A stretch of 64,000 nt of DNA from Candidatus Aenigmatarchaeota archaeon (GCA_038998335.1 JAVZHQ010000001.1:219281-283280); one strand, 5' to 3'; numbered from the stretch's first letter, positions 1-64,000 are shown. Program-made: numbers and translations. Notes: generated by a model from the sequence alone, not told the origin.

Positions 1-76
1 CAACTGCTGAAATCTTTCTTGGAGTTTTAATGTTTCTTTTAACTGTACAAATTTTCATAAGATTTTATTGTTTTTG

Positions 77-1216
77 TTAAAACTTATTATTTGGTACAAG
101 ACTTTTCAGTCTTTTTAAAGCCTCTACTTTTTCTTTTTTCTCTATTTCAGCTTGCTTTAGAATTTCATCTAAAAATCTTATTGATTCGTCCATAGCTTTT
201 CTTTCTATTGGCTTAGGAACACCATCCTTGCCACCGTAAGCATAAGAATATTTTACTGGGTCTTTCCAGCTTGGCTCTGAGCCATAAATTATTTCAGAAA
301 CTAAAGCTAAACCTCTTACAGTAGAAGGGCCTATACCTTTTATCCCTAAGAGCTCTTCGTAATTTTTTGGTTGAAACTCATAAGCTTCTTTCAAAGCGTC
401 CCAGTTAACATTTCTCGGCATTTTTAAAACATGAACAAAAAACTCTTTTCTTTTAAAAGGTAGAAATTGAGTTAAACTTTTTTGATAAATTGGCTTTATT
501 GATAAGAAGTCATTTCTAATTTTTTGTGGTCCTTCTTTTACTAAATCGACTGAAATTTTTCTTGCTTCTTCGCTTTGCTTAGCTGTCATATCTAAAACAT
601 TTTCTTTTTTTATATCGCAGCAAATTGCAGAATGAGGCTCTTCAACGAAACTTTTAACGTTTTCAGAAATCCAATGGTACCTGCGAGCAGTTTTATCTTG
701 AATATTCATTCCCTGTTGAACAACAACCCAAGATTTTTCTGTAAAGAAAAATGTGTGATGGTATAAAGGATACTCGCATTGGATAGCAGTATTATCTACT
801 TTTGCGCTCATTCTGCTTGCATACTTTAATTCTTCCATCTTTTTTGAAGATAAAGAAAGAGTTTCGCTGATTTTTTCAATTTCTTTTGGAGTTTTTCTTG
901 AAAACTTCCCTTTTCCGCCTGCAATTCCTAAGCCAAATTTTTCTGGTCGAATAACAGATTTAAGAATAGCACATACTGTTGTGGTAACTCCTGAAGAATG
1001 CCAATCATGTCCTATAACACAACCAAAAGCTTGGAACCAAAAGGGATTTGAAACTCTTCTTAGTAATTCTTCTTTTCCATATTCTTCTATAACTAAAGTA
1101 GCAATTTGTTTTCCTAACTTTTTCATTCTTACTAAAAGCCAGAAAGGTACATGCCCGTAATGTAAAGGAAGTTCTGCAATCCCAGTTTTTTTCATGAGTC
1201 TCACTTGGCTTATCAA
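77..1216 (-). CDS. conserved hypothetical protein with helix-hairpin-helix-like motif (possibly DUF763-like)
   Basis: 379 aa ORF; 'LGIKGIGPSTVRGLALV' resembles an HhH DNA-binding motif; family assignment is from memory only. Confidence 0.35.
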   Translation of the reverse strand: MISQVRLMKKTGIAELPLHYGHVPFWLLVRMKKLGKQIATLVIEEYGKEELLRRVSNPFWFQAFGCVIGHDWHSSGVTTTVCAILKSVIRPEKFGLGIAGGKGKFSRKTPKEIEKISETLSLSSKKMEELKYASRMSAKVDNTAIQCEYPLYHHTFFFTEKSWVVVQQGMNIQDKTARRYHWISENVKSFVEEPHSAICCDIKKENVLDMTAKQSEEARKISVDLVKEGPQKIRNDFLSIKPIYQKSLTQFLPFKRKEFFVHVLKMPRNVNWDALKEAYEFQPKNYEELLGIKGIGPSTVRGLALVSEIIYGSEPSWKDPVKYSYAYGGKDGVPKPIERKAMDESIRFLDEILKQAEIEKKEKVEALKRLKSLVPNNKF

Positions 1217-1318
1217 AATTTATTTTAAAATAAAGTTAATTAGATTTTTGGGAGTAAATTTCCGCTGATTCCGATTCATTAAAAATAAAAGTTATTAGGT
1301 TAATTAAATTTTATAGCT

Positions 1319-1393
1319 GGACAGGTGGCGCAGCCTGGTTAGCGCAATCGGCTGATAACCGATAGGTCGAGGGTTCAAATCCCTCCCTGTCCA
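1319..1393 (+). tRNA. tRNA-Ile (anticodon GAU)
   Basis: Cloverleaf traced by hand: acceptor ggacagg/cctgtcc, anticodon stem atcgg/ccgat, loop ctGATaa, T-arm gaggg-ttcaaat-ccctc; CCA not encoded. Confidence 0.85.
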
Positions 1394-1687
1394 TTTTGCT
1401 ATGTTATTCCAGTAAATTAAAATAAAAGGAAACATTTTTTAAAATTATTTTTTTGTATTTTTACAACTTTTTAGGTAGAAATTAATAGATATAGAGAGAT
1501 TTCTACGCTACTTCAAAATAACATCCAGCACACAAACAAGCGACTGTTCCTCTACAGGAACAACCTACCGAAACTCCTCTTGTAGTCCAAGCTTTAATCC
1601 AAACACCCGCTCTCCGTGACTAGCATCTTATAGAGTGTGTTATTAATAGGTAAGTTTTTAAATCTTTTTTGTTTTCTATCTTAAATT

Positions 1688-1927
1688 ATGATTAATTATA
1701 GAGAAAAAATCATCGAAATTTTAAAAAAATCAAATGGTTTAACTTTTTCAAGTATAGAGGTTGAATTACTCAGAAGCTTGAGTGAAAGTGAGAAAAGAGA
1801 GTACAGATTTGATAAGTTTTTTGTTGCTATTTATGATTTAGAAAATGATGGTATAATATTTAGGGGAAAAGGAGGAGAATTTGAGAAAGGAAAGTTTTAC
1901 TTAAAGCTTAAAAATAGCAATTCCTAA
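1688..1927 (+). CDS. hypothetical small protein
   Basis: 79 aa ORF directly upstream of tmk, no recognisable motif. Confidence 0.3.
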   Translation: MINYREKIIEILKKSNGLTFSSIEVELLRSLSESEKREYRFDKFFVAIYDLENDGIIFRGKGGEFEKGKFYLKLKNSNS

Positions 1928-1934
1928 CTTTTTT

Positions 1935-2555
1935 TTGATGAAAGGATTATTTATAGTGTTCGAAGGAATTACCGGCTCTGGTAAAAAAACCCACATAAAA
2001 CTTTTAGTAGAAAAACTGAAAGAAAAGGGGAAAGAAGTTACTGTAATTTCTTTTCCTAATTATGAAAGTGAAATAGCAAGATTTACAAAAAGAGCTGATT
2101 TAGACGCTTACACTCAATCTTTACTTTTTGCTGCTGATAGAAGTCTTTACCAGGAAAGGATTAAAGCTTTACTTGAAAAAGGAAACGTAATTCTTTGCGA
2201 TAGATATTGTTACAGTAACTTTGCCTATCAAGCTGCTAAAGGCTTACCTTTAGGATGGCTTAAAGAAATAGAAAAACATACCATTAAGCCTGATATTGTT
2301 TTTTTGATTGATGTGCCAGTTGAAATTAGCATGAACAGAGTTAAACAGTTAAGCATTGAAGATTTCACTAAAAAGGAAATACTTGAAAGGTTGGAAAGGG
2401 AAAAAGACTTTCTGGAAAAAATAAGGGAAATTTACTTGAGTTTAGCTGTAACTGATAAAGAAACTAAATGGTTTGTTATTAATGGTTCAGAAGATATTTC
2501 TGTTAATCATGAAAAAATTTGGAAAAAGGTAAAAGAAGAACTTAAAATTGAGTAG
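1935..2555 (+). CDS. tmk: thymidylate kinase
   Basis: N-terminal P-loop 'FIVFEGITGSGKKT' and overall length (206 aa) typical of dTMP kinase. Confidence 0.8.
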   Translation: MMKGLFIVFEGITGSGKKTHIKLLVEKLKEKGKEVTVISFPNYESEIARFTKRADLDAYTQSLLFAADRSLYQERIKALLEKGNVILCDRYCYSNFAYQAAKGLPLGWLKEIEKHTIKPDIVFLIDVPVEISMNRVKQLSIEDFTKKEILERLEREKDFLEKIREIYLSLAVTDKETKWFVINGSEDISVNHEKIWKKVKEELKIE

Positions 2556-2569
2556 AGTTTTTTTCAACT

Positions 2570-2587
2570 TTGTTAGACGTCTAACAA
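2570..2587. repeat. perfect 18-bp palindrome ttgttagacgtctaacaa (copy 1 of 2)
   Basis: Self-complementary; core tgttagacgtctaaca repeated at 3293-3308; T-rich 5' flank and A-rich 3' flank. Confidence 0.6.
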
Positions 2588-2624
2588 AAAATAAAATTTA
2601 AAAATAGAAAATTAATTTACAATT

Positions 2625-3233
2625 ATGAAGCTTTTGACCTCGCCGGTCGAGGCTTTAAAGGAAGCAAAAACAAAAAAAAGTTTTGGTAAAACCATAGGAA
2701 TATTAGTAATTTCAGCAATACTTTTTGGTTTATCTGTAGCAATATTTCCTCTAGGATTTTCAACAACTCCTGTTAGGGCAGTACCAACCTTTTCTACAAT
2801 GACCTTTGCTGTAATTTTTGTAGGTACGTTAATACTTGGTTTATTCTACGGCTATCTAGCAAAGTTAGTAATGAACATTCTTGGAGGTAAAGGGAAGTAC
2901 TTCGAAGGTCTAACGACAATAACCTACTCCATATTCCCCTTTTCTGTAGGTTTATTTATAGTAGCACTACTAAATTACGCGTTACTTCAAGTGCAGCAAA
3001 TAGCCCAATATTATTTGGTAACAATCTTTATCCAAGGGTTTATTCTATCGGTATTTACAGCACTCGGGTTAGCAGTATTTTACAAAGGACTTAACGAACT
3101 TTTCCAAGTGGATATGATAGCTGCATTGGTTGGTGCAGGAATACTTTTCTCAACACTTTGGATTGCATTTTATGGACTAATCTTTAGTTTGATGGGAGCT
3201 TTTATCCCGCTAGTTCCATCGATTAGACCATAA
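2625..3233 (+). CDS. multi-pass membrane protein (Yip1-like, tentative)
   Basis: 202 aa, several hydrophobic segments; flanked on both sides by the palindrome. Confidence 0.35.
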   Translation: MKLLTSPVEALKEAKTKKSFGKTIGILVISAILFGLSVAIFPLGFSTTPVRAVPTFSTMTFAVIFVGTLILGLFYGYLAKLVMNILGGKGKYFEGLTTITYSIFPFSVGLFIVALLNYALLQVQQIAQYYLVTIFIQGFILSVFTALGLAVFYKGLNELFQVDMIAALVGAGILFSTLWIAFYGLIFSLMGAFIPLVPSIRP

Positions 3234-3291
3234 AATCGTAAGCTAATTTTTCCTTTTTCTTTTTTTCAAAAATTTTTAAAGAGTTTTTTTA

Positions 3292-3309
3292 ATGTTAGAC
3301 GTCTAACAT
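3292..3309. repeat. perfect 18-bp palindrome atgttagacgtctaacat (copy 2 of 2)
   Basis: Same 16-bp core as 2571-2586; again T-run before and A-run after. Confidence 0.6.
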
Positions 3310-3333
3310 GGAAAAAAATTTAAGAATTAAAAC

Positions 3334-3341
3334 TTTTAAAA
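3334..3341 (+). promoter_or_regulatory. TATA-box-like element upstream of tRNA-Glu
   Basis: 'ttttaaaa' about 20-25 nt upstream of the mature tRNA 5' end, consistent with archaeal TATA placement. Confidence 0.3.
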
Positions 3342-3359
3342 GAAATTTATTTTAAGGAT

Positions 3360-3434
3360 GCCCCCTTCGTCTAGTCCGGCTAAGGATACGAGCCTTTCGA
3401 GCTCGGGACACGGGTTCAAATCCCGTAGGGGGCA
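3360..3434 (+). tRNA. tRNA-Glu (anticodon UUC)
   Basis: Acceptor gccccct/agggggc, anticodon stem cgagc/gctcg, loop ctTTCga, T-loop ttcaaat. Confidence 0.85.
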
Positions 3435-3497
3435 TGTCCTTTTCAATTTTATCGAATTGTTAAAAAGATTAAAAAAGAAAAATAAAATTTATTATAG

Positions 3498-3830
3498 GTG
3501 AGAGAAATGGGTGCACCAACTTTGTATGTAGTAGATGTGATAAAAAACATTTTATCTTATATTAGCAAGTTAATTCCAAAATCTAAAGTAAGAGTTAACG
3601 AGCTTGGAAGAGGCGAAATATTTTACAAACCAATTATTGGAGAGGAGAGAAAACTTGTAGAAGTTTACGGGACTTCAGAAAGAAGAGGAGAAAGTGTCGG
3701 GAATCATCGAATAGTAGTTGATTTTAAAGATCCATCTTTGAAAGAAGATCCAAAACTTATGGAGTTTCTCTATAAGCAAAAAAAGGAGATTTCTGAGCAG
3801 AAAGAGCCTATAGAACTTGTAATAAAATAG
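3498..3830 (+). CDS. hypothetical protein
   Basis: 110 aa ORF, no recognisable motif. Confidence 0.3.
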   Translation: MREMGAPTLYVVDVIKNILSYISKLIPKSKVRVNELGRGEIFYKPIIGEERKLVEVYGTSERRGESVGNHRIVVDFKDPSLKEDPKLMEFLYKQKKEISEQKEPIELVIK

Positions 3831-3842
3831 TCAAGTTAAAAT

Positions 3843-4361
3843 TTACCATTTTTCATAATGAACTTTCTTTTTTTCAAATTCTTTTTCTGTATGTTCAGGT
3901 TTTTTCTCCGCAGGATAACCTATAGGCATTAAACCAAGAATTCTTACGCTTTTTGGTGCTTTTATAACTTCTCTAACATATTCTTCACTATCTCTCAAAA
4001 AAACAGTTTTCCCTCCCATAATTTGGCAGAAACAAGTACCCAAGCCTTGGTTTGTGGCTTCAAGATAAATGTTTTCAGCAGCTATAGCACAATCTTCAAC
4101 CCAAAATTTTGAAAGAATTCCAGACTTAGCAGCGATGACTAAAACAACTGGAGCATCCTTAACAAAATAGCAAAAAGGTGTAGCTTTTGATAATTTTTCT
4201 TTCGTTTCTTTATCCTTAACGACAATAAATTCCCAAGGTCTTCTGTGCATGGCAGACGGAGCATACATAGCAGCCTTTAAAATTTCTTCCAGCTTTTCTT
4301 TTTCAACTTCTTTTTTCTGGAACTTTCTTATGCTTCTTCTTTTTTTGATAACTTCTAGCAT
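3843..4361 (-). CDS. nitroreductase family protein
   Basis: N-terminal 'RRSIRKF' motif and ~170 aa length typical of the NADH/FMN nitroreductase fold. Confidence 0.7.
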   Translation of the reverse strand: MLEVIKKRRSIRKFQKKEVEKEKLEEILKAAMYAPSAMHRRPWEFIVVKDKETKEKLSKATPFCYFVKDAPVVLVIAAKSGILSKFWVEDCAIAAENIYLEATNQGLGTCFCQIMGGKTVFLRDSEEYVREVIKAPKSVRILGLMPIGYPAEKKPEHTEKEFEKKKVHYEKW

Positions 4362-4507
4362 AAAATTAAATTACCCCTCAAAATTTAATACTTACAATTT
4401 TTTAATTTCAGTCTTTTTCTGGTAATATTGCGTCCTAATTTTATAAGAAATATCAGGAGTTTAACATCAAATTTTTAAGCTTCAATTTTTTAAGAATTAT
4501 TGAGATT

Positions 4508-4888
4508 ATGCCTTTTGTTTACGTTCCTCTTAAAACTTTTCCACGAAGCTTAGAAGAAGCAAAAAAGGAATTAGAAAAGCTCTACGAATGTTTCAAGAAT
4601 TTCATGAGTAAAGACTTTGATTTTATTTCCTGGTTTGAAAACGATTTTGAAAAAGACATCAAAAGCTTAGAGAGTATAAGTGAAAAAATTTCTACCCTTA
4701 CTAAAGAGGGAAAAATTCTCGGAAGACTTGAATACGTAAGAAGAGAGGCCAGAAAACTTCAAGAAGAAAGAGCCAGACTAATCCTAGGCAACTATTATTC
4801 TATTTACTATTCGAGGGCTAAGGAAGTTTTTACTGCTTTTTACAATCTTTTAGATTACTTAAAAGATTTGTTTCAACTTAAAACTTGA
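4508..4888 (+). CDS. hypothetical protein
   Basis: 126 aa ORF, predicted helical, no motif. Confidence 0.3.
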   Translation: MPFVYVPLKTFPRSLEEAKKELEKLYECFKNFMSKDFDFISWFENDFEKDIKSLESISEKISTLTKEGKILGRLEYVRREARKLQEERARLILGNYYSIYYSRAKEVFTAFYNLLDYLKDLFQLKT

Positions 4889-4967
4889 ATTATATCTTTT
4901 GATTCAAAAAATTTTAAATACTTGTTCTTGAATTATTTTTAAATATCGAAGGAGGAAAATCGCTTAG

Positions 4968-5123
4968 ATGACTGAAGTTATAAAAAGTTATTTTAGGGAA
5001 ATGAGCGATTCTCTGATAGAAATCGACTATTCCTGGAATGAAATTTACAGAAAGACTAATCCCTACTCTTACGACGCGCTAGCTTTTTCCCTCGAAAATT
5101 TGGATAAGATGTTTCAGCAATAA
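4968..5123 (+). CDS. candidate small protein (51 aa)
   Basis: ATG preceded by Shine-Dalgarno-like 'ggagga' at 8-nt spacing; below the ORF-track size cut-off; 3' end overlaps the convergent ORF 5114-5581. Confidence 0.2.
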   Translation: MTEVIKSYFREMSDSLIEIDYSWNEIYRKTNPYSYDALAFSLENLDKMFQQ

Positions 5124-5581
5124 TGCTTGCTAACTTGCTCAGGAGCTATCTCACAAGCCACAGAAAGAACTTGAAAACTCTTATCTATAGTAAACTCTTT
5201 CAAACAGACAGTTAAATTTTCATAGTTGAAACAGAATATTTCAAAAGGCATTATAGCTCCTCTACAATTAAAAACGCTTTCAGTTTTCTTGCACACAAAA
5301 TTGGAAAAATAACATACGCTATAATTTTCGGAAATTTTTTCATAACCTATGGGAAAGCCAGAATCCAAACCAGCGTTAGGAAATGTTTCTGTATATTCTT
5401 TTGCTTTTCTAGACAAGAAAGCTTTAATTTCTTTCTCAATAACACAACCCTTCCTTTCTTCTCTTCGAAGATTTAATAAATGAGGATTAAGAGCTATCAA
5501 CCCAACTACCACAAAAATAGAAATAAGTAGAAGCATAGACTTCAAACTTCCTTTAAAAATTTTATTCACCCTTAAGAGCAA
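5114..5581 (-). CDS. membrane-anchored Cys-containing hypothetical protein
   Basis: N-terminal hydrophobic anchor followed by a domain with multiple Cys. Confidence 0.35.
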   Translation of the reverse strand: MLLRVNKIFKGSLKSMLLLISIFVVVGLIALNPHLLNLRREERKGCVIEKEIKAFLSRKAKEYTETFPNAGLDSGFPIGYEKISENYSVCYFSNFVCKKTESVFNCRGAIMPFEIFCFNYENLTVCLKEFTIDKSFQVLSVACEIAPEQVSKHYC

Positions 5582-5895
5582 TTAACTTGAAAAGATGTTT
5601 TTGCGTTAGTGCAAATAACGTCGCCAAACCCTAAGTAATAATACTTGTAATCGTAGCCAAAACCATAAAGAGTTTTTGTGCAGCACTTAAGCCTTGCATA
5701 ATTTTGTAGCAAAACATCATATTTTTCTTGTAAATCTTTAATCTTTGCTTCACAATCTTGAGTAGAAACTCTTGCAAACTGCCCTGAAAAGCTTATACCA
5801 GTTATAAAACTCAAGAGAAAAATCGAAACAAAGACCGAAGCAAGTAAAACATTATTTCTTTTTCTTTTTATAACTGGAGCAGGTATTTCCATCAC
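5572..5895 (-). CDS. membrane-anchored Cys-containing hypothetical protein
   Basis: N-terminal hydrophobic anchor, Cys pairs ('KCC', 'VIC'); overlaps downstream ORF by 10 nt (operon-like). Confidence 0.35.
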   Translation of the reverse strand: MMEIPAPVIKRKRNNVLLASVFVSIFLLSFITGISFSGQFARVSTQDCEAKIKDLQEKYDVLLQNYARLKCCTKTLYGFGYDYKYYYLGFGDVICTNAKTSFQVNCS

Positions 5896-5924
5896 TTTTT
5901 TGTTGGTTTGTCAATCTTAAATAT

Positions 5925-6407
5925 TTAAGCCAAAGGGCTAAAAGTTGAGATTAAGTCACCAACGTAATGAGTAATCATAACAACTATAATAGTAATCAAC
6001 AAGTGCTCCAAAATTACTGGTAATGGTTTTGTTCTTTGCTGTTTTGCCATATAAAAACTAAAAGATGCTATCAACGACAAACCCCAACAAACACTAACAA
6101 GTATAGCTTCTTGCAACTCAAAAATTAAAACAGGAAGTATAAAAGTAGAGGCAAAAAATAATTTTGACAGAAAAGTTGATAGTGTAGCTAGCCAAATCTC
6201 TTTTGGTTTACGCTTCTTTTCTGATTCTTCTGATATATGCATACCTATAGCATCAGAGAAAGCATCAGCTATAGCAATAGCAAGGATTCCACCGATAACA
6301 GCTATCCTAGAATGGGTGCTTGAGTGTAAGCCTACCATTAAGCCGAGAGTCGTTATTATGCCAGAAGTTAAACCAAAACTAAACCCTCTTCTTACCGATG
6401 TTTCCAT
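5925..6407 (-). CDS. VIT1/CCC1-family (DUF125-like) membrane protein
   Basis: 'GLTSGIITTLGLMVGL...AIADAFSDAIGMHISE' matches the VIT-family transmembrane signature. Confidence 0.5.
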   Translation of the reverse strand: METSVRRGFSFGLTSGIITTLGLMVGLHSSTHSRIAVIGGILAIAIADAFSDAIGMHISEESEKKRKPKEIWLATLSTFLSKLFFASTFILPVLIFELQEAILVSVCWGLSLIASFSFYMAKQQRTKPLPVILEHLLITIIVVMITHYVGDLISTFSPLA

Positions 6408-6461
6408 AGTTTTAATTTAGTAAGGATTAAATTTAAAGTAAACCAATAAATTATTGAGAAA

Positions 6462-6713
6462 ATGTTTATTTTTTCGATATTTGGAAAGATTTTCAAGAAG
6501 AAAGAGTCAGAGAAAGAAGAAGAGAGCAAAGAAAGTAAAGAGGCTGAAGAAGAATTTCAAAAAATTGAACCTAAGGATACTTCTTTAAGAAATGTTCCAA
6601 TAGAAAAAGAAGAAAAGGAAATGTTAAAATCCGAGCTTAAACCTGGACCTTTAACGGAAAAATTCTTTGACCTTGCTCCAGTGAGAGAAAAAAAGAAAGA
6701 AGAAAAAGAGTAA
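6462..6713 (+). CDS. hypothetical highly charged protein
   Basis: 83 aa, Glu/Lys-rich low-complexity. Confidence 0.25.
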   Translation: MFIFSIFGKIFKKKESEKEEESKESKEAEEEFQKIEPKDTSLRNVPIEKEEKEMLKSELKPGPLTEKFFDLAPVREKKKEEKE

Positions 6714-6744
6714 TCAAAAATTACATAAAAAACTAAATTATATT

Positions 6745-7725
6745 ATGGCCAAATGGTTAATTTTACTCGTTCTTATCCTAATTCTTTCTTATCTTTTTCT
6801 AGAACTTCTTAAAAGTTTTCAAGGTTTTGAATGGTTTTGTATAAACTGTGAAAACATTTCTGAAGCTGTTTTTGAGAATTTTACCTTTTCTAACCTAAGC
6901 AGTATAGAAACTTCTGCTTTTGCGCCTCTACTTTATGAGAATATAAGATGGAATCATATGCCTTTGAAAGTTTACTTGAACGTTAGTAGTGGTTTAAGCT
7001 TGCCCCAGTTTAGTGTTTCAAACATCGAAAACGTAAGAGAGGCTATGCAAAGATGGGAAAACGCAACTAACAAATTGATTACTTTTGTTGAAGTGACAAA
7101 GGCTGAAGAAAGTGATATTATAGTAAACTGGGTTAAAACTTTTGAAGCTGGAGGGAAAAAAATTTTAGGTGAAGGCGGGCCTGTTGTTAGGGATACAGGC
7201 TTGTTTAATTTAACAATAAGGGGTGAAATCTATCTTTTAGTTCAAAGAATTAAGTGCTTGGATATAACAACAGCCACTCATGAGCTTGGTCATGTTTTAG
7301 GTTTTGACCACTCAAAAAACTTTCAGGATATAATGTACCCTACTGCTGACTGCTCTCAAAGAATAAGTGAAGCAGAGGTTAAAACCCTTTTTGAGCTTTA
7401 TAAAGTTCCGCCCAAGCCAGAGTTATACTTTCTAAACGCTTCAGTTAAAAAACCAGGAAAGTATTTAAACTTAGAGTTTGCAGTTAAGAATTCTGGTTTA
7501 ATAACCTCTTTAAAAACTTCTGTAGACTTAGTTCTTGACAATAAAACAGTAAGGAGTTTTGATTTGCCAAAACTTGAGCCAGGAGAGACTATCGTAATAA
7601 GAATTAGTAACATAATGATTCCAAGCTTTAAGGTTTTACAGCTTTTTGTTGACTCAAAGAATAGTAATGACGAAATTTATGAGGATAATAATTTCGTAAC
7701 TTTGGTGAGACTTGAACAAGCTTAA
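6745..7725 (+). CDS. secreted zinc metalloprotease (matrixin/metzincin-like)
   Basis: N-terminal hydrophobic signal/anchor; 'HELGHVLGFDH' = HExxHxxGxxH zinc-binding motif. Confidence 0.6.
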   Translation: MAKWLILLVLILILSYLFLELLKSFQGFEWFCINCENISEAVFENFTFSNLSSIETSAFAPLLYENIRWNHMPLKVYLNVSSGLSLPQFSVSNIENVREAMQRWENATNKLITFVEVTKAEESDIIVNWVKTFEAGGKKILGEGGPVVRDTGLFNLTIRGEIYLLVQRIKCLDITTATHELGHVLGFDHSKNFQDIMYPTADCSQRISEAEVKTLFELYKVPPKPELYFLNASVKKPGKYLNLEFAVKNSGLITSLKTSVDLVLDNKTVRSFDLPKLEPGETIVIRISNIMIPSFKVLQLFVDSKNSNDEIYEDNNFVTLVRLEQA

Positions 7726-7972
7726 ATCTTTTTCTACTACTTCTTTAAGTATGGGAGAAGATTTAAAATACCAAATACTTTCTAAACTTGCTTCCTCAAA
7801 AAATGGTCTTTATCTTTCCCAGTTTTACGATAAAAATTATGATTTCCTAGACTTCTTCAAAGTGCTCATGAGTTTATACAACGAAAAACTTGTAGAAAGA
7901 AATAAAGTTACGAGAAAATATGAAATAACTTCAAAAGGCTTGGAAGAATTTAAAAAGATAAAGCAAGCTTAA
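7712..7972 (+). CDS. small winged-helix DNA-binding protein (tentative)
   Basis: 86 aa; true start probably at the internal 'MGEDLKYQIL'. Confidence 0.3.
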   Translation: MNKLKSFSTTSLSMGEDLKYQILSKLASSKNGLYLSQFYDKNYDFLDFFKVLMSLYNEKLVERNKVTRKYEITSKGLEEFKKIKQA

Positions 7973-7998
7973 ATTTTTTAACTACGATTCAATAATAA

Positions 7999-8865
7999 AT
8001 GAAGGAAAGGAGCTTCCTCACAGAATCTAGCAAATTTGAAGAAGCAGACATAGTGATATTTGGAGTTCCCTTAGGGAAAGATGCTAAAAAAATTTTAACC
8101 TTTTTAAGAGAAACTAGCTGGTTTGTTGAATTTTTTGACGTAGATAAAAAAAGAAATTTGATAGAAAAAGTTAAATTTTATGATGCTGGCGACGTTCAAC
8201 TAACAAGCGAGAATGATATTGTAGTTAAAACAAAAGAAATACTTGAAAGTAAAAAAATCCCTTTGATTCTTGGAAAATCCCATTTGTTAACTTTGTTTGC
8301 TCTAAGAGCTTTTGATAACGTGAAAGTTGTAAGTTTTGACGCTCATGCAGACATTAAAAATGAATACTATGACGAAAAAATTTCTCAGTCAACAGAACCT
8401 TTAAGAATAAAAGAGCAAGCGAGATACAATTGCACAACTTGGCTAAGAAGAGCTTTTGAGGAAGGTAAGAAAGATATAGCTATTGTAGGTTTAAGGTCTT
8501 GTGATGAAGATGATTTCTCTTTTATAGAAAAAAATAAAATTTTAGCTTTCTCGCCAAATAAAATAAAAAAAGACTTTTACGAGAAAAAAAGGATAAAAGA
8601 AAATCTTAAAAAATTTGTTAGGGATTCGAAAGTTTATTTAAGCATAGATATAGATGTTTTCGACCCAAGCATTGCCCCTGCTGTTGAGCATCCTGAACCA
8701 AATGGTTTACTACTCCCTGAGTTTTTGGAACTATTAGAAATTTTTAAAGGAAAAATTGTAGGTTTTGACTTGGTTGAAATAGCTTTTTGCGAGAAAAAAC
8801 TTATGGAAATAACAGAATTCTTAGCTACTAGAGTTATTCTTGAAGTTCTGTCCAGAATTAAGTAA
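7999..8865 (+). CDS. agmatinase/arginase-family ureohydrolase
   Basis: 'SFDAHADI' and 'SIDIDVFDP' match the Mn-binding DAHxD / SxDxDxxDP ureohydrolase motifs. Confidence 0.7.
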   Translation: MKERSFLTESSKFEEADIVIFGVPLGKDAKKILTFLRETSWFVEFFDVDKKRNLIEKVKFYDAGDVQLTSENDIVVKTKEILESKKIPLILGKSHLLTLFALRAFDNVKVVSFDAHADIKNEYYDEKISQSTEPLRIKEQARYNCTTWLRRAFEEGKKDIAIVGLRSCDEDDFSFIEKNKILAFSPNKIKKDFYEKKRIKENLKKFVRDSKVYLSIDIDVFDPSIAPAVEHPEPNGLLLPEFLELLEIFKGKIVGFDLVEIAFCEKKLMEITEFLATRVILEVLSRIK

Positions 8866-9687
8866 GTTTAAGTAGGCTTCCCTTATTCCTCTAAACCCAA
8901 GATTTTTTGCTTGCAACTTTGTGAAGTATTTTCTTCCAAGCTTTTCTATTCCTTTGTGAATTCCTGAGCTGTACTGAAAAGATTTCTTGACTTTGAAAGC
9001 AATTTCTTTTGGTACACCAAGCTCAAAAGCAATTTCTCTGGTTATATGCTTTCTTAAGTTATCTTCTGGGCTTTTAATTTTAAGCTGAAGAGGAACTTTT
9101 TTTGCAAAATTTATGAAATTTTGGTCAAGAAAAGGTTCTGAGTAGCTTATTCCAAAAAAACTTGCAATTTTCCTTACAGCTTCTTGGTTTTCAAAAGCTT
9201 TTTCTAAGGTTCTTTCCATAAACTCAAAAAAGGCATCTTCGCTTATTTTTAAAAACTTGCAAAATCTTTTATAACCGCAAAACAATTCATCTAAACCGTT
9301 AGCGCTTAGAACAACTTTTATATTATTTTCTTTCGCAAGCATAAAGGTGAAATAAAAACCGACTCTAATTTCTAAGTCAACCAAGGTTTTGGGTTTTGTG
9401 AGTGAAATTACTTTTTTAATCCCTTCTTCCAACTCTTCTAAACTTAAGGGTTTAGTATAATGAGGAAGATTTAAAGCCTGACTCGAGATTTTTGAATTTT
9501 TTAAATCGAAAGAATTTTCTAAACCAACGGTTAAAAGCTTAACCTTTTTCCCTAGCCTCTCACAAGCTTTCGCAAGCAAAGAGCTATCACAACCACCAGA
9601 AAATGCAATTCCAACTTCTTTTTTTCTACAATTTCTTTCTATGGTTGAAAAAATTTCTTCAATTAATTTTTGCTTTATTTCTTCCAT
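8821..9687 (-). CDS. PP-loop ATP pyrophosphatase (asparagine synthetase-like domain)
   Basis: 'IAFSGGCDSSLLA' = SGGxDS PP-loop. Confidence 0.5.
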   Translation of the reverse strand: MEEIKQKLIEEIFSTIERNCRKKEVGIAFSGGCDSSLLAKACERLGKKVKLLTVGLENSFDLKNSKISSQALNLPHYTKPLSLEELEEGIKKVISLTKPKTLVDLEIRVGFYFTFMLAKENNIKVVLSANGLDELFCGYKRFCKFLKISEDAFFEFMERTLEKAFENQEAVRKIASFFGISYSEPFLDQNFINFAKKVPLQLKIKSPEDNLRKHITREIAFELGVPKEIAFKVKKSFQYSSGIHKGIEKLGRKYFTKLQAKNLGFRGIREAYLNLLNSGQNFKNNSSS

Positions 9688-9738
9688 AATTTTAAATATT
9701 AAGGTAATTAAAAGTTTAAGTTGAATTATTTAATAGAA

Positions 9739-9824
9739 GCAGGGGTCGCCTAGCCTGGTCAAGGGCGCAGGCCTGAGGCGCCTGTGGCTTAGTGCCTTCC
9801 TGGGTTCAAATCCCAGCCCCTGCA
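9739..9824 (+). tRNA. tRNA-Leu (anticodon GAG)
   Basis: Type II tRNA with long variable arm; acceptor gcagggg/cccctgc, anticodon stem caggc/gcctg, loop ctGAGgc. Confidence 0.85.
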
Positions 9825-9886
9825 CTAGATTCTATTCCCATGCACTTGACAGGATTTATCATAAACTCTAAATTATACAAGGAAAG

Positions 9887-11077
9887 ATGGCATCTATTAG
9901 TAGACTTAAATCTTTTTCTAACTATATTTTTACCATGAGAATAAAATATTCTGATTTTGTTGATTATAGAAAACTAGACCCTGTTAAAAAAATGGCTTTA
10001 GAAATTTTTGAACCAACTCTAAAATATCCTGAAAGATTAGGATTAAGACTACTACCAGAAAGTTTAGGGCAGACAGCTCCTATTTTTGAGCCTGTTGGAA
10101 TAAAAGATTCAGATTTTTTGATAGTAGGTCCAAACGTAGAAGGACTTGGAACAAAAAACTTAGTTGCAGATTGCATGTACAATGAAATTGTTGAGAAAAA
10201 AAGGATTGCAGAAAATTTGGATGTTAAAAAATTGTATAGATGTATAGGACAAGATACAGCTGCTATGTCAGTTAACGATGTTTTGGCCGTTGGTGCAGAC
10301 CCATACGTTTACTGTGATATAATTGCATGTGGAAAAGCATCATGGTTTGATGACCTTGAAAGAACAAGAGAATTGCTGTTAGGATACAGACAGGCTGCTG
10401 ATATAGGACAGTTTGCAATTCCTCAAGGTGAAACTCCTGAACTACCTGGAATAGTAAACTCTGAAACTTTGGATTTGGCTGGAGCTTCTTGCGGGCTAGT
10501 AAGACCAAAGAGCAGATACATTACTGGAGAAAAAATAGAGGAAGGGGATATAATTTATGGACTTGCAAGTAGTGGGATTCATGCTAATGGTTTGAGCAAG
10601 GCAAGAAAGATTGCAGAAAAACTTCCTGAAGGTTTCTTTACAGAGCTATCTAACGGAAAAACCTTAGGTGAAGAACTTTTAACTCCTACTCACATTTACT
10701 CTAGGTTAGTAATGGAATTGTTTGAATTTATAGATATTCACTTTTTACAGCCAATAACTGGGCATGGATGGAAAAAAATTATGAGGGTAAGAAAACCTTT
10801 TACCTATGTGATAGAGAATGTTCCAGAGCCATCTTTAATCTTTCAGGAATTAATTGAGTTTGGGAAAAAATATGGTTTTGATGTTTCTGATTTTGAAAAT
10901 TATCAAGTATGGAATATGGGCGTTGGATATATTATCATAGGGCCTAAATTTGATGTAGATGCTGTAAGAAAAGTAGTTAGAAGAAATTCTAATATAGAAG
11001 TCTACGAGTTGGGCTATGTAAAAAAAGGAGAAAAGCAAGTAATAATAAAACCAAAAAATATTGTGTATAAGGATTAA
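9887..11077 (+). CDS. purM: phosphoribosylformylglycinamidine cyclo-ligase (AIR synthase, PurM-like)
   Basis: 'GETPELPGIV' and 'GIHANG' resemble PurM motifs; directly upstream of purB. Confidence 0.6.
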   Translation: MASISRLKSFSNYIFTMRIKYSDFVDYRKLDPVKKMALEIFEPTLKYPERLGLRLLPESLGQTAPIFEPVGIKDSDFLIVGPNVEGLGTKNLVADCMYNEIVEKKRIAENLDVKKLYRCIGQDTAAMSVNDVLAVGADPYVYCDIIACGKASWFDDLERTRELLLGYRQAADIGQFAIPQGETPELPGIVNSETLDLAGASCGLVRPKSRYITGEKIEEGDIIYGLASSGIHANGLSKARKIAEKLPEGFFTELSNGKTLGEELLTPTHIYSRLVMELFEFIDIHFLQPITGHGWKKIMRVRKPFTYVIENVPEPSLIFQELIEFGKKYGFDVSDFENYQVWNMGVGYIIIGPKFDVDAVRKVVRRNSNIEVYELGYVKKGEKQVIIKPKNIVYKD

Positions 11078-11093
11078 AAATTTAGGTGATAAA

Positions 11094-12497
11094 ATGAGCG
11101 AAGAAAAAGTATCGATATTTGATTTGTTTTCTCCAACAGACTATAGGTACTCTGTTGAAGAATTAAAGCAATATCTATCAGAAGAGGCTTTTGTTAAGTA
11201 CAAATCAAAAGTGGAAGCAGCGTTAGCTAAAGTTAAAGCAAGAAGAGGCATGATAACCCAAGAATCTGCTGAAGAAATTTTTAAAGCTTGTGAACAAGTT
11301 AAAGCAAAAGAAGTTTACGAGGAAGAAGAAAGAACAAGACATGACATAATAGCTCAAGTCAATATGATAAGGAAAAGAGTTAGTGATGAAGCAAAGCCAG
11401 CTGTACATGTACCAGCAACCTCTTATGATATAGTTGACACTGCTAATATGCTACGCTATAGAGATGCTTTTAAAAATGTTATTATTCCTGATATGGTTTC
11501 TTTGGAAAAAGTTTGGATAGAGCTAGCTAGAAAAGAAAAAGATACTTTACAAATAGGCAGAACTCATCTGCAGCATGCCGAACCTATAACATTTGGTTTT
11601 ACAATGGCCTGGTATGTTAGTAGGTTTGGAAGAAGAATTTTAAAAGTAAAAGAGGCGGTTGAAAGCTTGGAGGGGAAATTTTCAGGTGCAGTAGGCGCCT
11701 ATAACGCTTCTTCTTTATTTTTTGATAATCCTGAAGAATTTGAGAGAGAAGTTTTGGCAGAATTGGGAATAAAACCAACTGAAATTTCCACTCAAATAGT
11801 ACAACCAGAACCTTTAGCAGATTTGATGCATTATGTTTTTAGCAGCTTTAATATTCTAGCAAACTGGGCAAGAGATATGAGGAACTTGCAAAGACCAGAA
11901 ATAGGAGAAGTAGGTCAGCCAAGAGGTAAAGATATTTCAAGCTCTTCAACTATGCCACATAAAGCAAACCCTATAGGATTAGAAAATATAGAAAGTTTGT
12001 GGAAGGCAACGATTCCCTACATTTTCACAACTTATTTAGATCAAATTTCAGACCATCAACGTGACTTAACAAATTCTGCTTCCCAAAGGTTTATACCCCA
12101 AATACTTGTTCAGTTTGACTATGCTGTAAGAAGGGCTAAAAGAATTTCTGAAAACCTTAAACCCCATTATCACAATATGCTCAAAAACTTTGAAATGAAT
12201 AAGGACAAGATAATCGCAGAGCCTCTCCACGTCTTACTTTCTTTCTATGGGCATCCAAACTCTCATGAATACGTGAGCAAGCTCGTTGAACAGTCTTACT
12301 CTACTGGTAAACCATTAACAGAAATTATTACTCAAGATGAAAACCTTAAACCTTATCTTGAAAAGTTTACTGAAGAACAAAAGAATATGATTTTCAATCC
12401 TTCCAAATATGTTGGAATCGCTCCTCAAAAAGCAGAAAAAATTGCAAACTTTTGGGAAAAAAGACTTAAAGAGGCAATTTGTTATAACCAAAAATAA
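11094..12497 (+). CDS. purB: adenylosuccinate lyase
   Basis: Fumarate-lyase signature 'SSSSTMPHKANP'; start moved to ATG 11094 ('MSEEKVS') with 'aggtga' SD-like motif upstream; the track's 11061 start would overlap purM. Confidence 0.85.
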   Translation: MSEEKVSIFDLFSPTDYRYSVEELKQYLSEEAFVKYKSKVEAALAKVKARRGMITQESAEEIFKACEQVKAKEVYEEEERTRHDIIAQVNMIRKRVSDEAKPAVHVPATSYDIVDTANMLRYRDAFKNVIIPDMVSLEKVWIELARKEKDTLQIGRTHLQHAEPITFGFTMAWYVSRFGRRILKVKEAVESLEGKFSGAVGAYNASSLFFDNPEEFEREVLAELGIKPTEISTQIVQPEPLADLMHYVFSSFNILANWARDMRNLQRPEIGEVGQPRGKDISSSSTMPHKANPIGLENIESLWKATIPYIFTTYLDQISDHQRDLTNSASQRFIPQILVQFDYAVRRAKRISENLKPHYHNMLKNFEMNKDKIIAEPLHVLLSFYGHPNSHEYVSKLVEQSYSTGKPLTEIITQDENLKPYLEKFTEEQKNMIFNPSKYVGIAPQKAEKIANFWEKRLKEAICYNQK

Positions 12498-12528
12498 GTT
12501 TAAAAGTTTTAAATTAAAATAAAAAAGC

Positions 12529-13788
12529 ATGTACATTCCCAAGAAGACCCTTTTTATTCCTCTTGATGGTACAGTTGATATTTCAGATTATCTCCCTATA
12601 ATAGATTCATTTTACTTTCAAAGACTGGATGGAGTTAAACAATTAGATACAGCTGAAACAGTTTACAGAGGAGCAAAGCATTCAAGGTTTGAGCACTCCA
12701 TAGGGACGATGAATAAATTTAGAAGAATGTTTTTCCATAGAAATTTACCAAATTCTGATTTAAGCAAAGATGAGCTTAAAAAAGTAGAATTAGCTTCTTT
12801 GCTTCATGATTGTTCTCACAACGCTTATGCGCATTTAACTGAAGTTATAGAGAAGTCTCTCACAGGAAAATCTCATGATGACAGGTGGGTAGAAACTTTG
12901 GAGAAGTATTTTGATAAACCTTTGAAGGAATGTGGTTTTTCGCCAAAAGATTTGAAAGAAGTTGCTGAGACAAATTTAAGAGAAATAATATGGGATATTG
13001 TTGGTGTAGACAAGCTAGACTATATCCAGAGAGATTTTTATCATGTTGGTTTTCCAACTATAGAGATAGAACCTCAGCTTACTTATTCGATTTTTCTCAA
13101 GAGCAAAGGCCTTTGTATAGAAGAGAAGAGCTCAGCTTTGGTAACAAACTTCATTCATGCATGGTACGTTGCCCATTCTACGATTTACTGGAGAAAAGCT
13201 TGTTTGATACAAGCATCCATGATGAGAAGAGCTATATGGGATGCTATTTCACAAGGTTATTTAGAATTAGAGAAAATGAAGGAAATGAGGGATTATGAAG
13301 TAGATTATACGCTTTTAAGTTCAAAAGGCAAAAGCAAAGAGTTGTTTAAAAAAATTCTTTCAAGAAATCTTTACAAAACTGCAGTTACGTTTAAAGTTGA
13401 AGGTTACTCTTACTTTGAGAGAAAAGGTAACAAGCCACTATCAATAGTAGAAGTTCCAGAAGAAGATGTAAATAAAATTTTTGTTGAGGACAGAAATTTT
13501 AAAGAAATCTTAGAGTTAGAAAAAGAACTCTCAAAAGAATTAACTACTGATGTAATAATTTCTACAACTCCACAGCCAGAAAGACTAAAACCAAAAGACC
13601 CAAAAATATTTTCTGCAGATAGAGAAGAAGTTCAAAAACTTTCAGACATAAACAGTGATTTTTTAAGTTACCAAAAGAAAATACCTAATCATCTTTGGGT
13701 AGTAAGGGTTGTAGTTCCTGCTGAAGATAGAAAAGAAGTGTCAAGAATGTATAAAACAGTCGAAGAATACTTATACTCCAACTCTTAA
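12529..13788 (+). CDS. HD-domain phosphohydrolase (dGTPase/dNTP triphosphohydrolase-like)
   Basis: 'HSRFEHSIG', 'LLHDCSH' (HD) and 'DKLDYIQRD' motifs. Confidence 0.6.
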   Translation: MYIPKKTLFIPLDGTVDISDYLPIIDSFYFQRLDGVKQLDTAETVYRGAKHSRFEHSIGTMNKFRRMFFHRNLPNSDLSKDELKKVELASLLHDCSHNAYAHLTEVIEKSLTGKSHDDRWVETLEKYFDKPLKECGFSPKDLKEVAETNLREIIWDIVGVDKLDYIQRDFYHVGFPTIEIEPQLTYSIFLKSKGLCIEEKSSALVTNFIHAWYVAHSTIYWRKACLIQASMMRRAIWDAISQGYLELEKMKEMRDYEVDYTLLSSKGKSKELFKKILSRNLYKTAVTFKVEGYSYFERKGNKPLSIVEVPEEDVNKIFVEDRNFKEILELEKELSKELTTDVIISTTPQPERLKPKDPKIFSADREEVQKLSDINSDFLSYQKKIPNHLWVVRVVVPAEDRKEVSRMYKTVEEYLYSNS

Positions 13789-13819
13789 CATTTTAAATAT
13801 TAAATTACAAATTAAAAAT

Positions 13820-14296
13820 ATGGATGAAAAGGCAGAAGCAAAGGCTATTGAGGAAGAATTGAAAAAAGAGCTCGAATCTTACAAGGCAAGAATTTTGCCT
13901 CAGTATTCTAAGAAAGCTGGCAAAAAATTAAAAAGAATTCAAAAGTACTTAGCTAAACTTAAGCCTTTAAAAATAAAATTTTCTTCAGTTTCAAAAATTG
14001 AGGAAGAGGCTAGGAACACTCTAGCTCAACTCAAAACTCAGATTTCTCAAGCCAAAGAGAAAATAGGTTCTAACAAAGCAAGAATAAAAGCTTTGAAGCA
14101 AGAAATTAAAGATTTAAAAAGAGAAATTCCTTTACTCAAGAAGTATATAAAGGGATGGAAAAAGGAAAGGAAAAAAGCTGCAAAGAAACATAAAAAAGCT
14201 TCCAAACTTTTGAGGAAACTAAAAGCTAAGATTACAAAAATTGAGAAAAGAAAAGAGAAAGTAGTTAAAAGTATGAAAAAGTACTTTAGCAGCTAA
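13820..14296 (+). CDS. hypothetical Lys-rich coiled-coil protein
   Basis: 158 aa, very basic. Confidence 0.3.
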   Translation: MDEKAEAKAIEEELKKELESYKARILPQYSKKAGKKLKRIQKYLAKLKPLKIKFSSVSKIEEEARNTLAQLKTQISQAKEKIGSNKARIKALKQEIKDLKREIPLLKKYIKGWKKERKKAAKKHKKASKLLRKLKAKITKIEKRKEKVVKSMKKYFSS

Positions 14297-16269
14297 ACCT
14301 CAATTTTTCCAAGCTCTTCCAAGCTCTCTAAGCTATTCATCTTTATCATTTTGTTTGAAATAGTGTAGAGTATATCGTCAATATACAAAGTTCTCTTTAT
14401 TTCATAATCATAGTCGTAAGGTTTTTCAGTGTGACTAATTCTTCCCCTTTCACTTATTCCTTCTTGTGTAATGTTAAAAACATAAGCTCCTTGCCATTTT
14501 TGGATATAATTCTCTGCTACAGAAACAGGAATGACTAGTAAGTTCTTAGATTTGCTGAACAAGAATGCTTTATGATCAGAAGAAACAAGAGTATAGCTTC
14601 CTCTTGTTCCTATAACAATCTTCGAAATTTCTTTTGGATTAGAAAAATCACTAACATCAAATAAAGAAATTTTTACTCCTAGCTCTCTTCCTTGGTCGTC
14701 AGCGTCTTTACCTATTCCTATTAAATGGGTTCCATCGTAAGGGTGTAAATAATCAGAATATCCTGGAATTTTTAGTTCGCCAAGAATTTTTGGGTTTGTT
14801 TCATCTTCTAAATCAATAACAAATAAAGGATCTGTTCTTCTAAAAGTTACCATGTAAGCTTTATCACCAACAAACCTTACAGCAAAAATTCTCTCAGTTC
14901 TTGCTATATTCTCTATCTTGCCTAAAATGTTTAAGTTTTCATCTAATGTATAAATATTGTTAAAAACTTCTCTTCCGTAGCTTGAAGTTGTTGCTATCCT
15001 AAAATGATTGTTGTCTTCGTCCATGGAAAATTGATTTAAAACACTTCCAGGCACTTCTCCGCTGACCTTATACTCTATGTTTCCTTCAGAAATTGAAATT
15101 TTATGGATAATTGTTTTCTCCAATTCTTTAATTATTTCTTCCATTACTTTTTCATATCTATTCTGCAACTCTTTCATGAAAGAAGCTGCTTGCTCAGGGT
15201 TAAGAGTTTTGGTATAATTTTCTATTACTTCCTCTATTTTGTTCATCTTATCATAAATGTTAATGTTTGATTCTTTTACTTCCTCTATTTTTTCCTTAAC
15301 TTCCTGTGGAACTACAGGCAAGATTGCCTCATCTATTATTCTTTCATAAAAGTCATAAATGCTGTAGGTTTTAGTGTAAACTATGTAGATGTTGTTTGAA
15401 GAAACATAAAGATTTTGAGTTGCTCCTATGAGAAAAGTTTTAACGTTTATTTCTTCCTCATCGTTTTGTGTGTTTAAAGCTATAACATTAGTAAACGAAT
15501 AAGAATAATCAAAAATAGGTGAGTAGTAAATTTCCTCAGCCTTTACTTCTTTTACTTTGTTTCCTTCTACTACCGAAGGAAGAATTATTTCATCCTCATA
15601 AAATTCTAAAGGTTCATTAACTATAACATAAACATAATCTCCTATCATTCTTGAGTCATAATAGCTTCCGTTAAGGTAGACTTCTCTTGTAACTTTTGGG
15701 TTAGCTTTATCTGAAACATCATAAACATAAATGTAAGTTTTTGGGGTGTAGCGATAGTAAGGAATTAGTCCTCCTCTATATTCTCTTAAAGGAAGAGGAT
15801 AGAAATAAGATTCGCTAGCAAAAATCACAAGCTTATCTTTGTTTATAAAAATTCCTTCAATACTTTTGTTTAAAGAAATTTTTGAAACAACTTTCGCGTT
15901 TTCAAGAGGGTAAGCCTCAACTATCGTTAAGTTGTTTCCATAAACGGAATAAATGTATTGGCCATCAGTCTTTACCACGTCTGCTTCATCTACCCCTACA
16001 ACTTGAACGTTTGTTGCTGAATACTCTTGAGCAGCCGGAACAGCCAAAGGAGCGCCTGTTTTAATAGACTCAATTCCATACTCTCTAGCTATACCTATTC
16101 CTACTAAAGGAAGGTATTGTTCGCTAGAGGATTTAACAAAATTTTTAAGTTCCTCGTAAGATGAAAACTTTTTAAGCTCTACTTTATAAGTTTCAGGTCT
16201 TTTCTGGTAAAGTATCGAGAAAACTATTAAACAAATAATTAGCAAAAGGATTACTTTCCATAGCTTCAT
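14293..16269 (-). CDS. secreted beta-propeller domain protein (tentative)
   Basis: N-terminal signal/anchor; repetitive beta-rich C-terminal region; family assignment by pattern only. Confidence 0.35.
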   Translation of the reverse strand: MKLWKVILLLIICLIVFSILYQKRPETYKVELKKFSSYEELKNFVKSSSEQYLPLVGIGIAREYGIESIKTGAPLAVPAAQEYSATNVQVVGVDEADVVKTDGQYIYSVYGNNLTIVEAYPLENAKVVSKISLNKSIEGIFINKDKLVIFASESYFYPLPLREYRGGLIPYYRYTPKTYIYVYDVSDKANPKVTREVYLNGSYYDSRMIGDYVYVIVNEPLEFYEDEIILPSVVEGNKVKEVKAEEIYYSPIFDYSYSFTNVIALNTQNDEEEINVKTFLIGATQNLYVSSNNIYIVYTKTYSIYDFYERIIDEAILPVVPQEVKEKIEEVKESNINIYDKMNKIEEVIENYTKTLNPEQAASFMKELQNRYEKVMEEIIKELEKTIIHKISISEGNIEYKVSGEVPGSVLNQFSMDEDNNHFRIATTSSYGREVFNNIYTLDENLNILGKIENIARTERIFAVRFVGDKAYMVTFRRTDPLFVIDLEDETNPKILGELKIPGYSDYLHPYDGTHLIGIGKDADDQGRELGVKISLFDVSDFSNPKEISKIVIGTRGSYTLVSSDHKAFLFSKSKNLLVIPVSVAENYIQKWQGAYVFNITQEGISERGRISHTEKPYDYDYEIKRTLYIDDILYTISNKMIKMNSLESLEELGKIEV

Positions 16270-16325
16270 AAATTTTTCTTGTCTTTTTATTCTTAAATGT
16301 TTAGCTTTTTTATTTGGCTTTTGCC

Positions 16326-16880
16326 CTAAAGAAAACGTTTAAGCCTTGCTTCAAACTCACAGTATTCGTGGCCCATAGCTTTACATTTTGTCTCTTCAAC
16401 CACAACTTCTTCTCCCCAGATTGCAGAAGCCCCTCCTGCCAAACTTCCCATCAAAAAAGCACATACTGGTTTTTTAGATTTTCCATAAAATTGAGCCTCA
16501 AAAGAATTATAAATTCTTCCTGTAATAGTTTCTCCCTTTTCTAGCTTACCTTCTTCAACTATTTCTCCCCTCCCCCAGCCTTCACCTTGAACTATTTGTA
16601 AAACTTTCTTAGCTATTTCTATTCTTTTAACCCCAAGTTTTGCCAGGATATAAGCTGTTAAATTTCGTTTAAGAGCTTTTTCCACAACTTTATAAGCTTG
16701 GTCAAAAGCTCCTTGATAAATTATTCCTTTTGTTGCAACTCCAACTATTTTACTTAAATCTTTGTTTAAAACTGGCAATACTTCTGCTGGTAAGGTTATA
16801 TAAGGTAATCCTATAAACTCTAGCTTTCCTTTTTCGTACTTAATCTCTCTAACCAAAGGCCACCAAATCTTCTCTTTCAT
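16326..16880 (-). CDS. V4R-domain protein (paralog 1)
   Basis: C-terminus 'CKAMGHEYCEFEARL' resembles the V4R Cys motif; paralogous to the adjacent ORF. Confidence 0.45.
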   Translation of the reverse strand: MKEKIWWPLVREIKYEKGKLEFIGLPYITLPAEVLPVLNKDLSKIVGVATKGIIYQGAFDQAYKVVEKALKRNLTAYILAKLGVKRIEIAKKVLQIVQGEGWGRGEIVEEGKLEKGETITGRIYNSFEAQFYGKSKKPVCAFLMGSLAGGASAIWGEEVVVEETKCKAMGHEYCEFEARLKRFL

Positions 16881-17395
16881 ACTAGGCTTACCTCAAACTC
16901 ACAAAAATTATCACCAACAGCTTTACACTTTCTTTCTTTAACAGAAACTTTTTTGTTTAAAATTGCTGAAAACAATCCAGCAATAATTCCTGCAGTTATA
17001 TAACATACAGGCTTATTAGGTTTTTCATAATACTGAGAAAATGAGCAACCATAAATTCTTATCAAGCTTTTGATTTCTTTTTCAACCTCAAGGCTAATTA
17101 TATCAACACTACCGAAGCCCCAGTATTCAAGGTATTTTAGAAACTCTTTTATAACTTCCTCTTTTGTTAAGTCTTTTGGCAAGAATTTTTTCCAGTTCTT
17201 ATAGTAGTTGTTAGCACTTTTTTCACAACTTTTATATATTTCAACGTTGGCTATTTCTCCTATCGTTTTTAAAATAGCTAAATGAATCGAAGGAAGCATT
17301 CTTGCAGACATAAAAACTAGTCTTTGCTTGTTTAGTATTAGTTCTCCTTTTTCAGGCTTATAGAATATTTTTTTGAGGATTGGCCACTCTTCCAT
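16877..17395 (-). CDS. V4R-domain protein (paralog 2)
   Basis: C-terminus 'CKAVGDNFCEFEVSL'; overlaps paralog 1 by 4 nt. Confidence 0.45.
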   Translation of the reverse strand: MEEWPILKKIFYKPEKGELILNKQRLVFMSARMLPSIHLAILKTIGEIANVEIYKSCEKSANNYYKNWKKFLPKDLTKEEVIKEFLKYLEYWGFGSVDIISLEVEKEIKSLIRIYGCSFSQYYEKPNKPVCYITAGIIAGLFSAILNKKVSVKERKCKAVGDNFCEFEVSLV

Positions 17396-17437
17396 TAATT
17401 GATTTTATTTTTTTAAGTTTAAAATCGTTTTTTATTT

Positions 17438-18319
17438 TTGATGCCACTTTTTTCAGTAGTAACAACAGCAAAGAATGAAGAAAGAAAAACGATAGAAGAG
17501 GTTTTTCAAAACTGGGAGCTAACAAAAGAAATTTTTGAAAGAAAAACCGAGAAAAAAGTTGAGTTTATAGTTGTGGATGCGGGTAATAATTCAGAAATTC
17601 CAAAACTAAAAGATTCTTTTGTTGTTGGAGAAGAAATTTATCAAGATTATAGAAAATTTCTTTATTCTTCAGGTAAAATAAAATACAAATCTTGGGACTG
17701 CCCAAGCATAGGAAGAAATCTTGGTTTTAAATATTGCAAAGGAAATATAGTAGTTTTCCAAGATATAGACACTCTTTTCTCAACAGGCACTGAACTTGAT
17801 TTTAATTACATAAACCCAAATCTTGATAAGTATGAGAATTATTTTGAAGTTATGTATAAAGCTTTTAGAAAAAAATCGATAGTTGCAGCTTCGCCTTCTG
17901 CCAGAGCTTACGATGTTAAGAAAATTAGCAGAAGGTTTGGAATGATGGGGGAAAACTACATGGTTTGGTTGTCTTGTAAGCTACCAACCTTAAAAATAAG
18001 AAATAATTTTATTGGTGGACCAAGCATTCCTGGTTTTAGTATATCAGCTTTAAAAAATGTTTGTGATAAAATTTACGAAGAAAAAGGGTTTTTGTTCGAC
18101 CCTGAGTTAGCGATAGCAGAAGACCATAAGTTTTCTAGAATGTTAAGATTGTTTGGTAAAATTTCCTACGAGAGAAAAGCAGGGGTTTTCACAAGAACTG
18201 TTAAAAGAGTAACTCCAGGGTTTGATTTGTTAAAATCCCTTTTATACGCTGCAAAATGGTTTTTACCTTATTTTTGTCCAGATTTTTTTAAGTACCATAA
18301 ACATGTTTTATCTGTTTAG
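17438..18319 (+). CDS. glycosyltransferase family 2-like protein (tentative)
   Basis: N-terminal 'FSVVTTAKNEE...EFIVVDAGNNS' resembles the GT2 nucleotide-binding region. Confidence 0.4.
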   Translation: MMPLFSVVTTAKNEERKTIEEVFQNWELTKEIFERKTEKKVEFIVVDAGNNSEIPKLKDSFVVGEEIYQDYRKFLYSSGKIKYKSWDCPSIGRNLGFKYCKGNIVVFQDIDTLFSTGTELDFNYINPNLDKYENYFEVMYKAFRKKSIVAASPSARAYDVKKISRRFGMMGENYMVWLSCKLPTLKIRNNFIGGPSIPGFSISALKNVCDKIYEEKGFLFDPELAIAEDHKFSRMLRLFGKISYERKAGVFTRTVKRVTPGFDLLKSLLYAAKWFLPYFCPDFFKYHKHVLSV

Positions 18320-18356
18320 CAAAAAGCTTTTAAATTAAAAGTGCAGAAGGATAATT

Positions 18357-18638
18357 ATGGAAGAAGAAAAAATTGAAGAAGTGAATAAGAAACTTGTTGG
18401 AAAAGTAACTCACTACTATGGAAAAATCGGAGTTGCAGTTGTTGAGCTTCAAGATGAACTAAGCGTTAACGATGAAGTAATAATTGAAGGTAAAGTAACA
18501 AAGCTAAGACAAAAACCTCCTTTATCCATGCAAATAGAACATAAAAACGTTGAAGTAGCAAAAGCAGGCGATTCTATTGGCTTAAAGGTTGACGAGAAAG
18601 TAAGGGAAAACGACTTGGTTTACAAAGTGGTTCAGTAA
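18357..18638 (+). CDS. small beta-barrel protein (EF-Tu domain 2-like, tentative)
   Basis: 93 aa; 'GKVTHYYGKIGVAVVEL...AKAGDSIGLKV' resembles the translation-factor beta-barrel. Confidence 0.3.
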   Translation: MEEEKIEEVNKKLVGKVTHYYGKIGVAVVELQDELSVNDEVIIEGKVTKLRQKPPLSMQIEHKNVEVAKAGDSIGLKVDEKVRENDLVYKVVQ

Positions 18639-18659
18639 ATCTAAGTAAAATTTTTATCT

Positions 18660-20690
18660 TTAACCAATTTTTTCTATTTTCACGTTACAGTACTTAAAGG
18701 CTGGTATTTTTGAAACTGGGTCTAGAATCGGGCTAGTTAACTTGTTTACCTTTTTTTCTGAGTAATGGTTTGGAGCTGCCAATACTCCTTTGTTTACCCT
18801 ATCGCTAATTTTAGCTTTTATCTCAACTTGGCCAAAAGGTGAAGATATTTTTATTACTTCTCCATCTTTAATCTTAAGCTCTTCTGCATCCTCTTTGCTA
18901 ATTTCAACATAAGCTTCAGGCTTGAGCTTGTTTAGGCTATCAACCTTCCTTGTCATCACTCCAGTGTTAAAATGTTCAAGCCATCTGTGAGAAATTAGAA
19001 CATAAGGATAAGCATGATCAAGAGTTTGCGGCCCAACAAATGAAACAGGATAGAAAATTGCCCTTTTTCCTGGATAACCAAAATCTTTTGTGTATAGAAT
19101 TTGAGTTCCTTTTGGGTTTTTATTATCGCAAGGCCATTGTATGCCTTTTCTTCCTAGTTTTTTATATGTTATTCCAGAATATTGAGGAATTGCTTTTCTC
19201 ATTTCCTTAAAAATTTCTTCTGGTGAATTAAAGTTAAACTCATCTTTAAAGCCCATTCTCTCTGCCAAAAGTTTTACTATGACCCAATCTTCTTTTGCTT
19301 CTCCTGGTGGCTCAACAGCTTTATTGATTAGTTGAACTCTTCTTTCACTGTTTGTAAAAGTTCCGGTTTTTTCTAAAAAGTCTGCTGCAGGCAGAATTAT
19401 GTTAGCAAGCTTTGCAGTTTCTGTCATAAAAATATCTTGAACAACAAGAAACTCCAAATTTTTTAAGTTTTCCTCTACTCTGTTAGAGTTTGGTAACGAA
19501 ACTACAGGGTTATTTCCGATTATGTACATACCAAGAATTCTTTCAGGAATGGCTTCAATCATCTCATACTCAGTTAATCCCTTAGAAATAGGTAAACCTT
19601 TTACCTTCCAAATTTTTTCAAATTTTTTTATGGTTTCCTGTGTCAAAGAAGAATAACCAGGATAAACGTTCGGCAGGGCTCCAACATCACAAGCTCCTTG
19701 AACGTTATTGCAGCCTCTTAAAGGATTAATTCCTGAGCCAGGTTTTCCAAAATTTCCAGTAAGCAAAACTAAATCTGTTATAGTTAAAATGTTTTCAACA
19801 CCATTACTATGCTGGGTTATTCCCATTCCAATTAACACAGCAGCTCTCTTAGATTTAGCATAGAGCAAAGCCACTTCCCTTATAGTTTTTTCTTCTACAC
19901 CTGTCATTTTTGAAATGTAGCTGAGGTCAAACTTTTCTAAACTTTTCTTCAGTTGCTCAAAGCCTAAGGTTCTTTCTTTAATGAATTTTTTATTTTCTAA
20001 TTTTTCTTCAAGAATGACTTTCATCAAACCTGCAACAAAAAGTATGTCAGTATTTGGGTTAATTCTAACAAAAATATCAGCTTTTTCTGCAGTCTCTGTT
20101 TTTCTTACATCCACAACAACAAGCTTCCCATGCTTCTTCATTTCTAAGATTCTATCAAAGCCTATTGGTTGGGTAGCTACAGGGTTTACACCAAAAGCTA
20201 AAATGCAATCAGCTTCTTTCAAGTCTTCATAGCTGTTTGTCATAGCTGACTTTCCAAGAATTTCATATAAACCAGTAATAGTAGAAGCATGGCAAAGCCT
20301 AGTACAATTGTCTATGTTGTTAGTGCCTATAACAACCCTAGCAAACTTTTGAATTAAATAGTTTTCTTCGTTCGTGCATTTTGTTGAAGAAAAAATTCCA
20401 ATAGAATTTTTTCCATAAGTATCCCTTATTCTCACGAATTCTTCTGCTATTATGTCCAAAGCTTTATTCCAAGAAATTCTCTCAAACTTATCTCCTTTTC
20501 TGATTAAAGGATACTTTAACCTTCCTGGATGGTTCGCTACTTGCAATAAAGTAGCCCCTTTTATGCAAAGTCTCCCTTTGCTGATTGGATGGTCCTTTTG
20601 CGGGTTAATTCTTGCAATTTCTCCTTTTTCTACTTCAACTTCTAGCCCGCAACCAACACCACAATAGGGGCAAACAGAGAATACTCTCAT
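18660..20690 (-). CDS. fdhA: formate dehydrogenase alpha subunit, Cys-type molybdopterin oxidoreductase
   Basis: N-terminal Fe-S motif 'CPYCGVGCG'; 'QKFARVVIGTNNIDNCTRLCHAS' and 'GINPLRGCNNVQGACDVGALP' align with FdhF, with Cys at the position that is selenocysteine in the E. coli enzyme. Confidence 0.75.
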   Translation of the reverse strand: MRVFSVCPYCGVGCGLEVEVEKGEIARINPQKDHPISKGRLCIKGATLLQVANHPGRLKYPLIRKGDKFERISWNKALDIIAEEFVRIRDTYGKNSIGIFSSTKCTNEENYLIQKFARVVIGTNNIDNCTRLCHASTITGLYEILGKSAMTNSYEDLKEADCILAFGVNPVATQPIGFDRILEMKKHGKLVVVDVRKTETAEKADIFVRINPNTDILFVAGLMKVILEEKLENKKFIKERTLGFEQLKKSLEKFDLSYISKMTGVEEKTIREVALLYAKSKRAAVLIGMGITQHSNGVENILTITDLVLLTGNFGKPGSGINPLRGCNNVQGACDVGALPNVYPGYSSLTQETIKKFEKIWKVKGLPISKGLTEYEMIEAIPERILGMYIIGNNPVVSLPNSNRVEENLKNLEFLVVQDIFMTETAKLANIILPAADFLEKTGTFTNSERRVQLINKAVEPPGEAKEDWVIVKLLAERMGFKDEFNFNSPEEIFKEMRKAIPQYSGITYKKLGRKGIQWPCDNKNPKGTQILYTKDFGYPGKRAIFYPVSFVGPQTLDHAYPYVLISHRWLEHFNTGVMTRKVDSLNKLKPEAYVEISKEDAEELKIKDGEVIKISSPFGQVEIKAKISDRVNKGVLAAPNHYSEKKVNKLTSPILDPVSKIPAFKYCNVKIEKIG

Positions 20691-20728
20691 TAAATATAGT
20701 TTAATTTTTATAATAAATTATTTTAATC

Positions 20729-21301
20729 ATGGAGATAAGCTGCTTGATTCTTGCTGGTGGTAAGTCTTCTAGGCTTAAGAATAAACCTTTTGTGGTTCTA
20801 AAAGATAAACCTTTGGTAAAACACGTGTTTGATAATTTAAGGAAAATTTTCTCAGACATTGTTATTGTTGTTAAGAACGAGAAGGATAAAGTAAAGGTTG
20901 AAAGGATTATAAAAGATTGTAGAATAGTTGTTGATGAAAACAAAGTTTTTTCACCTATCGCAGGAATAGTTTCAGGAATTAAACATGTAAAAAATGATTT
21001 TGTTTTTGTTGTAGCTTGTGACATGCCTTTTGTGAAAGAAAAAACAGTAAAGGAATTGCTCTCAAGAATAGATAATGAAACGAAATGCGCATGCTATGCT
21101 TATTCTTTAAACAAGTTTGAACCCCTGTGTGCAATTTACAGAAAAGATTTTTTCAAAGGAATAAGTCTAGAAGAAAGCTTGAGTAAAGCTATAGAAAAAG
21201 AGAGGAATAGGGTTTTAGTTCCAATTGCTAAAGAAACCGACGAGTTTTTTAACATAAACACAAAAAGAGATTTTAAAAAAGCAGAAAAATTACTCTCCTG
21301 A
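20729..21301 (+). CDS. mobA: molybdenum cofactor guanylyltransferase
   Basis: 'LILAGGKSSRL' nucleotidyltransferase motif; next to a molybdoenzyme gene. Confidence 0.7.
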   Translation: MEISCLILAGGKSSRLKNKPFVVLKDKPLVKHVFDNLRKIFSDIVIVVKNEKDKVKVERIIKDCRIVVDENKVFSPIAGIVSGIKHVKNDFVFVVACDMPFVKEKTVKELLSRIDNETKCACYAYSLNKFEPLCAIYRKDFFKGISLEESLSKAIEKERNRVLVPIAKETDEFFNINTKRDFKKAEKLLS

Positions 21302-21443
21302 AAGGCTTGGTATTAAACCTATTTTTTCGAACAAAAACCATAAAGTCAATATTAATAAGAGCAAGGATGCTACAAGCATGCCTGGAGAGATTTGAAAACC
21401 TTGAAAATAGTTTCTTAATATTTCATAAACAAGGTAAAAAACT

Positions 21444-22193
21444 ATGATGTCCCTTATAAAAGAGCGAAAACCCATATTAATTAATTATTTCACTAATAAA
21501 AATATTGAGAGTATGAGAATAGTAATCGGTTTGGGAGGTTCGCTTTTAACAAAAGAGCTTACTTACGAGAATTTCAAGAAGTATGCAGAGGTTTTGATTA
21601 AACTTAAGGAAAAAGGTCATAGGCTAATAGTTATTTGTGGCGGAGGAAAAACTTGTAGAGAGTATCAAAAAATAGCAAAAGAGTTTAACGCTACATCAAC
21701 TTTTGTTGACAGGATTGGAATCATAGCAACAAGGCTTAACGCTTTAACTTTAATCTCAGCTTTGGGTGAACAAGCTTATAAAGATGTTGTTAAAAGTGTG
21801 GAAGAGTTAGAAAATTTACCAGAAGATAAAATAATAGTAGGAGCAGGAATATTCCCAGGCCATTCCACAGATTTTGATTCTGCAATATTTGCTGAAGCGG
21901 TAAGGGCTGATATTTTAATAAAAGCAACCAATGTAGATGGAGTTTACACTTCTGACCCAACTCAAGACCCTCAAGCTAGAAAACTGGAAAAAGTAAGTTA
22001 TGAGGAATTTGAAAAGATTTTGCTAAAAAACAGGCAAGGACCAGGAGAATACAAGCTTTTTGATTTATCTGCTGCAAAGATAATAGCAAGGTCAAGAATA
22101 AGAACAATAATAGTTGATGGAAGCGATCCAGAAGAAATTTTAAGAGCAGTAGAAGGAAAACATAAAGGAAGTGAAGTTTTAAGTTTAGGCTAA
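21444..22193 (+). CDS. pyrH: uridylate kinase (amino-acid-kinase fold)
   Basis: 'VIGLGGSLL' N-terminal motif, 'ICGGG' glycine loop, ~225-250 aa. Confidence 0.65.
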   Translation: MMSLIKERKPILINYFTNKNIESMRIVIGLGGSLLTKELTYENFKKYAEVLIKLKEKGHRLIVICGGGKTCREYQKIAKEFNATSTFVDRIGIIATRLNALTLISALGEQAYKDVVKSVEELENLPEDKIIVGAGIFPGHSTDFDSAIFAEAVRADILIKATNVDGVYTSDPTQDPQARKLEKVSYEEFEKILLKNRQGPGEYKLFDLSAAKIIARSRIRTIIVDGSDPEEILRAVEGKHKGSEVLSLG

Positions 22194-22211
22194 AAATAAA
22201 TTATTAGAAAG

Positions 22212-22297
22212 CCCTGGTAGCTCAGTTGGTTAGAGCGCATAGTTTAGCGTAAGCTTGGTAAGCATGAGGTCCCGGGTTCAAGTCCCGGCCAGGGCTT
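22212..22297 (+). tRNA. tRNA-Thr (anticodon GGU) with a 12-nt intron inside the anticodon stem (22242-22253)
   Basis: Acceptor gccctgg/ccagggc, D-arm gctc-agttggtta-gagc, T-arm ccggg-ttcaagt-cccgg; removing agtttagcgtaa gives a perfect 5-bp anticodon stem catgc/gcatg with loop ttGGTaa. Confidence 0.6.
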
Positions 22298-22408
22298 TAC
22301 GGCACAACCACAAATCCCTTACCAATAAAAAGGGATATAACTAGTCAACAAAAGGGAAAGGCAAATTGCAGAAAAATTCTACGAGTAGTTTTGACGGTAA
22401 TTATCATG

Positions 22409-23791
22409 CTAAATGCTTTTGCTTGTCCACAAAGCATGTGGTTTAAATTTTGTTTCTAAATTCGAAAATATTAAGTCAACTTCTTCTTTCCACTCATAAA
22501 ACCCTTCAGGATTTTTTGGATATTCTAAACAAATCTCCTGAAGTTTTCTCATGATTCTTGTAACATAGTTTAAATTTCTCATAAGGTCAAATCTCTTAAT
22601 TCCTTTCAAAGTTCTGACAGCTTTTTCTAGTATGCTTAACCTAAGCTCAGTTTCTGTTGTTAGAGCTATTAAATCCTCTTCCCTTATTATTTCCTGATTT
22701 CTTATATAATCTATATCTTTTGAAGTAAGACTTTGAAGAAGAATCCTTAAAGCATCTAAAGGTAAATACTTGTAACCATAACTTTTTGTGTAAAGCTCAA
22801 AGTTGTAAAGCCATAAATTTTCTTTACTTGGATTATTATTTTCCAAGGCATTACATGCAACTTCTGAAGCAAGTTTTCCGCTTACTACTGCTTGTCCATT
22901 TCCACCTCCAGTAATGGGGTCAACTATGGAGCCTGCCTCTCCTGCTATTAAAAAACCGTTTCCAACAAGAGAGGTTAAAGGCCTTCTAGTTGAAACGTCC
23001 ATACCTCCTGCCTGCTTTACTCCATTTATTTCTAAAATTTTTGAGTCTTCAAACAATTCCATCTTGAGCAAAGTTTCATACAACCTCTTTTTTGGATTGG
23101 GATGGTTTGGTAGCTTTTGTACCCCTAAGCCAACGTTTACAGTATTTTCATCATGAGGGAAAATCCAACCATAACCTCCAGGAAAATTCTCCGGGTTCAA
23201 GTATATTTCGCAATAATTTTTATTTTCCACTTTGTGTTTAATCTTTCTGATTTCTCTGTAAGCGCAATTAACATCCTTATCTTTAATCTCTTCTATTCCA
23301 AAATCGCTTGGAAGCTCGGATCTAAATTTAGACCTAAGTCCACTTGCATCTATAACAATATCTCCATAGATTTTTCCTGATGAAAATACTTCCACACCTT
23401 TTACAAAATTTTTTTCTATAATTGGTTTTTTAACAATAGTTTTATCGATCAATTTTGCTCCAGCATCTGTCGCAAAATCTAAAAGCAGTTGACCAAAAAC
23501 GTATCTATTAAGCATACAACCCTTATACTTTCCACCAGGAACTTTCCAGTAACCGAGAGATGGAGTATAAATAATTATTCCATCTATTTCATTAGTTTTC
23601 ATTTCATCAAGAATGTTAAATCCAGCTTCTTCAAAATGATGATAGCTTACCGCATTTCCACAAATTTTATCTCCAATTCTATTTTTTGGTTTTGCATCTA
23701 TCAAACAAACATCAAAATTCCTTTTTGCAGCAGTAAGGGCAGCCATGCAGCCAGCAGAACCTGCTCCAACAACGATAATATCATACTTCAT
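22409..23791 (-). CDS. FAD-dependent geranylgeranyl reductase-family oxidoreductase
   Basis: 'YDIIVVGAGSAGCMAAL' Rossmann motif; start moved to internal 'MKYDIIVVG' (ATG at 23791) because the track's 64-aa N-terminal extension is hydrophobic junk. Confidence 0.65.
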   Translation of the reverse strand: MKYDIIVVGAGSAGCMAALTAAKRNFDVCLIDAKPKNRIGDKICGNAVSYHHFEEAGFNILDEMKTNEIDGIIIYTPSLGYWKVPGGKYKGCMLNRYVFGQLLLDFATDAGAKLIDKTIVKKPIIEKNFVKGVEVFSSGKIYGDIVIDASGLRSKFRSELPSDFGIEEIKDKDVNCAYREIRKIKHKVENKNYCEIYLNPENFPGGYGWIFPHDENTVNVGLGVQKLPNHPNPKKRLYETLLKMELFEDSKILEINGVKQAGGMDVSTRRPLTSLVGNGFLIAGEAGSIVDPITGGGNGQAVVSGKLASEVACNALENNNPSKENLWLYNFELYTKSYGYKYLPLDALRILLQSLTSKDIDYIRNQEIIREEDLIALTTETELRLSILEKAVRTLKGIKRFDLMRNLNYVTRIMRKLQEICLEYPKNPEGFYEWKEEVDLIFSNLETKFKPHALWTSKSI

Positions 23792-23867
23792 GTAAAATAA
23801 TTGAATTGAAAAAATAAAAAGTTTAGTCAATTCTCCAAAACTCGTATCGGAAAATAATTTTAAAAAG

Positions 23868-24080
23868 TTGGGAGTACAATCTTTAAAAGTGGAAGATAAA
23901 AGATTTTCTTCACTCTTAGAAAAATATAAGGTAACTGACAAGAGGGAAACGAAGAGAATACTCGAAAGCATAGAAAAAGCCAAGAAAATAAGGCTTGAGA
24001 AGGGCTTATTTTACGAGGTTGATGATGGAATTCTTATAGGAGTAAACAAGGATGGAAAGCTTATTGTTTATACATTATAA
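23868..24080 (+). CDS. hypothetical small protein
   Basis: 70 aa ORF with TTG start. Confidence 0.25.
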   Translation: MGVQSLKVEDKRFSSLLEKYKVTDKRETKRILESIEKAKKIRLEKGLFYEVDDGILIGVNKDGKLIVYTL

Positions 24081-24121
24081 AAAGTTTAAATGGCTATTGC
24101 ATCTTTATCGTGAAATACCCT

Positions 24122-24613
24122 TTATTTAGAATGGAGAGCTTTGGCGATTCTTTCAGGAAGTGTGTCAAGCTTTTCGTCGATTGCTTTCAAGTACTGAGCA
24201 AAAATGTCCAATTTTTCTGCGGCTTTGTCAAGTTTTTCGTTCAAGCTTGCAGCTGATGAGGAAATTGGCTTTAGTGCTTTATCAAGGGTTTCCTCTATTC
24301 TATCAAGGGCTTCTTCCCACCCTACCAATTGCTCCAGTATTAAGAAATAAAAATATCTCTCTATGCTTAGAATTTTTTCATAGCAAGGTTCCTCTTTTAT
24401 GCTTTTGACTTTTGCTTCTGGTGGGGATTCGGAAGTAACTTTCTTATAAAAAAGCTTGAGGTTATCTTCTCCATCACCAACGAGCACTTCAATTTTATCG
24501 TTGTTTATGTTTCTAGCATAAATTTTCTCGATTCCGCTTTCCATTGCTTTTTCTAATAAAAAGAGCCGGTAATCAGCATTTTGAACTTTTTCACCTTCAA
24601 TTAAAATTTTCAC
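24122..24613 (-). CDS. hypothetical protein
   Basis: 163 aa, helical, no motif. Confidence 0.3.
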   Translation of the reverse strand: MKILIEGEKVQNADYRLFLLEKAMESGIEKIYARNINNDKIEVLVGDGEDNLKLFYKKVTSESPPEAKVKSIKEEPCYEKILSIERYFYFLILEQLVGWEEALDRIEETLDKALKPISSSAASLNEKLDKAAEKLDIFAQYLKAIDEKLDTLPERIAKALHSK

Positions 24614-24792
24614 CGAACCACTTCTTCCTTCTTCATTGGATGAAGGTTACTTATTCTCTAAACTAAAATATTATCGTTTCAACGTAAATATTTAAAACTT
24701 TAGTTGTGCCTTGTTTTTCAGTAGTTAATTGAAAGTAGTTTACAATTGTTCTATTAACCGTAAAATAAGAACTTTTAGTTAGTACATTATAT

Positions 24793-25077
24793 TCAAGAGT
24801 TTTTAGCTTGTGTTAAATCGTAGATCTGAAGAAAAGAGTTTGGGTTGTCAAGAGCAAGAGCAATAACTTTGCCTAGCTCCGTAAGTTCATAGTAGATTCT
24901 GTTCTTTTCCTTGTAGGATTTTACCAGATTATCTTTTACCATCTTTGGCAATACGTACAGGCTTAGGTGCCTAGCCGAAACACGAATTTCATAAGATAGT
25001 TCAGTAGTGTAGAGTTTACCTTTTTTATTTAGCGCTAAAAGGACTTTTGCTACTGCACTGCTTCTTAGAGATTCCAT
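24793..25077 (-). CDS. winged-helix transcriptional regulator (tentative)
   Basis: 94 aa; 'KLYTTELSYEIRVSARHLSLYVLPKMVKDNLV' has an HTH-like pattern. Confidence 0.4.
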   Translation of the reverse strand: MESLRSSAVAKVLLALNKKGKLYTTELSYEIRVSARHLSLYVLPKMVKDNLVKSYKEKNRIYYELTELGKVIALALDNPNSFLQIYDLTQAKNS

Positions 25078-25119
25078 TTTATCACTTTTGTAAAGAGAGC
25101 TTTAACTATTTAAAACTTT

Positions 25120-25407
25120 CTATTTTCTTTTGCTTCTCTTTAATTTTCTTCTTACTAATCTTGGTTTCAAAACTTTGGTTTCAACCATTTTTTCAAGCAA
25201 GTTACTTATTTTGTTGAACGTGTCTGTTAAGTTAGAAATGCTTAATGAAAGGTCATGAAAATCTTCTGTCATAGTTTCCATAACAGTAGCCATATTTTCT
25301 ATACTTGCTGTTAAATGAACTATAGCTCTCATCGCTGAGCCTTCTTCGTCAAAAACGTTTTTTCCTGTACTATCAACGATTCTAAATTCTTTTATCTCCT
25401 CGTTCAT
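25120..25407 (-). CDS. hypothetical protein
   Basis: 95 aa, basic C-terminus. Confidence 0.3.
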   Translation of the reverse strand: MNEEIKEFRIVDSTGKNVFDEEGSAMRAIVHLTASIENMATVMETMTEDFHDLSLSISNLTDTFNKISNLLEKMVETKVLKPRLVRRKLKRSKRK

Positions 25408-25734
25408 GTTTCACCTCCCATAATTAAATAAGTTTATTTAGTAAGAAAAAGTAATCTTAAACTTTTGTTGAGTCTTTAAAAAACTTTAAAGCAAACAAAT
25501 GCTAAACCAATTTTATTTAGTTGTTTGACTTAAATAGTATTATGAACTTTTGGCTAATAGTTGCGATAATTTTTATAATCTTTGCAATTATTCTTTGGTT
25601 TCTTCCTTTCGAGTGTGAAACTACAGTAATTAGTCTTGAAAATTGCTATTGTAACTCAACACTATGCAAAAATATTTTTGGAAACAAGCTTTACGGAGAA
25701 GAATGCTCGCAATGCGAATTTATTTTTAATTCAA

Positions 25735-26205
25735 CTAAAGCTTTTTGATTTCTTCTATAGCTTCTTCCTTGAGCCTATCTAAAATCTCGCTTAAGTCTTT
25801 TGTAAATTCTACATACTCAACATTTTTCTCAAGTTCAGACTTTATTTTTTCCTCATCTATATTTGATTCATCAAAACTTGGAGCAATACTTTTAAAGAGT
25901 TCAGTCTTAGTAAAAATTTTTATACTTTCTGGAATTATTTCTTCATGGATTAAATCTTCAATTTCATTCCTTTTTTCTACCAATACTTCATCACATTTCT
26001 TAATAAAAGTTGAAGCATAAGTTTCAAACTTCTTTCTTAGAATAGAAACATCTTTTTCTAAAATCTTCTTTCTTTCAAAAAAGTATAAAGCTAAAGCAAG
26101 TACAAACAAAGGAAAAATTCCAACAAAAAGCAAAACATACTCGTAAGGAAGAGACTTTAAAAGTGAATCAAAAGAAAATAAAATCCAATTTATCAAATTT
26201 TGCAA
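25735..26205 (-). CDS. hypothetical membrane-anchored protein
   Basis: 156 aa with N-terminal hydrophobic segment. Confidence 0.3.
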   Translation of the reverse strand: MQNLINWILFSFDSLLKSLPYEYVLLFVGIFPLFVLALALYFFERKKILEKDVSILRKKFETYASTFIKKCDEVLVEKRNEIEDLIHEEIIPESIKIFTKTELFKSIAPSFDESNIDEEKIKSELEKNVEYVEFTKDLSEILDRLKEEAIEEIKKL

Positions 26206-26222
26206 TTCTTGTATCGGATCCG

Positions 26223-29200
26223 TTATTCTCTCCTCCTCAAATCCTCCAAAATTCTTTTTTCAGTTCTTGCAACTATTTCTCTTACTTTCTTTATTGCATC
26301 GATATTAACTGAAATGCTTGAAATTCCACACTCAACTAAAAACTCAACCATCTCTGGAATATTGCTTGGGGCTTCGCCACAAATTGAACTTTCCACATTA
26401 TACCTATTACAAGTTTTTATTGTTTCTTTTATTAATCTTAATACTGCAGGGTGCATTTCCGAGTAAAGGTTTAATAACTTTGCGTTATTTCTATCTACGC
26501 CTAAGGTAAGCATGGTTAAATCATTAGAGCCAATAGAAGCAAATGCTATTCCTTCTTTACAAAATTCTTCTATGGTTAAAGCACAAGAAGGAACTTCGAC
26601 CATTATGCCAAGCTTACAGCTTTTTGGCAGTCTAACTTCCAAAGCAATTTCTTTTGCTTTCCTGAATTCCTCAACAGAAATTATAAAAGGAAGCATGATA
26701 TGAACATTATCCAAACCTTCTTCATGTAAAGTTTTGATAGCTTCAAACTCTGCTTTGAGTATCTCAGGCTCATCTAAACTTCTTCTTATACCATGCCATC
26801 CAAGCATTGGGTTGTCTTCTTTTGGTTCTGTTTCACCCCCTTCTAGATGTCTTAGCTCATCTGTTCTAGCGTCTAAGGTTCTTACCCATACAGGCTTGGG
26901 ATAAAATGCTTTTGCTATTGGTCTTATACCATCAAGAAGAATTTGAATGTACTCTTCTTTTCTCCCTTCCCTAACAAGTTTTGCAGGGTGTTTCCCTGAC
27001 TTAAGTATCATATGCTCGATTCTTAACAAGCCAACTCCATCAACTTTTTTTGCTATTTCTTCCACACCCTCTGGAAAAACAAGATTAACTTTTATTTGAG
27101 TAATGGTTGGCTTTATCTCTTCTTCCTCTTCTTCTGGAGCTACGATTTCTGGTGTCTCTACCTGAATTATTCCAGGATAAATCAAACCACGATAAGCATC
27201 GACAGTAACTTCTTGTCCATCTTTTAAAACTTTTGTTGCAGCTAAGGTTCCTACTACACAAGGAATTCTCATTTCTCTTGAAACTATTGCCGCATGACAG
27301 TTTGAAACTAATAGAGGAGTGTATTTTTTGGTAAACACAACATAATTTTTATTAACTTCTTCTTCCGTATCAACTTCAAAGTTAAACACTTCTGTTTTAA
27401 ATCTTTCACCAACTTCTTTAACTCTTAACATACTTAGGCTTGAGTTAAGTATTCTTTCGATTTCTTCTTTTTCTCTTCCTTCAAGCAGAGGTAAAATTCT
27501 TTCTCTAATTTTATTTCTATCGATTAAGAGGTTTTTATTCAAATAAGGCTTTATTTTTCCTTTCCAGTTTGCTTTATCTTCCAAACCTTCAAGAACTTGT
27601 TTAGCCGCAAAGAATTTGCTTCCCTTTTTCCTTTCGTCAAAATTTGCTTTAATTCTTTTACATTTTTCCAAAATTTCTTTCACTTTTTCTCCTATTTGAA
27701 CGTTACATATTTCTCTATTTTTTGTTATTTTGGGGATAATTCCTAGCTTTAAACAAGTTATTACTATCCCCCTTAGTAGGTTTTTGTCCGAAACATAAAT
27801 TTGAATTCTATTTTTAGAAATTGTACCATCCCCATCGATAACTCCTGCAAGAAAAGCTAAAGAAGTAGCTTCATCTAAGAGCAAGCACCAAGAAGCTAAG
27901 TGTTGATAGATCTTTTCTAGAATCAAAGCAGGATAAAGTCTGTAAGAAATATAATCACTTACAGTTCCGGTAACCTCTTTTCCTCTTATTTGTGTGTGAG
28001 TTATTTTCTCTTTTTGGCTAAATTCGTAACCAAAAATTTCTTTGAAATAATCTCTAACTGCAGTAATAAACTCAATTTTTGACTCTTCCTCTTTTTGAGT
28101 AAATATCACACAACCTCTTCTTAAGCCTGTCTTACCCTTAAAAATTTTCCAGTAACCGTCAGAAAAAATGCTTCCTACTAAATATCCAAGTTTTTCGTTA
28201 GAAATCTTACATTCAGAATCAGGCAGGCCAAAAGGTACACAAATAGCTAGTTTTTTACTTAAAATTTCTTGAAGTTCTTTTTTAATTAATTCTCTTTTTT
28301 CATAAGTGAAAATTTTATGGTCTGGAGTTATTCTTATGGAATTATCTTTAATCTTTCCGGTTTGTGAAACAGAAACTTCTACAGTTTGGGCAATTCTTCT
28401 AAAGGCTCTTTTAATTCTTCTCCAAATAGGTTGATTTCTTAAGCAGTCAAAAGAAAGAATGTAAACCTTTTCCTTATTCATAACTTTTTCATAGAGTTCT
28501 TCTGCAGTAACGAAACCTTTTGGCGTTAGAAGAAGAGTATCTCCTGCTATGCAGGTTTGTCCTCCGGAATCAGTTATTATAGCTGAACACTTGCTCATAG
28601 TAGGAACCAAATCAGGAGAAGTCATTGTCGTAACTAAAATATCTCCCTTTTCAACTTTATCTATATCCTTTAGGTCTAAAACAATTTTAACAACCCCTGA
28701 AGCTATCCCAGGCGAAACCCCCAAACCCTTAAGAATAGGTTCACCAACAACTTGTATTTCTTCTACTTTTCCTATGGTTGTTATCGCTCTTGTTTGAACT
28801 ATATATATTCTGTTTCTCTCTATGGCAAACTCAATGTCCTGAGGTTTACCGTAATGGTTTTCAAGTATTACTCCGTAATGAGCAAGTTTTGCTATTTCTT
28901 CTTCCGTTAAAATTTGTTTTCCTTTTTTATCTCTTGGAACAGGAATCTCTTCTGTTTTATCAGTAGCTAAATCTCTTACTCGCATAATTTCTTTTAAACC
29001 AATTTTTTTCTCGAGAAGTTTGCCATCTTTTGAAACTATATAAATATCAGGAGTAACTCTACCAGAAACAAGGGTTTCGCCTAAACCCCAACAAGCTTCT
29101 ATAACTATTTTATCTTCCCCAGTTGCAGGGTTAACCGTGAACATTACTCCAGCCTTTTCACTATTAACCATTTTTTGAATAACAACAGCAATGCTAGCAT

Positions 29201-29753
29201 GCCTAAACCCTTGTTTTGCTCTGTAAAAAATGGCTCTAGGCTCATACAAGCTTGCAAAACATTCCTTAACAGCTTGCAAAAGCTCTTTATGTCCTTTAAC
29301 GTTTAAGAAAGAAGCTTGTTGGCCAGCAAAACTTGCTGTTGGCAAATCTTCAGCAGTAGCAGAACTCCTAACTGCAACCAAAGCTAAGTCTCTCCCAGAT
29401 TTTATTATTTCTAGTTCTTTTCCAACTTCGCTATAAGAAAGAGTTTCGTAAGCTTCTATAATTTCATTTTTAATAGTTGCAGGATACTCTTGTGAAAGAA
29501 TAAGCTCTTTTATTTTTTGGGAAGTCTCAAGAAGTTGAGTAGTATTGTCAACATCACACTCTTTTATCAAATTATCTATTAAATCTTTAATTTTGTTAAT
29601 TTCTATAAATTTTTCAAAGGCATTCGTTGTTATTACAAACCCTGGAGGAACAGGAAGTCCAAGCCTTGTCATTTCTCCTAGGTTTGCACCTTTACCTCCT
29701 GCTATACTTAAGGAATCTCTTGAAAGCTCATCAAGCCATTTGATATATTCCAT
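26223..29753 (-). CDS. ppsA: phosphoenolpyruvate synthase, intein-containing
   Basis: N-terminal ATP-grasp region, phospho-His motif 'ITDSGGQT|...|CHAAIVSRE' interrupted by 418 aa, C-terminal PEP-utilising domain; 1176 aa versus ~760-800 aa for intein-free PpsA. Confidence 0.9.
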   Translation of the reverse strand: MEYIKWLDELSRDSLSIAGGKGANLGEMTRLGLPVPPGFVITTNAFEKFIEINKIKDLIDNLIKECDVDNTTQLLETSQKIKELILSQEYPATIKNEIIEAYETLSYSEVGKELEIIKSGRDLALVAVRSSATAEDLPTASFAGQQASFLNVKGHKELLQAVKECFASLYEPRAIFYRAKQGFRHASIAVVIQKMVNSEKAGVMFTVNPATGEDKIVIEACWGLGETLVSGRVTPDIYIVSKDGKLLEKKIGLKEIMRVRDLATDKTEEIPVPRDKKGKQILTEEEIAKLAHYGVILENHYGKPQDIEFAIERNRIYIVQTRAITTIGKVEEIQVVGEPILKGLGVSPGIASGVVKIVLDLKDIDKVEKGDILVTTMTSPDLVPTMSKCSAIITDSGGQTCIAGDTLLLTPKGFVTAEELYEKVMNKEKVYILSFDCLRNQPIWRRIKRAFRRIAQTVEVSVSQTGKIKDNSIRITPDHKIFTYEKRELIKKELQEILSKKLAICVPFGLPDSECKISNEKLGYLVGSIFSDGYWKIFKGKTGLRRGCVIFTQKEEESKIEFITAVRDYFKEIFGYEFSQKEKITHTQIRGKEVTGTVSDYISYRLYPALILEKIYQHLASWCLLLDEATSLAFLAGVIDGDGTISKNRIQIYVSDKNLLRGIVITCLKLGIIPKITKNREICNVQIGEKVKEILEKCKRIKANFDERKKGSKFFAAKQVLEGLEDKANWKGKIKPYLNKNLLIDRNKIRERILPLLEGREKEEIERILNSSLSMLRVKEVGERFKTEVFNFEVDTEEEVNKNYVVFTKKYTPLLVSNCHAAIVSREMRIPCVVGTLAATKVLKDGQEVTVDAYRGLIYPGIIQVETPEIVAPEEEEEEIKPTITQIKVNLVFPEGVEEIAKKVDGVGLLRIEHMILKSGKHPAKLVREGRKEEYIQILLDGIRPIAKAFYPKPVWVRTLDARTDELRHLEGGETEPKEDNPMLGWHGIRRSLDEPEILKAEFEAIKTLHEEGLDNVHIMLPFIISVEEFRKAKEIALEVRLPKSCKLGIMVEVPSCALTIEEFCKEGIAFASIGSNDLTMLTLGVDRNNAKLLNLYSEMHPAVLRLIKETIKTCNRYNVESSICGEAPSNIPEMVEFLVECGISSISVNIDAIKKVREIVARTEKRILEDLRRRE
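27300..28553 (-). mobile_element. intein with LAGLIDADG homing-endonuclease domain inside ppsA
   Basis: Starts 'CIAGDTLLL' (Cys1), ends '...TPLLVSN' followed by extein Cys; LAGLIDADG blocks 'LGYLVGSIFSDGYW' and 'LAFLAGVIDGDGTI'; sits between T and CH of the conserved GG-x-TCHAAI active-site motif. Confidence 0.8.
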
Positions 29754-29783
29754 AATAATTATTTCATTTTTATTAAAGATATC

Positions 29784-30296
29784 TTATTCCTCAATTTCAA
29801 TCCTTATGGGAGTAGAAATTTTAAGGCCAGCTTTCTTTAAAGCTTGTTTCCCCACTTCTAAATTTTGCTTGTTTATTTGGAGCATCATAATCTTTTGACC
29901 TTCTTTAACTTGTATTGCAGTGCCAACAGGTTTTCCAAAAGCTAGTTTCATTCCTCTTGAATATCTATCAGCTCCTGCCCCAGTTGCTATAGGTTTTTCC
30001 CTCAAGACATGATGAGGATATAATAAAATTTTGAAGAAATAGTTTGAACCAAGATTTTTTTCTAAGAACTTATGAGCAACTACTCTTGCTGCTTCCAAGG
30101 CATTATCTCTTATTTGTACACTATTTTTTGCAACTAAGTATAAAGTGAGATCATAATCTCCTTTCATTCCCATTTCAAACTGATGAGTTTTTGGGTAAGG
30201 TACTCCAACCACATAACTTTTTCTTGGAACCTTTTTACTTATTCTAGTGTAAGGTCTTTCTATCTTTCTCATAGTTCTTCCAGGTCTTAAAGCCAT
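29784..30296 (-). CDS. rpl10e: 50S ribosomal protein L10e (uL16)
   Basis: 'ATGAGADRYSRGMKLAFGKPVGTA' matches the L10e/L16 signature; 170 aa. Confidence 0.85.
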   Translation of the reverse strand: MALRPGRTMRKIERPYTRISKKVPRKSYVVGVPYPKTHQFEMGMKGDYDLTLYLVAKNSVQIRDNALEAARVVAHKFLEKNLGSNYFFKILLYPHHVLREKPIATGAGADRYSRGMKLAFGKPVGTAIQVKEGQKIMMLQINKQNLEVGKQALKKAGLKISTPIRIEIEE

Positions 30297-30399
30297 AAAA
30301 TCACTTTATTCAATTCTAATTAACAAATATTTAAAGTTTTTAAAGAAAAAAGTATTTAATTTAAATAGCTGTTATATTAATAGAAAAGGAGGTGTAAAG

Positions 30400-30564
30400 G
30401 TGGCATTAGTTGTTAAGTCTGCAGTTAAAGCTCAACTAAAAGGTTTCAGAGTAGGAGGAGACTTCTTCACAGCTCTAGACAAACAGATTGGAGAAATGCT
30501 CAAAACTGCTATGGCAAGAGCTAAAGCTAACGGAAGAAAAACGTTGAGAGCATGTGATTTGTAA
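30400..30564 (+). CDS. small histone-fold-like protein (DUF1931-like, tentative)
   Basis: 54-codon ORF with GTG start 5 nt after 'aaaggagg'; translation VALVVKSAVKAQLKGFRVGGDFFTALDKQIGEMLKTAMARAKANGRKTLRACDL; absent from ORF track. Confidence 0.45.
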   Translation: MALVVKSAVKAQLKGFRVGGDFFTALDKQIGEMLKTAMARAKANGRKTLRACDL

Positions 30565-30633
30565 GCTAGAAATTTTTTGAACTTTTTTGTTTTTTCTTTT
30601 AAATTTTTATAAATGAATAGGTAAAATAATTTA

Positions 30634-31209
30634 ATGGAAAAAGTAGTAGGGATAACAGGAACTATCGCTTCTGGAAAAGATACAGTTAAAAAAATTTTAC
30701 AAAGTAAATTTAATTGTTATACAGTTTCTCTTTCTTCTATCATTAAAGCAGAACTTGAAAAGAAGAAGAATAAAAATTTTAGCAGAAAAAACTTGCAAGA
30801 TTTGGGTAATGAATTAAGAAAAAAATATGGCACACATATTTTAGCTATGCTCGCAGTTGAATACTTACAAAGAGATAAGGAACTTATAATAATAGATGGA
30901 ATAAGAAACCCAGGAGAAGTGGATTTCCTTAGGAAAAAGTTCGGTAATAAATTTGTTTTGATTGGTGTAGATGCCAACCCAAAAATAAGGTTCGAGAGAA
31001 TAAAGAAAAGAGGTAATGATTCTGACCCAAAAACTTGGGAAGAATTTTTGGAAATAGATAAAAGAGACCAAGGAGAAAATGAACCTGAGTATGGACAAAA
31101 AACTAAGGAATGCTTGGAAAAAGCTGATTTTCTTATAATTAACGATAGTACCTTAGAAGATTTAGAAAAAAAAGTAAATGAAATAGCAGAAAAGATAAAA
31201 AACTGGTAG
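30634..31209 (+). CDS. P-loop nucleotide/nucleoside kinase (dephospho-CoA kinase-like)
   Basis: Walker A 'GITGTIASGKDT' at N-terminus; 191 aa. Confidence 0.45.
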   Translation: MEKVVGITGTIASGKDTVKKILQSKFNCYTVSLSSIIKAELEKKKNKNFSRKNLQDLGNELRKKYGTHILAMLAVEYLQRDKELIIIDGIRNPGEVDFLRKKFGNKFVLIGVDANPKIRFERIKKRGNDSDPKTWEEFLEIDKRDQGENEPEYGQKTKECLEKADFLIINDSTLEDLEKKVNEIAEKIKNW

Positions 31210-31243
31210 ATTTAAATAGAATAACAGCTAATTACTTGTAATT

Positions 31244-31960
31244 ATGAGGGTTAAGCTTTTGGCCTATACTCCTAACCCAGAATTGGTAGTTGCAGCTTCT
31301 GCTACAACTTCATTTAAAAAGAAGCCCCCTTCTTTCACTTTTGAGAAATATAAAAAGGAAATGTCAAGAGAGAAGATTAAAAAGATAATAAGAGATTTGC
31401 TTAGGCACAATCATTTATCTCCTTTAGAGCATGCTTCTTTCACTTTCGCTTTAGAAGAAGTTTCAAGAAGTTTAACTCATGAGCTTGTAAGACATAGAAT
31501 AGCCTCTTATACACAACAAAGTCAAAGATACGTGAAGGTTGACACTAACGAAGAATGGTATGTTATTCCACCAAAGCTTGATGAAGAAAAAAGAAAAAAA
31601 TTTGTAGAAATAATGAATCAGATAGCAAAATGGTACGAAGAATTTATAAATGAAGGAGTAGCTTATGAGGATGCCAGGTTTATTCTCCCCAACGCAACTA
31701 AAACCAACATTGTTGTTACTATGAACGCTAGAGAGCTTTACCATTTCTTTAACTTAAGATGTTGTGCAAGAGCACAATGGGAAATAAGGAGCGCAGCCAC
31801 AGAAATGCTAAGAATAGTTAAAAAAATTGCACCAACTTTATTTGAAAAAGCAGGACCTAGTTGTATGAAAGGATTTTGCCCAGAAGCAGAGCTTATGCCA
31901 GAAGAATGCAGGAAGTTAGGAATAACAAGAATACAGAAAAAGTTTAGGGAGTTGAAATAA
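31244..31960 (+). CDS. thyX: FAD-dependent thymidylate synthase
   Basis: ThyX motif 'RHRIASYTQQSQRY' (RHRxxxxxxSxRY). Confidence 0.85.
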   Translation: MRVKLLAYTPNPELVVAASATTSFKKKPPSFTFEKYKKEMSREKIKKIIRDLLRHNHLSPLEHASFTFALEEVSRSLTHELVRHRIASYTQQSQRYVKVDTNEEWYVIPPKLDEEKRKKFVEIMNQIAKWYEEFINEGVAYEDARFILPNATKTNIVVTMNARELYHFFNLRCCARAQWEIRSAATEMLRIVKKIAPTLFEKAGPSCMKGFCPEAELMPEECRKLGITRIQKKFRELK

Positions 31961-32110
31961 AATGGGAATAAAAGGGTTAATAAGAGATGCTGTTATGGTT
32001 TTTGTGGCGTTTCAACTTTTAACTAACGGAATTGATAAAACATATTTGGCTTATATTCTTATAGCTGTTGTGATCTTCTTCACCATTCTTGGTTTTTGGA
32101 GGTTACTTAG

Positions 32111-33346
32111 TTGAAAGAAAAAGTTTTTGAAATAGTAAAAAAACAAAACGAATGGAGAAGAAAAGAATGCATAAACTTGATAGCCTCAGAAAGTGTTTTA
32201 TCACCTTTAGCAGAGAAGTTTTTTGTTTCTGATTTTGAAGGAAGATATAATGAGCATTCAGGAAGAGAATGTCATTACCAAGGAACAAAATATTCTTACG
32301 AAATTGAAGAATTTTGCAACGAAATTTTTAGAAGAAAATTTAAAACAAAGTTCGCTGATGTTAGACCAATATCTGGAGGAATAGCCAATCTTGTAGCTTA
32401 TACTGCATTTTGTAAACCAGGAGACATAATAGCAAGTCTGGGAATTCAAAACGGAGCCCATGTAAGCTCAAGTCACTATGGCTTAGCAGGAGTGAGAGGT
32501 TTAAGAAGCGTTGAGATGTTTTTTGATGAAAAGAAAATGAATATAGATGTAGAAAAAAGTGTTGAACTAATAAAAAAAGTTAAGCCAAAGCTTATAATGT
32601 TAGGGGCTTCTATGATTCTCTTTCCCGAACCTGTAAAAGAGATAAGGGAAGAAATTAAAGATGTTAAGATAGTCTATGACGCTTCCCATGTTTTTGGTTT
32701 AATATATAATCAAGAGTTTCAAGACCCTTTAAAAGAAGGAGTAGACCTAATAACTTCTTCAACTCACAAAACTTTTCAAGGCCCTCAAGGTGGTTTGATA
32801 ATAGGAAGTAATAGCTTAAGTGAAGAAGAATGGGAAAAGGTTCAAACTGCAATTTTTCCAGGAATACTTTCTAACACTCATCTTCACAGATTTCCTGCTT
32901 TAGCTATTACTGCTTTAGAAATGAATGAGTTTGGGAAAGATTATGCAAAACAAGTAATAAAAAACGCAAAGGTTTTGGCAAGAGAGCTCTATAACCTTGG
33001 GTTTAAAGTTCTCTGTCCTGAGTTAGACTTTACAGAATCGCATCAAGTAATAGTTAACGTTAAAGAGCTTGGAGGAGGGAAAATAGTTGCTGAAAAACTG
33101 GAAAAAAGTAATATAATATGCAATAAGATTGCTCTACCTTCTGATTCTCCCCATGATGCAACAAAAAATCCTAGTGGAATAAGGCTTGGAGTTCAAGAGC
33201 TAACAAGGTTTGGGATGAAAGAAAGCGAGATGAAAATAGTCGCAGAATTTTTCAAAAAAGTTTTAATTGAAAATAAGAATGTGAGAGAGGAAGTTAAGGA
33301 ATTTAGGAAGAACTTCCATAAAATTTTTTACTGTTTTGAAGTTTAA
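32111..33346 (+). CDS. glyA: serine hydroxymethyltransferase
   Basis: 'NLIASES' near N-terminus and PLP-lysine motif 'SSTHKTFQGPQGG'; TTG start with 'ggagg' upstream. Confidence 0.85.
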   Translation: MKEKVFEIVKKQNEWRRKECINLIASESVLSPLAEKFFVSDFEGRYNEHSGRECHYQGTKYSYEIEEFCNEIFRRKFKTKFADVRPISGGIANLVAYTAFCKPGDIIASLGIQNGAHVSSSHYGLAGVRGLRSVEMFFDEKKMNIDVEKSVELIKKVKPKLIMLGASMILFPEPVKEIREEIKDVKIVYDASHVFGLIYNQEFQDPLKEGVDLITSSTHKTFQGPQGGLIIGSNSLSEEEWEKVQTAIFPGILSNTHLHRFPALAITALEMNEFGKDYAKQVIKNAKVLARELYNLGFKVLCPELDFTESHQVIVNVKELGGGKIVAEKLEKSNIICNKIALPSDSPHDATKNPSGIRLGVQELTRFGMKESEMKIVAEFFKKVLIENKNVREEVKEFRKNFHKIFYCFEV

Positions 33347-34548
33347 ATCTCAAAAAATCTCGGCTTCTTCTTTTCTCTTTCTTCTATTAGTTTAATAACT
33401 TCTTTTATTTTTTTCTCGCTTTCCTCAACTTCTTTCCTGTTATTTCCTATACCACAACTATTGCCAACGCCTACAACAATTATCTTTCCCTTTTCCTTTG
33501 TTCTTGCAATTTCTTCTTCTACAAGTTTTAAAACTTTTTCTTTTGCAGCGAGAATTTCTTTTTTCATAGGCTGGATTGCTTCTTCTTCGCTCATTTTAAT
33601 CACTATTGTTGTTATCGGAATTCTTTTCTTTACTGCAATATTTTCTATGTACGCTTTATCTACCCCTATTCCTCCAATAGCTACTCCTATCCCTTCTGCT
33701 ACACTTCCTGTTTCTTCGCCTTCAAGCTTAAGAGCAGCGTCTATGGTTATTATCTTTGCTATTTTTTCTCTTTTTGTAACCTTTTCTACTGCTTTTCCTA
33801 GTTTTCCTAACCTTCCACCAGGACCTTTTGCTCTGATTATATAAACATCTTTTCCCTTTATCCTTCTTTTTGCAAGCAAGGTATCCTTTTCTATCTTAAT
33901 TAACCTACCATTTTCTACAAGGCTTGCCCCTATTAAATTTCCTATAGCATCACCTATAGGCCAGCCATTAGTTAAAGCTTCTGTACCATAGAGCAAAGCT
34001 TTTGAGACTCTTTCTATCAAGGGCATGTTAAACTGGAAAATCAAACCAAGCTGAAAGTTTTTTGTTTTCTTTATCAAACCTAAGTAGTGCTTAACAACTT
34101 TTGAAAGGAAGTTTAAACTCATTGCTCCCGATAGTCCCATTACCAAATTGGCTTTTGTTTCTGCGTCGCTTTGCGAAGCAATTTGATTAACAAAATAGTT
34201 AAGTCTTTCTTCTGCTAGGTTTGAAATGTGTTCGAATTTGCTTATTATTCCATAAGGATCTAGCTTCACAGGCTCTATGGTAAAGAATTCGAGAAAATGT
34301 CTTATACTTTCTTTCAATTCTTTTGAAGGTTTTTTTGTAATTTTTCTCATTATTATTTCTTCAGCTTTTGCAAGGTAAGAGTCGATAGCTCTTGCTATCT
34401 CTTCCATTCTCCAAACGATTTGAAAATAGTTCAGCCTTAAGTAAACTATAGGTAAAACTACAAAAATTAATATCAAGTAAATAATGCTCCAAATGTTAAC
34501 GTCTGGGTTAAAAATATCCATTTTTATCAATTTTATAAGTGTGTACAA
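33343..34548 (-). CDS. hypothetical membrane-anchored protein
   Basis: 401 aa; N-terminal TM segment, Gly-rich 'GVAIGGIGVD' segment. Confidence 0.3.
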   Translation of the reverse strand: MYTLIKLIKMDIFNPDVNIWSIIYLILIFVVLPIVYLRLNYFQIVWRMEEIARAIDSYLAKAEEIIMRKITKKPSKELKESIRHFLEFFTIEPVKLDPYGIISKFEHISNLAEERLNYFVNQIASQSDAETKANLVMGLSGAMSLNFLSKVVKHYLGLIKKTKNFQLGLIFQFNMPLIERVSKALLYGTEALTNGWPIGDAIGNLIGASLVENGRLIKIEKDTLLAKRRIKGKDVYIIRAKGPGGRLGKLGKAVEKVTKREKIAKIITIDAALKLEGEETGSVAEGIGVAIGGIGVDKAYIENIAVKKRIPITTIVIKMSEEEAIQPMKKEILAAKEKVLKLVEEEIARTKEKGKIIVVGVGNSCGIGNNRKEVEESEKKIKEVIKLIEEREKKKPRFFEI

Positions 34549-34602
34549 CCTTTTAAATGTTTTGTATTATAAATATATCTTTTAAATCCTAATAAATTTT
34601 TA

Positions 34603-35307
34603 GTGGAAAGCATGAAATTAAAGGCTGTAATAGCTGTGATAATAATAATAGCAATCGTTGGTTTGCTTTTCTTTACAGATTCTGGTAAAAAAACTATCGA
34701 ATTCATAGGAGGAAAATTTAGCGAAACAGCTTCATTTATTTTTGGACCAAAAAACACAAAAACCTTTAGAATGGTTTTAGAAGTAAGCTTGGAGAATAAA
34801 AAAAGTTTCTATGAGAAGAGCTTTTCTCTTAAAAATTCTAATTTCACAGCCTATAGTATTTATAACTTTATTTCTGTTGACGGAGGAATAGAAAAAATTT
34901 CAGGTAACAAAAGAGTTGAATTAGAATTAAGAGATTTGAACGGTAAGCTTGAGGTATCAAGTGTCGGGACGCTAAGAATTTCTGGGGAAGCAAACTACAT
35001 AAGGGTTGGAGATTACGAGAGAAGTAGAGACAAACCCTATCAAATTGAGATAGAAGCTTTACCTTTTGATTGTTCTCCTGCTTGTAGTTTTAAGGCTGAA
35101 AACTTAAACGCAGACCTAAGCTTTTCTGTGATTAGCGGAGAAGTTAAGAAATTAAGAAGTGATGGAAGCGTTGATCAAATAAAATACTTAAAGGAAGAAA
35201 GTCTTATAATTCAAGGATTTAAAGGAAGCTTTGAGTTAGGGAAATCTTTGATTTTAAGTGGAGAAGCAGTTCAAGTAAGAGGAAGTGATTTCCTTTACAC
35301 AGGCTGA
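34603..35307 (+). CDS. hypothetical secreted/membrane-anchored protein
   Basis: 234 aa with N-terminal hydrophobic segment. Confidence 0.3.
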   Translation: MESMKLKAVIAVIIIIAIVGLLFFTDSGKKTIEFIGGKFSETASFIFGPKNTKTFRMVLEVSLENKKSFYEKSFSLKNSNFTAYSIYNFISVDGGIEKISGNKRVELELRDLNGKLEVSSVGTLRISGEANYIRVGDYERSRDKPYQIEIEALPFDCSPACSFKAENLNADLSFSVISGEVKKLRSDGSVDQIKYLKEESLIIQGFKGSFELGKSLILSGEAVQVRGSDFLYTG

Positions 35308-35311
35308 ACGT

Positions 35312-35755
35312 ATGACTGCTAAAAAAGAAAAACCCAAGATAGCTGTTTTTGTTGACGGTCCAAACATGCTTAGAAAAGAGTTTGCTATAGACTTGAGAGA
35401 GCTTAAGAAAAGAGTGAAAAAGTATGGTAGAATAGTTATAGCAAGAGTTTTTTTAAATCAATTTGCTCCTGAAAAGTTGATAGAAGCGGTGATAAACGAA
35501 GGTTTTGAAACTATAATGGTTTTGGCAAAGGAAGAGGAAGAAGCTCAGGATGTAGATGTTGCTTTGGCTGTTTCAGCCATGGAGGCTATTTTAACAAAAA
35601 ATATTGACGCGATAGCTTTAGCAACAAGAGATGCTGACTTTTTGCCAATAATTCAAAAAGCTAAGGAGTACGGAAAGAGGGTAATAGTTTTGGGCGCTCA
35701 GCCAGGTTTTTCAGCTTCACTAAGAAATGCTGCAGATTTTGTGGAAGAGCTTTAA
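35312..35755 (+). CDS. NYN-domain (LabA-like) protein
   Basis: 'IAVFVDGPNM' and 'ALATRDADFLP' acidic motifs; start moved to ATG 35312 to avoid overlap with upstream ORF. Confidence 0.55.
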   Translation: MTAKKEKPKIAVFVDGPNMLRKEFAIDLRELKKRVKKYGRIVIARVFLNQFAPEKLIEAVINEGFETIMVLAKEEEEAQDVDVALAVSAMEAILTKNIDAIALATRDADFLPIIQKAKEYGKRVIVLGAQPGFSASLRNAADFVEEL

Positions 35756-35796
35756 AAAAAAGAGTTTAAATCTATAAAATAACAATATAAAATAAG

Positions 35797-36135
35797 GTGG
35801 TGTGGATGGGTTTGATTACAGACTTGTTCAAAAGCCTGAAAAGAGAGGAAACACTAGTAGAATTGCCAGCAGAGGAAGAGGAAAAACCTCAAGTTAACGT
35901 AAGAGTTGAAACTTTACATGATTTTGTTGATGTTGATAGGATAACTAGGTTGGTAAAAGAAGGGAACATAGTTTTCTTAAGAACTGCTCAAATGCAGAAG
36001 CATGACTTGGGAGAATTCAGGAATAGTGTAGAAAAACTGAAAAGAGTAAGCAAACAGTTTGGTTGGGACATAGTTGGTTTGGAAGAAGGATATATAATAG
36101 TAACACCAAGCTTTGCAAGAGTAGAAAGAAGCTAA
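35797..36135 (+). CDS. SepF-like cell-division protein (DUF552-like, tentative)
   Basis: 112 aa; 'GNIVFLRTAQM...GYIIVTPSFARVE' resembles the SepF C-terminal domain. Confidence 0.4.
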   Translation: MVWMGLITDLFKSLKREETLVELPAEEEEKPQVNVRVETLHDFVDVDRITRLVKEGNIVFLRTAQMQKHDLGEFRNSVEKLKRVSKQFGWDIVGLEEGYIIVTPSFARVERS

Positions 36136-36491
36136 AGTTTAAAGAAAAGCCAGTAGTTTTTCTTAAACTTGATTAAGCAGTATTTTCCTTGAAGCTTCTT
36201 ACCTTTTACTCTAAAAACCATTTTTTTATCGTCTCTTTCCTCAAGAACATAAGTTCCTTTATCCCAAATCTCAACTTTTCCTGCCCCATACTGTCCTTCT
36301 GGAATTTCTCCTTCAAAATTAGCATACTCCAAATCATGATTTTCAACTTGAATTGCAAGTCTTTTAACGCCTTTTTCTTTTGGAGGTTCTTTTGGAACAG
36401 CCCAGCTTTTAAGCTTGCCTTCCATTTCAAGTCTTAAGTCATAATGCAAATGCCTAGCTTGATGTTTATGGATTACATAAATTTTTTCCAT
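36132..36491 (-). CDS. stand-alone LigD-type 3'-phosphoesterase domain protein
   Basis: 'YVIHKHQARHLHYDLRLE...LKSWAVPKEPP' matches the LigD phosphoesterase signature. Confidence 0.6.
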   Translation of the reverse strand: MEKIYVIHKHQARHLHYDLRLEMEGKLKSWAVPKEPPKEKGVKRLAIQVENHDLEYANFEGEIPEGQYGAGKVEIWDKGTYVLEERDDKKMVFRVKGKKLQGKYCLIKFKKNYWLFFKL

Positions 36492-36521
36492 ACTTATATT
36501 TTAGGAATAGAAAAATATGAT

Positions 36522-37145
36522 GTGGAGCAATTAGTTCAATTGATAGAAAAATTGAAAAAAAGCGAAGTAAGTAAATTAATTGAAACTAGGATTAAAGAAT
36601 TTGAAGAAAACAGAAAAAAGTCAAGCGAAGAAATTTTTAAAGAGCTTTGTTTTTGTATTTTAACTGCAAACTTTAACGCAGAAAAGAGCATAAGAATTCA
36701 GGAAGAAATTAGTAATGGATTTTTGTTTCTGGAAAAAGAAGATTTAGAAAAAAAGTTAAGGGAGCTTGGTCATAGGTTCCCAAAGGCAAGAGCTTATTAT
36801 ATAGTTGAAGCAAGGAAGTTTAAAGATAAGTTAAAAAAAATTATAGAAAGTTTGAAAGAGGAAGAGCTAAGAGAATGGTTAGTGGAAAACGTTAAAGGTT
36901 TAGGATATAAAGAGGCGAGCCATTTTTTAAGAAATATTGGTTATAAAAATTTTGCGATAATAGATTTCCACATTCTTGATGTTTTAAATAAATTTAAGCT
37001 TGTAAAAAAACCAAAAGTTATAACAAAGAAAAAATACTTAGAGATAGAGAGTTTGCTTAGAAAAATTGCTGAAGAGGCTAAGCTAACTTTAGCTGAACTT
37101 GACTTATACCTTTGGTACTTAGAAACAAGAAAAGTGTTAAAATAG
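36522..37145 (+). CDS. N-glycosylase/DNA lyase (archaeal Ogg-like, HhH-GPD)
   Basis: 'FKELCFCILTANFNAEKS' and HhH 'VKGLGYKEASHFLRNIGY'; track start 36444 overlaps the divergent LigD-PE start, so in-frame GTG 36522 proposed. Confidence 0.55.
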   Translation: MEQLVQLIEKLKKSEVSKLIETRIKEFEENRKKSSEEIFKELCFCILTANFNAEKSIRIQEEISNGFLFLEKEDLEKKLRELGHRFPKARAYYIVEARKFKDKLKKIIESLKEEELREWLVENVKGLGYKEASHFLRNIGYKNFAIIDFHILDVLNKFKLVKKPKVITKKKYLEIESLLRKIAEEAKLTLAELDLYLWYLETRKVLK

Positions 37146-37166
37146 TTTTAATAACTCAATCAAGGC

Positions 37167-38090
37167 TCAACTTTCTAACCTTAAACTTAAAATGTATCCG
37201 CTACCGTCGCAAACTCTTGTGTTAAATTCTGGGCAAGTTCTACAACTGCCAAAGCCAAGCTTATATTTATCAGCCAAGGTTCTTATTTTCTTCGTTATGT
37301 TATATCTGTATTCTGGCGAAGCATAATAGTATATGTATCTTCTATCTGGTTTGGTGAAGTATAGGCTTGCAATTTTATCTTTTATTTCTGGTAAAGCTTT
37401 TTCTATTCTTTCTTTATATCTCCAAACAATTCTCAATGTCCCAGAGGTAATCATTCTAACTCCAGCTTCTTTCACTTGCTTTATTAGTTCTTCCAATTCT
37501 TTTTCATCATCATTTAAATAAGGAACGATAGGGTCTATCCAGACAGTGGTGAGAAATTTTTTTGAAAGTTCTTTTAAAACTTCTAATCTTTTTTGTGGCG
37601 AAGGGGCGTAGGGCTCGATTTTTCTTGCTTTTTCTTTATCTAAAGTTGTTACGGTGACAGAAGCGATAAAATATTTTGATTTTTCTAAAACATCCAAATC
37701 TCTTAACATTAAACCAGGATTTTTTGTTTGGACATTTATGGGAAAATTGTTCTTAACAAGGATTTTTAAAATCTCTCTTGTTATTTGGTACTTTTCCTCT
37801 TCATAAGTATACGGGTCTACAATAGAAGAAAGGTAAACCAAACGTTTTGGTCTGTTTTTAACTTCCTTTTTAAGTGCTTCAACCAAACCTTCCCTAGGGA
37901 TCGCAACTTCTTTTTGTATACCTCGAGATAAGTCTTGGTATTTTTTTGATTTTTTATGAAAATCGGAGAAATATCTTCCATAACAATAAACACAACCTAT
38001 AGAACATCCGATGTAGGGGTTGATCGTATACTTAGGAGGACACGTACAAAGCAATTTTTGAGACGATTTGAAATCTCTTAATACTTGCAT
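37167..38090 (-). CDS. radical SAM protein (SplB-like)
   Basis: 'CSIGCVYC' = Cx3Cx2C radical SAM cluster motif near N-terminus; 307 aa. Confidence 0.55.
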   Translation of the reverse strand: MQVLRDFKSSQKLLCTCPPKYTINPYIGCSIGCVYCYGRYFSDFHKKSKKYQDLSRGIQKEVAIPREGLVEALKKEVKNRPKRLVYLSSIVDPYTYEEEKYQITREILKILVKNNFPINVQTKNPGLMLRDLDVLEKSKYFIASVTVTTLDKEKARKIEPYAPSPQKRLEVLKELSKKFLTTVWIDPIVPYLNDDEKELEELIKQVKEAGVRMITSGTLRIVWRYKERIEKALPEIKDKIASLYFTKPDRRYIYYYASPEYRYNITKKIRTLADKYKLGFGSCRTCPEFNTRVCDGSGYILSLRLES

Positions 38091-38101
38091 TATACCACAA
38101 G

Positions 38102-38686
38102 CTAATCTTTTAAGTAGTTCAAGTTAAGGAGGTATTCTCCTTTTTCCTTTATAAGATAGCCAAGCTTACTTAATGAAAACAAGCGTCTCAATATAGTAGA
38201 TTTCCTATAGGTTCCTTTTAACGGTGAAGGTATTTTTTGTATGAGTAATTCTGGTGTAATCTTTCCTTCTTCTGCAGCAACTTCCATTATCTTATACACT
38301 AGGTCGCAGTTAAAGTGTAAGGTGTGCGTTGGATACCTCTCAAGAAATTCTTTGAGTTTCTTTGAATGTTTAGCTACAAACTCATCCTTAGGTAGATCAA
38401 GCTTTTTTGAAATAATTTCGGCTGTATCATCAGGTATTGAGAGAAATTTATCGCAAGGAAGGTGTGGTTTGGTAATAAAAGGAAGGGAAGGAACAATGAA
38501 GCCTGCTTCAGTCAACTTCTTGCTCAAATATTTTAGCTCCTTTTCAGCTTCTCTTCTTTCCTTCTTTTTTTCTCTTAGCTGATTTTCTAGTGTATTTATT
38601 TCATTTTCAAGGATTTTATAAGCTTCTATTTTTTCTACAGCCTCGTCTATAAGCTTTTTGTATTCTTTCAATTTTTCAAGACTCAT
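38102..38686 (-). CDS. coiled-coil family A protein, paralog A1 (unknown function)
   Basis: N-terminal ~65 aa 'MSLEKLKEYKKLIDEAVEKIE...KKLTEAGF' shared with A2 and A3; C-terminus winged-helix-like. Confidence 0.4.
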   Translation of the reverse strand: MSLEKLKEYKKLIDEAVEKIEAYKILENEINTLENQLREKKKERREAEKELKYLSKKLTEAGFIVPSLPFITKPHLPCDKFLSIPDDTAEIISKKLDLPKDEFVAKHSKKLKEFLERYPTHTLHFNCDLVYKIMEVAAEEGKITPELLIQKIPSPLKGTYRKSTILRRLFSLSKLGYLIKEKGEYLLNLNYLKD

Positions 38687-38754
38687 AATATCTATGAAAT
38701 TAATCGAACAATTAAGGATTTAAATTTAATTTTTATAGAACTTTTAGGACTGTC

Positions 38755-41052
38755 ATGGCAGGGAAAAAAGAAAAATTCGAGAAATTAGTAGAGCTCTTGT
38801 TGGCAAACCCTAAAATCAAGTACCATGAAATACCTACAAACCTCCATTGGACTCTCCGAAAATCTTTTGGTGGAATTAACAACGCAAAAAGAGCTCTGAG
38901 GTTAGACGCTTACATCTCAAAAACTTATAGTTCAAAACTTCCAACCCCAGAGGAGGTAGATAAAAATTTTGCTGAACTAACAGAGAAGCTAGGAAGGCAT
39001 CCTACTTATGAGGAGTTTTACGAACATTTTCCTTCTTCCTATTACGTGATTAGAAAAGGCTTATATCCTAACGTTAAAAGTTGGAAAGAATACATTAGAA
39101 GTAAGGGTTACGAACCTTATGATAATAGAGGGGTGATTTCTGACGAGCAGATAATTGAGCTTATAGAAAGAGGATTGAGTGATGCTGAAATTGCAAGAAA
39201 ATTAGGAAGAATCACAAGAAAAGGTGTTGCCTACAGAAGAAAAAAATTAGGATACCCTCCTTTTTCAAGGAAAAAATTTACTGACGAACAATTGGAAGAG
39301 GCTATAAAGAAAAGTGGAAGTTATTCTGCAGCTGCAAGGCTTCTAGGAGTAAACTCTAGTAGTTTAGCTGAAAGAGCAAAGAAAAAAGGTATAGAATCGC
39401 CTTATATCAAAAGAGTTCATCCAATTAAAAAATTTTTAAAGGAACAAGGCCCTTCTTTAGGTTCTGAAATCATTGCTGCGGTTGGAAACTTTAACGTGGG
39501 AAGATGGGTCTTATACGAAGGTAAAGACGTATGCTCGTTTCGCATACCAGGATATAAAAGCAAATTATATTTTCTAAAAGGACAAGAAGAGGAAGCAAAA
39601 AAGAAGAAAATTTTTTATATAAACAAAAAAATTGAACCTCTTTTAGAGTTTATTAAAGCTAACCCAGACTGTACACGTACAAGAATAAGAAAAGAGGGGT
39701 TTGACAGTATTATTCGTTCATGCTTTGATGACTCTCTGGATAAGGCAAAGATAATTCAAAGGTGTATCCAGTTAGGCAGGAGGGATTTAGCCAATCAACT
39801 ATTACAACAAATTAAAAACTTAGACCTGAAAGATATGGAAACGTTAGTTTCTTTGTACCAAAATGAAGCGCAAAACCAAGAAGAGGATGTAAAAATTGAA
39901 TATATAGACGTTTTAAGAGAGCCTAGCACTGCAAGAATCTATACAGAATCTACAGAAACAGAAATTGGAGACATTTTACCAAAAAAGCATTTTAAAGGAA
40001 GAAGGGTTATAGTAAAAGGTTTGAAACAAGCTGAAATGCCTAAAGAAATACCAATTTTATTAAGACTGGAGAGAGCGAAGAATACAATAGATTCGTACTT
40101 TATTCATAAAAAAGAATTGGAAGGAAAGGAAGAATACCTAAGAGAAGGCTATAGAATAACAAGAGCTTATCAAAGTAGTTATAGATTATTACAAAACTTG
40201 TTGAATTTGGAAGAATTAGAAGGGAAAACAGTTTTAGACTTAGGATGCGGCTCAAATTCTCCTTTAATGCAAGTCTTAAAAGACAAAAAAATTAACGCCA
40301 ATGTTGTTGGGTTAGACAGCCACAAAAAATCTTTACAGATTTGTAAAGAAAAATTTTCTGAGAATGAATTTATTCAGGGTTTATATCCCTACACTCTTTT
40401 CAGCTTCAGAAGCAACAGTTTTGATTGGATTTTTGCGATAAATTGTTTGCATTACACAAATGAAAAATCTGAAATTTGTGCAACATTAATTGGTTTAGAT
40501 CAGTTACTGAAGAAAGGTGGAAGAATTGTAATAATCGAACCAAGGTCTCAATCTAAGATGAAATTCAATGCTGAATTGAAGAAAAACCTTAGTGAGATGG
40601 GTTATAATGTAGAAGAGTATAATAAATATATAAAGTGGCCAGGACCACAATACTCTCATCATCTAATTCTGGTAGGCGAAAAAATAAATGAGGTAGATAG
40701 GAGTCAGGAGTATAAAAAGGCTATTGCAGCAAGTTTGATTAAAACAAACAGGTTTGAGGAAGCTAAGAAGATTGTTGAAGATTTGGGATTAACGCTAAGT
40801 GACATAATTAAGGAGAAAGAGAAAGAAATGGTATGCATCAGAAAGCCAGAAATAAGAAAAGTTTACAAAGAACCTAAGAGAGTTTTCAGTTTTGAAGAAA
40901 ACCTTAAACTATATTCTCTGATAAAAATGGTTAAAACTACAAAGATATATTCGAGAGATTTAGCAGAAAAAATGTTTGATAAGATTTTCAATTATTATTT
41001 TCAAAAAACCGAAAAATTAAAAAAATTTCGTCCTTACGTTGGTTCAAGGTAA
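38755..41052 (+). CDS. HTH-repeat plus class I SAM-dependent methyltransferase protein, paralog B1 (unknown function)
   Basis: 765 aa; tandem HTH-like repeats ('LSDAEIARKLGRITRKGVAYRRKKLG', 'SGSYSAAARLLGVNSSSLAERAKKKG'); MTase motif I 'VLDLGCGSNSP', then 'VVGLDSH' and 'FDWIFAINCLHY'. Confidence 0.5.
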   Translation: MAGKKEKFEKLVELLLANPKIKYHEIPTNLHWTLRKSFGGINNAKRALRLDAYISKTYSSKLPTPEEVDKNFAELTEKLGRHPTYEEFYEHFPSSYYVIRKGLYPNVKSWKEYIRSKGYEPYDNRGVISDEQIIELIERGLSDAEIARKLGRITRKGVAYRRKKLGYPPFSRKKFTDEQLEEAIKKSGSYSAAARLLGVNSSSLAERAKKKGIESPYIKRVHPIKKFLKEQGPSLGSEIIAAVGNFNVGRWVLYEGKDVCSFRIPGYKSKLYFLKGQEEEAKKKKIFYINKKIEPLLEFIKANPDCTRTRIRKEGFDSIIRSCFDDSLDKAKIIQRCIQLGRRDLANQLLQQIKNLDLKDMETLVSLYQNEAQNQEEDVKIEYIDVLREPSTARIYTESTETEIGDILPKKHFKGRRVIVKGLKQAEMPKEIPILLRLERAKNTIDSYFIHKKELEGKEEYLREGYRITRAYQSSYRLLQNLLNLEELEGKTVLDLGCGSNSPLMQVLKDKKINANVVGLDSHKKSLQICKEKFSENEFIQGLYPYTLFSFRSNSFDWIFAINCLHYTNEKSEICATLIGLDQLLKKGGRIVIIEPRSQSKMKFNAELKKNLSEMGYNVEEYNKYIKWPGPQYSHHLILVGEKINEVDRSQEYKKAIAASLIKTNRFEEAKKIVEDLGLTLSDIIKEKEKEMVCIRKPEIRKVYKEPKRVFSFEENLKLYSLIKMVKTTKIYSRDLAEKMFDKIFNYYFQKTEKLKKFRPYVGSR

Positions 41053-41105
41053 AACTTTTTGGTAAAGCTTAAATTTTTTACTATTTTTAATAAGTTAAGA
41101 TAAAC

Positions 41106-41819
41106 ATGGCTCTCGAAAAATTAATAGAATACAAAAAAATGTTGGATCGAGCTATCGAACTTATCGAAACCTATCCTAAGCTTCAAGCAGAGGTGGAAAG
41201 TTTAAAAAAACAATTGAAAGAGAAAAAGAAAGCAAAGAAAGAAATAGAATTAGAACTTAAAGATTTGAACAAAAAGTTGGCAGAAGCAGGCTTTTCTGTT
41301 AAAATAGAAGAAATTATGAAGGAACCTGTTACACTTACACCTCCCAAAACAGTTGGAATACTTCAAACAATTACCAAAACAATTCTTGATTATAAAGCTG
41401 GAGAAATATTTCGTCGCAAAGACGTTTATGAAAAATTCCCACCAGAAATAAAAGAAAAATATCCTGACTACTTGAAAGTTGAAGGAAATATCGGAAAAAT
41501 ACTTAACAACTTAATCAAGAAAGGTGAGGTTATAAAAATTAGGTTTGGAACTTATAAAAGAGTTGGTAAGACAGAAGAAGTTGATAATCCAAGCCATTAT
41601 TCAGAACCTATAAATAAAGCATATAGTGTTATACTGACATATGAACCTGGTAAAAGGTTTACTTATAGAGATATCAGGGAAAAATTGTTACAGGATAGGG
41701 AGGTGCGTGAGTATAGAAAGGGTTTGTCTTTAAGAATAATTCAAGCACTTCAGTTAGCTGTTGATAGCGGAAAAGTTAGGAGAATTGGAAGAGACGTTTA
41801 CGAGAGGTTATCTAACTAA
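41106..41819 (+). CDS. coiled-coil family A protein, paralog A2 (unknown function)
   Basis: N-terminus 'MALEKLIEYKKMLDRAIELIE...KKLAEAGF' closely matches A1. Confidence 0.4.
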   Translation: MALEKLIEYKKMLDRAIELIETYPKLQAEVESLKKQLKEKKKAKKEIELELKDLNKKLAEAGFSVKIEEIMKEPVTLTPPKTVGILQTITKTILDYKAGEIFRRKDVYEKFPPEIKEKYPDYLKVEGNIGKILNNLIKKGEVIKIRFGTYKRVGKTEEVDNPSHYSEPINKAYSVILTYEPGKRFTYRDIREKLLQDREVREYRKGLSLRIIQALQLAVDSGKVRRIGRDVYERLSN

Positions 41820-41834
41820 TTGTTTAGAGTTAAA

Positions 41835-43715
41835 CTAATCTATTCGTAACCTAGGTAAGCTTTTTATATATTCTCTCAATTTTTGTTCATACTTTTCTTT
41901 TGCTTCTACATACTCCTTCTGTGCTTCCTCATAGATTTTTTGTGCTGAAAGACCTAAAAGTCTTGCCAGATTTCCTAAAGAGACAATTATTGTATCTGTA
42001 GGCCAACCTAAAAATCCATCTCTCCTTCTTATTTTCTCTTGTAAATCTAACATGATTTTGTGGGTTTTTTTCCATGAGATATAATGATTTGCAGCAAGAT
42101 TTTTTACTTCGTTCATAGAAATCATCCAAGGATATTTTCCTTCTTCTCTATATTCAAATAAGTCCATTATAAAATCTTTACATCTCTGATCTTCAGGATA
42201 TGTTTGAAGCCATTTTTTAAGTTTTGCTAGCAATTTCTTATGAGTTCTTACAAAAATTTTGGGTGGTTTGAACTTTGGTATTCTTATTTTCTTCTCAACA
42301 TCTATACCTTCTAATTCTTCTATTTTTTTGAAATAATCTTTTAAAGTATGGTTATAATTTTCCGCGATTTCATACGCACGAAGCAAATACATGGTTTTTT
42401 CCTCAGCATCACTTCTGTTTTTTGCAGCTTTAAGATAACTCATTCCAACCCCTTTTACATAAGAGTTAGTCTTATCAGTTTGAAGTGTTTTTTCAGCTAT
42501 TAACAGATAAAAATAGGAAGGTTTCAAACCAACCCAATCAACTTTTAGCCTTTTCTCATGAAGGTTGTAGCTTAGACTTTCTAAATATTGTTTGGTTTCT
42601 AAATGACTTACTTTTTGAGATCTTGGATGAACTATGAAAAATTTTCCCCCTTTTTTAAGGAGCTGGTGTAGACCAGCTAAAGTAGCATATTTCTCGATTC
42701 TGTTGTTAAAATGCATAGAACATACAGCAAAAATGTAATCAAATGCATTATCAACAAAAGGAAGGGTATAAGGAAAATTTGCTTGTAAGTAGTTTTGTTT
42801 AGGAAATGTTTCCTTACTAAGCTTGAGGAATTTTTGGCAATCGTCCAAACCAATTACTTCAGCTTTTATGCCCTTTTTCTCAATTACATCTATCAAGGGA
42901 GACTTACATCCACAACCCAAATCCAAGATTGTTTTTTCGTTCAATTCTTCCGGATTTATATAAGTCTCGAACAAATCAAGAAGAAGTTTATATTCTGACA
43001 TAATTGGCTTTGAATTTACTATAATTTCTGCTACTCTTATATCGATATTTTTTGCTTTATCATGAAATTCCAAACTATCTCTCACTTTTTTCATCCATCC
43101 AACTACTTTCATAATTTCTGCAGGACCTATAGAAACTTCACCAGCTTTTAGTGGTCTTAAAACATAAGATTTTGCCCTTCTTCTTCCAACTTCTCTCCAC
43201 GCTTCAACTTCTGCCTCCATGTCTTTTGTATAAGTGTAGTGTTTACGGAATATTCTATTAAAGCCTCTTTTTAACCTCTTTCTTTCATTTCTCTCAGGAA
43301 TTTTTTCGATAAGTTTATAGAAGTCAAAAATCATTTCGAGACCGTGAGCAGAAGGAAATCTAGGAATTTCTTGGTGTAAATAATTTGCTATTAAATCTCG
43401 AATTGGTTTAGCTATGTAGATAACAACCTCTTCTGGAACTTTTTCTGTTTTTGGAAATAGCACGTTTGTTATATCGTCAAGAGTAGAAAATTTTAAGTAT
43501 CGAAAAATAAGCTCAGAAATAAGAGTTTCTTGGTCTTCTTTCAGGTTTGACAAGTTAAGAACTTTCTTGCTATATCCCCTTACAATAGAAGGAAGATTAC
43601 TCCTTAAAACTGCATATATTTCTCTAACTTTTTCCTCGTCTCTGATTAAATGCTCTATCTCATCTTTATAGATTTTCATTATCGTTTTGGGAAGACTTTT
43701 CAATTCTTTTCGCAT
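41835..43715 (-). CDS. class I SAM-dependent methyltransferase protein, paralog B2 (unknown function)
   Basis: 626 aa; 'ILDLGCGCKSP', 'VIGLDD', 'FDYIFAVCSMHF', 'KKGGKFFIVHPRSQ' parallel B1 motif for motif. Confidence 0.5.
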   Translation of the reverse strand: MRKELKSLPKTIMKIYKDEIEHLIRDEEKVREIYAVLRSNLPSIVRGYSKKVLNLSNLKEDQETLISELIFRYLKFSTLDDITNVLFPKTEKVPEEVVIYIAKPIRDLIANYLHQEIPRFPSAHGLEMIFDFYKLIEKIPERNERKRLKRGFNRIFRKHYTYTKDMEAEVEAWREVGRRRAKSYVLRPLKAGEVSIGPAEIMKVVGWMKKVRDSLEFHDKAKNIDIRVAEIIVNSKPIMSEYKLLLDLFETYINPEELNEKTILDLGCGCKSPLIDVIEKKGIKAEVIGLDDCQKFLKLSKETFPKQNYLQANFPYTLPFVDNAFDYIFAVCSMHFNNRIEKYATLAGLHQLLKKGGKFFIVHPRSQKVSHLETKQYLESLSYNLHEKRLKVDWVGLKPSYFYLLIAEKTLQTDKTNSYVKGVGMSYLKAAKNRSDAEEKTMYLLRAYEIAENYNHTLKDYFKKIEELEGIDVEKKIRIPKFKPPKIFVRTHKKLLAKLKKWLQTYPEDQRCKDFIMDLFEYREEGKYPWMISMNEVKNLAANHYISWKKTHKIMLDLQEKIRRRDGFLGWPTDTIIVSLGNLARLLGLSAQKIYEEAQKEYVEAKEKYEQKLREYIKSLPRLRID

Positions 43716-43953
43716 GATCTCGAATAGTTATCGAATAATTAAAACTTTTAAGATTTACTGTAAAGAGAGCCTAAGATATCATTCAATTTTTTCAACGCAA
43801 AAACAAGGTTTCTATTTAAGGAAAACTTGGATAAAACTTCATCGTCACATTTTAACAAAAAATCAAGTAGTTGAGTTACGGGAATTTCGTACTTTCTTAA
43901 TATCTCAGTAATACTATATTTTTTAAGCTCTTCCTCTAAGTTTAGTTTAGGCT

Positions 43954-44769
43954 TTATGTTACTGGCAAAAAATAGCTCTCCCTAAATACATAAAATGTTT
44001 GAGAATCAGAAACTTCTGTTTGAATTTTACCCTCTTCTACTAAATCAACAAGTACTAAAAGACCACAACTTCTTAACATTTTTCTGCTCAACTTGTATGT
44101 TCGCGAAAAATCTAAAAGGCGTGATGCTAAATCCTTGTATTGGAATTTTTTGAGCTCTCTTGCATGAAATTCTATACTTTCTTTTAACTTTTTCATAAGT
44201 TCAATTTTTTTATCATCACTGAGCCATTCCGCTTTTTCCAAAAAGTCAGGAACATAAGGAAGCTTTTCACCTTTTGGAGAATAAATAGGATAATTATACA
44301 CATACTCTTTTCCTGGTTTTGGTGTTTTTAATTTTATGTAACGGATATGTCTCTTATCATACAATCCTTCACTAACAGCTTTTTCAAGAAAACTTGATAC
44401 TAGATTGCGTGTTTTGAGTGTATACGGTAAATTCAATTTTTTAATAATCGATTTTGGTGTGACACTTCTTCCTTCTCTTACTCTTTCTCCTGTTTTTGGG
44501 TCTAAACCCATTATTTCACTAGAAACTTCTATAACTCTTTCGTAAGTCAGTTCTTCTGGTTTAATGATTTTTGGTGCGATTTTTTCAAAAGTTATAGAAG
44601 GTAACGAAGAGACAGAAATAGAAAACCCAAACTTAAAAAGTTTCTTGTTTAACTCTTGGATTTCTTCCACGTTCTTTTCCAATTCTTTTTTGAGTTTTTC
44701 AAGTTTTTCAACTTTTTCTACAGCTTCAGAAATTAAGTCTCTTTGTTCCTTCAATTTTTCTATCGACAT
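43954..44769 (-). CDS. coiled-coil family A protein, paralog A3 (unknown function)
   Basis: Start moved to internal ATG 44769 ('MSIEKLKEQRDLISEAVEKVE...') which aligns with A1/A2; track N-terminal extension is hydrophobic and unsupported. Confidence 0.4.
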   Translation of the reverse strand: MSIEKLKEQRDLISEAVEKVEKLEKLKKELEKNVEEIQELNKKLFKFGFSISVSSLPSITFEKIAPKIIKPEELTYERVIEVSSEIMGLDPKTGERVREGRSVTPKSIIKKLNLPYTLKTRNLVSSFLEKAVSEGLYDKRHIRYIKLKTPKPGKEYVYNYPIYSPKGEKLPYVPDFLEKAEWLSDDKKIELMKKLKESIEFHARELKKFQYKDLASRLLDFSRTYKLSRKMLRSCGLLVLVDLVEEGKIQTEVSDSQTFYVFRESYFLPVT

Positions 44770-45015
44770 TTTTACCCATAATTTATTAAGCAGTAAAAAA
44801 TTTAAGATTATACCCACAAAAGTAACAAAGTTATAAGAAAAAAATTGTTTCCAAAAAAGAATACGAACAATGGTTAGGAAAACCTGGTGCAATGATAATC
44901 AAAGCACAAAAAGTTTTTGAAGCAAGCGGTGAGTAAAATTGCTTGGTAGAGGTAGTGTAACAATAAGAATCATGAAAAAGCATGTTACTAAATTGCTGGA
45001 ATAAGGGAATATAAA

Positions 45016-46092
45016 CTAAAATGGTCTTTGTTCCCTTCTCAAAGAAAACAAGCTAGCAAGATTCCCAACTTTTGTTAACAAATCATAATAAAATAGTTCT
45101 AAATCTTTTTCTGTAAGCTTCGCTCTTTGGTCTGCTTCTATAAGAACAGAAGGCATTCCATAGTTTGCATGTCCACTCAAAGCAAGCAAAACAGAAGAAA
45201 TAAAATTTGCAGTTTTTACACAATCTTTTTCTCCTAGAAAATCAACTCTAATTGGTCTATCAAACTCAGCAGTTTTTAGATAGAATGAAAATATTGAATT
45301 TGAAAATTCACCAAACTCTTTTAGAATAGGATGCTTTTCTGGTTCAGAAGAATAGTTGAAAACACAAGTTCTTTCGTTTAGTTTTAAAGCATAAGTTAAA
45401 AGATTGGAGTCTTTTGAGTTTTCAAGCAAAGGTTTAAACTCTATCAGTTCAGGATTAAGATTAGCTTTTTCCTTTATTATCTCACAAAATCTTGTTCCTC
45501 TTGAGTCCTCTATTACTCCAGCCAAAACGCAATTTTTTTCTCTAGCTTTTGAAAAGAGGTTTAAATAAGATTGAATCAAGTTTTCGTAAGTTGGAAAAAG
45601 TATCGAATCCTTTGCTGGTTTTTCTGTGTAATGAGGAATTATTGAACCATCTAGAAAAATTATGTCAGGTTTAAAATTTTCTATAACTTCAGAAGCTGTA
45701 GAAGTTTCAATTATTTGTCTTTCATAGTTTGAGTTCATCTCAAGCTCTATCTCATGTAAAGGTTCAAAAACTATTTTTGGGATAGGTGTTGGTAAAGCTT
45801 CAGGATAATATTCAACTTTTTCAAGCTTTCCTTTTGAGTAAAAGAATATAACTCCAATTGCTCTCAACAATATCAAATCCATGCCATGTAAAGAACGTTT
45901 TACTATTCCTCCATCTACACCAGCAATTTTTAAGCTTTCTAGGTTTGATTTTTCAACCTTAAAAATAGTTTTTTCCTCTATTCCAGAAGAAATAGAAATT
46001 TTTCTTAGAACTTCAGCAAGCCTTATTCTTTCTGATTCCATTTTTTCGATTTTCTTAGCAAGCTCTTCCGTTATCTTGAACAAATCTTCCAT
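45016..46092 (-). CDS. NurA-like nuclease domain protein (tentative)
   Basis: 358 aa; 'IAGVDGG' and 'IIFLDGSIIP' acidic motifs resemble the NurA RNase H-like fold; no HerA-like ATPase adjacent. Confidence 0.35.
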   Translation of the reverse strand: MEDLFKITEELAKKIEKMESERIRLAEVLRKISISSGIEEKTIFKVEKSNLESLKIAGVDGGIVKRSLHGMDLILLRAIGVIFFYSKGKLEKVEYYPEALPTPIPKIVFEPLHEIELEMNSNYERQIIETSTASEVIENFKPDIIFLDGSIIPHYTEKPAKDSILFPTYENLIQSYLNLFSKAREKNCVLAGVIEDSRGTRFCEIIKEKANLNPELIEFKPLLENSKDSNLLTYALKLNERTCVFNYSSEPEKHPILKEFGEFSNSIFSFYLKTAEFDRPIRVDFLGEKDCVKTANFISSVLLALSGHANYGMPSVLIEADQRAKLTEKDLELFYYDLLTKVGNLASLFSLRREQRPF

Positions 46093-46155
46093 CCATTTTT
46101 ATTTGGAATCAGAAGTAATAAAAAGTTTTTTAACTTACAAGAAGGAAAAAAGATT

Positions 46156-46908
46156 ATGGTAGATTTCAAAAAATTTAATACTTTCATTTTTGATTTAGAT
46201 GGAACTGTTTGGAACTGGGTAAGTTTGCTCCCAGGAGTAAAAGAAATTATTCAAAAATTAAAAAAAGAAGGAAAGCAAGTTCTTTTTGTCTCAAATAATA
46301 GTATGCTTTGTAGGAAGAAAATGGCAGAAAAACTGAGAAGCTTTGGGATAGAGCTTAAAGAAAATGATTTAATAACTTCAAGTTTTGTTGCTGCAAATTA
46401 CTTAAAAATTAAAGATGCTACTGCATTTCCTATAGGAGAAGGAGTAAAAGAAGAGTTGGAAGAAAATGGTGTAAAAATTGATGAAAATAAACCAGAATAT
46501 TTGGTTGTTGGCCAAGACTTAAGCTTTAACTATGAGAAACTGATGAAAGCTTACGAAATAGTAAAAAATGGAGCAAAGATATTAGCCACAGCAAGAGGAA
46601 AGGTTTATTTTGAAGGAGAAAAGTTGATGCCAGCTACAGGAGTTTGGGTTAGCGCTATAGAATACATAACAGATAAAAAAGCGAAGCTTATAGGCAAACC
46701 TTCTAACGAAATGTTAGAAACTATTCAGCTTTTTGTTTGTTCTCCAAGAAAAGAAACTGTTTTGATTGGTGATGAATGTGATTCAGATATAATGGCAGGA
46801 AAGATTCTTGGTTACTATACTGTTTTGGTTAAAACAGGAATAGATAAAGAGGCAAAGAAAGTTAAACCAGACTTGATAATAGATTCTTTAGAAGAAATAA
46901 AGATTTAA
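46156..46908 (+). CDS. HAD-superfamily hydrolase, subfamily IIA (NagD-like phosphatase)
   Basis: 'FIFDLDGTVW' motif I, 'VSNNS', 'LIGDECDSDIMAG' motif IV. Confidence 0.65.
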   Translation: MVDFKKFNTFIFDLDGTVWNWVSLLPGVKEIIQKLKKEGKQVLFVSNNSMLCRKKMAEKLRSFGIELKENDLITSSFVAANYLKIKDATAFPIGEGVKEELEENGVKIDENKPEYLVVGQDLSFNYEKLMKAYEIVKNGAKILATARGKVYFEGEKLMPATGVWVSAIEYITDKKAKLIGKPSNEMLETIQLFVCSPRKETVLIGDECDSDIMAGKILGYYTVLVKTGIDKEAKKVKPDLIIDSLEEIKI

Positions 46909-47375
46909 TCACTTACTTTTCTTAGATATTTTTTGTACCAGTTCTGAATCGAGGATTTAACGTTTATCTTTCTAACTAAAGCTTTAAGTTCGCTTAATCC
47001 TGCTCGGAAGTGCCACTTTCCTTTTTTTGTTATAGAATAAACTCTCCTTGGTTTTTCGGCTATAATCGTTTGAGATTCTACAAGACCTCTTTCTTCTAAG
47101 GACCAAAGAGTTGGATAAACTGTGCTTGCTCCTGGATTATAACCAAACTTTTCTCTTAAATTTTTCATAATCTTATAGCCATGAAGATTTCCGTAATGTT
47201 CCAAAAAATAAAGTATGAGCAAGTCTATACAGCTTCTAACCCATCTTTTTCTGTATTGCCTAGCAATATCTCCATAATTTTCAGTAGACAAAATTACTGG
47301 ATATTTTTGAGTTACTTGTGGAAAACTCATGAAAATTAAAGGAAAAGTAAACTTTTTATGTTTTTCTAAAACCAT
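46905..47375 (-). CDS. PadR-like winged-helix transcriptional regulator
   Basis: 'LHGYKIMKNLREKFGYNPGASTVYPTLWSLEERGLV' matches the PadR wHTH pattern. Confidence 0.5.
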   Translation of the reverse strand: MVLEKHKKFTFPLIFMSFPQVTQKYPVILSTENYGDIARQYRKRWVRSCIDLLILYFLEHYGNLHGYKIMKNLREKFGYNPGASTVYPTLWSLEERGLVESQTIIAEKPRRVYSITKKGKWHFRAGLSELKALVRKINVKSSIQNWYKKYLRKVSD

Positions 47376-47408
47376 TTAATTTTTAAGTTCAAAATAATAA
47401 ATCTATAG

Positions 47409-49088
47409 GTGATTAATTTCGAGAAAGAAAGATGGCTTGTAACAGCAGCCTTACCTTATGTGAACAATATCCCACATGTAGGTAACATAGTAGGTTCTCA
47501 TTTACCAGCAGATATTTTTGCAAGATTTCTAAGACTTTTTGGTTATGATGTTGTTTTTGTTGGTGGTACTGATGAGCATGGTTCACCAACAGAAGTTGCA
47601 GCTTTTAAAGCTGGGTTAAGCCCAAAGGATTTTTGCGACAAACTATACAAGGTTCATAAGCTTATATACGATTGGTTTGGTATAAGCTACGACAACTTTT
47701 CTAGAACTTCTAAAGAAATAAATCATAAGGTTACGACTGAGATTTTTTTAAGATTGTTTAAGAATGGGTTTATAATAAGAAAGAAACTTTTGCTTCCTTA
47801 TTGTGCGATAGATAAAAGATTTTTGCCTGACAGGTGGGTAGAAGGCACGTGCCCTTATTGTGGTTATAAGCCTGCAAGAGGCGATCAATGTGAATCTTGC
47901 ACTCGTTTGCTAGATCCTTCTGAACTTATAGAACCTTATTGTATAATTTGTAAAAACAAACCAGAAATAAAAGAGGTAGAGCATTTATTCTTAGACTTGC
48001 CGAAACTTGAAAAGCAGCTTGAAGAATGGATAAAAGAAAACAAACATTGGAAGCCTAACGTGAGAAATTTAGCTTTATCTTGGATAAAAGAAGGTTTGAA
48101 ACCAAGATGCATTTCAAGAGATTTAAAATGGGGGATTCAAATTCCTCTAGAAGGATTCAAGGATAAAGTTTTCTATTGCTGGTTTGATGCTCCTATTGGT
48201 TACATTTCTTCAACAGTTGAATGGGCTGAAAAGATTGGTAAACCAGAAGAATGGAGAAAGTATTGGCAGGAAAAAAGTTCAAAAATAGTTCATTTTATAG
48301 GAAAGGATAATATTGTTTTTCACACGATAATCTGGCCTGCTATTTTGATGGGGACTGGAGAGTTTAATCTTCCTTATCAAGTTGGTGGTTTAGAGTTCTT
48401 AAACTATGAAGGAGATAAGATTTCAAAAAGTAGAAACTGGGGAGTTTTTCTAGATGTTGAAAACGATAAGGTTATAGTAAAGGTTGGTGAAAAGAAAATA
48501 GATATTGAGCCTGATTATTTGAGGTTTTACTTAAGCTTGATAATGCCTGAGACAAAAGATTCAAACTTTGTTTGGAAGGAATTTGAAAAGAAGGTTAACG
48601 CTGAGCTTGTTGGTAATTTTGGGAATCTTGTTTTTAGAGTTTTGATTTTTGTTAGAAACAATTTTAATTCTACAGTTCCTGAGCCTGAAAAGCTGGGAAG
48701 AAAAGAGAATAACTTGATTAAAAAGATAACTGCTACAAAAAATTCTGTGAAAGAACTTGTTTTGCAACTTAAGTTTAGAGATGCCTTGAAAAAGATTTTA
48801 AGTTTGAGTAAGGCTGGTAACGCTTACTTCCAAAGCAAAAAGCCTTGGGAAAATCTTAAGGAAAACCCTGAAGATTGTAGAACAACCTTATTTGTTAGTG
48901 TGCATTTGGTTAAAGCTTTAGCTATACTTCTCGAGCCTTTTATTCCTTTCGCCTCTGAAAAAATTTGGTCTCAGCTTAACTTGGAAGGCTCAGTTCATAA
49001 GCAAGATTTTGATAGCTTAGATAAGCTTGATATCCAACCTGGACATAAAATTGGAAAAGTTGAGCCTTTGTTCAAGAAGTTTGAGTAA
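47409..49088 (+). CDS. metG: methionyl-tRNA synthetase (catalytic core)
   Basis: Class I motifs 'PYVNNIPHVGN' (HIGH-type) and 'KISKSRNWG' (KMSKS); Zn knuckles 'CPYCGY...CESC' and 'CIIC'. Confidence 0.9.
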   Translation: MINFEKERWLVTAALPYVNNIPHVGNIVGSHLPADIFARFLRLFGYDVVFVGGTDEHGSPTEVAAFKAGLSPKDFCDKLYKVHKLIYDWFGISYDNFSRTSKEINHKVTTEIFLRLFKNGFIIRKKLLLPYCAIDKRFLPDRWVEGTCPYCGYKPARGDQCESCTRLLDPSELIEPYCIICKNKPEIKEVEHLFLDLPKLEKQLEEWIKENKHWKPNVRNLALSWIKEGLKPRCISRDLKWGIQIPLEGFKDKVFYCWFDAPIGYISSTVEWAEKIGKPEEWRKYWQEKSSKIVHFIGKDNIVFHTIIWPAILMGTGEFNLPYQVGGLEFLNYEGDKISKSRNWGVFLDVENDKVIVKVGEKKIDIEPDYLRFYLSLIMPETKDSNFVWKEFEKKVNAELVGNFGNLVFRVLIFVRNNFNSTVPEPEKLGRKENNLIKKITATKNSVKELVLQLKFRDALKKILSLSKAGNAYFQSKKPWENLKENPEDCRTTLFVSVHLVKALAILLEPFIPFASEKIWSQLNLEGSVHKQDFDSLDKLDIQPGHKIGKVEPLFKKFE

Positions 49089-49121
49089 AGGATTTAAAAA
49101 TAGAACAAGAAATTAAATAGC

Positions 49122-49451
49122 ATGGCAGAAATATCTTTCGCTCAATTCAAAGAGCTTGACTTAAGAGTAGGGAAAGTTTTGGAAGCCGAGCAAATACCAA
49201 ACTCAAGGAATTTGATCAAGCTAATAGTCGATTTTGGAACAGAAAAAAGGCAAGCAGTTGCTGGGCTTGTGGGTTATTATAAGCCTGAAGAGCTTGTTGG
49301 AAACAAGTATGTTTTTATCCTTAACCTGGAGAGGAAAAAGTTTTTTGGAATAGAAAGTCAATGTATGATTCTTGCTGCAGAAGATGGTAAAGGAAATGTG
49401 GTTTTGATAAAGCCAGAAAAAGATATAGAAGAAGGAAGTAAGATAACTTAA
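49122..49451 (+). CDS. stand-alone tRNA-binding domain (Trbp111/MetRS C-terminal domain-like)
   Basis: 'LDLRVGKVLEAEQIPNS...LIKLIVDFG' OB-fold signature; separated from metG by three in-frame stops. Confidence 0.65.
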   Translation: MAEISFAQFKELDLRVGKVLEAEQIPNSRNLIKLIVDFGTEKRQAVAGLVGYYKPEELVGNKYVFILNLERKKFFGIESQCMILAAEDGKGNVVLIKPEKDIEEGSKIT

Positions 49452-49497
49452 ACTTTTTGGTTATGATTTTAAATTCTTTTCTTTTCTTTATTTAATT

Positions 49498-50655
49498 GTG
49501 AAGTATGAGATTTCTTTGATAAGGAAGTTTGACGAAAAAGTAAGAGAAATGGAAAATAACTTTGAAAAAATAATCAAGGCGCACATAGGTGACGTAAAAT
49601 ATCCTTATCCTCAATTTATAGAAGATGTTTTATGTGATTACATAAAAGGGAAGTATGATGGTGTTCTCTACAAAGGAAGCCCTATGCTTGGAAAATGGAG
49701 TAAGTATTCTCCGTTTAAAGGATTTCCTATAGTTAGAGAAGCGATAGCTGAAAATGAAGATGTTGAAGCAGATAACATTTTGCCGTGTGTAGGAGCGATG
49801 GGAGGTATTTTTGTAAGCTTAAAGGCTGTTTCTGAGCTAGGAGTGAAAAAAGTTTTTATTCCTGACGTTGGCTTTAACCCCTACTATATTAACTCTGCTT
49901 CACTTTCTGGTCTTAAAATTTTTTTGTATAACATAAAACCTACTAACGGAAGAGTTGAAGTTGAGATGCCTGAACCAGTAGAAAATTCTTGTATACTCAT
50001 AAACTTTCCCCATAATCCTACAGGCTACATTGCCGAAGAAAACAAGCTCGAGACTTTGATGAAAAAAGCTAGGGAAAAGGAGAATTGTTGGATTATTTCA
50101 GACAATCCCTATAAGCATATTTACTTGAGGAAAAAACCTACAAACTTAATTTCTCTTTCAAGAAAGTTGGATTTTAAAAATTTTGTAGAGATAGTGAGTT
50201 TTTCTAAGCTCGGGCCTGTTCCAGGAGTTAGAACTGGTTATATATACGGAGAAGAGCAATTCATAGAAAAGGCAAGTTCTATCCAGTTCAACACTCTTGT
50301 GCACCCTCCAAATTTGTCTCAAATTCTTCTTTATTTTTTCGCAAAAGAGAAGGATAAAATGGATAAACATTATGCAAGTTTAAGAGAAGAGATGAAAGAA
50401 AGGGAAAAAATTTTAGAGAAGTTGGATAAGAGAATAGAAAGAGTCCCACCAGACGGTGCAATCTATGAAATGGTAAGGGTGGGGAAAGATGACGTAAAGA
50501 TTTGTGAGGAAATTTTAGAGAAGAAAAAGGTTTCTCTCGCTCCTGGAAGTGGGTTTGGGAATAATGGAAAAGGTTGGACAAGAATAGCTTTTGGTGCTTT
50601 AGAGAGAGAAGAAATAGAAGAATTAGTGGAAAGGCTGAACGAGTTTTTACTTTAA
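49498..50655 (+). CDS. PLP-dependent aminotransferase (class I/II fold)
   Basis: 'NFPHNPTGY' and 'SFSKLGPVPGVRTGY' (PLP-lysine region). Confidence 0.65.
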   Translation: MKYEISLIRKFDEKVREMENNFEKIIKAHIGDVKYPYPQFIEDVLCDYIKGKYDGVLYKGSPMLGKWSKYSPFKGFPIVREAIAENEDVEADNILPCVGAMGGIFVSLKAVSELGVKKVFIPDVGFNPYYINSASLSGLKIFLYNIKPTNGRVEVEMPEPVENSCILINFPHNPTGYIAEENKLETLMKKAREKENCWIISDNPYKHIYLRKKPTNLISLSRKLDFKNFVEIVSFSKLGPVPGVRTGYIYGEEQFIEKASSIQFNTLVHPPNLSQILLYFFAKEKDKMDKHYASLREEMKEREKILEKLDKRIERVPPDGAIYEMVRVGKDDVKICEEILEKKKVSLAPGSGFGNNGKGWTRIAFGALEREEIEELVERLNEFLL

Positions 50656-50680
50656 ATTTTCTTAAATCAAAAAAATTTAT

Positions 50681-51151
50681 ATGAAGAAAGTTAGGGATTT
50701 CATGAATTGTAACGTTATTTTTGTAAGTCCTGAAGACTCAATTTTTAAGGCCGCAAAGATTTTTTGCGATAAAAACATCTCTGGAGCTCCGGTAGTAGAA
50801 GAAGGAAAAGTTGTAGGAGTTATAAGCATTTCCGATATAATAAGGTTTGTTAGCATGAAACTACAAAAAGCAGATTTGGCACAAATCCCTTCCTTAAGCT
50901 TGCTTTTATTCGATTTTATAAAAAGCAGTAAAGAATACTTACAAATGAAAAAAGAAATAAACAAGATTTTGAAAGTGAAGGTAAGAGATGTTATGAGTAA
51001 GGAAGTTGTTTCAGTAAACCCAGAAGCTAGCCTAATAGAGGCAGCTTCGCTGATGGAGAAAAATGATGTTAATAGGTTACCAGTAATAGAAAACGACAAG
51101 CTTGTTGGAATAATAGCTAGAGAAGACTTGATAAAGGCTCTTATAGAATAA
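50681..51151 (+). CDS. CBS-domain pair protein
   Basis: Two CBS-like repeats ('GAPVVEEGKVVGVISISDI', 'RLPVIENDKLVGIIAREDL'). Confidence 0.65.
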   Translation: MKKVRDFMNCNVIFVSPEDSIFKAAKIFCDKNISGAPVVEEGKVVGVISISDIIRFVSMKLQKADLAQIPSLSLLLFDFIKSSKEYLQMKKEINKILKVKVRDVMSKEVVSVNPEASLIEAASLMEKNDVNRLPVIENDKLVGIIAREDLIKALIE

Positions 51152-51620
51152 AAGGAATCCTTCTACTTTTTGGAATCATATTTTTTATACCTTGCTCAGT
51201 AAGCAAACTACTTCCAAGTATTTTATCCTTGAATTTAACTATGGCAAAGTTGTGATATTCACAGTTTATTTCTTTTTCCGGTTTAACGTCCAAGCCTTGC
51301 ATAAATTTTAAAACATTCTCTTCGCTTAGAATTGCTATGTTTTTTGTTGCACTTTTTCCAACAATTTGTGAACCTTCTATGGTTAAATGGATCTTTTCAT
51401 TTCTTTTTAATTTGCCGAAGTTAAAGCCTAAAGAATTGACTTTAAGCTTTGAAAAATCAAAACTTAAAACTTCTTTGCTTGTCAGCCAAATTTTTTCTTC
51501 CTTATCCTTTGCTACGCCAAAATCTTTTAAACTGATTTTTGCTCCGTAATTTTTTTCCAAAATTCTCTCTAATTCTTTTACTTCTTCCCTACTTAGAAAA
51601 GTTATTTTCTTAACTTGCAT
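51141..51620 (-). CDS. hypothetical protein, possibly the detached C-terminal domain of the upstream Nop2/Sun methyltransferase
   Basis: 159 aa; 5' end overlaps the upstream MTase gene by 19 nt in another frame. Confidence 0.3.
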   Translation of the reverse strand: MQVKKITFLSREEVKELERILEKNYGAKISLKDFGVAKDKEEKIWLTSKEVLSFDFSKLKVNSLGFNFGKLKRNEKIHLTIEGSQIVGKSATKNIAILSEENVLKFMQGLDVKPEKEINCEYHNFAIVKFKDKILGSSLLTEQGIKNMIPKSRRIPFIL

Positions 51621-52489
51621 ACAAAAAACCCCTCTGTTTTCTGAGAGGGAATAATTCTTAAAGCTTTAGCCAAAGATTTATCAAACTCTTTTCCTTCAAA
51701 CTCAGTTAAACCTTTAACACAAGGAAGTTTAAGGTTTATTTCCTCTAATTTTAAACCAAGCTTTTTAACCGCAAAATCTATAACCTCTTCGTTTTCCATC
51801 GGTTCTATAGAGCAGGTTGAATAAACTAAGGTTCCGTTCTCTTTCAAACATTTGGAAGCAGAAATTATCAGTTTTTTTTGCAAATTTTGTAAAGCTTTTA
51901 TACTTGTTAAACTTGTTTGTTGGAATATTCTTTCTTTAAGTTGACCTGTGCCTGAGCATGGTGCATCTAAAAGAATTTTGTCAAACTTTAAACCAAGTTT
52001 CCAAAACCTTTCTCCAAAATGCATAGTTATTATTGTGTTAGCAACTCCACATCTTTGCAAGTTTCCTCTCAAAGCTTTTATTCTCTTGTAGGTTATGTCG
52101 TTAGCGATTATTACTCCTTTATTTTCCATCATAGCAGCAATCTGAGTTGTTTTTGCTCCGGGAGCTGCACATAAGTCAAGGATTAATTCCTCAGAGTTAG
52201 GTTCTAAAACTAGAGGAGGAATCATGCTAGAAGCATTTTGAATAAAAAAATAACCTAGAACATGCTCTATAGTTTTTGCTAAATTTTCTTGAGTTCTTAC
52301 CCAAAAACCTTCTTTTATCCAAGGTATTCTTTCATATTCAAAACCTTTTTCTTCAAAAAGTTTGATTGCTTCGTCTACCGAAAACTTTAAAGTATTTATT
52401 CTAACATGCCACAAAGGTAGAAAAGGTTCAGCAAATTTTTCTTTAAAGCCTGGATAGATTTTTTCATATCTTTCTAGCTCTAAGGTCAT
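51602..52489 (-). CDS. NOL1/NOP2/Sun-family RNA cytosine-C5 methyltransferase
   Basis: 'ILDLCAAPGAKT' SAM motif, 'LLDAPCSGTG' and 'YSTCSIEPMENE' catalytic Cys motifs. Confidence 0.7.
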   Translation of the reverse strand: MTLELERYEKIYPGFKEKFAEPFLPLWHVRINTLKFSVDEAIKLFEEKGFEYERIPWIKEGFWVRTQENLAKTIEHVLGYFFIQNASSMIPPLVLEPNSEELILDLCAAPGAKTTQIAAMMENKGVIIANDITYKRIKALRGNLQRCGVANTIITMHFGERFWKLGLKFDKILLDAPCSGTGQLKERIFQQTSLTSIKALQNLQKKLIISASKCLKENGTLVYSTCSIEPMENEEVIDFAVKKLGLKLEEINLKLPCVKGLTEFEGKEFDKSLAKALRIIPSQKTEGFFVCKLRK

Positions 52490-52541
52490 AAAATTAAGTA
52501 AGATTTTTTATTATTTTAAACCAATTAATTATTAGAAGAAA

Positions 52542-53024
52542 ATGGTAGCCACAATCGAGAAATACCCTTTGGAGAAAAGGAAGATAATCAAAAAAACTGT
52601 AAAAGCAACTTTTTGGGCTTATGTTTTCTTCTTCATAGGGCCACTATGGCTTCACTTTTTTTTCTTTGAAATGTTTAAGTATCATCTTATTATTCTAGAC
52701 TTCCTTTTTGCTATCTTCCCAATCGTGGAATTTTTGTACCAGCGAGAATATTTCAAAAGATACTTTTACGACGCAAAAAAGGATTTCTTGGTTATAAGGA
52801 AAGGTGTTTTTATGCCAAGAGAAACTATTTTACCTTATGAGAAGCTACAAGATGTTTATGTCGATCAAGATGTTTTTGACAGGATTTTCAGACTTTATGA
52901 TGTTCATGTTTCTACTGCAACTTTTATGTCAGGGTTCGAAGCTCATATAGATGGTGTAAATAAAGAAAATGCAGAAGCAATAAGAGAAATAATACTTGAA
53001 AACATTCGCAAGAACAAGAAGTGA
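52542..53024 (+). CDS. bPH-domain membrane protein (YdbS-like)
   Basis: Two TM segments then 'YEKLQDVYVDQDVFDRIFRLYDVHVSTA'. Confidence 0.45.
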   Translation: MVATIEKYPLEKRKIIKKTVKATFWAYVFFFIGPLWLHFFFFEMFKYHLIILDFLFAIFPIVEFLYQREYFKRYFYDAKKDFLVIRKGVFMPRETILPYEKLQDVYVDQDVFDRIFRLYDVHVSTATFMSGFEAHIDGVNKENAEAIREIILENIRKNKK

Positions 53025-54465
53025 ATGTATGGCTGATTTAACCAAAAAGGTTTATAAGCCAGACTGTTTAAGAGGAGTTTTAAGTTATTCGTTCATTTTT
53101 CTGTTCGTTTTGTTAATATTTCTTCTTCCGTCCGGAAGGTTCCTCTTCGTATTTTTCTTGTTTATCCTTTTACTTTTTTTGATAGGAGTGTTTGTATTTT
53201 ACTTGCGCCTTAAAGTCCAATCTTATGAGTTGAGAGATGATGGAATTTTAATTAAAAGTGGTATAATAGCAAAAAAACAAGCTCTTGTACTTTATTCTGA
53301 AATTCAAGATGTGCAAGAGCAACAGTTTATCACAGAAAGAATATTTGGCATAGAGAATTTAACTATCCTTACTCTAGCAAAACTTAGGCCTGCTTCGCTG
53401 GTTTGCCTTAAAAAGGACGAAGCAGTCCGAATAAAACAATTTTTATTGTCCAAAGCTAAGATTAGTAAAGAAGGAGTTAAGCCTAAAGTAGCTACTAAAG
53501 CTATTTCCAAACAATACGAAATCCATCCCGTGAAGAAAACTTTAGCTGTGATACTTCCTTTCTTCTTACTTTTAATTTTTGGTTCTGGTATTTCTTTCCT
53601 TCTAGGGGTTGATCTTGTTCTCATAGCGATTTTGGTTTCTTTCTTTCTATTGTTTCCTATATTTTTCTTGGTAGGTGCCGCTATAGAGAAGATTTCTTTC
53701 AGGTTGTACTTTACAGAGGACGTAGTTTCTATAGGAAGAGAATTCTTGAGTAAGAATTTTGTGAATTTGCCTTATGAAAAAATCCAAGACGTTTCAATAT
53801 TTAGAGGCCCTTTTGACAGACTTTTAGGCTTTGCAGGAATTGTTATAGAAACTGGTGAAGGTCTAGCTTATGTAGGTAGTGGAAGAAGTAGATATGCTTT
53901 GAACATAATCTCAAACCTCTATTATAAAGATGCGTTAGAAATTAGAGAGTTTATTCTCAAAAAAAGTGGAATAAAAAATTTAAAAACCGAATTTTTGAGA
54001 AATGAATTTCCGCTGGAGAAAAGAAAAATTTTAAAAAAAAGTGTTAGTTCAACTTTCTGGCTGTCTTTATTCTTAGCTATCGCAACTTCTGTCATTTATC
54101 CACTCGGGCAATTCTGGGGCAGTTTACTTCTACGCTTTTTCCCAATTTTTCCTGTCGCCTTTTTCTTAATTAAACTTGTTTATGAAACTTTTTACTTCAA
54201 AAGTTATAGCTATTCTGATAACGAAGAGATATTAAGCTTGAAAAAAGGCGTGATTAAAATTACTGAAGTAACTATTCCTTACAAAAAAGTCGAGAATGTT
54301 TTTGTTGATCAAGATTTATTTGATAGGATTTTCAAGCTTTATGATGTTCATCTTTCAACTATAGGTACTGTTTCACAAATGGAATTGCATATCGATGGTG
54401 TTTCAAGAGAAACTGCTGAAAAATTAAAAAATTGGTTATTGAATAGAATTAGGGTAAGAAAATGA
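52996..54465 (+). CDS. bPH-domain membrane protein (YdbT-like, multiple repeats)
   Basis: Repeated TM pairs each followed by a 'Y-x-K-[IV]-x-[DN]-V...DRIF' element. Confidence 0.45.
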   Translation: MKTFARTRSECMADLTKKVYKPDCLRGVLSYSFIFLFVLLIFLLPSGRFLFVFFLFILLLFLIGVFVFYLRLKVQSYELRDDGILIKSGIIAKKQALVLYSEIQDVQEQQFITERIFGIENLTILTLAKLRPASLVCLKKDEAVRIKQFLLSKAKISKEGVKPKVATKAISKQYEIHPVKKTLAVILPFFLLLIFGSGISFLLGVDLVLIAILVSFFLLFPIFFLVGAAIEKISFRLYFTEDVVSIGREFLSKNFVNLPYEKIQDVSIFRGPFDRLLGFAGIVIETGEGLAYVGSGRSRYALNIISNLYYKDALEIREFILKKSGIKNLKTEFLRNEFPLEKRKILKKSVSSTFWLSLFLAIATSVIYPLGQFWGSLLLRFFPIFPVAFFLIKLVYETFYFKSYSYSDNEEILSLKKGVIKITEVTIPYKKVENVFVDQDLFDRIFKLYDVHLSTIGTVSQMELHIDGVSRETAEKLKNWLLNRIRVRK

Positions 54466-54689
54466 GGGGCGAATATACCGAGCTTACATGTCCTTTTTGT
54501 GATAAGGGAAGAATACAAGCGTGGTATATTCCAGGAGCAATAAGTGTTAAGAGAGGAAGCTGTAGAAGCTTGCCAAGGTTTACAAAACACAAAAGTTCAG
54601 ATGTTTGGATAATAAAATCTGGTTGCGAAGTTTGTGGTAAGTCGCAAGAGGAAGTTGAAAAAGAATTGAGGAGAAAGGGGATTATCTAG
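54462..54689 (+). CDS. small zinc-ribbon protein
   Basis: 75 aa with 'CPFCDKG...CEVCG' Cys pairs; start overlaps upstream gene by 4 nt. Confidence 0.3.
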   Translation: MRGEYTELTCPFCDKGRIQAWYIPGAISVKRGSCRSLPRFTKHKSSDVWIIKSGCEVCGKSQEEVEKELRRKGII

Positions 54690-54889
54690 AAAGTTTTTTC
54701 CAAGCATAGCTAAGAGTTTCGTAAAGAGCAGTGCAGCCCCCATAGACTACAAAAGAAGCAAGAATATCCTTTAGAGCTTCAGGATTTTTAGAGGCATAAT
54801 AGCTTAAATAACCTAAGGCACAAGCTCCAGCGAGGTAACCTAAGTTTTTGAGCTTCATGATTAAAAGTTAAAAAGAAAACTATAAAAAA

Positions 54890-55555
54890 TTATCGAACAA
54901 TTTTAAGTAATTCCTCTATGCTTTTAATTTCAAAATCTGCTTTTCCTCTTTCTTTTCTTTCTTGTCCATACTTTGCAAGTACAGTTTTGATTCCAAGCCT
55001 TTTCGCTGGTTTTATGTCTCTTTCTACAGAATCCCCAACTAAAAGAACTTCTTCTGGCTTAAGTTCAAGTTTTTTTAAAGCAAGTTTTAAAGGCTCTAAA
55101 CTTGCTTTTTCTTTTCCTGTATCTTCTTTTCCGATAAGAAAATCAAAATAATCATCAATTCCAAGAGCTAAAACTCTTTGATACGCTTTAAGCTTAGGAG
55201 CATCTGTAACTATTACAAGTCTTAACCCAAATTTTCTCAACTTTTTAAGAGTAGATTTAACCTTTGGGTAAGGTTTAAGGAATTTTTGTTTTTTCTCAAG
55301 GTAAGCGTTTATCCCAGCTGCTAAAATTTTCTCGCTTAGAAAGCCTTGATTTTCCAAGAATTTTTCAAAAGCTTTGTCTGATTCTATCCCAACTTTAAAA
55401 TAGGTTTTCATAAGTTTTTTGTAAGCTTTTTTAAAAGGAAGTCTCAAGCCTTTTTTTATCATTGCTTTAACAGCTGCCTTACAAGCTTCTTGCTTCATCT
55501 TTATAAAATCTATTAGAGTATTGTCCAAATCAAAAATTATTGCCTTGATTTTCAT
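54890..55555 (-). CDS. HAD-superfamily hydrolase
   Basis: 'IFDLDNTLIDF' motif I, 'LVGDSVERDI' motif IV. Confidence 0.55.
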   Translation of the reverse strand: MKIKAIIFDLDNTLIDFIKMKQEACKAAVKAMIKKGLRLPFKKAYKKLMKTYFKVGIESDKAFEKFLENQGFLSEKILAAGINAYLEKKQKFLKPYPKVKSTLKKLRKFGLRLVIVTDAPKLKAYQRVLALGIDDYFDFLIGKEDTGKEKASLEPLKLALKKLELKPEEVLLVGDSVERDIKPAKRLGIKTVLAKYGQERKERGKADFEIKSIEELLKIVR

Positions 55556-55588
55556 AAACTTTATTTTTGAATTAAACCTAATTAAGGA

Positions 55589-56044
55589 TTACGTAACGTC
55601 TTCCCTTGTAAAGATCCTTTCGCAAAAATAGCATCTTAACTTTAAAGGCTCTTTTTCCTCCACTATAAACTTTGTTTCCACTTCTTCATAATTTGTTATA
55701 CAGTTTTTGTTTGGGCATTTAATCACACCTTCCAACATTTCAGGCAAGGAAATTTTTCTTTTTTCAACAACTTTCCAGCTTCTTATAATGTTTAGAGTTG
55801 CAGAAGGAGCTATTAAAGCAATTCTGCTTACTTCTTTTTCTGTTAACTCTCGGTTTTCAACTTTAACTACATCTTTTTTTCCTAGTTTTTTGCTTTGAAC
55901 GTTCATTAGGATTACGCTGGTAGAATTATTTTCTTCTAGGTTTAAAAGGGATGCGACCTTTAACCCTAGGTTGGCTGGAATGTGATCTATCACTGTACCG
56001 TTTTCTATTTTTCTTACAAGCAATTCTTTCTCGCTCATGGACAC
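55589..56044 (-). CDS. pyrI: aspartate carbamoyltransferase regulatory subunit
   Basis: 'IENGTVIDHIP' plus C-terminal Zn site 'CPNKNCIT...CYFCE'. Confidence 0.85.
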   Translation of the reverse strand: MSMSEKELLVRKIENGTVIDHIPANLGLKVASLLNLEENNSTSVILMNVQSKKLGKKDVVKVENRELTEKEVSRIALIAPSATLNIIRSWKVVEKRKISLPEMLEGVIKCPNKNCITNYEEVETKFIVEEKEPLKLRCYFCERIFTREDVT

Positions 56045-56958
56045 ACCAGGTTCAAAACAGCCATTCTTACAGGAATTCCATAATAAACTTGATCGAAATA
56101 TTTTGCTTTTTTTGTTTTGTCTATGCTTCCCTCGATTTCAACAGTTTTTGGTAAAGCGTGCAATATTACAGCATCTTCCTTAGTTTTTTCAAGGATTTGT
56201 TGGGTTATCTTAAAACTTTTTTGAATCTTTTCTGCTTCATAAACATCTTCAAACCTTTCCTTCTGAATCCTGCAAACATAAATTACATCAGCGTTTTTTA
56301 TTCCTGAAATTATGTTGTCTGTTTGGATTATATCAGCGTCAAACTTTTTCAAAATTTCCATTATAAATTCTTCTGGAAATTCTAAACCGACAGGTGAAAC
56401 TAAGGTTAAACTAGCTTTAAACATAGCTAAAGCGTAAGCAAGGCTTTTCATAACTCTTCCGTGCTTTAAATCTCCAACCAAAGCAACGTTTAAACCTTCT
56501 ATTCTTCCCTTCAATTTTTTGATGGTATACAAATCTAAAAGAGTTTGGGTAGGATGCTGATTTGCACCATCACCTGCGTTTATCACAGGCTTTTCTGAAA
56601 TTTCTGCAGCAAGCCTTGCTGCACCTTCTTTTGGGTGGCGGATAACTATCAGATTGCAATATTTCTCTACTGTTCTAATCGTATCGATTAAGGTTTCACC
56701 TTTTGCTATGGAAGTCCCTTCAATACTTTCAAAACCTATCACGCTACCACCAAGCTTTTGCATCGCACTTGCAAAAGAAAGCCTTGTCCTTGTGCTTGGC
56801 TCAAAGAATAAGTTTGCAAGAATTTTTCCTTTCAGTAAATCTAGACAAGCTTTTTCAGCAAGCAATGATTCCATTCTTTCTGCTTCCTCAAGAATTTTTT
56901 CTATTTCTCTTTTTTCTAAATCTCTTATCGATATGATATCCTTTCCTTTGAAATTCAT
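56035..56958 (-). CDS. pyrB: aspartate carbamoyltransferase catalytic subunit
   Basis: 'FFEPSTRTRLSF' carbamoyl-phosphate binding motif and 'HALP'. Confidence 0.9.
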   Translation of the reverse strand: MNFKGKDIISIRDLEKREIEKILEEAERMESLLAEKACLDLLKGKILANLFFEPSTRTRLSFASAMQKLGGSVIGFESIEGTSIAKGETLIDTIRTVEKYCNLIVIRHPKEGAARLAAEISEKPVINAGDGANQHPTQTLLDLYTIKKLKGRIEGLNVALVGDLKHGRVMKSLAYALAMFKASLTLVSPVGLEFPEEFIMEILKKFDADIIQTDNIISGIKNADVIYVCRIQKERFEDVYEAEKIQKSFKITQQILEKTKEDAVILHALPKTVEIEGSIDKTKKAKYFDQVYYGIPVRMAVLNLVCP

Positions 56959-59900
56959 ACTAACGCCCTTAAAAACCTTTCAAGTAAGTTAAAGTTCGTG
57001 ATCAAAGGAATTCCAAATTCTACAGCCTTTCTTCTTAAATAATATTCTAAATCACTTTCTTCTGAAGGCACGTTTATCACTAGCTTTATTTCTTTGTTAG
57101 CTAGCAAATCTAATACCTCTTCTTTTATTTCTCTTGCGTGGAATAAATAGTTAAAGTTTTGGTAAATACTTGAAGGAACAAAAACTTGGAACCCTTTATT
57201 TTCGAGCAACCTTCCTATCTCTATTCCTAAGCTATTATTTGAGATTAATAAAACTTTGTCACCTGGCTTTGGTATACTAATACCGCTTGCCATTAAAGAT
57301 TTAATAAAAGCTTCCTCAAAACTTTGACCAAAGCAGGCTACTTCTCCTGTAGAAACCATTTCAACGCTTAGTATAGGATCTGCCTTTTCTAGACGCATAA
57401 AAGAGAACTGTGGTGACTTTACTCCATACTTCTTAGGAACTTTTTCTCCATCAGGAATCTCTTCTCCAAAAATTGCTTTAGCAGCTAGTTCCATCAAGTT
57501 TATTCCTATTGTTTTTGAGACAAAAGGCATGCTTCTACTTGCTCTTAAGTTGCATTCAATAACGTAAGCTTCGTTATCCTTAACAAGGAACTGAACGTTA
57601 AAAGGGCCAATAATCTTAAGTTTTCTTGCTATGTTTTTTGCATAAACCCTAATCTTTCTTTTTATTTCTTCGCTTAAACTTATAGGAGGAATTGTCATGG
57701 TAGCGTCGCCTGAATGAACTCCTGCCTGCTCGATATGCTCAATTATTGCTCCTATGAAAACGTTTTCTCCATCACTTACTCCGTCAACTTCAACCTCTTT
57801 TGCTCCTTCTATAAACTTTGAAACAACAACAGGATACTCTCTTGAAACTTTTGAAGCAAGTTTCAAGTATTCTTCCAGTTCTTCTTCATTTTTTGCAACT
57901 TTCATAGCAGAACCTGAAAGAACGTAAGAAGGTCTAATCAAAACAGGATAGCCAAAATCTTGAGCAAACTCTTTTACTTTATCTATACTTTCAGCCTTGC
58001 ACCATTCTGGTTGAGGAATTCTTAATTCGTTTAGCAAAGAGCTAAACTTTGCTCTATCTTCAGCTCTATCTATGCTTTCTGCGCTTGTTCCAAGAAGTTT
58101 TACACCAAACCTTGCAAGTTTCAAAGCTAGATTATTTGGGATTTGGCCACCAACGCTTACTACTACTCCTAAAGGATTTTCCTTTTCAACTATATCCAAA
58201 ACTCTTTCTAGGGTTAATTCCTCAAAGTAAAGTTTGTCCAAAACGTCAAAATCTGTAGAAACAGTTTCTGGGTTATAGTTTATCATTATAACTTCATCAA
58301 CCTTATTTTTTAAAGCCCAGGCCATATTCACGCAGCACCAATCAAACTCTACGCTTGAACCAATTCTATAACAACCTGAACCAAGAACAATTGCTTTTGT
58401 TTTGTTTGGAAATTCTATATCATCCTTTTCACCATTATAAGTTAGGTAAAGGTAATTTGTTTGAGCAGGCCATTCAGCCGCTAGCGTATCTATTTGTTTT
58501 ACTACAGGCAAAATTCCAAAAGATTTTCTTTTTTCTCTAACTTCTTTTTCACTTATTCTCAAAAGTTGGGCGATTTTCTTGTCAGAAAAGCCAAGCTTTT
58601 TCATTTCTTTTAAGCTTTCTTTGTCTAAACTCTTGAAATTTCTTTCAGCTTCAACTATTTCTTTTATTTTAAACAAGAACCATTTGTCTATTCCTGTGAG
58701 CTTGTAAATTTCTTCTATTTCCATCCCTTTTTGTATAGCTTTGACTATGTAGAAAAGTCTTTGGTCTGTCGGGTTTTCTAGTTCTTTCTTTATTCTTTCT
58801 AAATCCTCTTCTAAATCTTGAGTATCAGTAAGCTCTTTTCCTATATCAAGCATTCTAACTGCTTTTTGTAAGGCTTCTTCAAACCTTCTTCCTATTGCCA
58901 TCACTTCACCTACTGATTTCATTTGAGTTCCTATTCTTCTGCTAACTTTCCTAAACTTTTGAAAATCCCATCTAGGAATTTTAACAACTATGTAATCCAA
59001 AGCAGGTTCGAAGCATGCAGTAGTAACTCCAGTAACTTTGTTTTTAAGCTCTGGTAAAGTATAACCTAGAGCAAGCTTAGCAGCTATATAAGCTATAGGG
59101 TAGCCTGTAGCCTTTGAAGCTAAGGCAGAACTTCTTGAAAGTCTTGGATTTACTTCTATAACTCTAAACTCTTCGTTTTTCGGGTTAAGAGCAAATTGAA
59201 TGTTGCATTCCCCTATAATTTTTAAAGCTCTTACTACTTTGAAGCTTACGCTTCTTAGTAAATGATATTCTCTGTTTGTCAAAGTTTGGGAAGGAGCAAC
59301 AACTATACTATCGCCAGTATGAATTCCCATAGGATCAAAATTTTCCATGTTGCAAACTATTGCGCAATTATCTTCACAATCTCTCATCACTTCATACTCA
59401 ACTTCCTTCCACTTTCCGAGATATTCTTCTATTAAAACTTGTTTTATTCTGCTGTGAACTAAGCCACGAGAAACAATTTCTTTAAGCTGGTTTTCATCGT
59501 AAGCTACGCCTGTTCCCTGGCCACCAAGAGTATAAGCTACCCTTACCATTACAGGATAGCCTATTTTATTAGTAACTTCTACAGCTTCTTCTATACTATT
59601 TGCTTTCCCACTTCTTGGAACAGGAATTTTATTTTCATTTAAAATTCTTCTAAATTTTTCTCTGTTGCTCGCATTTTCTATTGCTTCTACACTAGTTCCC
59701 AAAACTCTTACGTTATACTTTTCATAAACCCCTCTTTCAAAAAGTTCAACTCCGCAATTCAAAGCAGTTTGACCACCAAAAGTTAAAAGAATTCCATCTG
59801 GCCTTTCTTCTTCTATCACTTTTTCGACAAAATCTGGAGTAATCGGCAAGAAATAAACTTTATCCACAAACTTCTCATCAGTTTGAATTGTTGCAACATT

Positions 59901-60047
59901 TGGATTAACAAGAATTACTTTTATCCCTTCTTCTTTTAAGGCTTTTATTGCTTGCGCTCCCGAATAATCAAACTCTCCAGCTTCACCTATTTTTATAGCT
60001 CCTGAACCAAGGATTAAAACTTTATTTATTCCTTTTAGCCTTGGCAT
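56955..60047 (-). CDS. carB: carbamoyl-phosphate synthase large subunit (unsplit, 1030 aa)
   Basis: Duplicated ATP-grasp halves; N-terminus 'VLILGSGAIKIGEAGEFDYSG'; overlaps carA by 13 nt. Confidence 0.95.
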   Translation of the reverse strand: MPRLKGINKVLILGSGAIKIGEAGEFDYSGAQAIKALKEEGIKVILVNPNVATIQTDEKFVDKVYFLPITPDFVEKVIEEERPDGILLTFGGQTALNCGVELFERGVYEKYNVRVLGTSVEAIENASNREKFRRILNENKIPVPRSGKANSIEEAVEVTNKIGYPVMVRVAYTLGGQGTGVAYDENQLKEIVSRGLVHSRIKQVLIEEYLGKWKEVEYEVMRDCEDNCAIVCNMENFDPMGIHTGDSIVVAPSQTLTNREYHLLRSVSFKVVRALKIIGECNIQFALNPKNEEFRVIEVNPRLSRSSALASKATGYPIAYIAAKLALGYTLPELKNKVTGVTTACFEPALDYIVVKIPRWDFQKFRKVSRRIGTQMKSVGEVMAIGRRFEEALQKAVRMLDIGKELTDTQDLEEDLERIKKELENPTDQRLFYIVKAIQKGMEIEEIYKLTGIDKWFLFKIKEIVEAERNFKSLDKESLKEMKKLGFSDKKIAQLLRISEKEVREKRKSFGILPVVKQIDTLAAEWPAQTNYLYLTYNGEKDDIEFPNKTKAIVLGSGCYRIGSSVEFDWCCVNMAWALKNKVDEVIMINYNPETVSTDFDVLDKLYFEELTLERVLDIVEKENPLGVVVSVGGQIPNNLALKLARFGVKLLGTSAESIDRAEDRAKFSSLLNELRIPQPEWCKAESIDKVKEFAQDFGYPVLIRPSYVLSGSAMKVAKNEEELEEYLKLASKVSREYPVVVSKFIEGAKEVEVDGVSDGENVFIGAIIEHIEQAGVHSGDATMTIPPISLSEEIKRKIRVYAKNIARKLKIIGPFNVQFLVKDNEAYVIECNLRASRSMPFVSKTIGINLMELAAKAIFGEEIPDGEKVPKKYGVKSPQFSFMRLEKADPILSVEMVSTGEVACFGQSFEEAFIKSLMASGISIPKPGDKVLLISNNSLGIEIGRLLENKGFQVFVPSSIYQNFNYLFHAREIKEEVLDLLANKEIKLVINVPSEESDLEYYLRRKAVEFGIPLITNFNLLERFLRALV

Positions 60048-61147
60048 TTTTCCACCTCTTTTAAGAACAAGTCAAAAAGGAATTCTGTGTCTAAAGGACC
60101 AGGAGAGGCTTCTGGATGGAATTGCACTCCAAAAATACTTTTTTTCTTGTGTTTTATTCCTTCTATTGTTTTGTCGTTAGCGTTTATGAACCAAGGCTCA
60201 AAATCGGTTTCTTTCAAAGAATTCAACTCTATAGCATAGCCATGGTTTTGACTTGTTATGTAGCATTTTTTTGTTTTCAAATCAATTACAGGGTGGTTTT
60301 GGCCTCTGTGACCAAACTTAAGTTTGTAAGTTTTTGCACCAGAAGCTAAGGCGAGAATTTGGTTTCCAAGGCAAATTCCCATTATCGGTAACTCAGTTTC
60401 TAAGAGTTTTTTCACTGTTTCTATGGTTTCTTTAACCATTTCTGGGTTTCCTGGGCCGTTTGAAATAACTATTCCATTTGGTTCAAAGTCAAGAATTTTA
60501 TCACAAGAAAAATTGTAAGGAACTCTTATCACACTAAAATTTCTTTCAAGCAGACTTCTTAAAATTCCGTATTTTGTCCCACAATCTATCAAAACAACTT
60601 TTCTTTTCCCAGAATTATATTCTATTGGCTTAGAAATACTAACCTCTTTAACCAAATTTCTTTTGTTTGGGTCTTCTATTTTATTCAGTTTTCCTTTTAT
60701 TTCTTCTAAATCATAATCTCCAACTTTTAGAATTCCAAGCATAACTCCCTTTATTCTTAATTTTTTTGTTAGTTCACGAGTATCTATTCCTTCTATTCCT
60801 GGAATTTTTTGCTCATAAAGCCATTCTTCTAAACTTTTCTTACAAGTCCAGTGGCTTGGGTTTCTCTGAAGCTCAGAAATAACATAACCTTTAACTTTTA
60901 TTCCTTCGGACTCGAAGTGCAAAGGAATCCCTTTTTCTTTTATAGAAAGGGAAGGTACTCCATAGCAACCTATAAGAACATAAGTTTGAACAAGAATTTG
61001 ACCGAAATAAGAAGGATCTGTTAAAGCTTCTGGGTAGCCTACCATTCCAGTATTAAAAACAACCTCACCAGAAACTTCACAAGGATAACCAAAGCCTTTC
61101 CCTTCAAGAATTGTTCCATCTTCAAGGGCTAAAATTGCTTTAAGCAA
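60035..61147 (-). CDS. carA: carbamoyl-phosphate synthase small subunit (glutamine amidotransferase)
   Basis: Class I GATase triad context 'GICLGNQILA' and 'FGVQFHPE'. Confidence 0.9.
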   Translation of the reverse strand: MLKAILALEDGTILEGKGFGYPCEVSGEVVFNTGMVGYPEALTDPSYFGQILVQTYVLIGCYGVPSLSIKEKGIPLHFESEGIKVKGYVISELQRNPSHWTCKKSLEEWLYEQKIPGIEGIDTRELTKKLRIKGVMLGILKVGDYDLEEIKGKLNKIEDPNKRNLVKEVSISKPIEYNSGKRKVVLIDCGTKYGILRSLLERNFSVIRVPYNFSCDKILDFEPNGIVISNGPGNPEMVKETIETVKKLLETELPIMGICLGNQILALASGAKTYKLKFGHRGQNHPVIDLKTKKCYITSQNHGYAIELNSLKETDFEPWFINANDKTIEGIKHKKKSIFGVQFHPEASPGPLDTEFLFDLFLKEVEKCQG

Positions 61148-61188
61148 TGCCCACTCTTATTTTTGTTTTTTGAAGTATTTAAAATTAA

Positions 61189-61887
61189 TCAAATTATATT
61201 GTAAAGTCTTAGAACGATTTGTTCCAAATCTGGTTCAAACAAGCCGTATTTTTCAAGGTTTGAGGAATAAGAAATGAAAGAATCTTCATAATCTTCAACT
61301 TTTTTTCTAAACTCTTCTATCTTGTTTTCTTTTATCCATTTTTCAACCTTAACTTTTTCTCCTTCAAAGCAGCCTGGACAAAGCTCTATTTCCACATACT
61401 TTTTATCAACATGTAAAAAAGGGTATTTCTTACAAACCCACGGCCTAACAGGATAAATTTCGCATAAGTTTGAATTGCTCAGGAAAATGCATTTACCGTC
61501 AGGCTTTTGTTTAAGAGTTAGAATATCATCAGAAACTTCAAAGTAGTGCTTGAAGGTTTGTTTTCTATCAAGGTCGATAAAAGAGCAGATTTTTTCAAAT
61601 TCTTCTGGAAGAACAGAAACTTTTCTTTTGATACAGCAATCGCCATCTTTTATACAATTGAAGTAAAAAAATTCTTCTTTGTTCAAAATGAGGATTGGGA
61701 GAAAAAATTCTCCTGTGTATTGCAATTTTATAAGTTTATCTCTTCCGTAAACTTTTGTTACAAGCTTACAAGCTTGTATAGCATACTTGCTTCTTGAAAA
61801 GATTGCTGGGTCATTTCGAAAAAGGCCTAATATAGAAAGAGTTCTTAGGATTTCTTCTGGTTTTATCACGACTTCAAATTTTTCCAT
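61189..61887 (-). CDS. cysteine-cluster protein (YkgJ/UPF0153-like, tentative)
   Basis: 'CIKDGDCCIKR' and 'CPGC' clusters; 232 aa. Confidence 0.3.
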   Translation of the reverse strand: MEKFEVVIKPEEILRTLSILGLFRNDPAIFSRSKYAIQACKLVTKVYGRDKLIKLQYTGEFFLPILILNKEEFFYFNCIKDGDCCIKRKVSVLPEEFEKICSFIDLDRKQTFKHYFEVSDDILTLKQKPDGKCIFLSNSNLCEIYPVRPWVCKKYPFLHVDKKYVEIELCPGCFEGEKVKVEKWIKENKIEEFRKKVEDYEDSFISYSSNLEKYGLFEPDLEQIVLRLYNII

Positions 61888-61945
61888 AATGAAATTTTAG
61901 AAAAAAAGCTTTTAAGATTGTAGCAACTCAGATAACTAAGTTCAG

Positions 61946-62090
61946 CGCCGAGGCTGGGATTTGAACCCAGAAGGGGCAAAGCCCCACCAGCTTTCTCAAC
62001 TCACCTCCGACTCATCATTAGTCAGAGTCAAGCCATTTTATCATTGAAAGACTCAAGGCTGGCGCGTTAGCCAGGTTCCGCCACCTCGGC
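61946..62090 (-). tRNA. tRNA-Ser (anticodon UGA) with ~59-nt intron in the anticodon loop
   Basis: Read on minus strand: acceptor gccgagg/cctcggc, discriminator G, anticodon stem ccagc/gctgg, loop ctTGA..., long variable arm tggggctttgcccc, T-arm tgggttcaaatccca; ~59 nt inserted 3' of the anticodon (about 61993-62052). Confidence 0.7.
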
Positions 62091-62185
62091 TTCCTCATCT
62101 TTATTCAGACCTTGAGTCTAATTAAAATATGAGTTTTAATTTTAAAATATTAGAACTTAAAAATTAAATTTATCAAATTAATTTT

Positions 62186-62545
62186 ATGAGTGCTGCTTTA
62201 CAAGCTTTAAGTATATTACTTTTGTTTCTTGGAGAAGCTTTAGCGATTTATTCTGAGATTGCTGGCGCAAACAAAGTTTTGAATGAGAATAAAATATCAA
62301 GCGAAACATTCCTTTGGTTTTTTCTTTTGATAACTATCGCAGGATTACCTTTAATAGCTGGTTATTTTTTGGGAATAATTGCTTTTAAAAACATTTGGAT
62401 AGTAAGCGTAGTTTCAATAGTTTCTATTTTGATAGTAGAACCAATTTTAGCCTATTTAATTTTTAAACAATTCCCAACTTATGGAGCGTTAATTGGTTTA
62501 ATTCTAGGTTCAGTTGGTTTGATTATAACCTTAGTTGTAAAGTAG
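62186..62545 (+). CDS. hypothetical membrane protein
   Basis: 119 aa, about four hydrophobic helices. Confidence 0.3.
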   Translation: MSAALQALSILLLFLGEALAIYSEIAGANKVLNENKISSETFLWFFLLITIAGLPLIAGYFLGIIAFKNIWIVSVVSIVSILIVEPILAYLIFKQFPTYGALIGLILGSVGLIITLVVK

Positions 62546-62575
62546 AAAATTTTTGTAAAGTTTAAATAGGAAAAA

Positions 62576-62824
62576 TTAATCTCTTTTCTTGAAACTTTTG
62601 AGAAATTTGACGTAATTCTTTAAAAAAAGAAAATCCCCTAAAATTGTAATTCCTAGCTCTGCCCCAAGAATGTATGGATTTTGTTCAGCAGCCCTAAAAT
62701 ATCCGTTTGTTGCTATCTCATAAAACAAAAGGTTTTGAAGAAAAAGAGCACCGCCTATTATGCTATAATAAGCTATGTCTAAAATCTTTTCCTTATAATT
62801 CTTCAATCTTTCTGTTTTTTTCAT
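62576..62824 (-). CDS. hypothetical small membrane protein
   Basis: 82 aa with two hydrophobic segments. Confidence 0.25.
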   Translation of the reverse strand: MKKTERLKNYKEKILDIAYYSIIGGALFLQNLLFYEIATNGYFRAAEQNPYILGAELGITILGDFLFLKNYVKFLKSFKKRD

Positions 62825-62904
62825 GGGAAAAAGTTAAAAACAAAAAAATTTAAGCTTTTTTGCTTCTTGGAAATAAAAAATATCATAAAAGTTAATTTTA
62901 ATTT

Positions 62905-63552
62905 ATGGATGAATTTTTGCTTAACAGGTTTTTAATTCCTTTGGTTTTAACTGCAATTTTCTTTTATTTTCAAGCTTATTGGAAAAATTTGGAAAATTTT
63001 CTCAAAAAAAGAATTAAAAATAAAAGGAAGCTTAAAACCTTTTTGTTTTTATTAGACTGCTTAAAAGTTAAGAGGGTAAGTTTAAAAAGAATTGTTTTTG
63101 TTCCTCTAGTTTATTCTATCCTGCTTGAAGTTTTTCTTTCTTTAATTTTTCATAACCCTTTGCACGGATTTTTTGAACCGGTTTGGTTTGCAGGTTTGAC
63201 CTCTGGCTTTCTTTCTCCAATTGCTGAAGAATTTTTAACAAGAGCTGTATTTCTTGGCTTTTGTGGTTCAGGCTTGCTAGCTGTTTTAAAGTTGAGGGGA
63301 GTGAAATTTAACAGAGAAAAAGAGTATGCTTACTATTTTGTATGGCTTCTTATTTCCTCGCTTGTTTTTGTTCTTGCTCATGAAAATTTTACTCTTTTCC
63401 AGTTTATTCTTAGGTTTTCTCTTTCCATGCTTTACGGAATTCTTTACTTAGTTAACAGAAGAAATGTTTTGCCTAGCATAGTAGCTCATGCTAGTGCTAA
63501 CTGGTTTATAATCTTGAAGGATTATATACTTGGGTTTGAAAGTATTATTTAA
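62905..63552 (+). CDS. CPBP-family intramembrane metalloprotease (CAAX protease/Abi-like)
   Basis: 'IAEEFLTRAV' (EExxxR), 'FVLAHEN' (FxxxH) and 'HASANW' motifs in a multi-TM protein. Confidence 0.55.
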   Translation: MDEFLLNRFLIPLVLTAIFFYFQAYWKNLENFLKKRIKNKRKLKTFLFLLDCLKVKRVSLKRIVFVPLVYSILLEVFLSLIFHNPLHGFFEPVWFAGLTSGFLSPIAEEFLTRAVFLGFCGSGLLAVLKLRGVKFNREKEYAYYFVWLLISSLVFVLAHENFTLFQFILRFSLSMLYGILYLVNRRNVLPSIVAHASANWFIILKDYILGFESII

Positions 63553-63562
63553 AGTAAGTTTT

Positions 63563-63847
63563 TCACTCCCTCACTATTCTTCCACTTCTTGGTACAGAAA
63601 CCTGAAGCTTATCCCTAAACTCAGTAACAAAAGCTCCTGTTATCGAAACAGTATCTCCTATGCTTACAGCTTTTATTTGCTCTCCCCACAAAGTTAAAGT
63701 TACTTGCCCAGTTTCATCTTCAATAGTAGCGTCGGCAACACTTCTTTTGCCATACCTTGTCATTACTTCACGTTTATCAGAAATGTCAATAACTTTTGCT
63801 CTTAAGCTTACGTTACTCATTCCATTTTTTAACTCGTTTATTTTCAT
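63563..63847 (-). CDS. OB-fold nucleic-acid-binding protein (RPA/SSB-like, tentative)
   Basis: 94 aa; 'VTLTLWGEQIKAVSIGDTVSITGAFV' resembles an RPA-type OB fold. Confidence 0.4.
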   Translation of the reverse strand: MKINELKNGMSNVSLRAKVIDISDKREVMTRYGKRSVADATIEDETGQVTLTLWGEQIKAVSIGDTVSITGAFVTEFRDKLQVSVPRSGRIVRE

Positions 63848-64000
63848 TCTTTCACAATTTTAAATCGTGTTTAAAGTTATTAAGCTTTGCTTTTTCTAAA
63901 GGCCAGGCATCTTCTATTAGTAAATCAGGAACGTTTTCTAAAACAGGAAAAGCAAGCTCGCATTTTTTGCAAACCAAAAACATTTCCTTTTCTTCTATCT

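Follow-up and report, generated by a model that had tools for sequence, protein, structure and literature searches.

Introduction

In the Ada-type response, an HTH regulator joined to a methyl-transfer domain controls the alkA and alkB alkylation-repair genes, and Ada uses suicidal cysteine methyl acceptors (Ada_Zn_binding and the O6-alkylguanine transferase fold). Radical SAM proteins are also known from 'DNA modification/repair' pairs with DNA glycosylases, e.g., those linked to UDG-family proteins of the TIGR03916 type. Here we describe a gene cluster that touches on these themes. It lies in a window of 64,000 nucleotides (the whole stretch of DNA that was analysed), a stretch of housekeeping chromosome from a Candidatus Aenigmatarchaeota MAG, and consists of methyltransferase genes (family B) interleaved with genes of short coiled-coil proteins (family A). 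The sequence-only reading of this stretch did not recognise the pairing as a described system, and indeed no described system matches it; the cluster is real, previously undescribed and so far found only in Aenigmatarchaeota.

The likeness to Ada, i.e., an HTH module, methyl-transfer chemistry and an alkylpurine glycosylase in one neighbourhood (AAG here, AlkA there), holds at the level of theme only: B is a SAM-dependent Rossmann methyltransferase, and Ada domains were not detected in the cluster by Pfam. As in the radical SAM-glycosylase pairs, a radical SAM gene repeatedly neighbours genes of DNA base-excision enzymes and DNA-binding proteins; however, the radical SAM clade of the cluster is PA0069/Rv2578c-like and scores below cut-offs, and the radical SAM and AAG genes do not pair but alternate between loci, with a class I methyltransferase as the partner that stays constant. 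Restriction-modification M/S proteins, orphan methyltransferases and mad2 of the MADS system resemble the cluster in combining a SAM-methyltransferase with variable DNA-binding modules, fused or separate, and in the diversification of paralogs.

Compared with methyltransferases of the Methyltransf_11/25/31 (UbiE/Bud23-like) type, the B proteins differ in that their core is set inside 500-990-aa proteins with helical modules on either side, in a conserved ...IDV..P.P linker and in HNH-repeat/HTH arrays that are fused to them or adjoin them. Among sequence relatives with a known function none is close to B, the best NCBIfam matches reaching 30-40 bits against cut-offs of 150-300. With their coiled coil and winged-helix-like regions, the A proteins recall the coiled-coil or winged-helix DNA-binding proteins of the KfrA and AbiEi kind. 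Their domains stand in the opposite order to those of KfrA, however, and because all matches stay below gathering thresholds, membership in either family is not established.

The gene cluster and its setting

The five ORFs, their boundaries and strands as first read from the sequence, agree with the gene calls of the source MAG; they form two genuine families, and the gap between the convergent A2 and B2 is 15 bp, as had been claimed (Table 1). The window contains no additional paralogs. The setting is chromosomal and non-mobile: the flanks of the cluster are made of housekeeping genes and not of a defence island, GC content is uniform across the window, and no DNA-level repeats, terminal repeats, flanking tRNA or integrase hallmarks were found in it. 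The genes for Ogg, the LigD-type phosphoesterase and NurA flank the cluster.

Table 1. Coordinates of the cluster genes, their parts, upstream elements and neighbours in the window
Feature	Position	Strand	Description
LigD-type 3'-phosphoesterase	36132..36491	-	Pfam LigD_N 2.5e-40; context, not proven part
Ogg 8-oxoguanine glycosylase	36444..37145	+	Pfam Ogg-HhH 1.3e-63; context, not proven part
Radical SAM gene	37167..38090	-	CxxxCxxC; PA0069/Rv2578c-like, COG1533 type; Pfam Radical_SAM 8e-15, DUF1848
A1 (194 aa)	38102..38686	-	N-terminal coiled coil and basic C-terminal winged-helix-like domain, A1-type
Divergent A1/B1 intergenic region, 68 bp	38687..38754	.	TATA-like AT-rich boxes
TTAATTGTTCGATTA	38701..38715	-	14 nt upstream of A1 ATG
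B1 (765 aa)	38755..41052	+	
B1 N-module (aa 1-440)	38755..40074	+	one HNH-repeat-like unit, two HTH units, winged-helix-like region
B1 class I SAM-methyltransferase core (aa ~470-650)	40162..40704	+	Methyltransf_31/11/25, 43-51 bits, above cut-offs
B1 post-MTase helical module (family-specific), then basic tail	to 41052	+	
Promoter-like 15-mer CTTAAATTTTTTACT	41068..41082	+	23 nt upstream of A2 ATG
A2 (237 aa)	41106..41819	+	coiled coil and basic C-terminal region, weak wHTH signals
B2 (626 aa)	41835..43715	-	B2-type; Pfam; AF2 with family alignment
TTAATTATTCGATAA	43728..43742	-	12 nt upstream of B2 ATG
A3 (271 aa)	43954..44769	-	coiled coil and two winged-helix-like regions, A3-type
Promoter-like 15-mer CTTAAATTTTTTACT	44792..44806	-	22 nt upstream of A3 ATG
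NurA-domain nuclease gene	45016..46092	-	Pfam NurA 5.8e-16

The methyltransferase family

B1 and B2 had been read as sharing a class I SAM-methyltransferase core and similar flanking regions. The common core was confirmed by Pfam and by 39% identity over 236 aa that cover the core and ~50 aa more (E 1e-42); as to the flanks, similarity extends only ~100 aa beyond the core (hhalign probability 95%), and the N-terminal regions are unrelated. Both proteins exceed the gathering thresholds of Methyltransf_31, Methyltransf_11 and Methyltransf_25 (51.1, 43.3 and 42.9 bits for B1, with cut-offs of 27, 21.2 and 27; 46.0, 41.9 and 39.9 bits for B2). The family has the Rossmann-like seven-stranded fold of class I methyltransferases, SAM-binding motif I (GxGxG, which reads LDLGCGxxSP in the family alignment) and an acidic residue at the end of beta-2; in the alignment of 17 sequences L264, G267 and D326 are invariant and G269 and D291 nearly so (B2 numbering). 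Judged from sequence, the B proteins should be active enzymes that make up a small family of their own among the class I SAM-methyltransferases.

In B2, an N-terminal helical domain (aa 1-157) and a disordered basic linker precede the core (aa ~255-410, nt 42486-42953). After the core come a module of three helices, an HTH/winged-helix-like region on the C-terminal side and, last, a long helix with ...PRLRID at its end (pLDDT of the AF2 model 82). Three proteins (P0007, P0011 and P0008) align with B2 over ~480 aa, and the L(R/K)I tail at the C-terminus is conserved. The non-catalytic segments all have a pI of 9.1-9.8 (9.8 for the B1 N-module).

That B would not be a canonical DNA amino-methyltransferase was upheld by motif search, profiles and fold neighbours. 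A regular-expression search of 18 family members found no (D/N/S)PP(Y/F/W) motif IV in the methyltransferase core, and the N6_Mtase, N6_N4_Mtase, MethyltransfD12 and Eco57I profiles did not match B1 or B2 at E up to 0.1, so assignment to N6-adenine or N4-cytosine methyltransferases was rejected. One SPPF occurs in P0058, outside the core. Assignment to C5-cytosine methyltransferases was rejected as well: PCQ is absent in all members, and ENV is sporadic (three members) and not a conserved family motif. There is a weak match to phrog_954 'DNA methyltransferase' (E 0.004). The closest folds to the B core are those of small-molecule, lipid and RNA methyltransferases, not of DNA methyltransferases.

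The B family is rare, with ~20 proteins retrieved by exhaustive HMMER search, and all members with a named source come from Aenigmatarchaeota. The methyltransferase is fused to or adjoins an HNH-repeat/HTH module in 10 independent loci, in every case for which there is flanking sequence. Such counts may be inflated by synteny through shared descent, since the comparison loci are mostly short metagenomic contigs, several of them perhaps from related organisms. Besides B1, the module is fused to the methyltransferase in P0004 and P0006, and it is encoded as an adjacent separate gene in L004, L005, L006, L201 and L205; L002, L007 and L202 also have it fused or adjoining. This most constant partner of the methyltransferase was missed by the sequence-only reading. 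In B1 the Pfam matches of the module are weak (HNH_repeat, 20.6 bits with a cut-off of 26; HTH_8; HTH_23; GcrA), residues 64-123 match the repeat units of many proteins, and residues 60-220 match many multi-repeat proteins. Its homologues are L004_440 (E 1e-19 to 3e-24), P0010 and the N-terminus of P0004. HTH and HNH_repeat matches occur in B1, L004_440 and L206_449; the latter, with 7 repeats (464 bits), and P0074 (854 bits) are clear members of HNH_repeat (PF18780), and P0024 carries the same HTH array joined to TFB. No HNH nuclease catalytic domain was found in B1, B2, the scanned N-module and repeat partners or further repeat/HTH proteins.

The coiled-coil family and the upstream elements

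The N-terminal coiled coil, described as near-identical among the A proteins, is common to A1-A3, but near-identity is an overstatement: between A1 and A2 identity reaches 58% in the first 65 aa, and A3 is weaker, with 43% to A1 and 29% to A2. The C-terminal parts are of two types, whose HMMs cross-match only at ~5e-4; the A1-type HMM matches A2 at 5e-10. Homologues of the C-terminal domain of A1 (pI 9.0) are L004_217 (7e-15), L207_217 (3e-11) and P0155, and A3 is homologous along its full length to L002_247 (1.6e-19) and related to L205_248 at 1e-6. We call these regions winged-helix-like on the strength of sub-threshold matches and a low-confidence model. A2 matches AbiEi_4 at 0.004 (17.6 bits, cut-off 25) and the PADLOC AbiEi profile at 2e-4, and L002_247 matches KfrA_N at 9e-4, also below threshold. 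An AbiE toxin-antitoxin system was rejected, the AbiEi_4 match of A2 being below the cut-off and no AbiEii gene being present in the cluster. Outside B neighbourhoods the A family is extremely rare (5 clusters among 5.8 billion).

The A3 start at ATG 44769 is supported by the promoter motif upstream of it and by the MAG gene call. The 15-mers CTTAAATTTTTTACT upstream of A2 and A3 are identical and are its only two exact copies in the window. The element upstream of B2 (TTAATTATTCGATAA) resembles that upstream of A1 (TTAATTGTTCGATTA), and on weak evidence the two may be a shared operator; TTAATTRTTCGATWA has its only two exact matches in the window in these elements, with an estimated p of ~0.1 for a motif that was defined after the two sites had been seen. 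Divergent spacers between A and B are similar in size elsewhere (68 bp in L205, 63 bp in L207).

Conservation of the neighbourhood

A and B are co-conserved as neighbours, as the sequence-only reading implied, in four other independent loci (L002, L004, L205/206 and L207). A-like genes are usually divergent from B and open a tight operon, in 3 loci with a radical SAM gene of the COG1533 type and in 1 locus with a gene of an AAG-type DNA glycosylase; the spacers measure 11, 11 and 7 nt. The radical SAM gene noticed after A1 in the window was confirmed by Pfam (55.8 bits, cut-off 29.5) and is a conserved neighbourhood member in 3 loci. Its start codon is 11 nt downstream of the A1 stop, a spacing also seen in L205, and it is therefore probably co-transcribed with A1. 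L002 and L205/206 have orthologs with 39-46% identity at the equivalent place, and C29-x3-C33-x2-C36 is invariant in the three orthologs. The protein is a relative and not a member of the NCBIfam equivalogs rSAM_PA0069 (1.7e-40, 139 bits, cut-off 360) and rSAM_Rv2578c (123.5 bits, cut-off 430), and sequence search found no relative with a solved structure. The 'DNA repair' label of the COG1533 radical SAM family is historical, and such a role is putative.

AAG adjoins B in 3 loci (L006, L007/8 and L207), and adjacency of radical SAM or AAG recurs in 6 loci in differing arrangements. A is not obligatory, since it is absent from the B loci L005, L006 and L007, and L203, which has an A1-type gene, has no B gene within 7-10 kb. 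The NurA-like gene reported to precede A3 is present (PF09376, 59.2 bits, cut-off 21), with A3 and a HAD hydrolase gene as neighbours, but none of the other B loci shows this adjacency. In the NurA-HerA end-resection system a HerA gene, and usually Mre11 and Rad50 genes, would adjoin NurA; no match to any of the three was obtained with Pfam in 10 ORFs around the cluster, 10 upstream at 14-31 kb and 10 at 51.6-63.6 kb.

The cluster had also been pictured as an A+B unit that was duplicated and inverted. A recent event of this kind is contradicted by the fact that each B protein is closer to proteins of other genomes (B1 scores 261 bits with P0004 and 151 bits with B2; B2 matches P0007 at E 9e-72 and B1 at ~1e-38), which places the B1/B2 duplication before the separation of those lineages. 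The pairing is not fixed either: A3-type goes with B1-type in L002 and A1-type with B2-type in L004, opposite to what the window shows. Identity between orthologs is as low as 30-45%, yet the gene order is kept, implying long vertical residence.

Alternative explanations

We consider it unlikely, although worth serious attention, that the A proteins are local winged-helix transcription factors and the B proteins stand-alone metabolic or RNA-modifying methyltransferases (e.g., ones that methylate bases of rRNA or tRNA). The additional helical and HTH domains of B would then bind RNA or autoregulate, and the repair-type neighbours would be coincidental. A small basic wHTH-like gene divergent from an enzyme gene is the classic regulator layout, each gene is preceded by its own TATA-like promoter, the structural neighbours of the core include Bud23 (18S m7G), METTL6 (tRNA m3C) and Trm112-dependent methyltransferases, and RNase P Rpp14 is encoded directly downstream in L007. 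However, the modules added to the core belong to HTH types that typically bind DNA (HTH_23, HTH_7, GerE, sigma-70 region 4, LexA-like) and are also found fused to TFB, and B is rare, lineage-restricted and present as two paralogs per locus, unlike core RNA-modification enzymes. The recurrence of radical SAM or AAG genes argues against coincidence.

More doubtful is an anti-virus defence or restriction-modification-like system, in which the methyltransferase would mark self DNA or damage foreign DNA, a glycosylase, radical SAM or NurA protein would be the effector, and the variable DNA-binding arrays would be specificity modules. Paralog expansion, the swapping of DNA-binding modules and the glycosylases next to B in three loci agree with such a system; the absence of DPPY and PCQ motifs and the location among housekeeping genes do not. 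The mad2 profile of PADLOC, which matches the methyltransferase core at 5.6e-13, is probably a generic one, because HHpred alignments with PDB homologues were the source of the MADS HMMs, and membership in MADS or restriction-modification was rejected, as this sole match falls on the generic core and no other PADLOC component was found. The weak AbiEi-like signal in A2 also points to defence, and so does the NurA gene adjoining A3; yet NurA is not conserved and has no PADLOC match, and there is no conserved nuclease/ATPase effector.

It is very improbable that the cluster is the remnant of a mobile or selfish element, a relative of homing endonucleases or transposons that carried DNA-binding modules and a methyltransferase into the chromosome. 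In favour of this, HNH_repeat was defined through its occurrence with homing endonucleases, and there are transposase-type and terminase-type HTH matches as well as PHROG matches to phage DNA-binding proteins (down to 4e-6), but no locus contains an HNH, transposase, integrase or replication domain, terminal repeats, tRNA targets and GC deviation were not seen, the family is not in IMG/VR, GenBank phages, PLSDB or BFVD beyond generic methyltransferase similarity, and the diverged orthologs keep their gene order. Least credible of all, a chance or locally duplicated gathering of five fast-evolving orphan paralogs with no functional module would accord with word-indexed searches giving essentially self-matches only and with A missing from some B loci, but is largely refuted by synteny, both families, the N-module and the radical SAM gene being co-located in several deeply diverged loci.

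Proposed role of the cluster

The reading we prefer, with a probability of about 0.5, is that the cluster encodes a nucleic-acid-tethered methyltransferase module specific to the Aenigmatarchaeota lineage and linked to DNA-lesion-processing enzymes, with A as its DNA-binding partner or regulator. The SAM-methyltransferase core of B, with family-specific helical modules before and after it, would reach DNA via arrays of HNH-repeat, HTH and winged-helix units that are fused to it or encoded next door. Candidates for the methyl acceptor are a DNA base at a non-canonical position, a protein bound to DNA, and RNA. The basic, winged-helix-like A protein would probably dimerise via its coiled coil and, usually transcribed away from B, would open an operon with a putative lesion-processing enzyme, either the COG1533-type radical SAM protein or the AAG-type alkylpurine glycosylase. 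A would most likely be a local DNA-binding regulator or adaptor that couples both arms, and through it methyl transfer may be functionally linked with DNA base-damage processing in these archaea.

The five genes and their setting

The cluster consists of genes for three small coiled-coil proteins (A1, A2 and A3) and two class I SAM-methyltransferase (MTase) proteins (B1, 765 aa, and B2, 626 aa). All five ORFs are present where the sequence-only reading had placed them, and the calls agree in coordinates and strand with the gene calls of the MAG.

Coordinates of the cluster, its neighbors, upstream elements and other observed features (window positions unless a locus is named)
Feature	Position	Strand	Remark
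A1	38102-38686	-	
B1	38755-41052	+	
A2	41106-41819	+	
B2	41835-43715	-	
A3	43954-44769	-	
Radical SAM (rSAM) gene	37167-38090	-	
NurA nuclease gene	45016-46092	-	
CTTAAATTTTTTACT	41068-41082	+	15-mer followed by AATAA, 22-23 nt upstream of A2 ATG
CTTAAATTTTTTACT	44792-44806	-	15-mer followed by AATAA, 22-23 nt upstream of A3 ATG
TTAATTRTTCGATWA	38701-38715	-	14 nt upstream of A1 ATG
TTAATTRTTCGATWA	43728-43742	-	12 nt upstream of B2 ATG
C-terminus of B2	41835-41900		long helix, terminal L-(R/K/H/Q)-I
PEP synthase / PPDK-like gene	26223-29753	-	1176 aa, interrupted by intein
tRNA	22210-22297	+	four-base anticodon call (ttag), ARAGORN
Extra MTase gene	L002 1643-2428	-	261 aa, PCMT/UbiE-like, class I
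Cassette beside 210-aa gene	L007 320-2038		HEPN + nucleotidyltransferase
Cassette beside 210-aa gene	L008 355-1934		AbiEii
Translation-factor GTPase gene	L205 1-1790	-	1002-aa product running past locus end

B1 and B2 had been taken for one family with an MTase core, and this holds: their sequences are 39% identical across 236 residues (E 1e-42), and both score above the Pfam thresholds for Methyltransf_11/25/31. Of the similarity claimed for their flanks, only a stretch of about 100 residues behind the core is borne out (hhalign probability 95%); the N-terminal regions are not shared. The coiled coils of the A proteins are similar but not near-identical (58% identity between A1 and A2 over the first 65 residues); A3 is more distant, with 43% identity to A1 and 29% to A2. 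No further A or B paralogs were found within the 64-kb window.

The cluster occupies about 6.7 kb, roughly 1.4% of the 475-kb contig. The wider window contains housekeeping genes, including those for PEP synthase, carbamoyl-phosphate synthase, ATCase, MetRS, SHMT and ThyX, its GC content is even, no DNA repeats of any significance were found, and no tRNA adjoins the cluster. Elsewhere in the window, a tRNA is called to which no definite identity was assigned; it may be unusual for an archaeal tRNA, for instance in containing an intron, or the call may be wrong. The intein of the PEP synthase / PPDK-like gene carries a LAGLIDADG homing-endonuclease domain (Intein_splicing and LAGLIDADG_3 matches at aa ~415-798); the presence of the same two domains in a translation-factor GTPase gene (GTP_EFTU and eIF2_C domains) of a second Aenigmatarchaeota MAG suggests that this gene carries an intein as well.

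The B methyltransferase family

Word-indexed homology searches with B2, A2 and A-family profile queries returned almost only self-matches or self-fragments, and since the search with B2 missed even B1, an exhaustive HMMER search was needed. With B1 as the query against 1.84 billion representatives it gave 667 matches with E-values up to 1e-3. The majority are generic, but about 20 long proteins (411-987 aa) align over both the MTase and the family-specific flanks. The B family comprises P0004-P0009, P0011, P0012, P0015, P0020, P0021, P0025, P0026, P0047, P0058 and P0087 (proteins matched in this search), and all members with a named source are from Aenigmatarchaeota. In the family alignment the SAM-binding residues are intact, motif I has an extension of its own (LDLGCGxxSP), and a helical module following the MTase and an ...IDV..P.P linker are both conserved. 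A contig profile scan with the B alignment seeded on generic motif I yielded only 62 unrelated MTases. A degenerate pattern of our own design, K-x-[IV]-L-D-[LIV]-G-C-G-x-x-S-P, was run on viral contigs and metagenomes; among the metagenomic matches listed, the only family member is at L171, apparently identical with the L004 locus.

The sequence-only reading had regarded the cluster as a duplicated and inverted A+B unit. B1 matches P0004 with 261 bits (residues 64-696 aligned) and B2 with 151 bits, and for B2, too, P0007 (E 9e-72 over 481 aa) is a closer match than B1. Thus, the B1-type and B2-type proteins represent old paralogous lineages and not a recent local duplication, and the model of a duplicated and inverted unit does not hold. 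In many B2-type proteins (B2, P0007, P0011, P0012, P0015, P0021, P0047 and P0058) the C-terminus is a long helix that closes with a conserved L-(R/K/H/Q)-I, in some cases plus one more residue; this ending is absent from B1-type proteins and may be a docking motif.

The DNA-binding-type partner of the methyltransferase

The N-terminal part of B1 (aa 1-440, the N-module) is an HNH-repeat/HTH region, of which residues 60-220 resemble many multi-repeat proteins in the exhaustive search and give weak HNH_repeat, HTH_8, HTH_23 and GcrA signals in Pfam. Look-ups of gene context at the compared loci revealed the N-module as a separate gene adjoining B2-type MTases (L004_440; L005_377, L005_389 and a third fragment; L006_414 and L006_345; L201_272). 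In P0004 it is fused to the MTase, and so it is in P0006, where it takes the form of seven clear HNH repeats; at L205/206 genuine HNH-repeat proteins (464 bits) are encoded on both sides of the MTase. The N-module is a constant partner of the B MTase, and B1 can best be regarded as an N-module, with predicted DNA binding, joined to an MTase in one protein. The non-catalytic segments of the A and B proteins are all basic (pI 9.1-9.8).

In hhalign comparisons no relation was found between the A family and the N-module, between the N-terminus of B2 and either of them, or between the C-termini of the B proteins and A. Searches of PDB sequences with N-module, A-family and rSAM profiles gave noise or weak matches to NarL-type HTH domains only. 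A further protein, P0024 (773 aa), is a fusion of an archaeal TFIIB/TFB (Zn ribbon and cyclin repeats) to an HTH array like that of B1 residues 128-222, which suggests that arrays of this kind serve these archaea generally for DNA targeting.

The A family and gene order across loci

The A and B genes had been proposed to belong together, and A-like genes indeed adjoin B genes at another four independent loci. L002_247 is an A3-type protein that matches A3 from end to end (E 1.6e-19), and its gene is divergent from that of P0004; L205_248, also A3-type, is encoded divergently from an HNH-repeat gene followed by the gene of P0020. Of the A1-type proteins, L004_217 (7e-15) is encoded upstream of P0007, with an N-module gene in between, and L207_217 (3e-11 to A1, 6e-18 to L004_217) divergently from P0005. 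HMMs of the A1 and A3 types recover these A proteins and no others among 597 ORFs, and since a profile search found just five A-family clusters among 5.8 billion, the adjacency of A and B cannot be due to chance. No A gene was found at L005, L006 or L007, and no B gene within 7-10 kb of the gene of P0155, an A1-type protein at L203. Outside the window A3-type genes face B1-type genes and A1-type genes precede B2-type genes, whereas the pairing in the window is different, which speaks for a single system whose parts can be exchanged and against fixed A+B units. An AF2 model of A2 computed without an alignment had a pLDDT of 45, too low for a fold search.

Neighboring genes for DNA-lesion enzymes

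In the window, 11 nt separate the stop codon of A1 from the start of the rSAM gene, and the same distance is found between the A3-type gene of L205/206 and the orthologous rSAM gene; the rSAM orthologs share 39-46% identity. At L002 the order is A, an extra MTase, rSAM, where the extra MTase is related only distantly to the B core (E 4e-6). At L207 the A1-type gene lies 7 nt from a gene for an AAG-type (PF02245) purine DNA glycosylase, and AAG is also the gene directly upstream of the N-module and B genes at L006, and of B at L007/8. L007 and L008 are metagenomic and otherwise collinear but carry different cassettes beside the same 210-aa gene, an apparent exchange of toxin-antitoxin genes at a single site.

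Although its scores lie under the NCBIfam cut-offs, the rSAM protein is a member of a PA0069/Rv2578c-like clade; this clade is COG1533, which bears the historical label 'DNA repair photolyase'. No solved relative is detectable by sequence, so a role of the protein in DNA repair is putative. Genes for a LigD 3'-phosphoesterase, Ogg and NurA, identified with Pfam, also bracket the cluster in the window. Archaeal NurA is usually operonic with HerA, Mre11 and Rad50, none of which was matched among the 30 ORFs of the window that were scanned with Pfam. The NurA gene stands alone, and its position next to the cluster is not conserved at other B loci.

Upstream elements

The two copies of CTTAAATTTTTTACT before A2 and A3 are the only exact ones in the window, and copies with two mismatches precede other genes (e.g., 7968-7982 before the ORF at 7999), so the element is probably a local BRE/TATA promoter consensus for leaderless transcripts. 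TTAATTRTTCGATWA has two exact matches in the window and, with up to two mismatches, five against 2.05 expected; the motif was defined post hoc (p ~0.1 by our own estimate), and a shared operator of A1 and B2 is possible but not statistically convincing.

Possible functions of the cluster

We give a probability of about 0.5 to the view that the cluster works as a class I methyltransferase module tethered to DNA, in a setting of DNA base damage or modification. The HTH/HNH-repeat arrays, whether fused or adjacent, would position the MTase on DNA. The A proteins are probably coiled-coil dimers with winged-helix-like domains and, being divergently transcribed and co-operonic with a lesion-processing enzyme, would most likely serve as a local regulator or adaptor. 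The analysis establishes the two families, their domains, the intact catalytic motifs and the gene order; DNA binding, dimerization and functional coupling are inferred from these.

The main rival is a more ordinary arrangement, in which a regulator is paired with an MTase that acts on RNA or a small molecule. We regard this explanation as rather unlikely. Alternatively, in a write-and-remove system, the MTase would put lesion-like methyl marks on DNA, which the AAG or rSAM enzyme would remove. The mark would be non-canonical, placed at sites chosen by the HTH/HNH-repeat arrays, and a candidate is a ring-nitrogen methylation such as m7G, m3A or m1A, as made by the nearest RNA-MTase relatives; the A protein together with AAG or the COG1533 rSAM enzyme would then recognize it and either remove or reverse it. 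We consider this scheme distinctly unlikely. If true, it would mean a reversible epigenetic switch or a methylate-then-excise destruction of foreign DNA in a host-dependent DPANN archaeon.

That the cluster is a defence system is also improbable, and slightly more so. The sole PADLOC match pointed to mad2 of the MADS system, a reading that we rejected: the MADS profiles derive from HHpred-versus-PDB alignments, so that such a match carries no information. A mobile element is very unlikely, since we found no evidence of a virus, plasmid or transposon, and no integrase, transposase or HNH domain; the nine viral contigs of IMG/VR that match the degenerate pattern include no family members, the B family was not found in GenBank phages or PLSDB, and a fold search of BFVD returned generic MTases only.

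Significance

No description of the cluster was found in the literature searched (PF18780, the assembly, DUF1848/COG1533, and Aenigmarchaeota with MTase, rSAM or glycosylase). The Aenigmatarchaeota cluster is real, conserved and undescribed, and of a known kind, a class I MTase with DNA-binding modules. The genomes of DPANN archaea are very small; that related Aenigmatarchaeota keep the same parts together when the proteins are just 30-45% identical, and that some 6.7 kb of a small genome is spent on it, argues for a selected function. If the methyl acceptor is a small molecule or RNA, this would be just another lineage-specific enzyme with a local regulator. That a methyltransferase of generic fold occurs again and again with modular DNA-binding arrays and DNA-lesion enzymes is a concrete and testable lead, which could mean an unrecognized archaeal DNA or chromatin methylation or a novel regulatory connection of methylation with base-excision repair.
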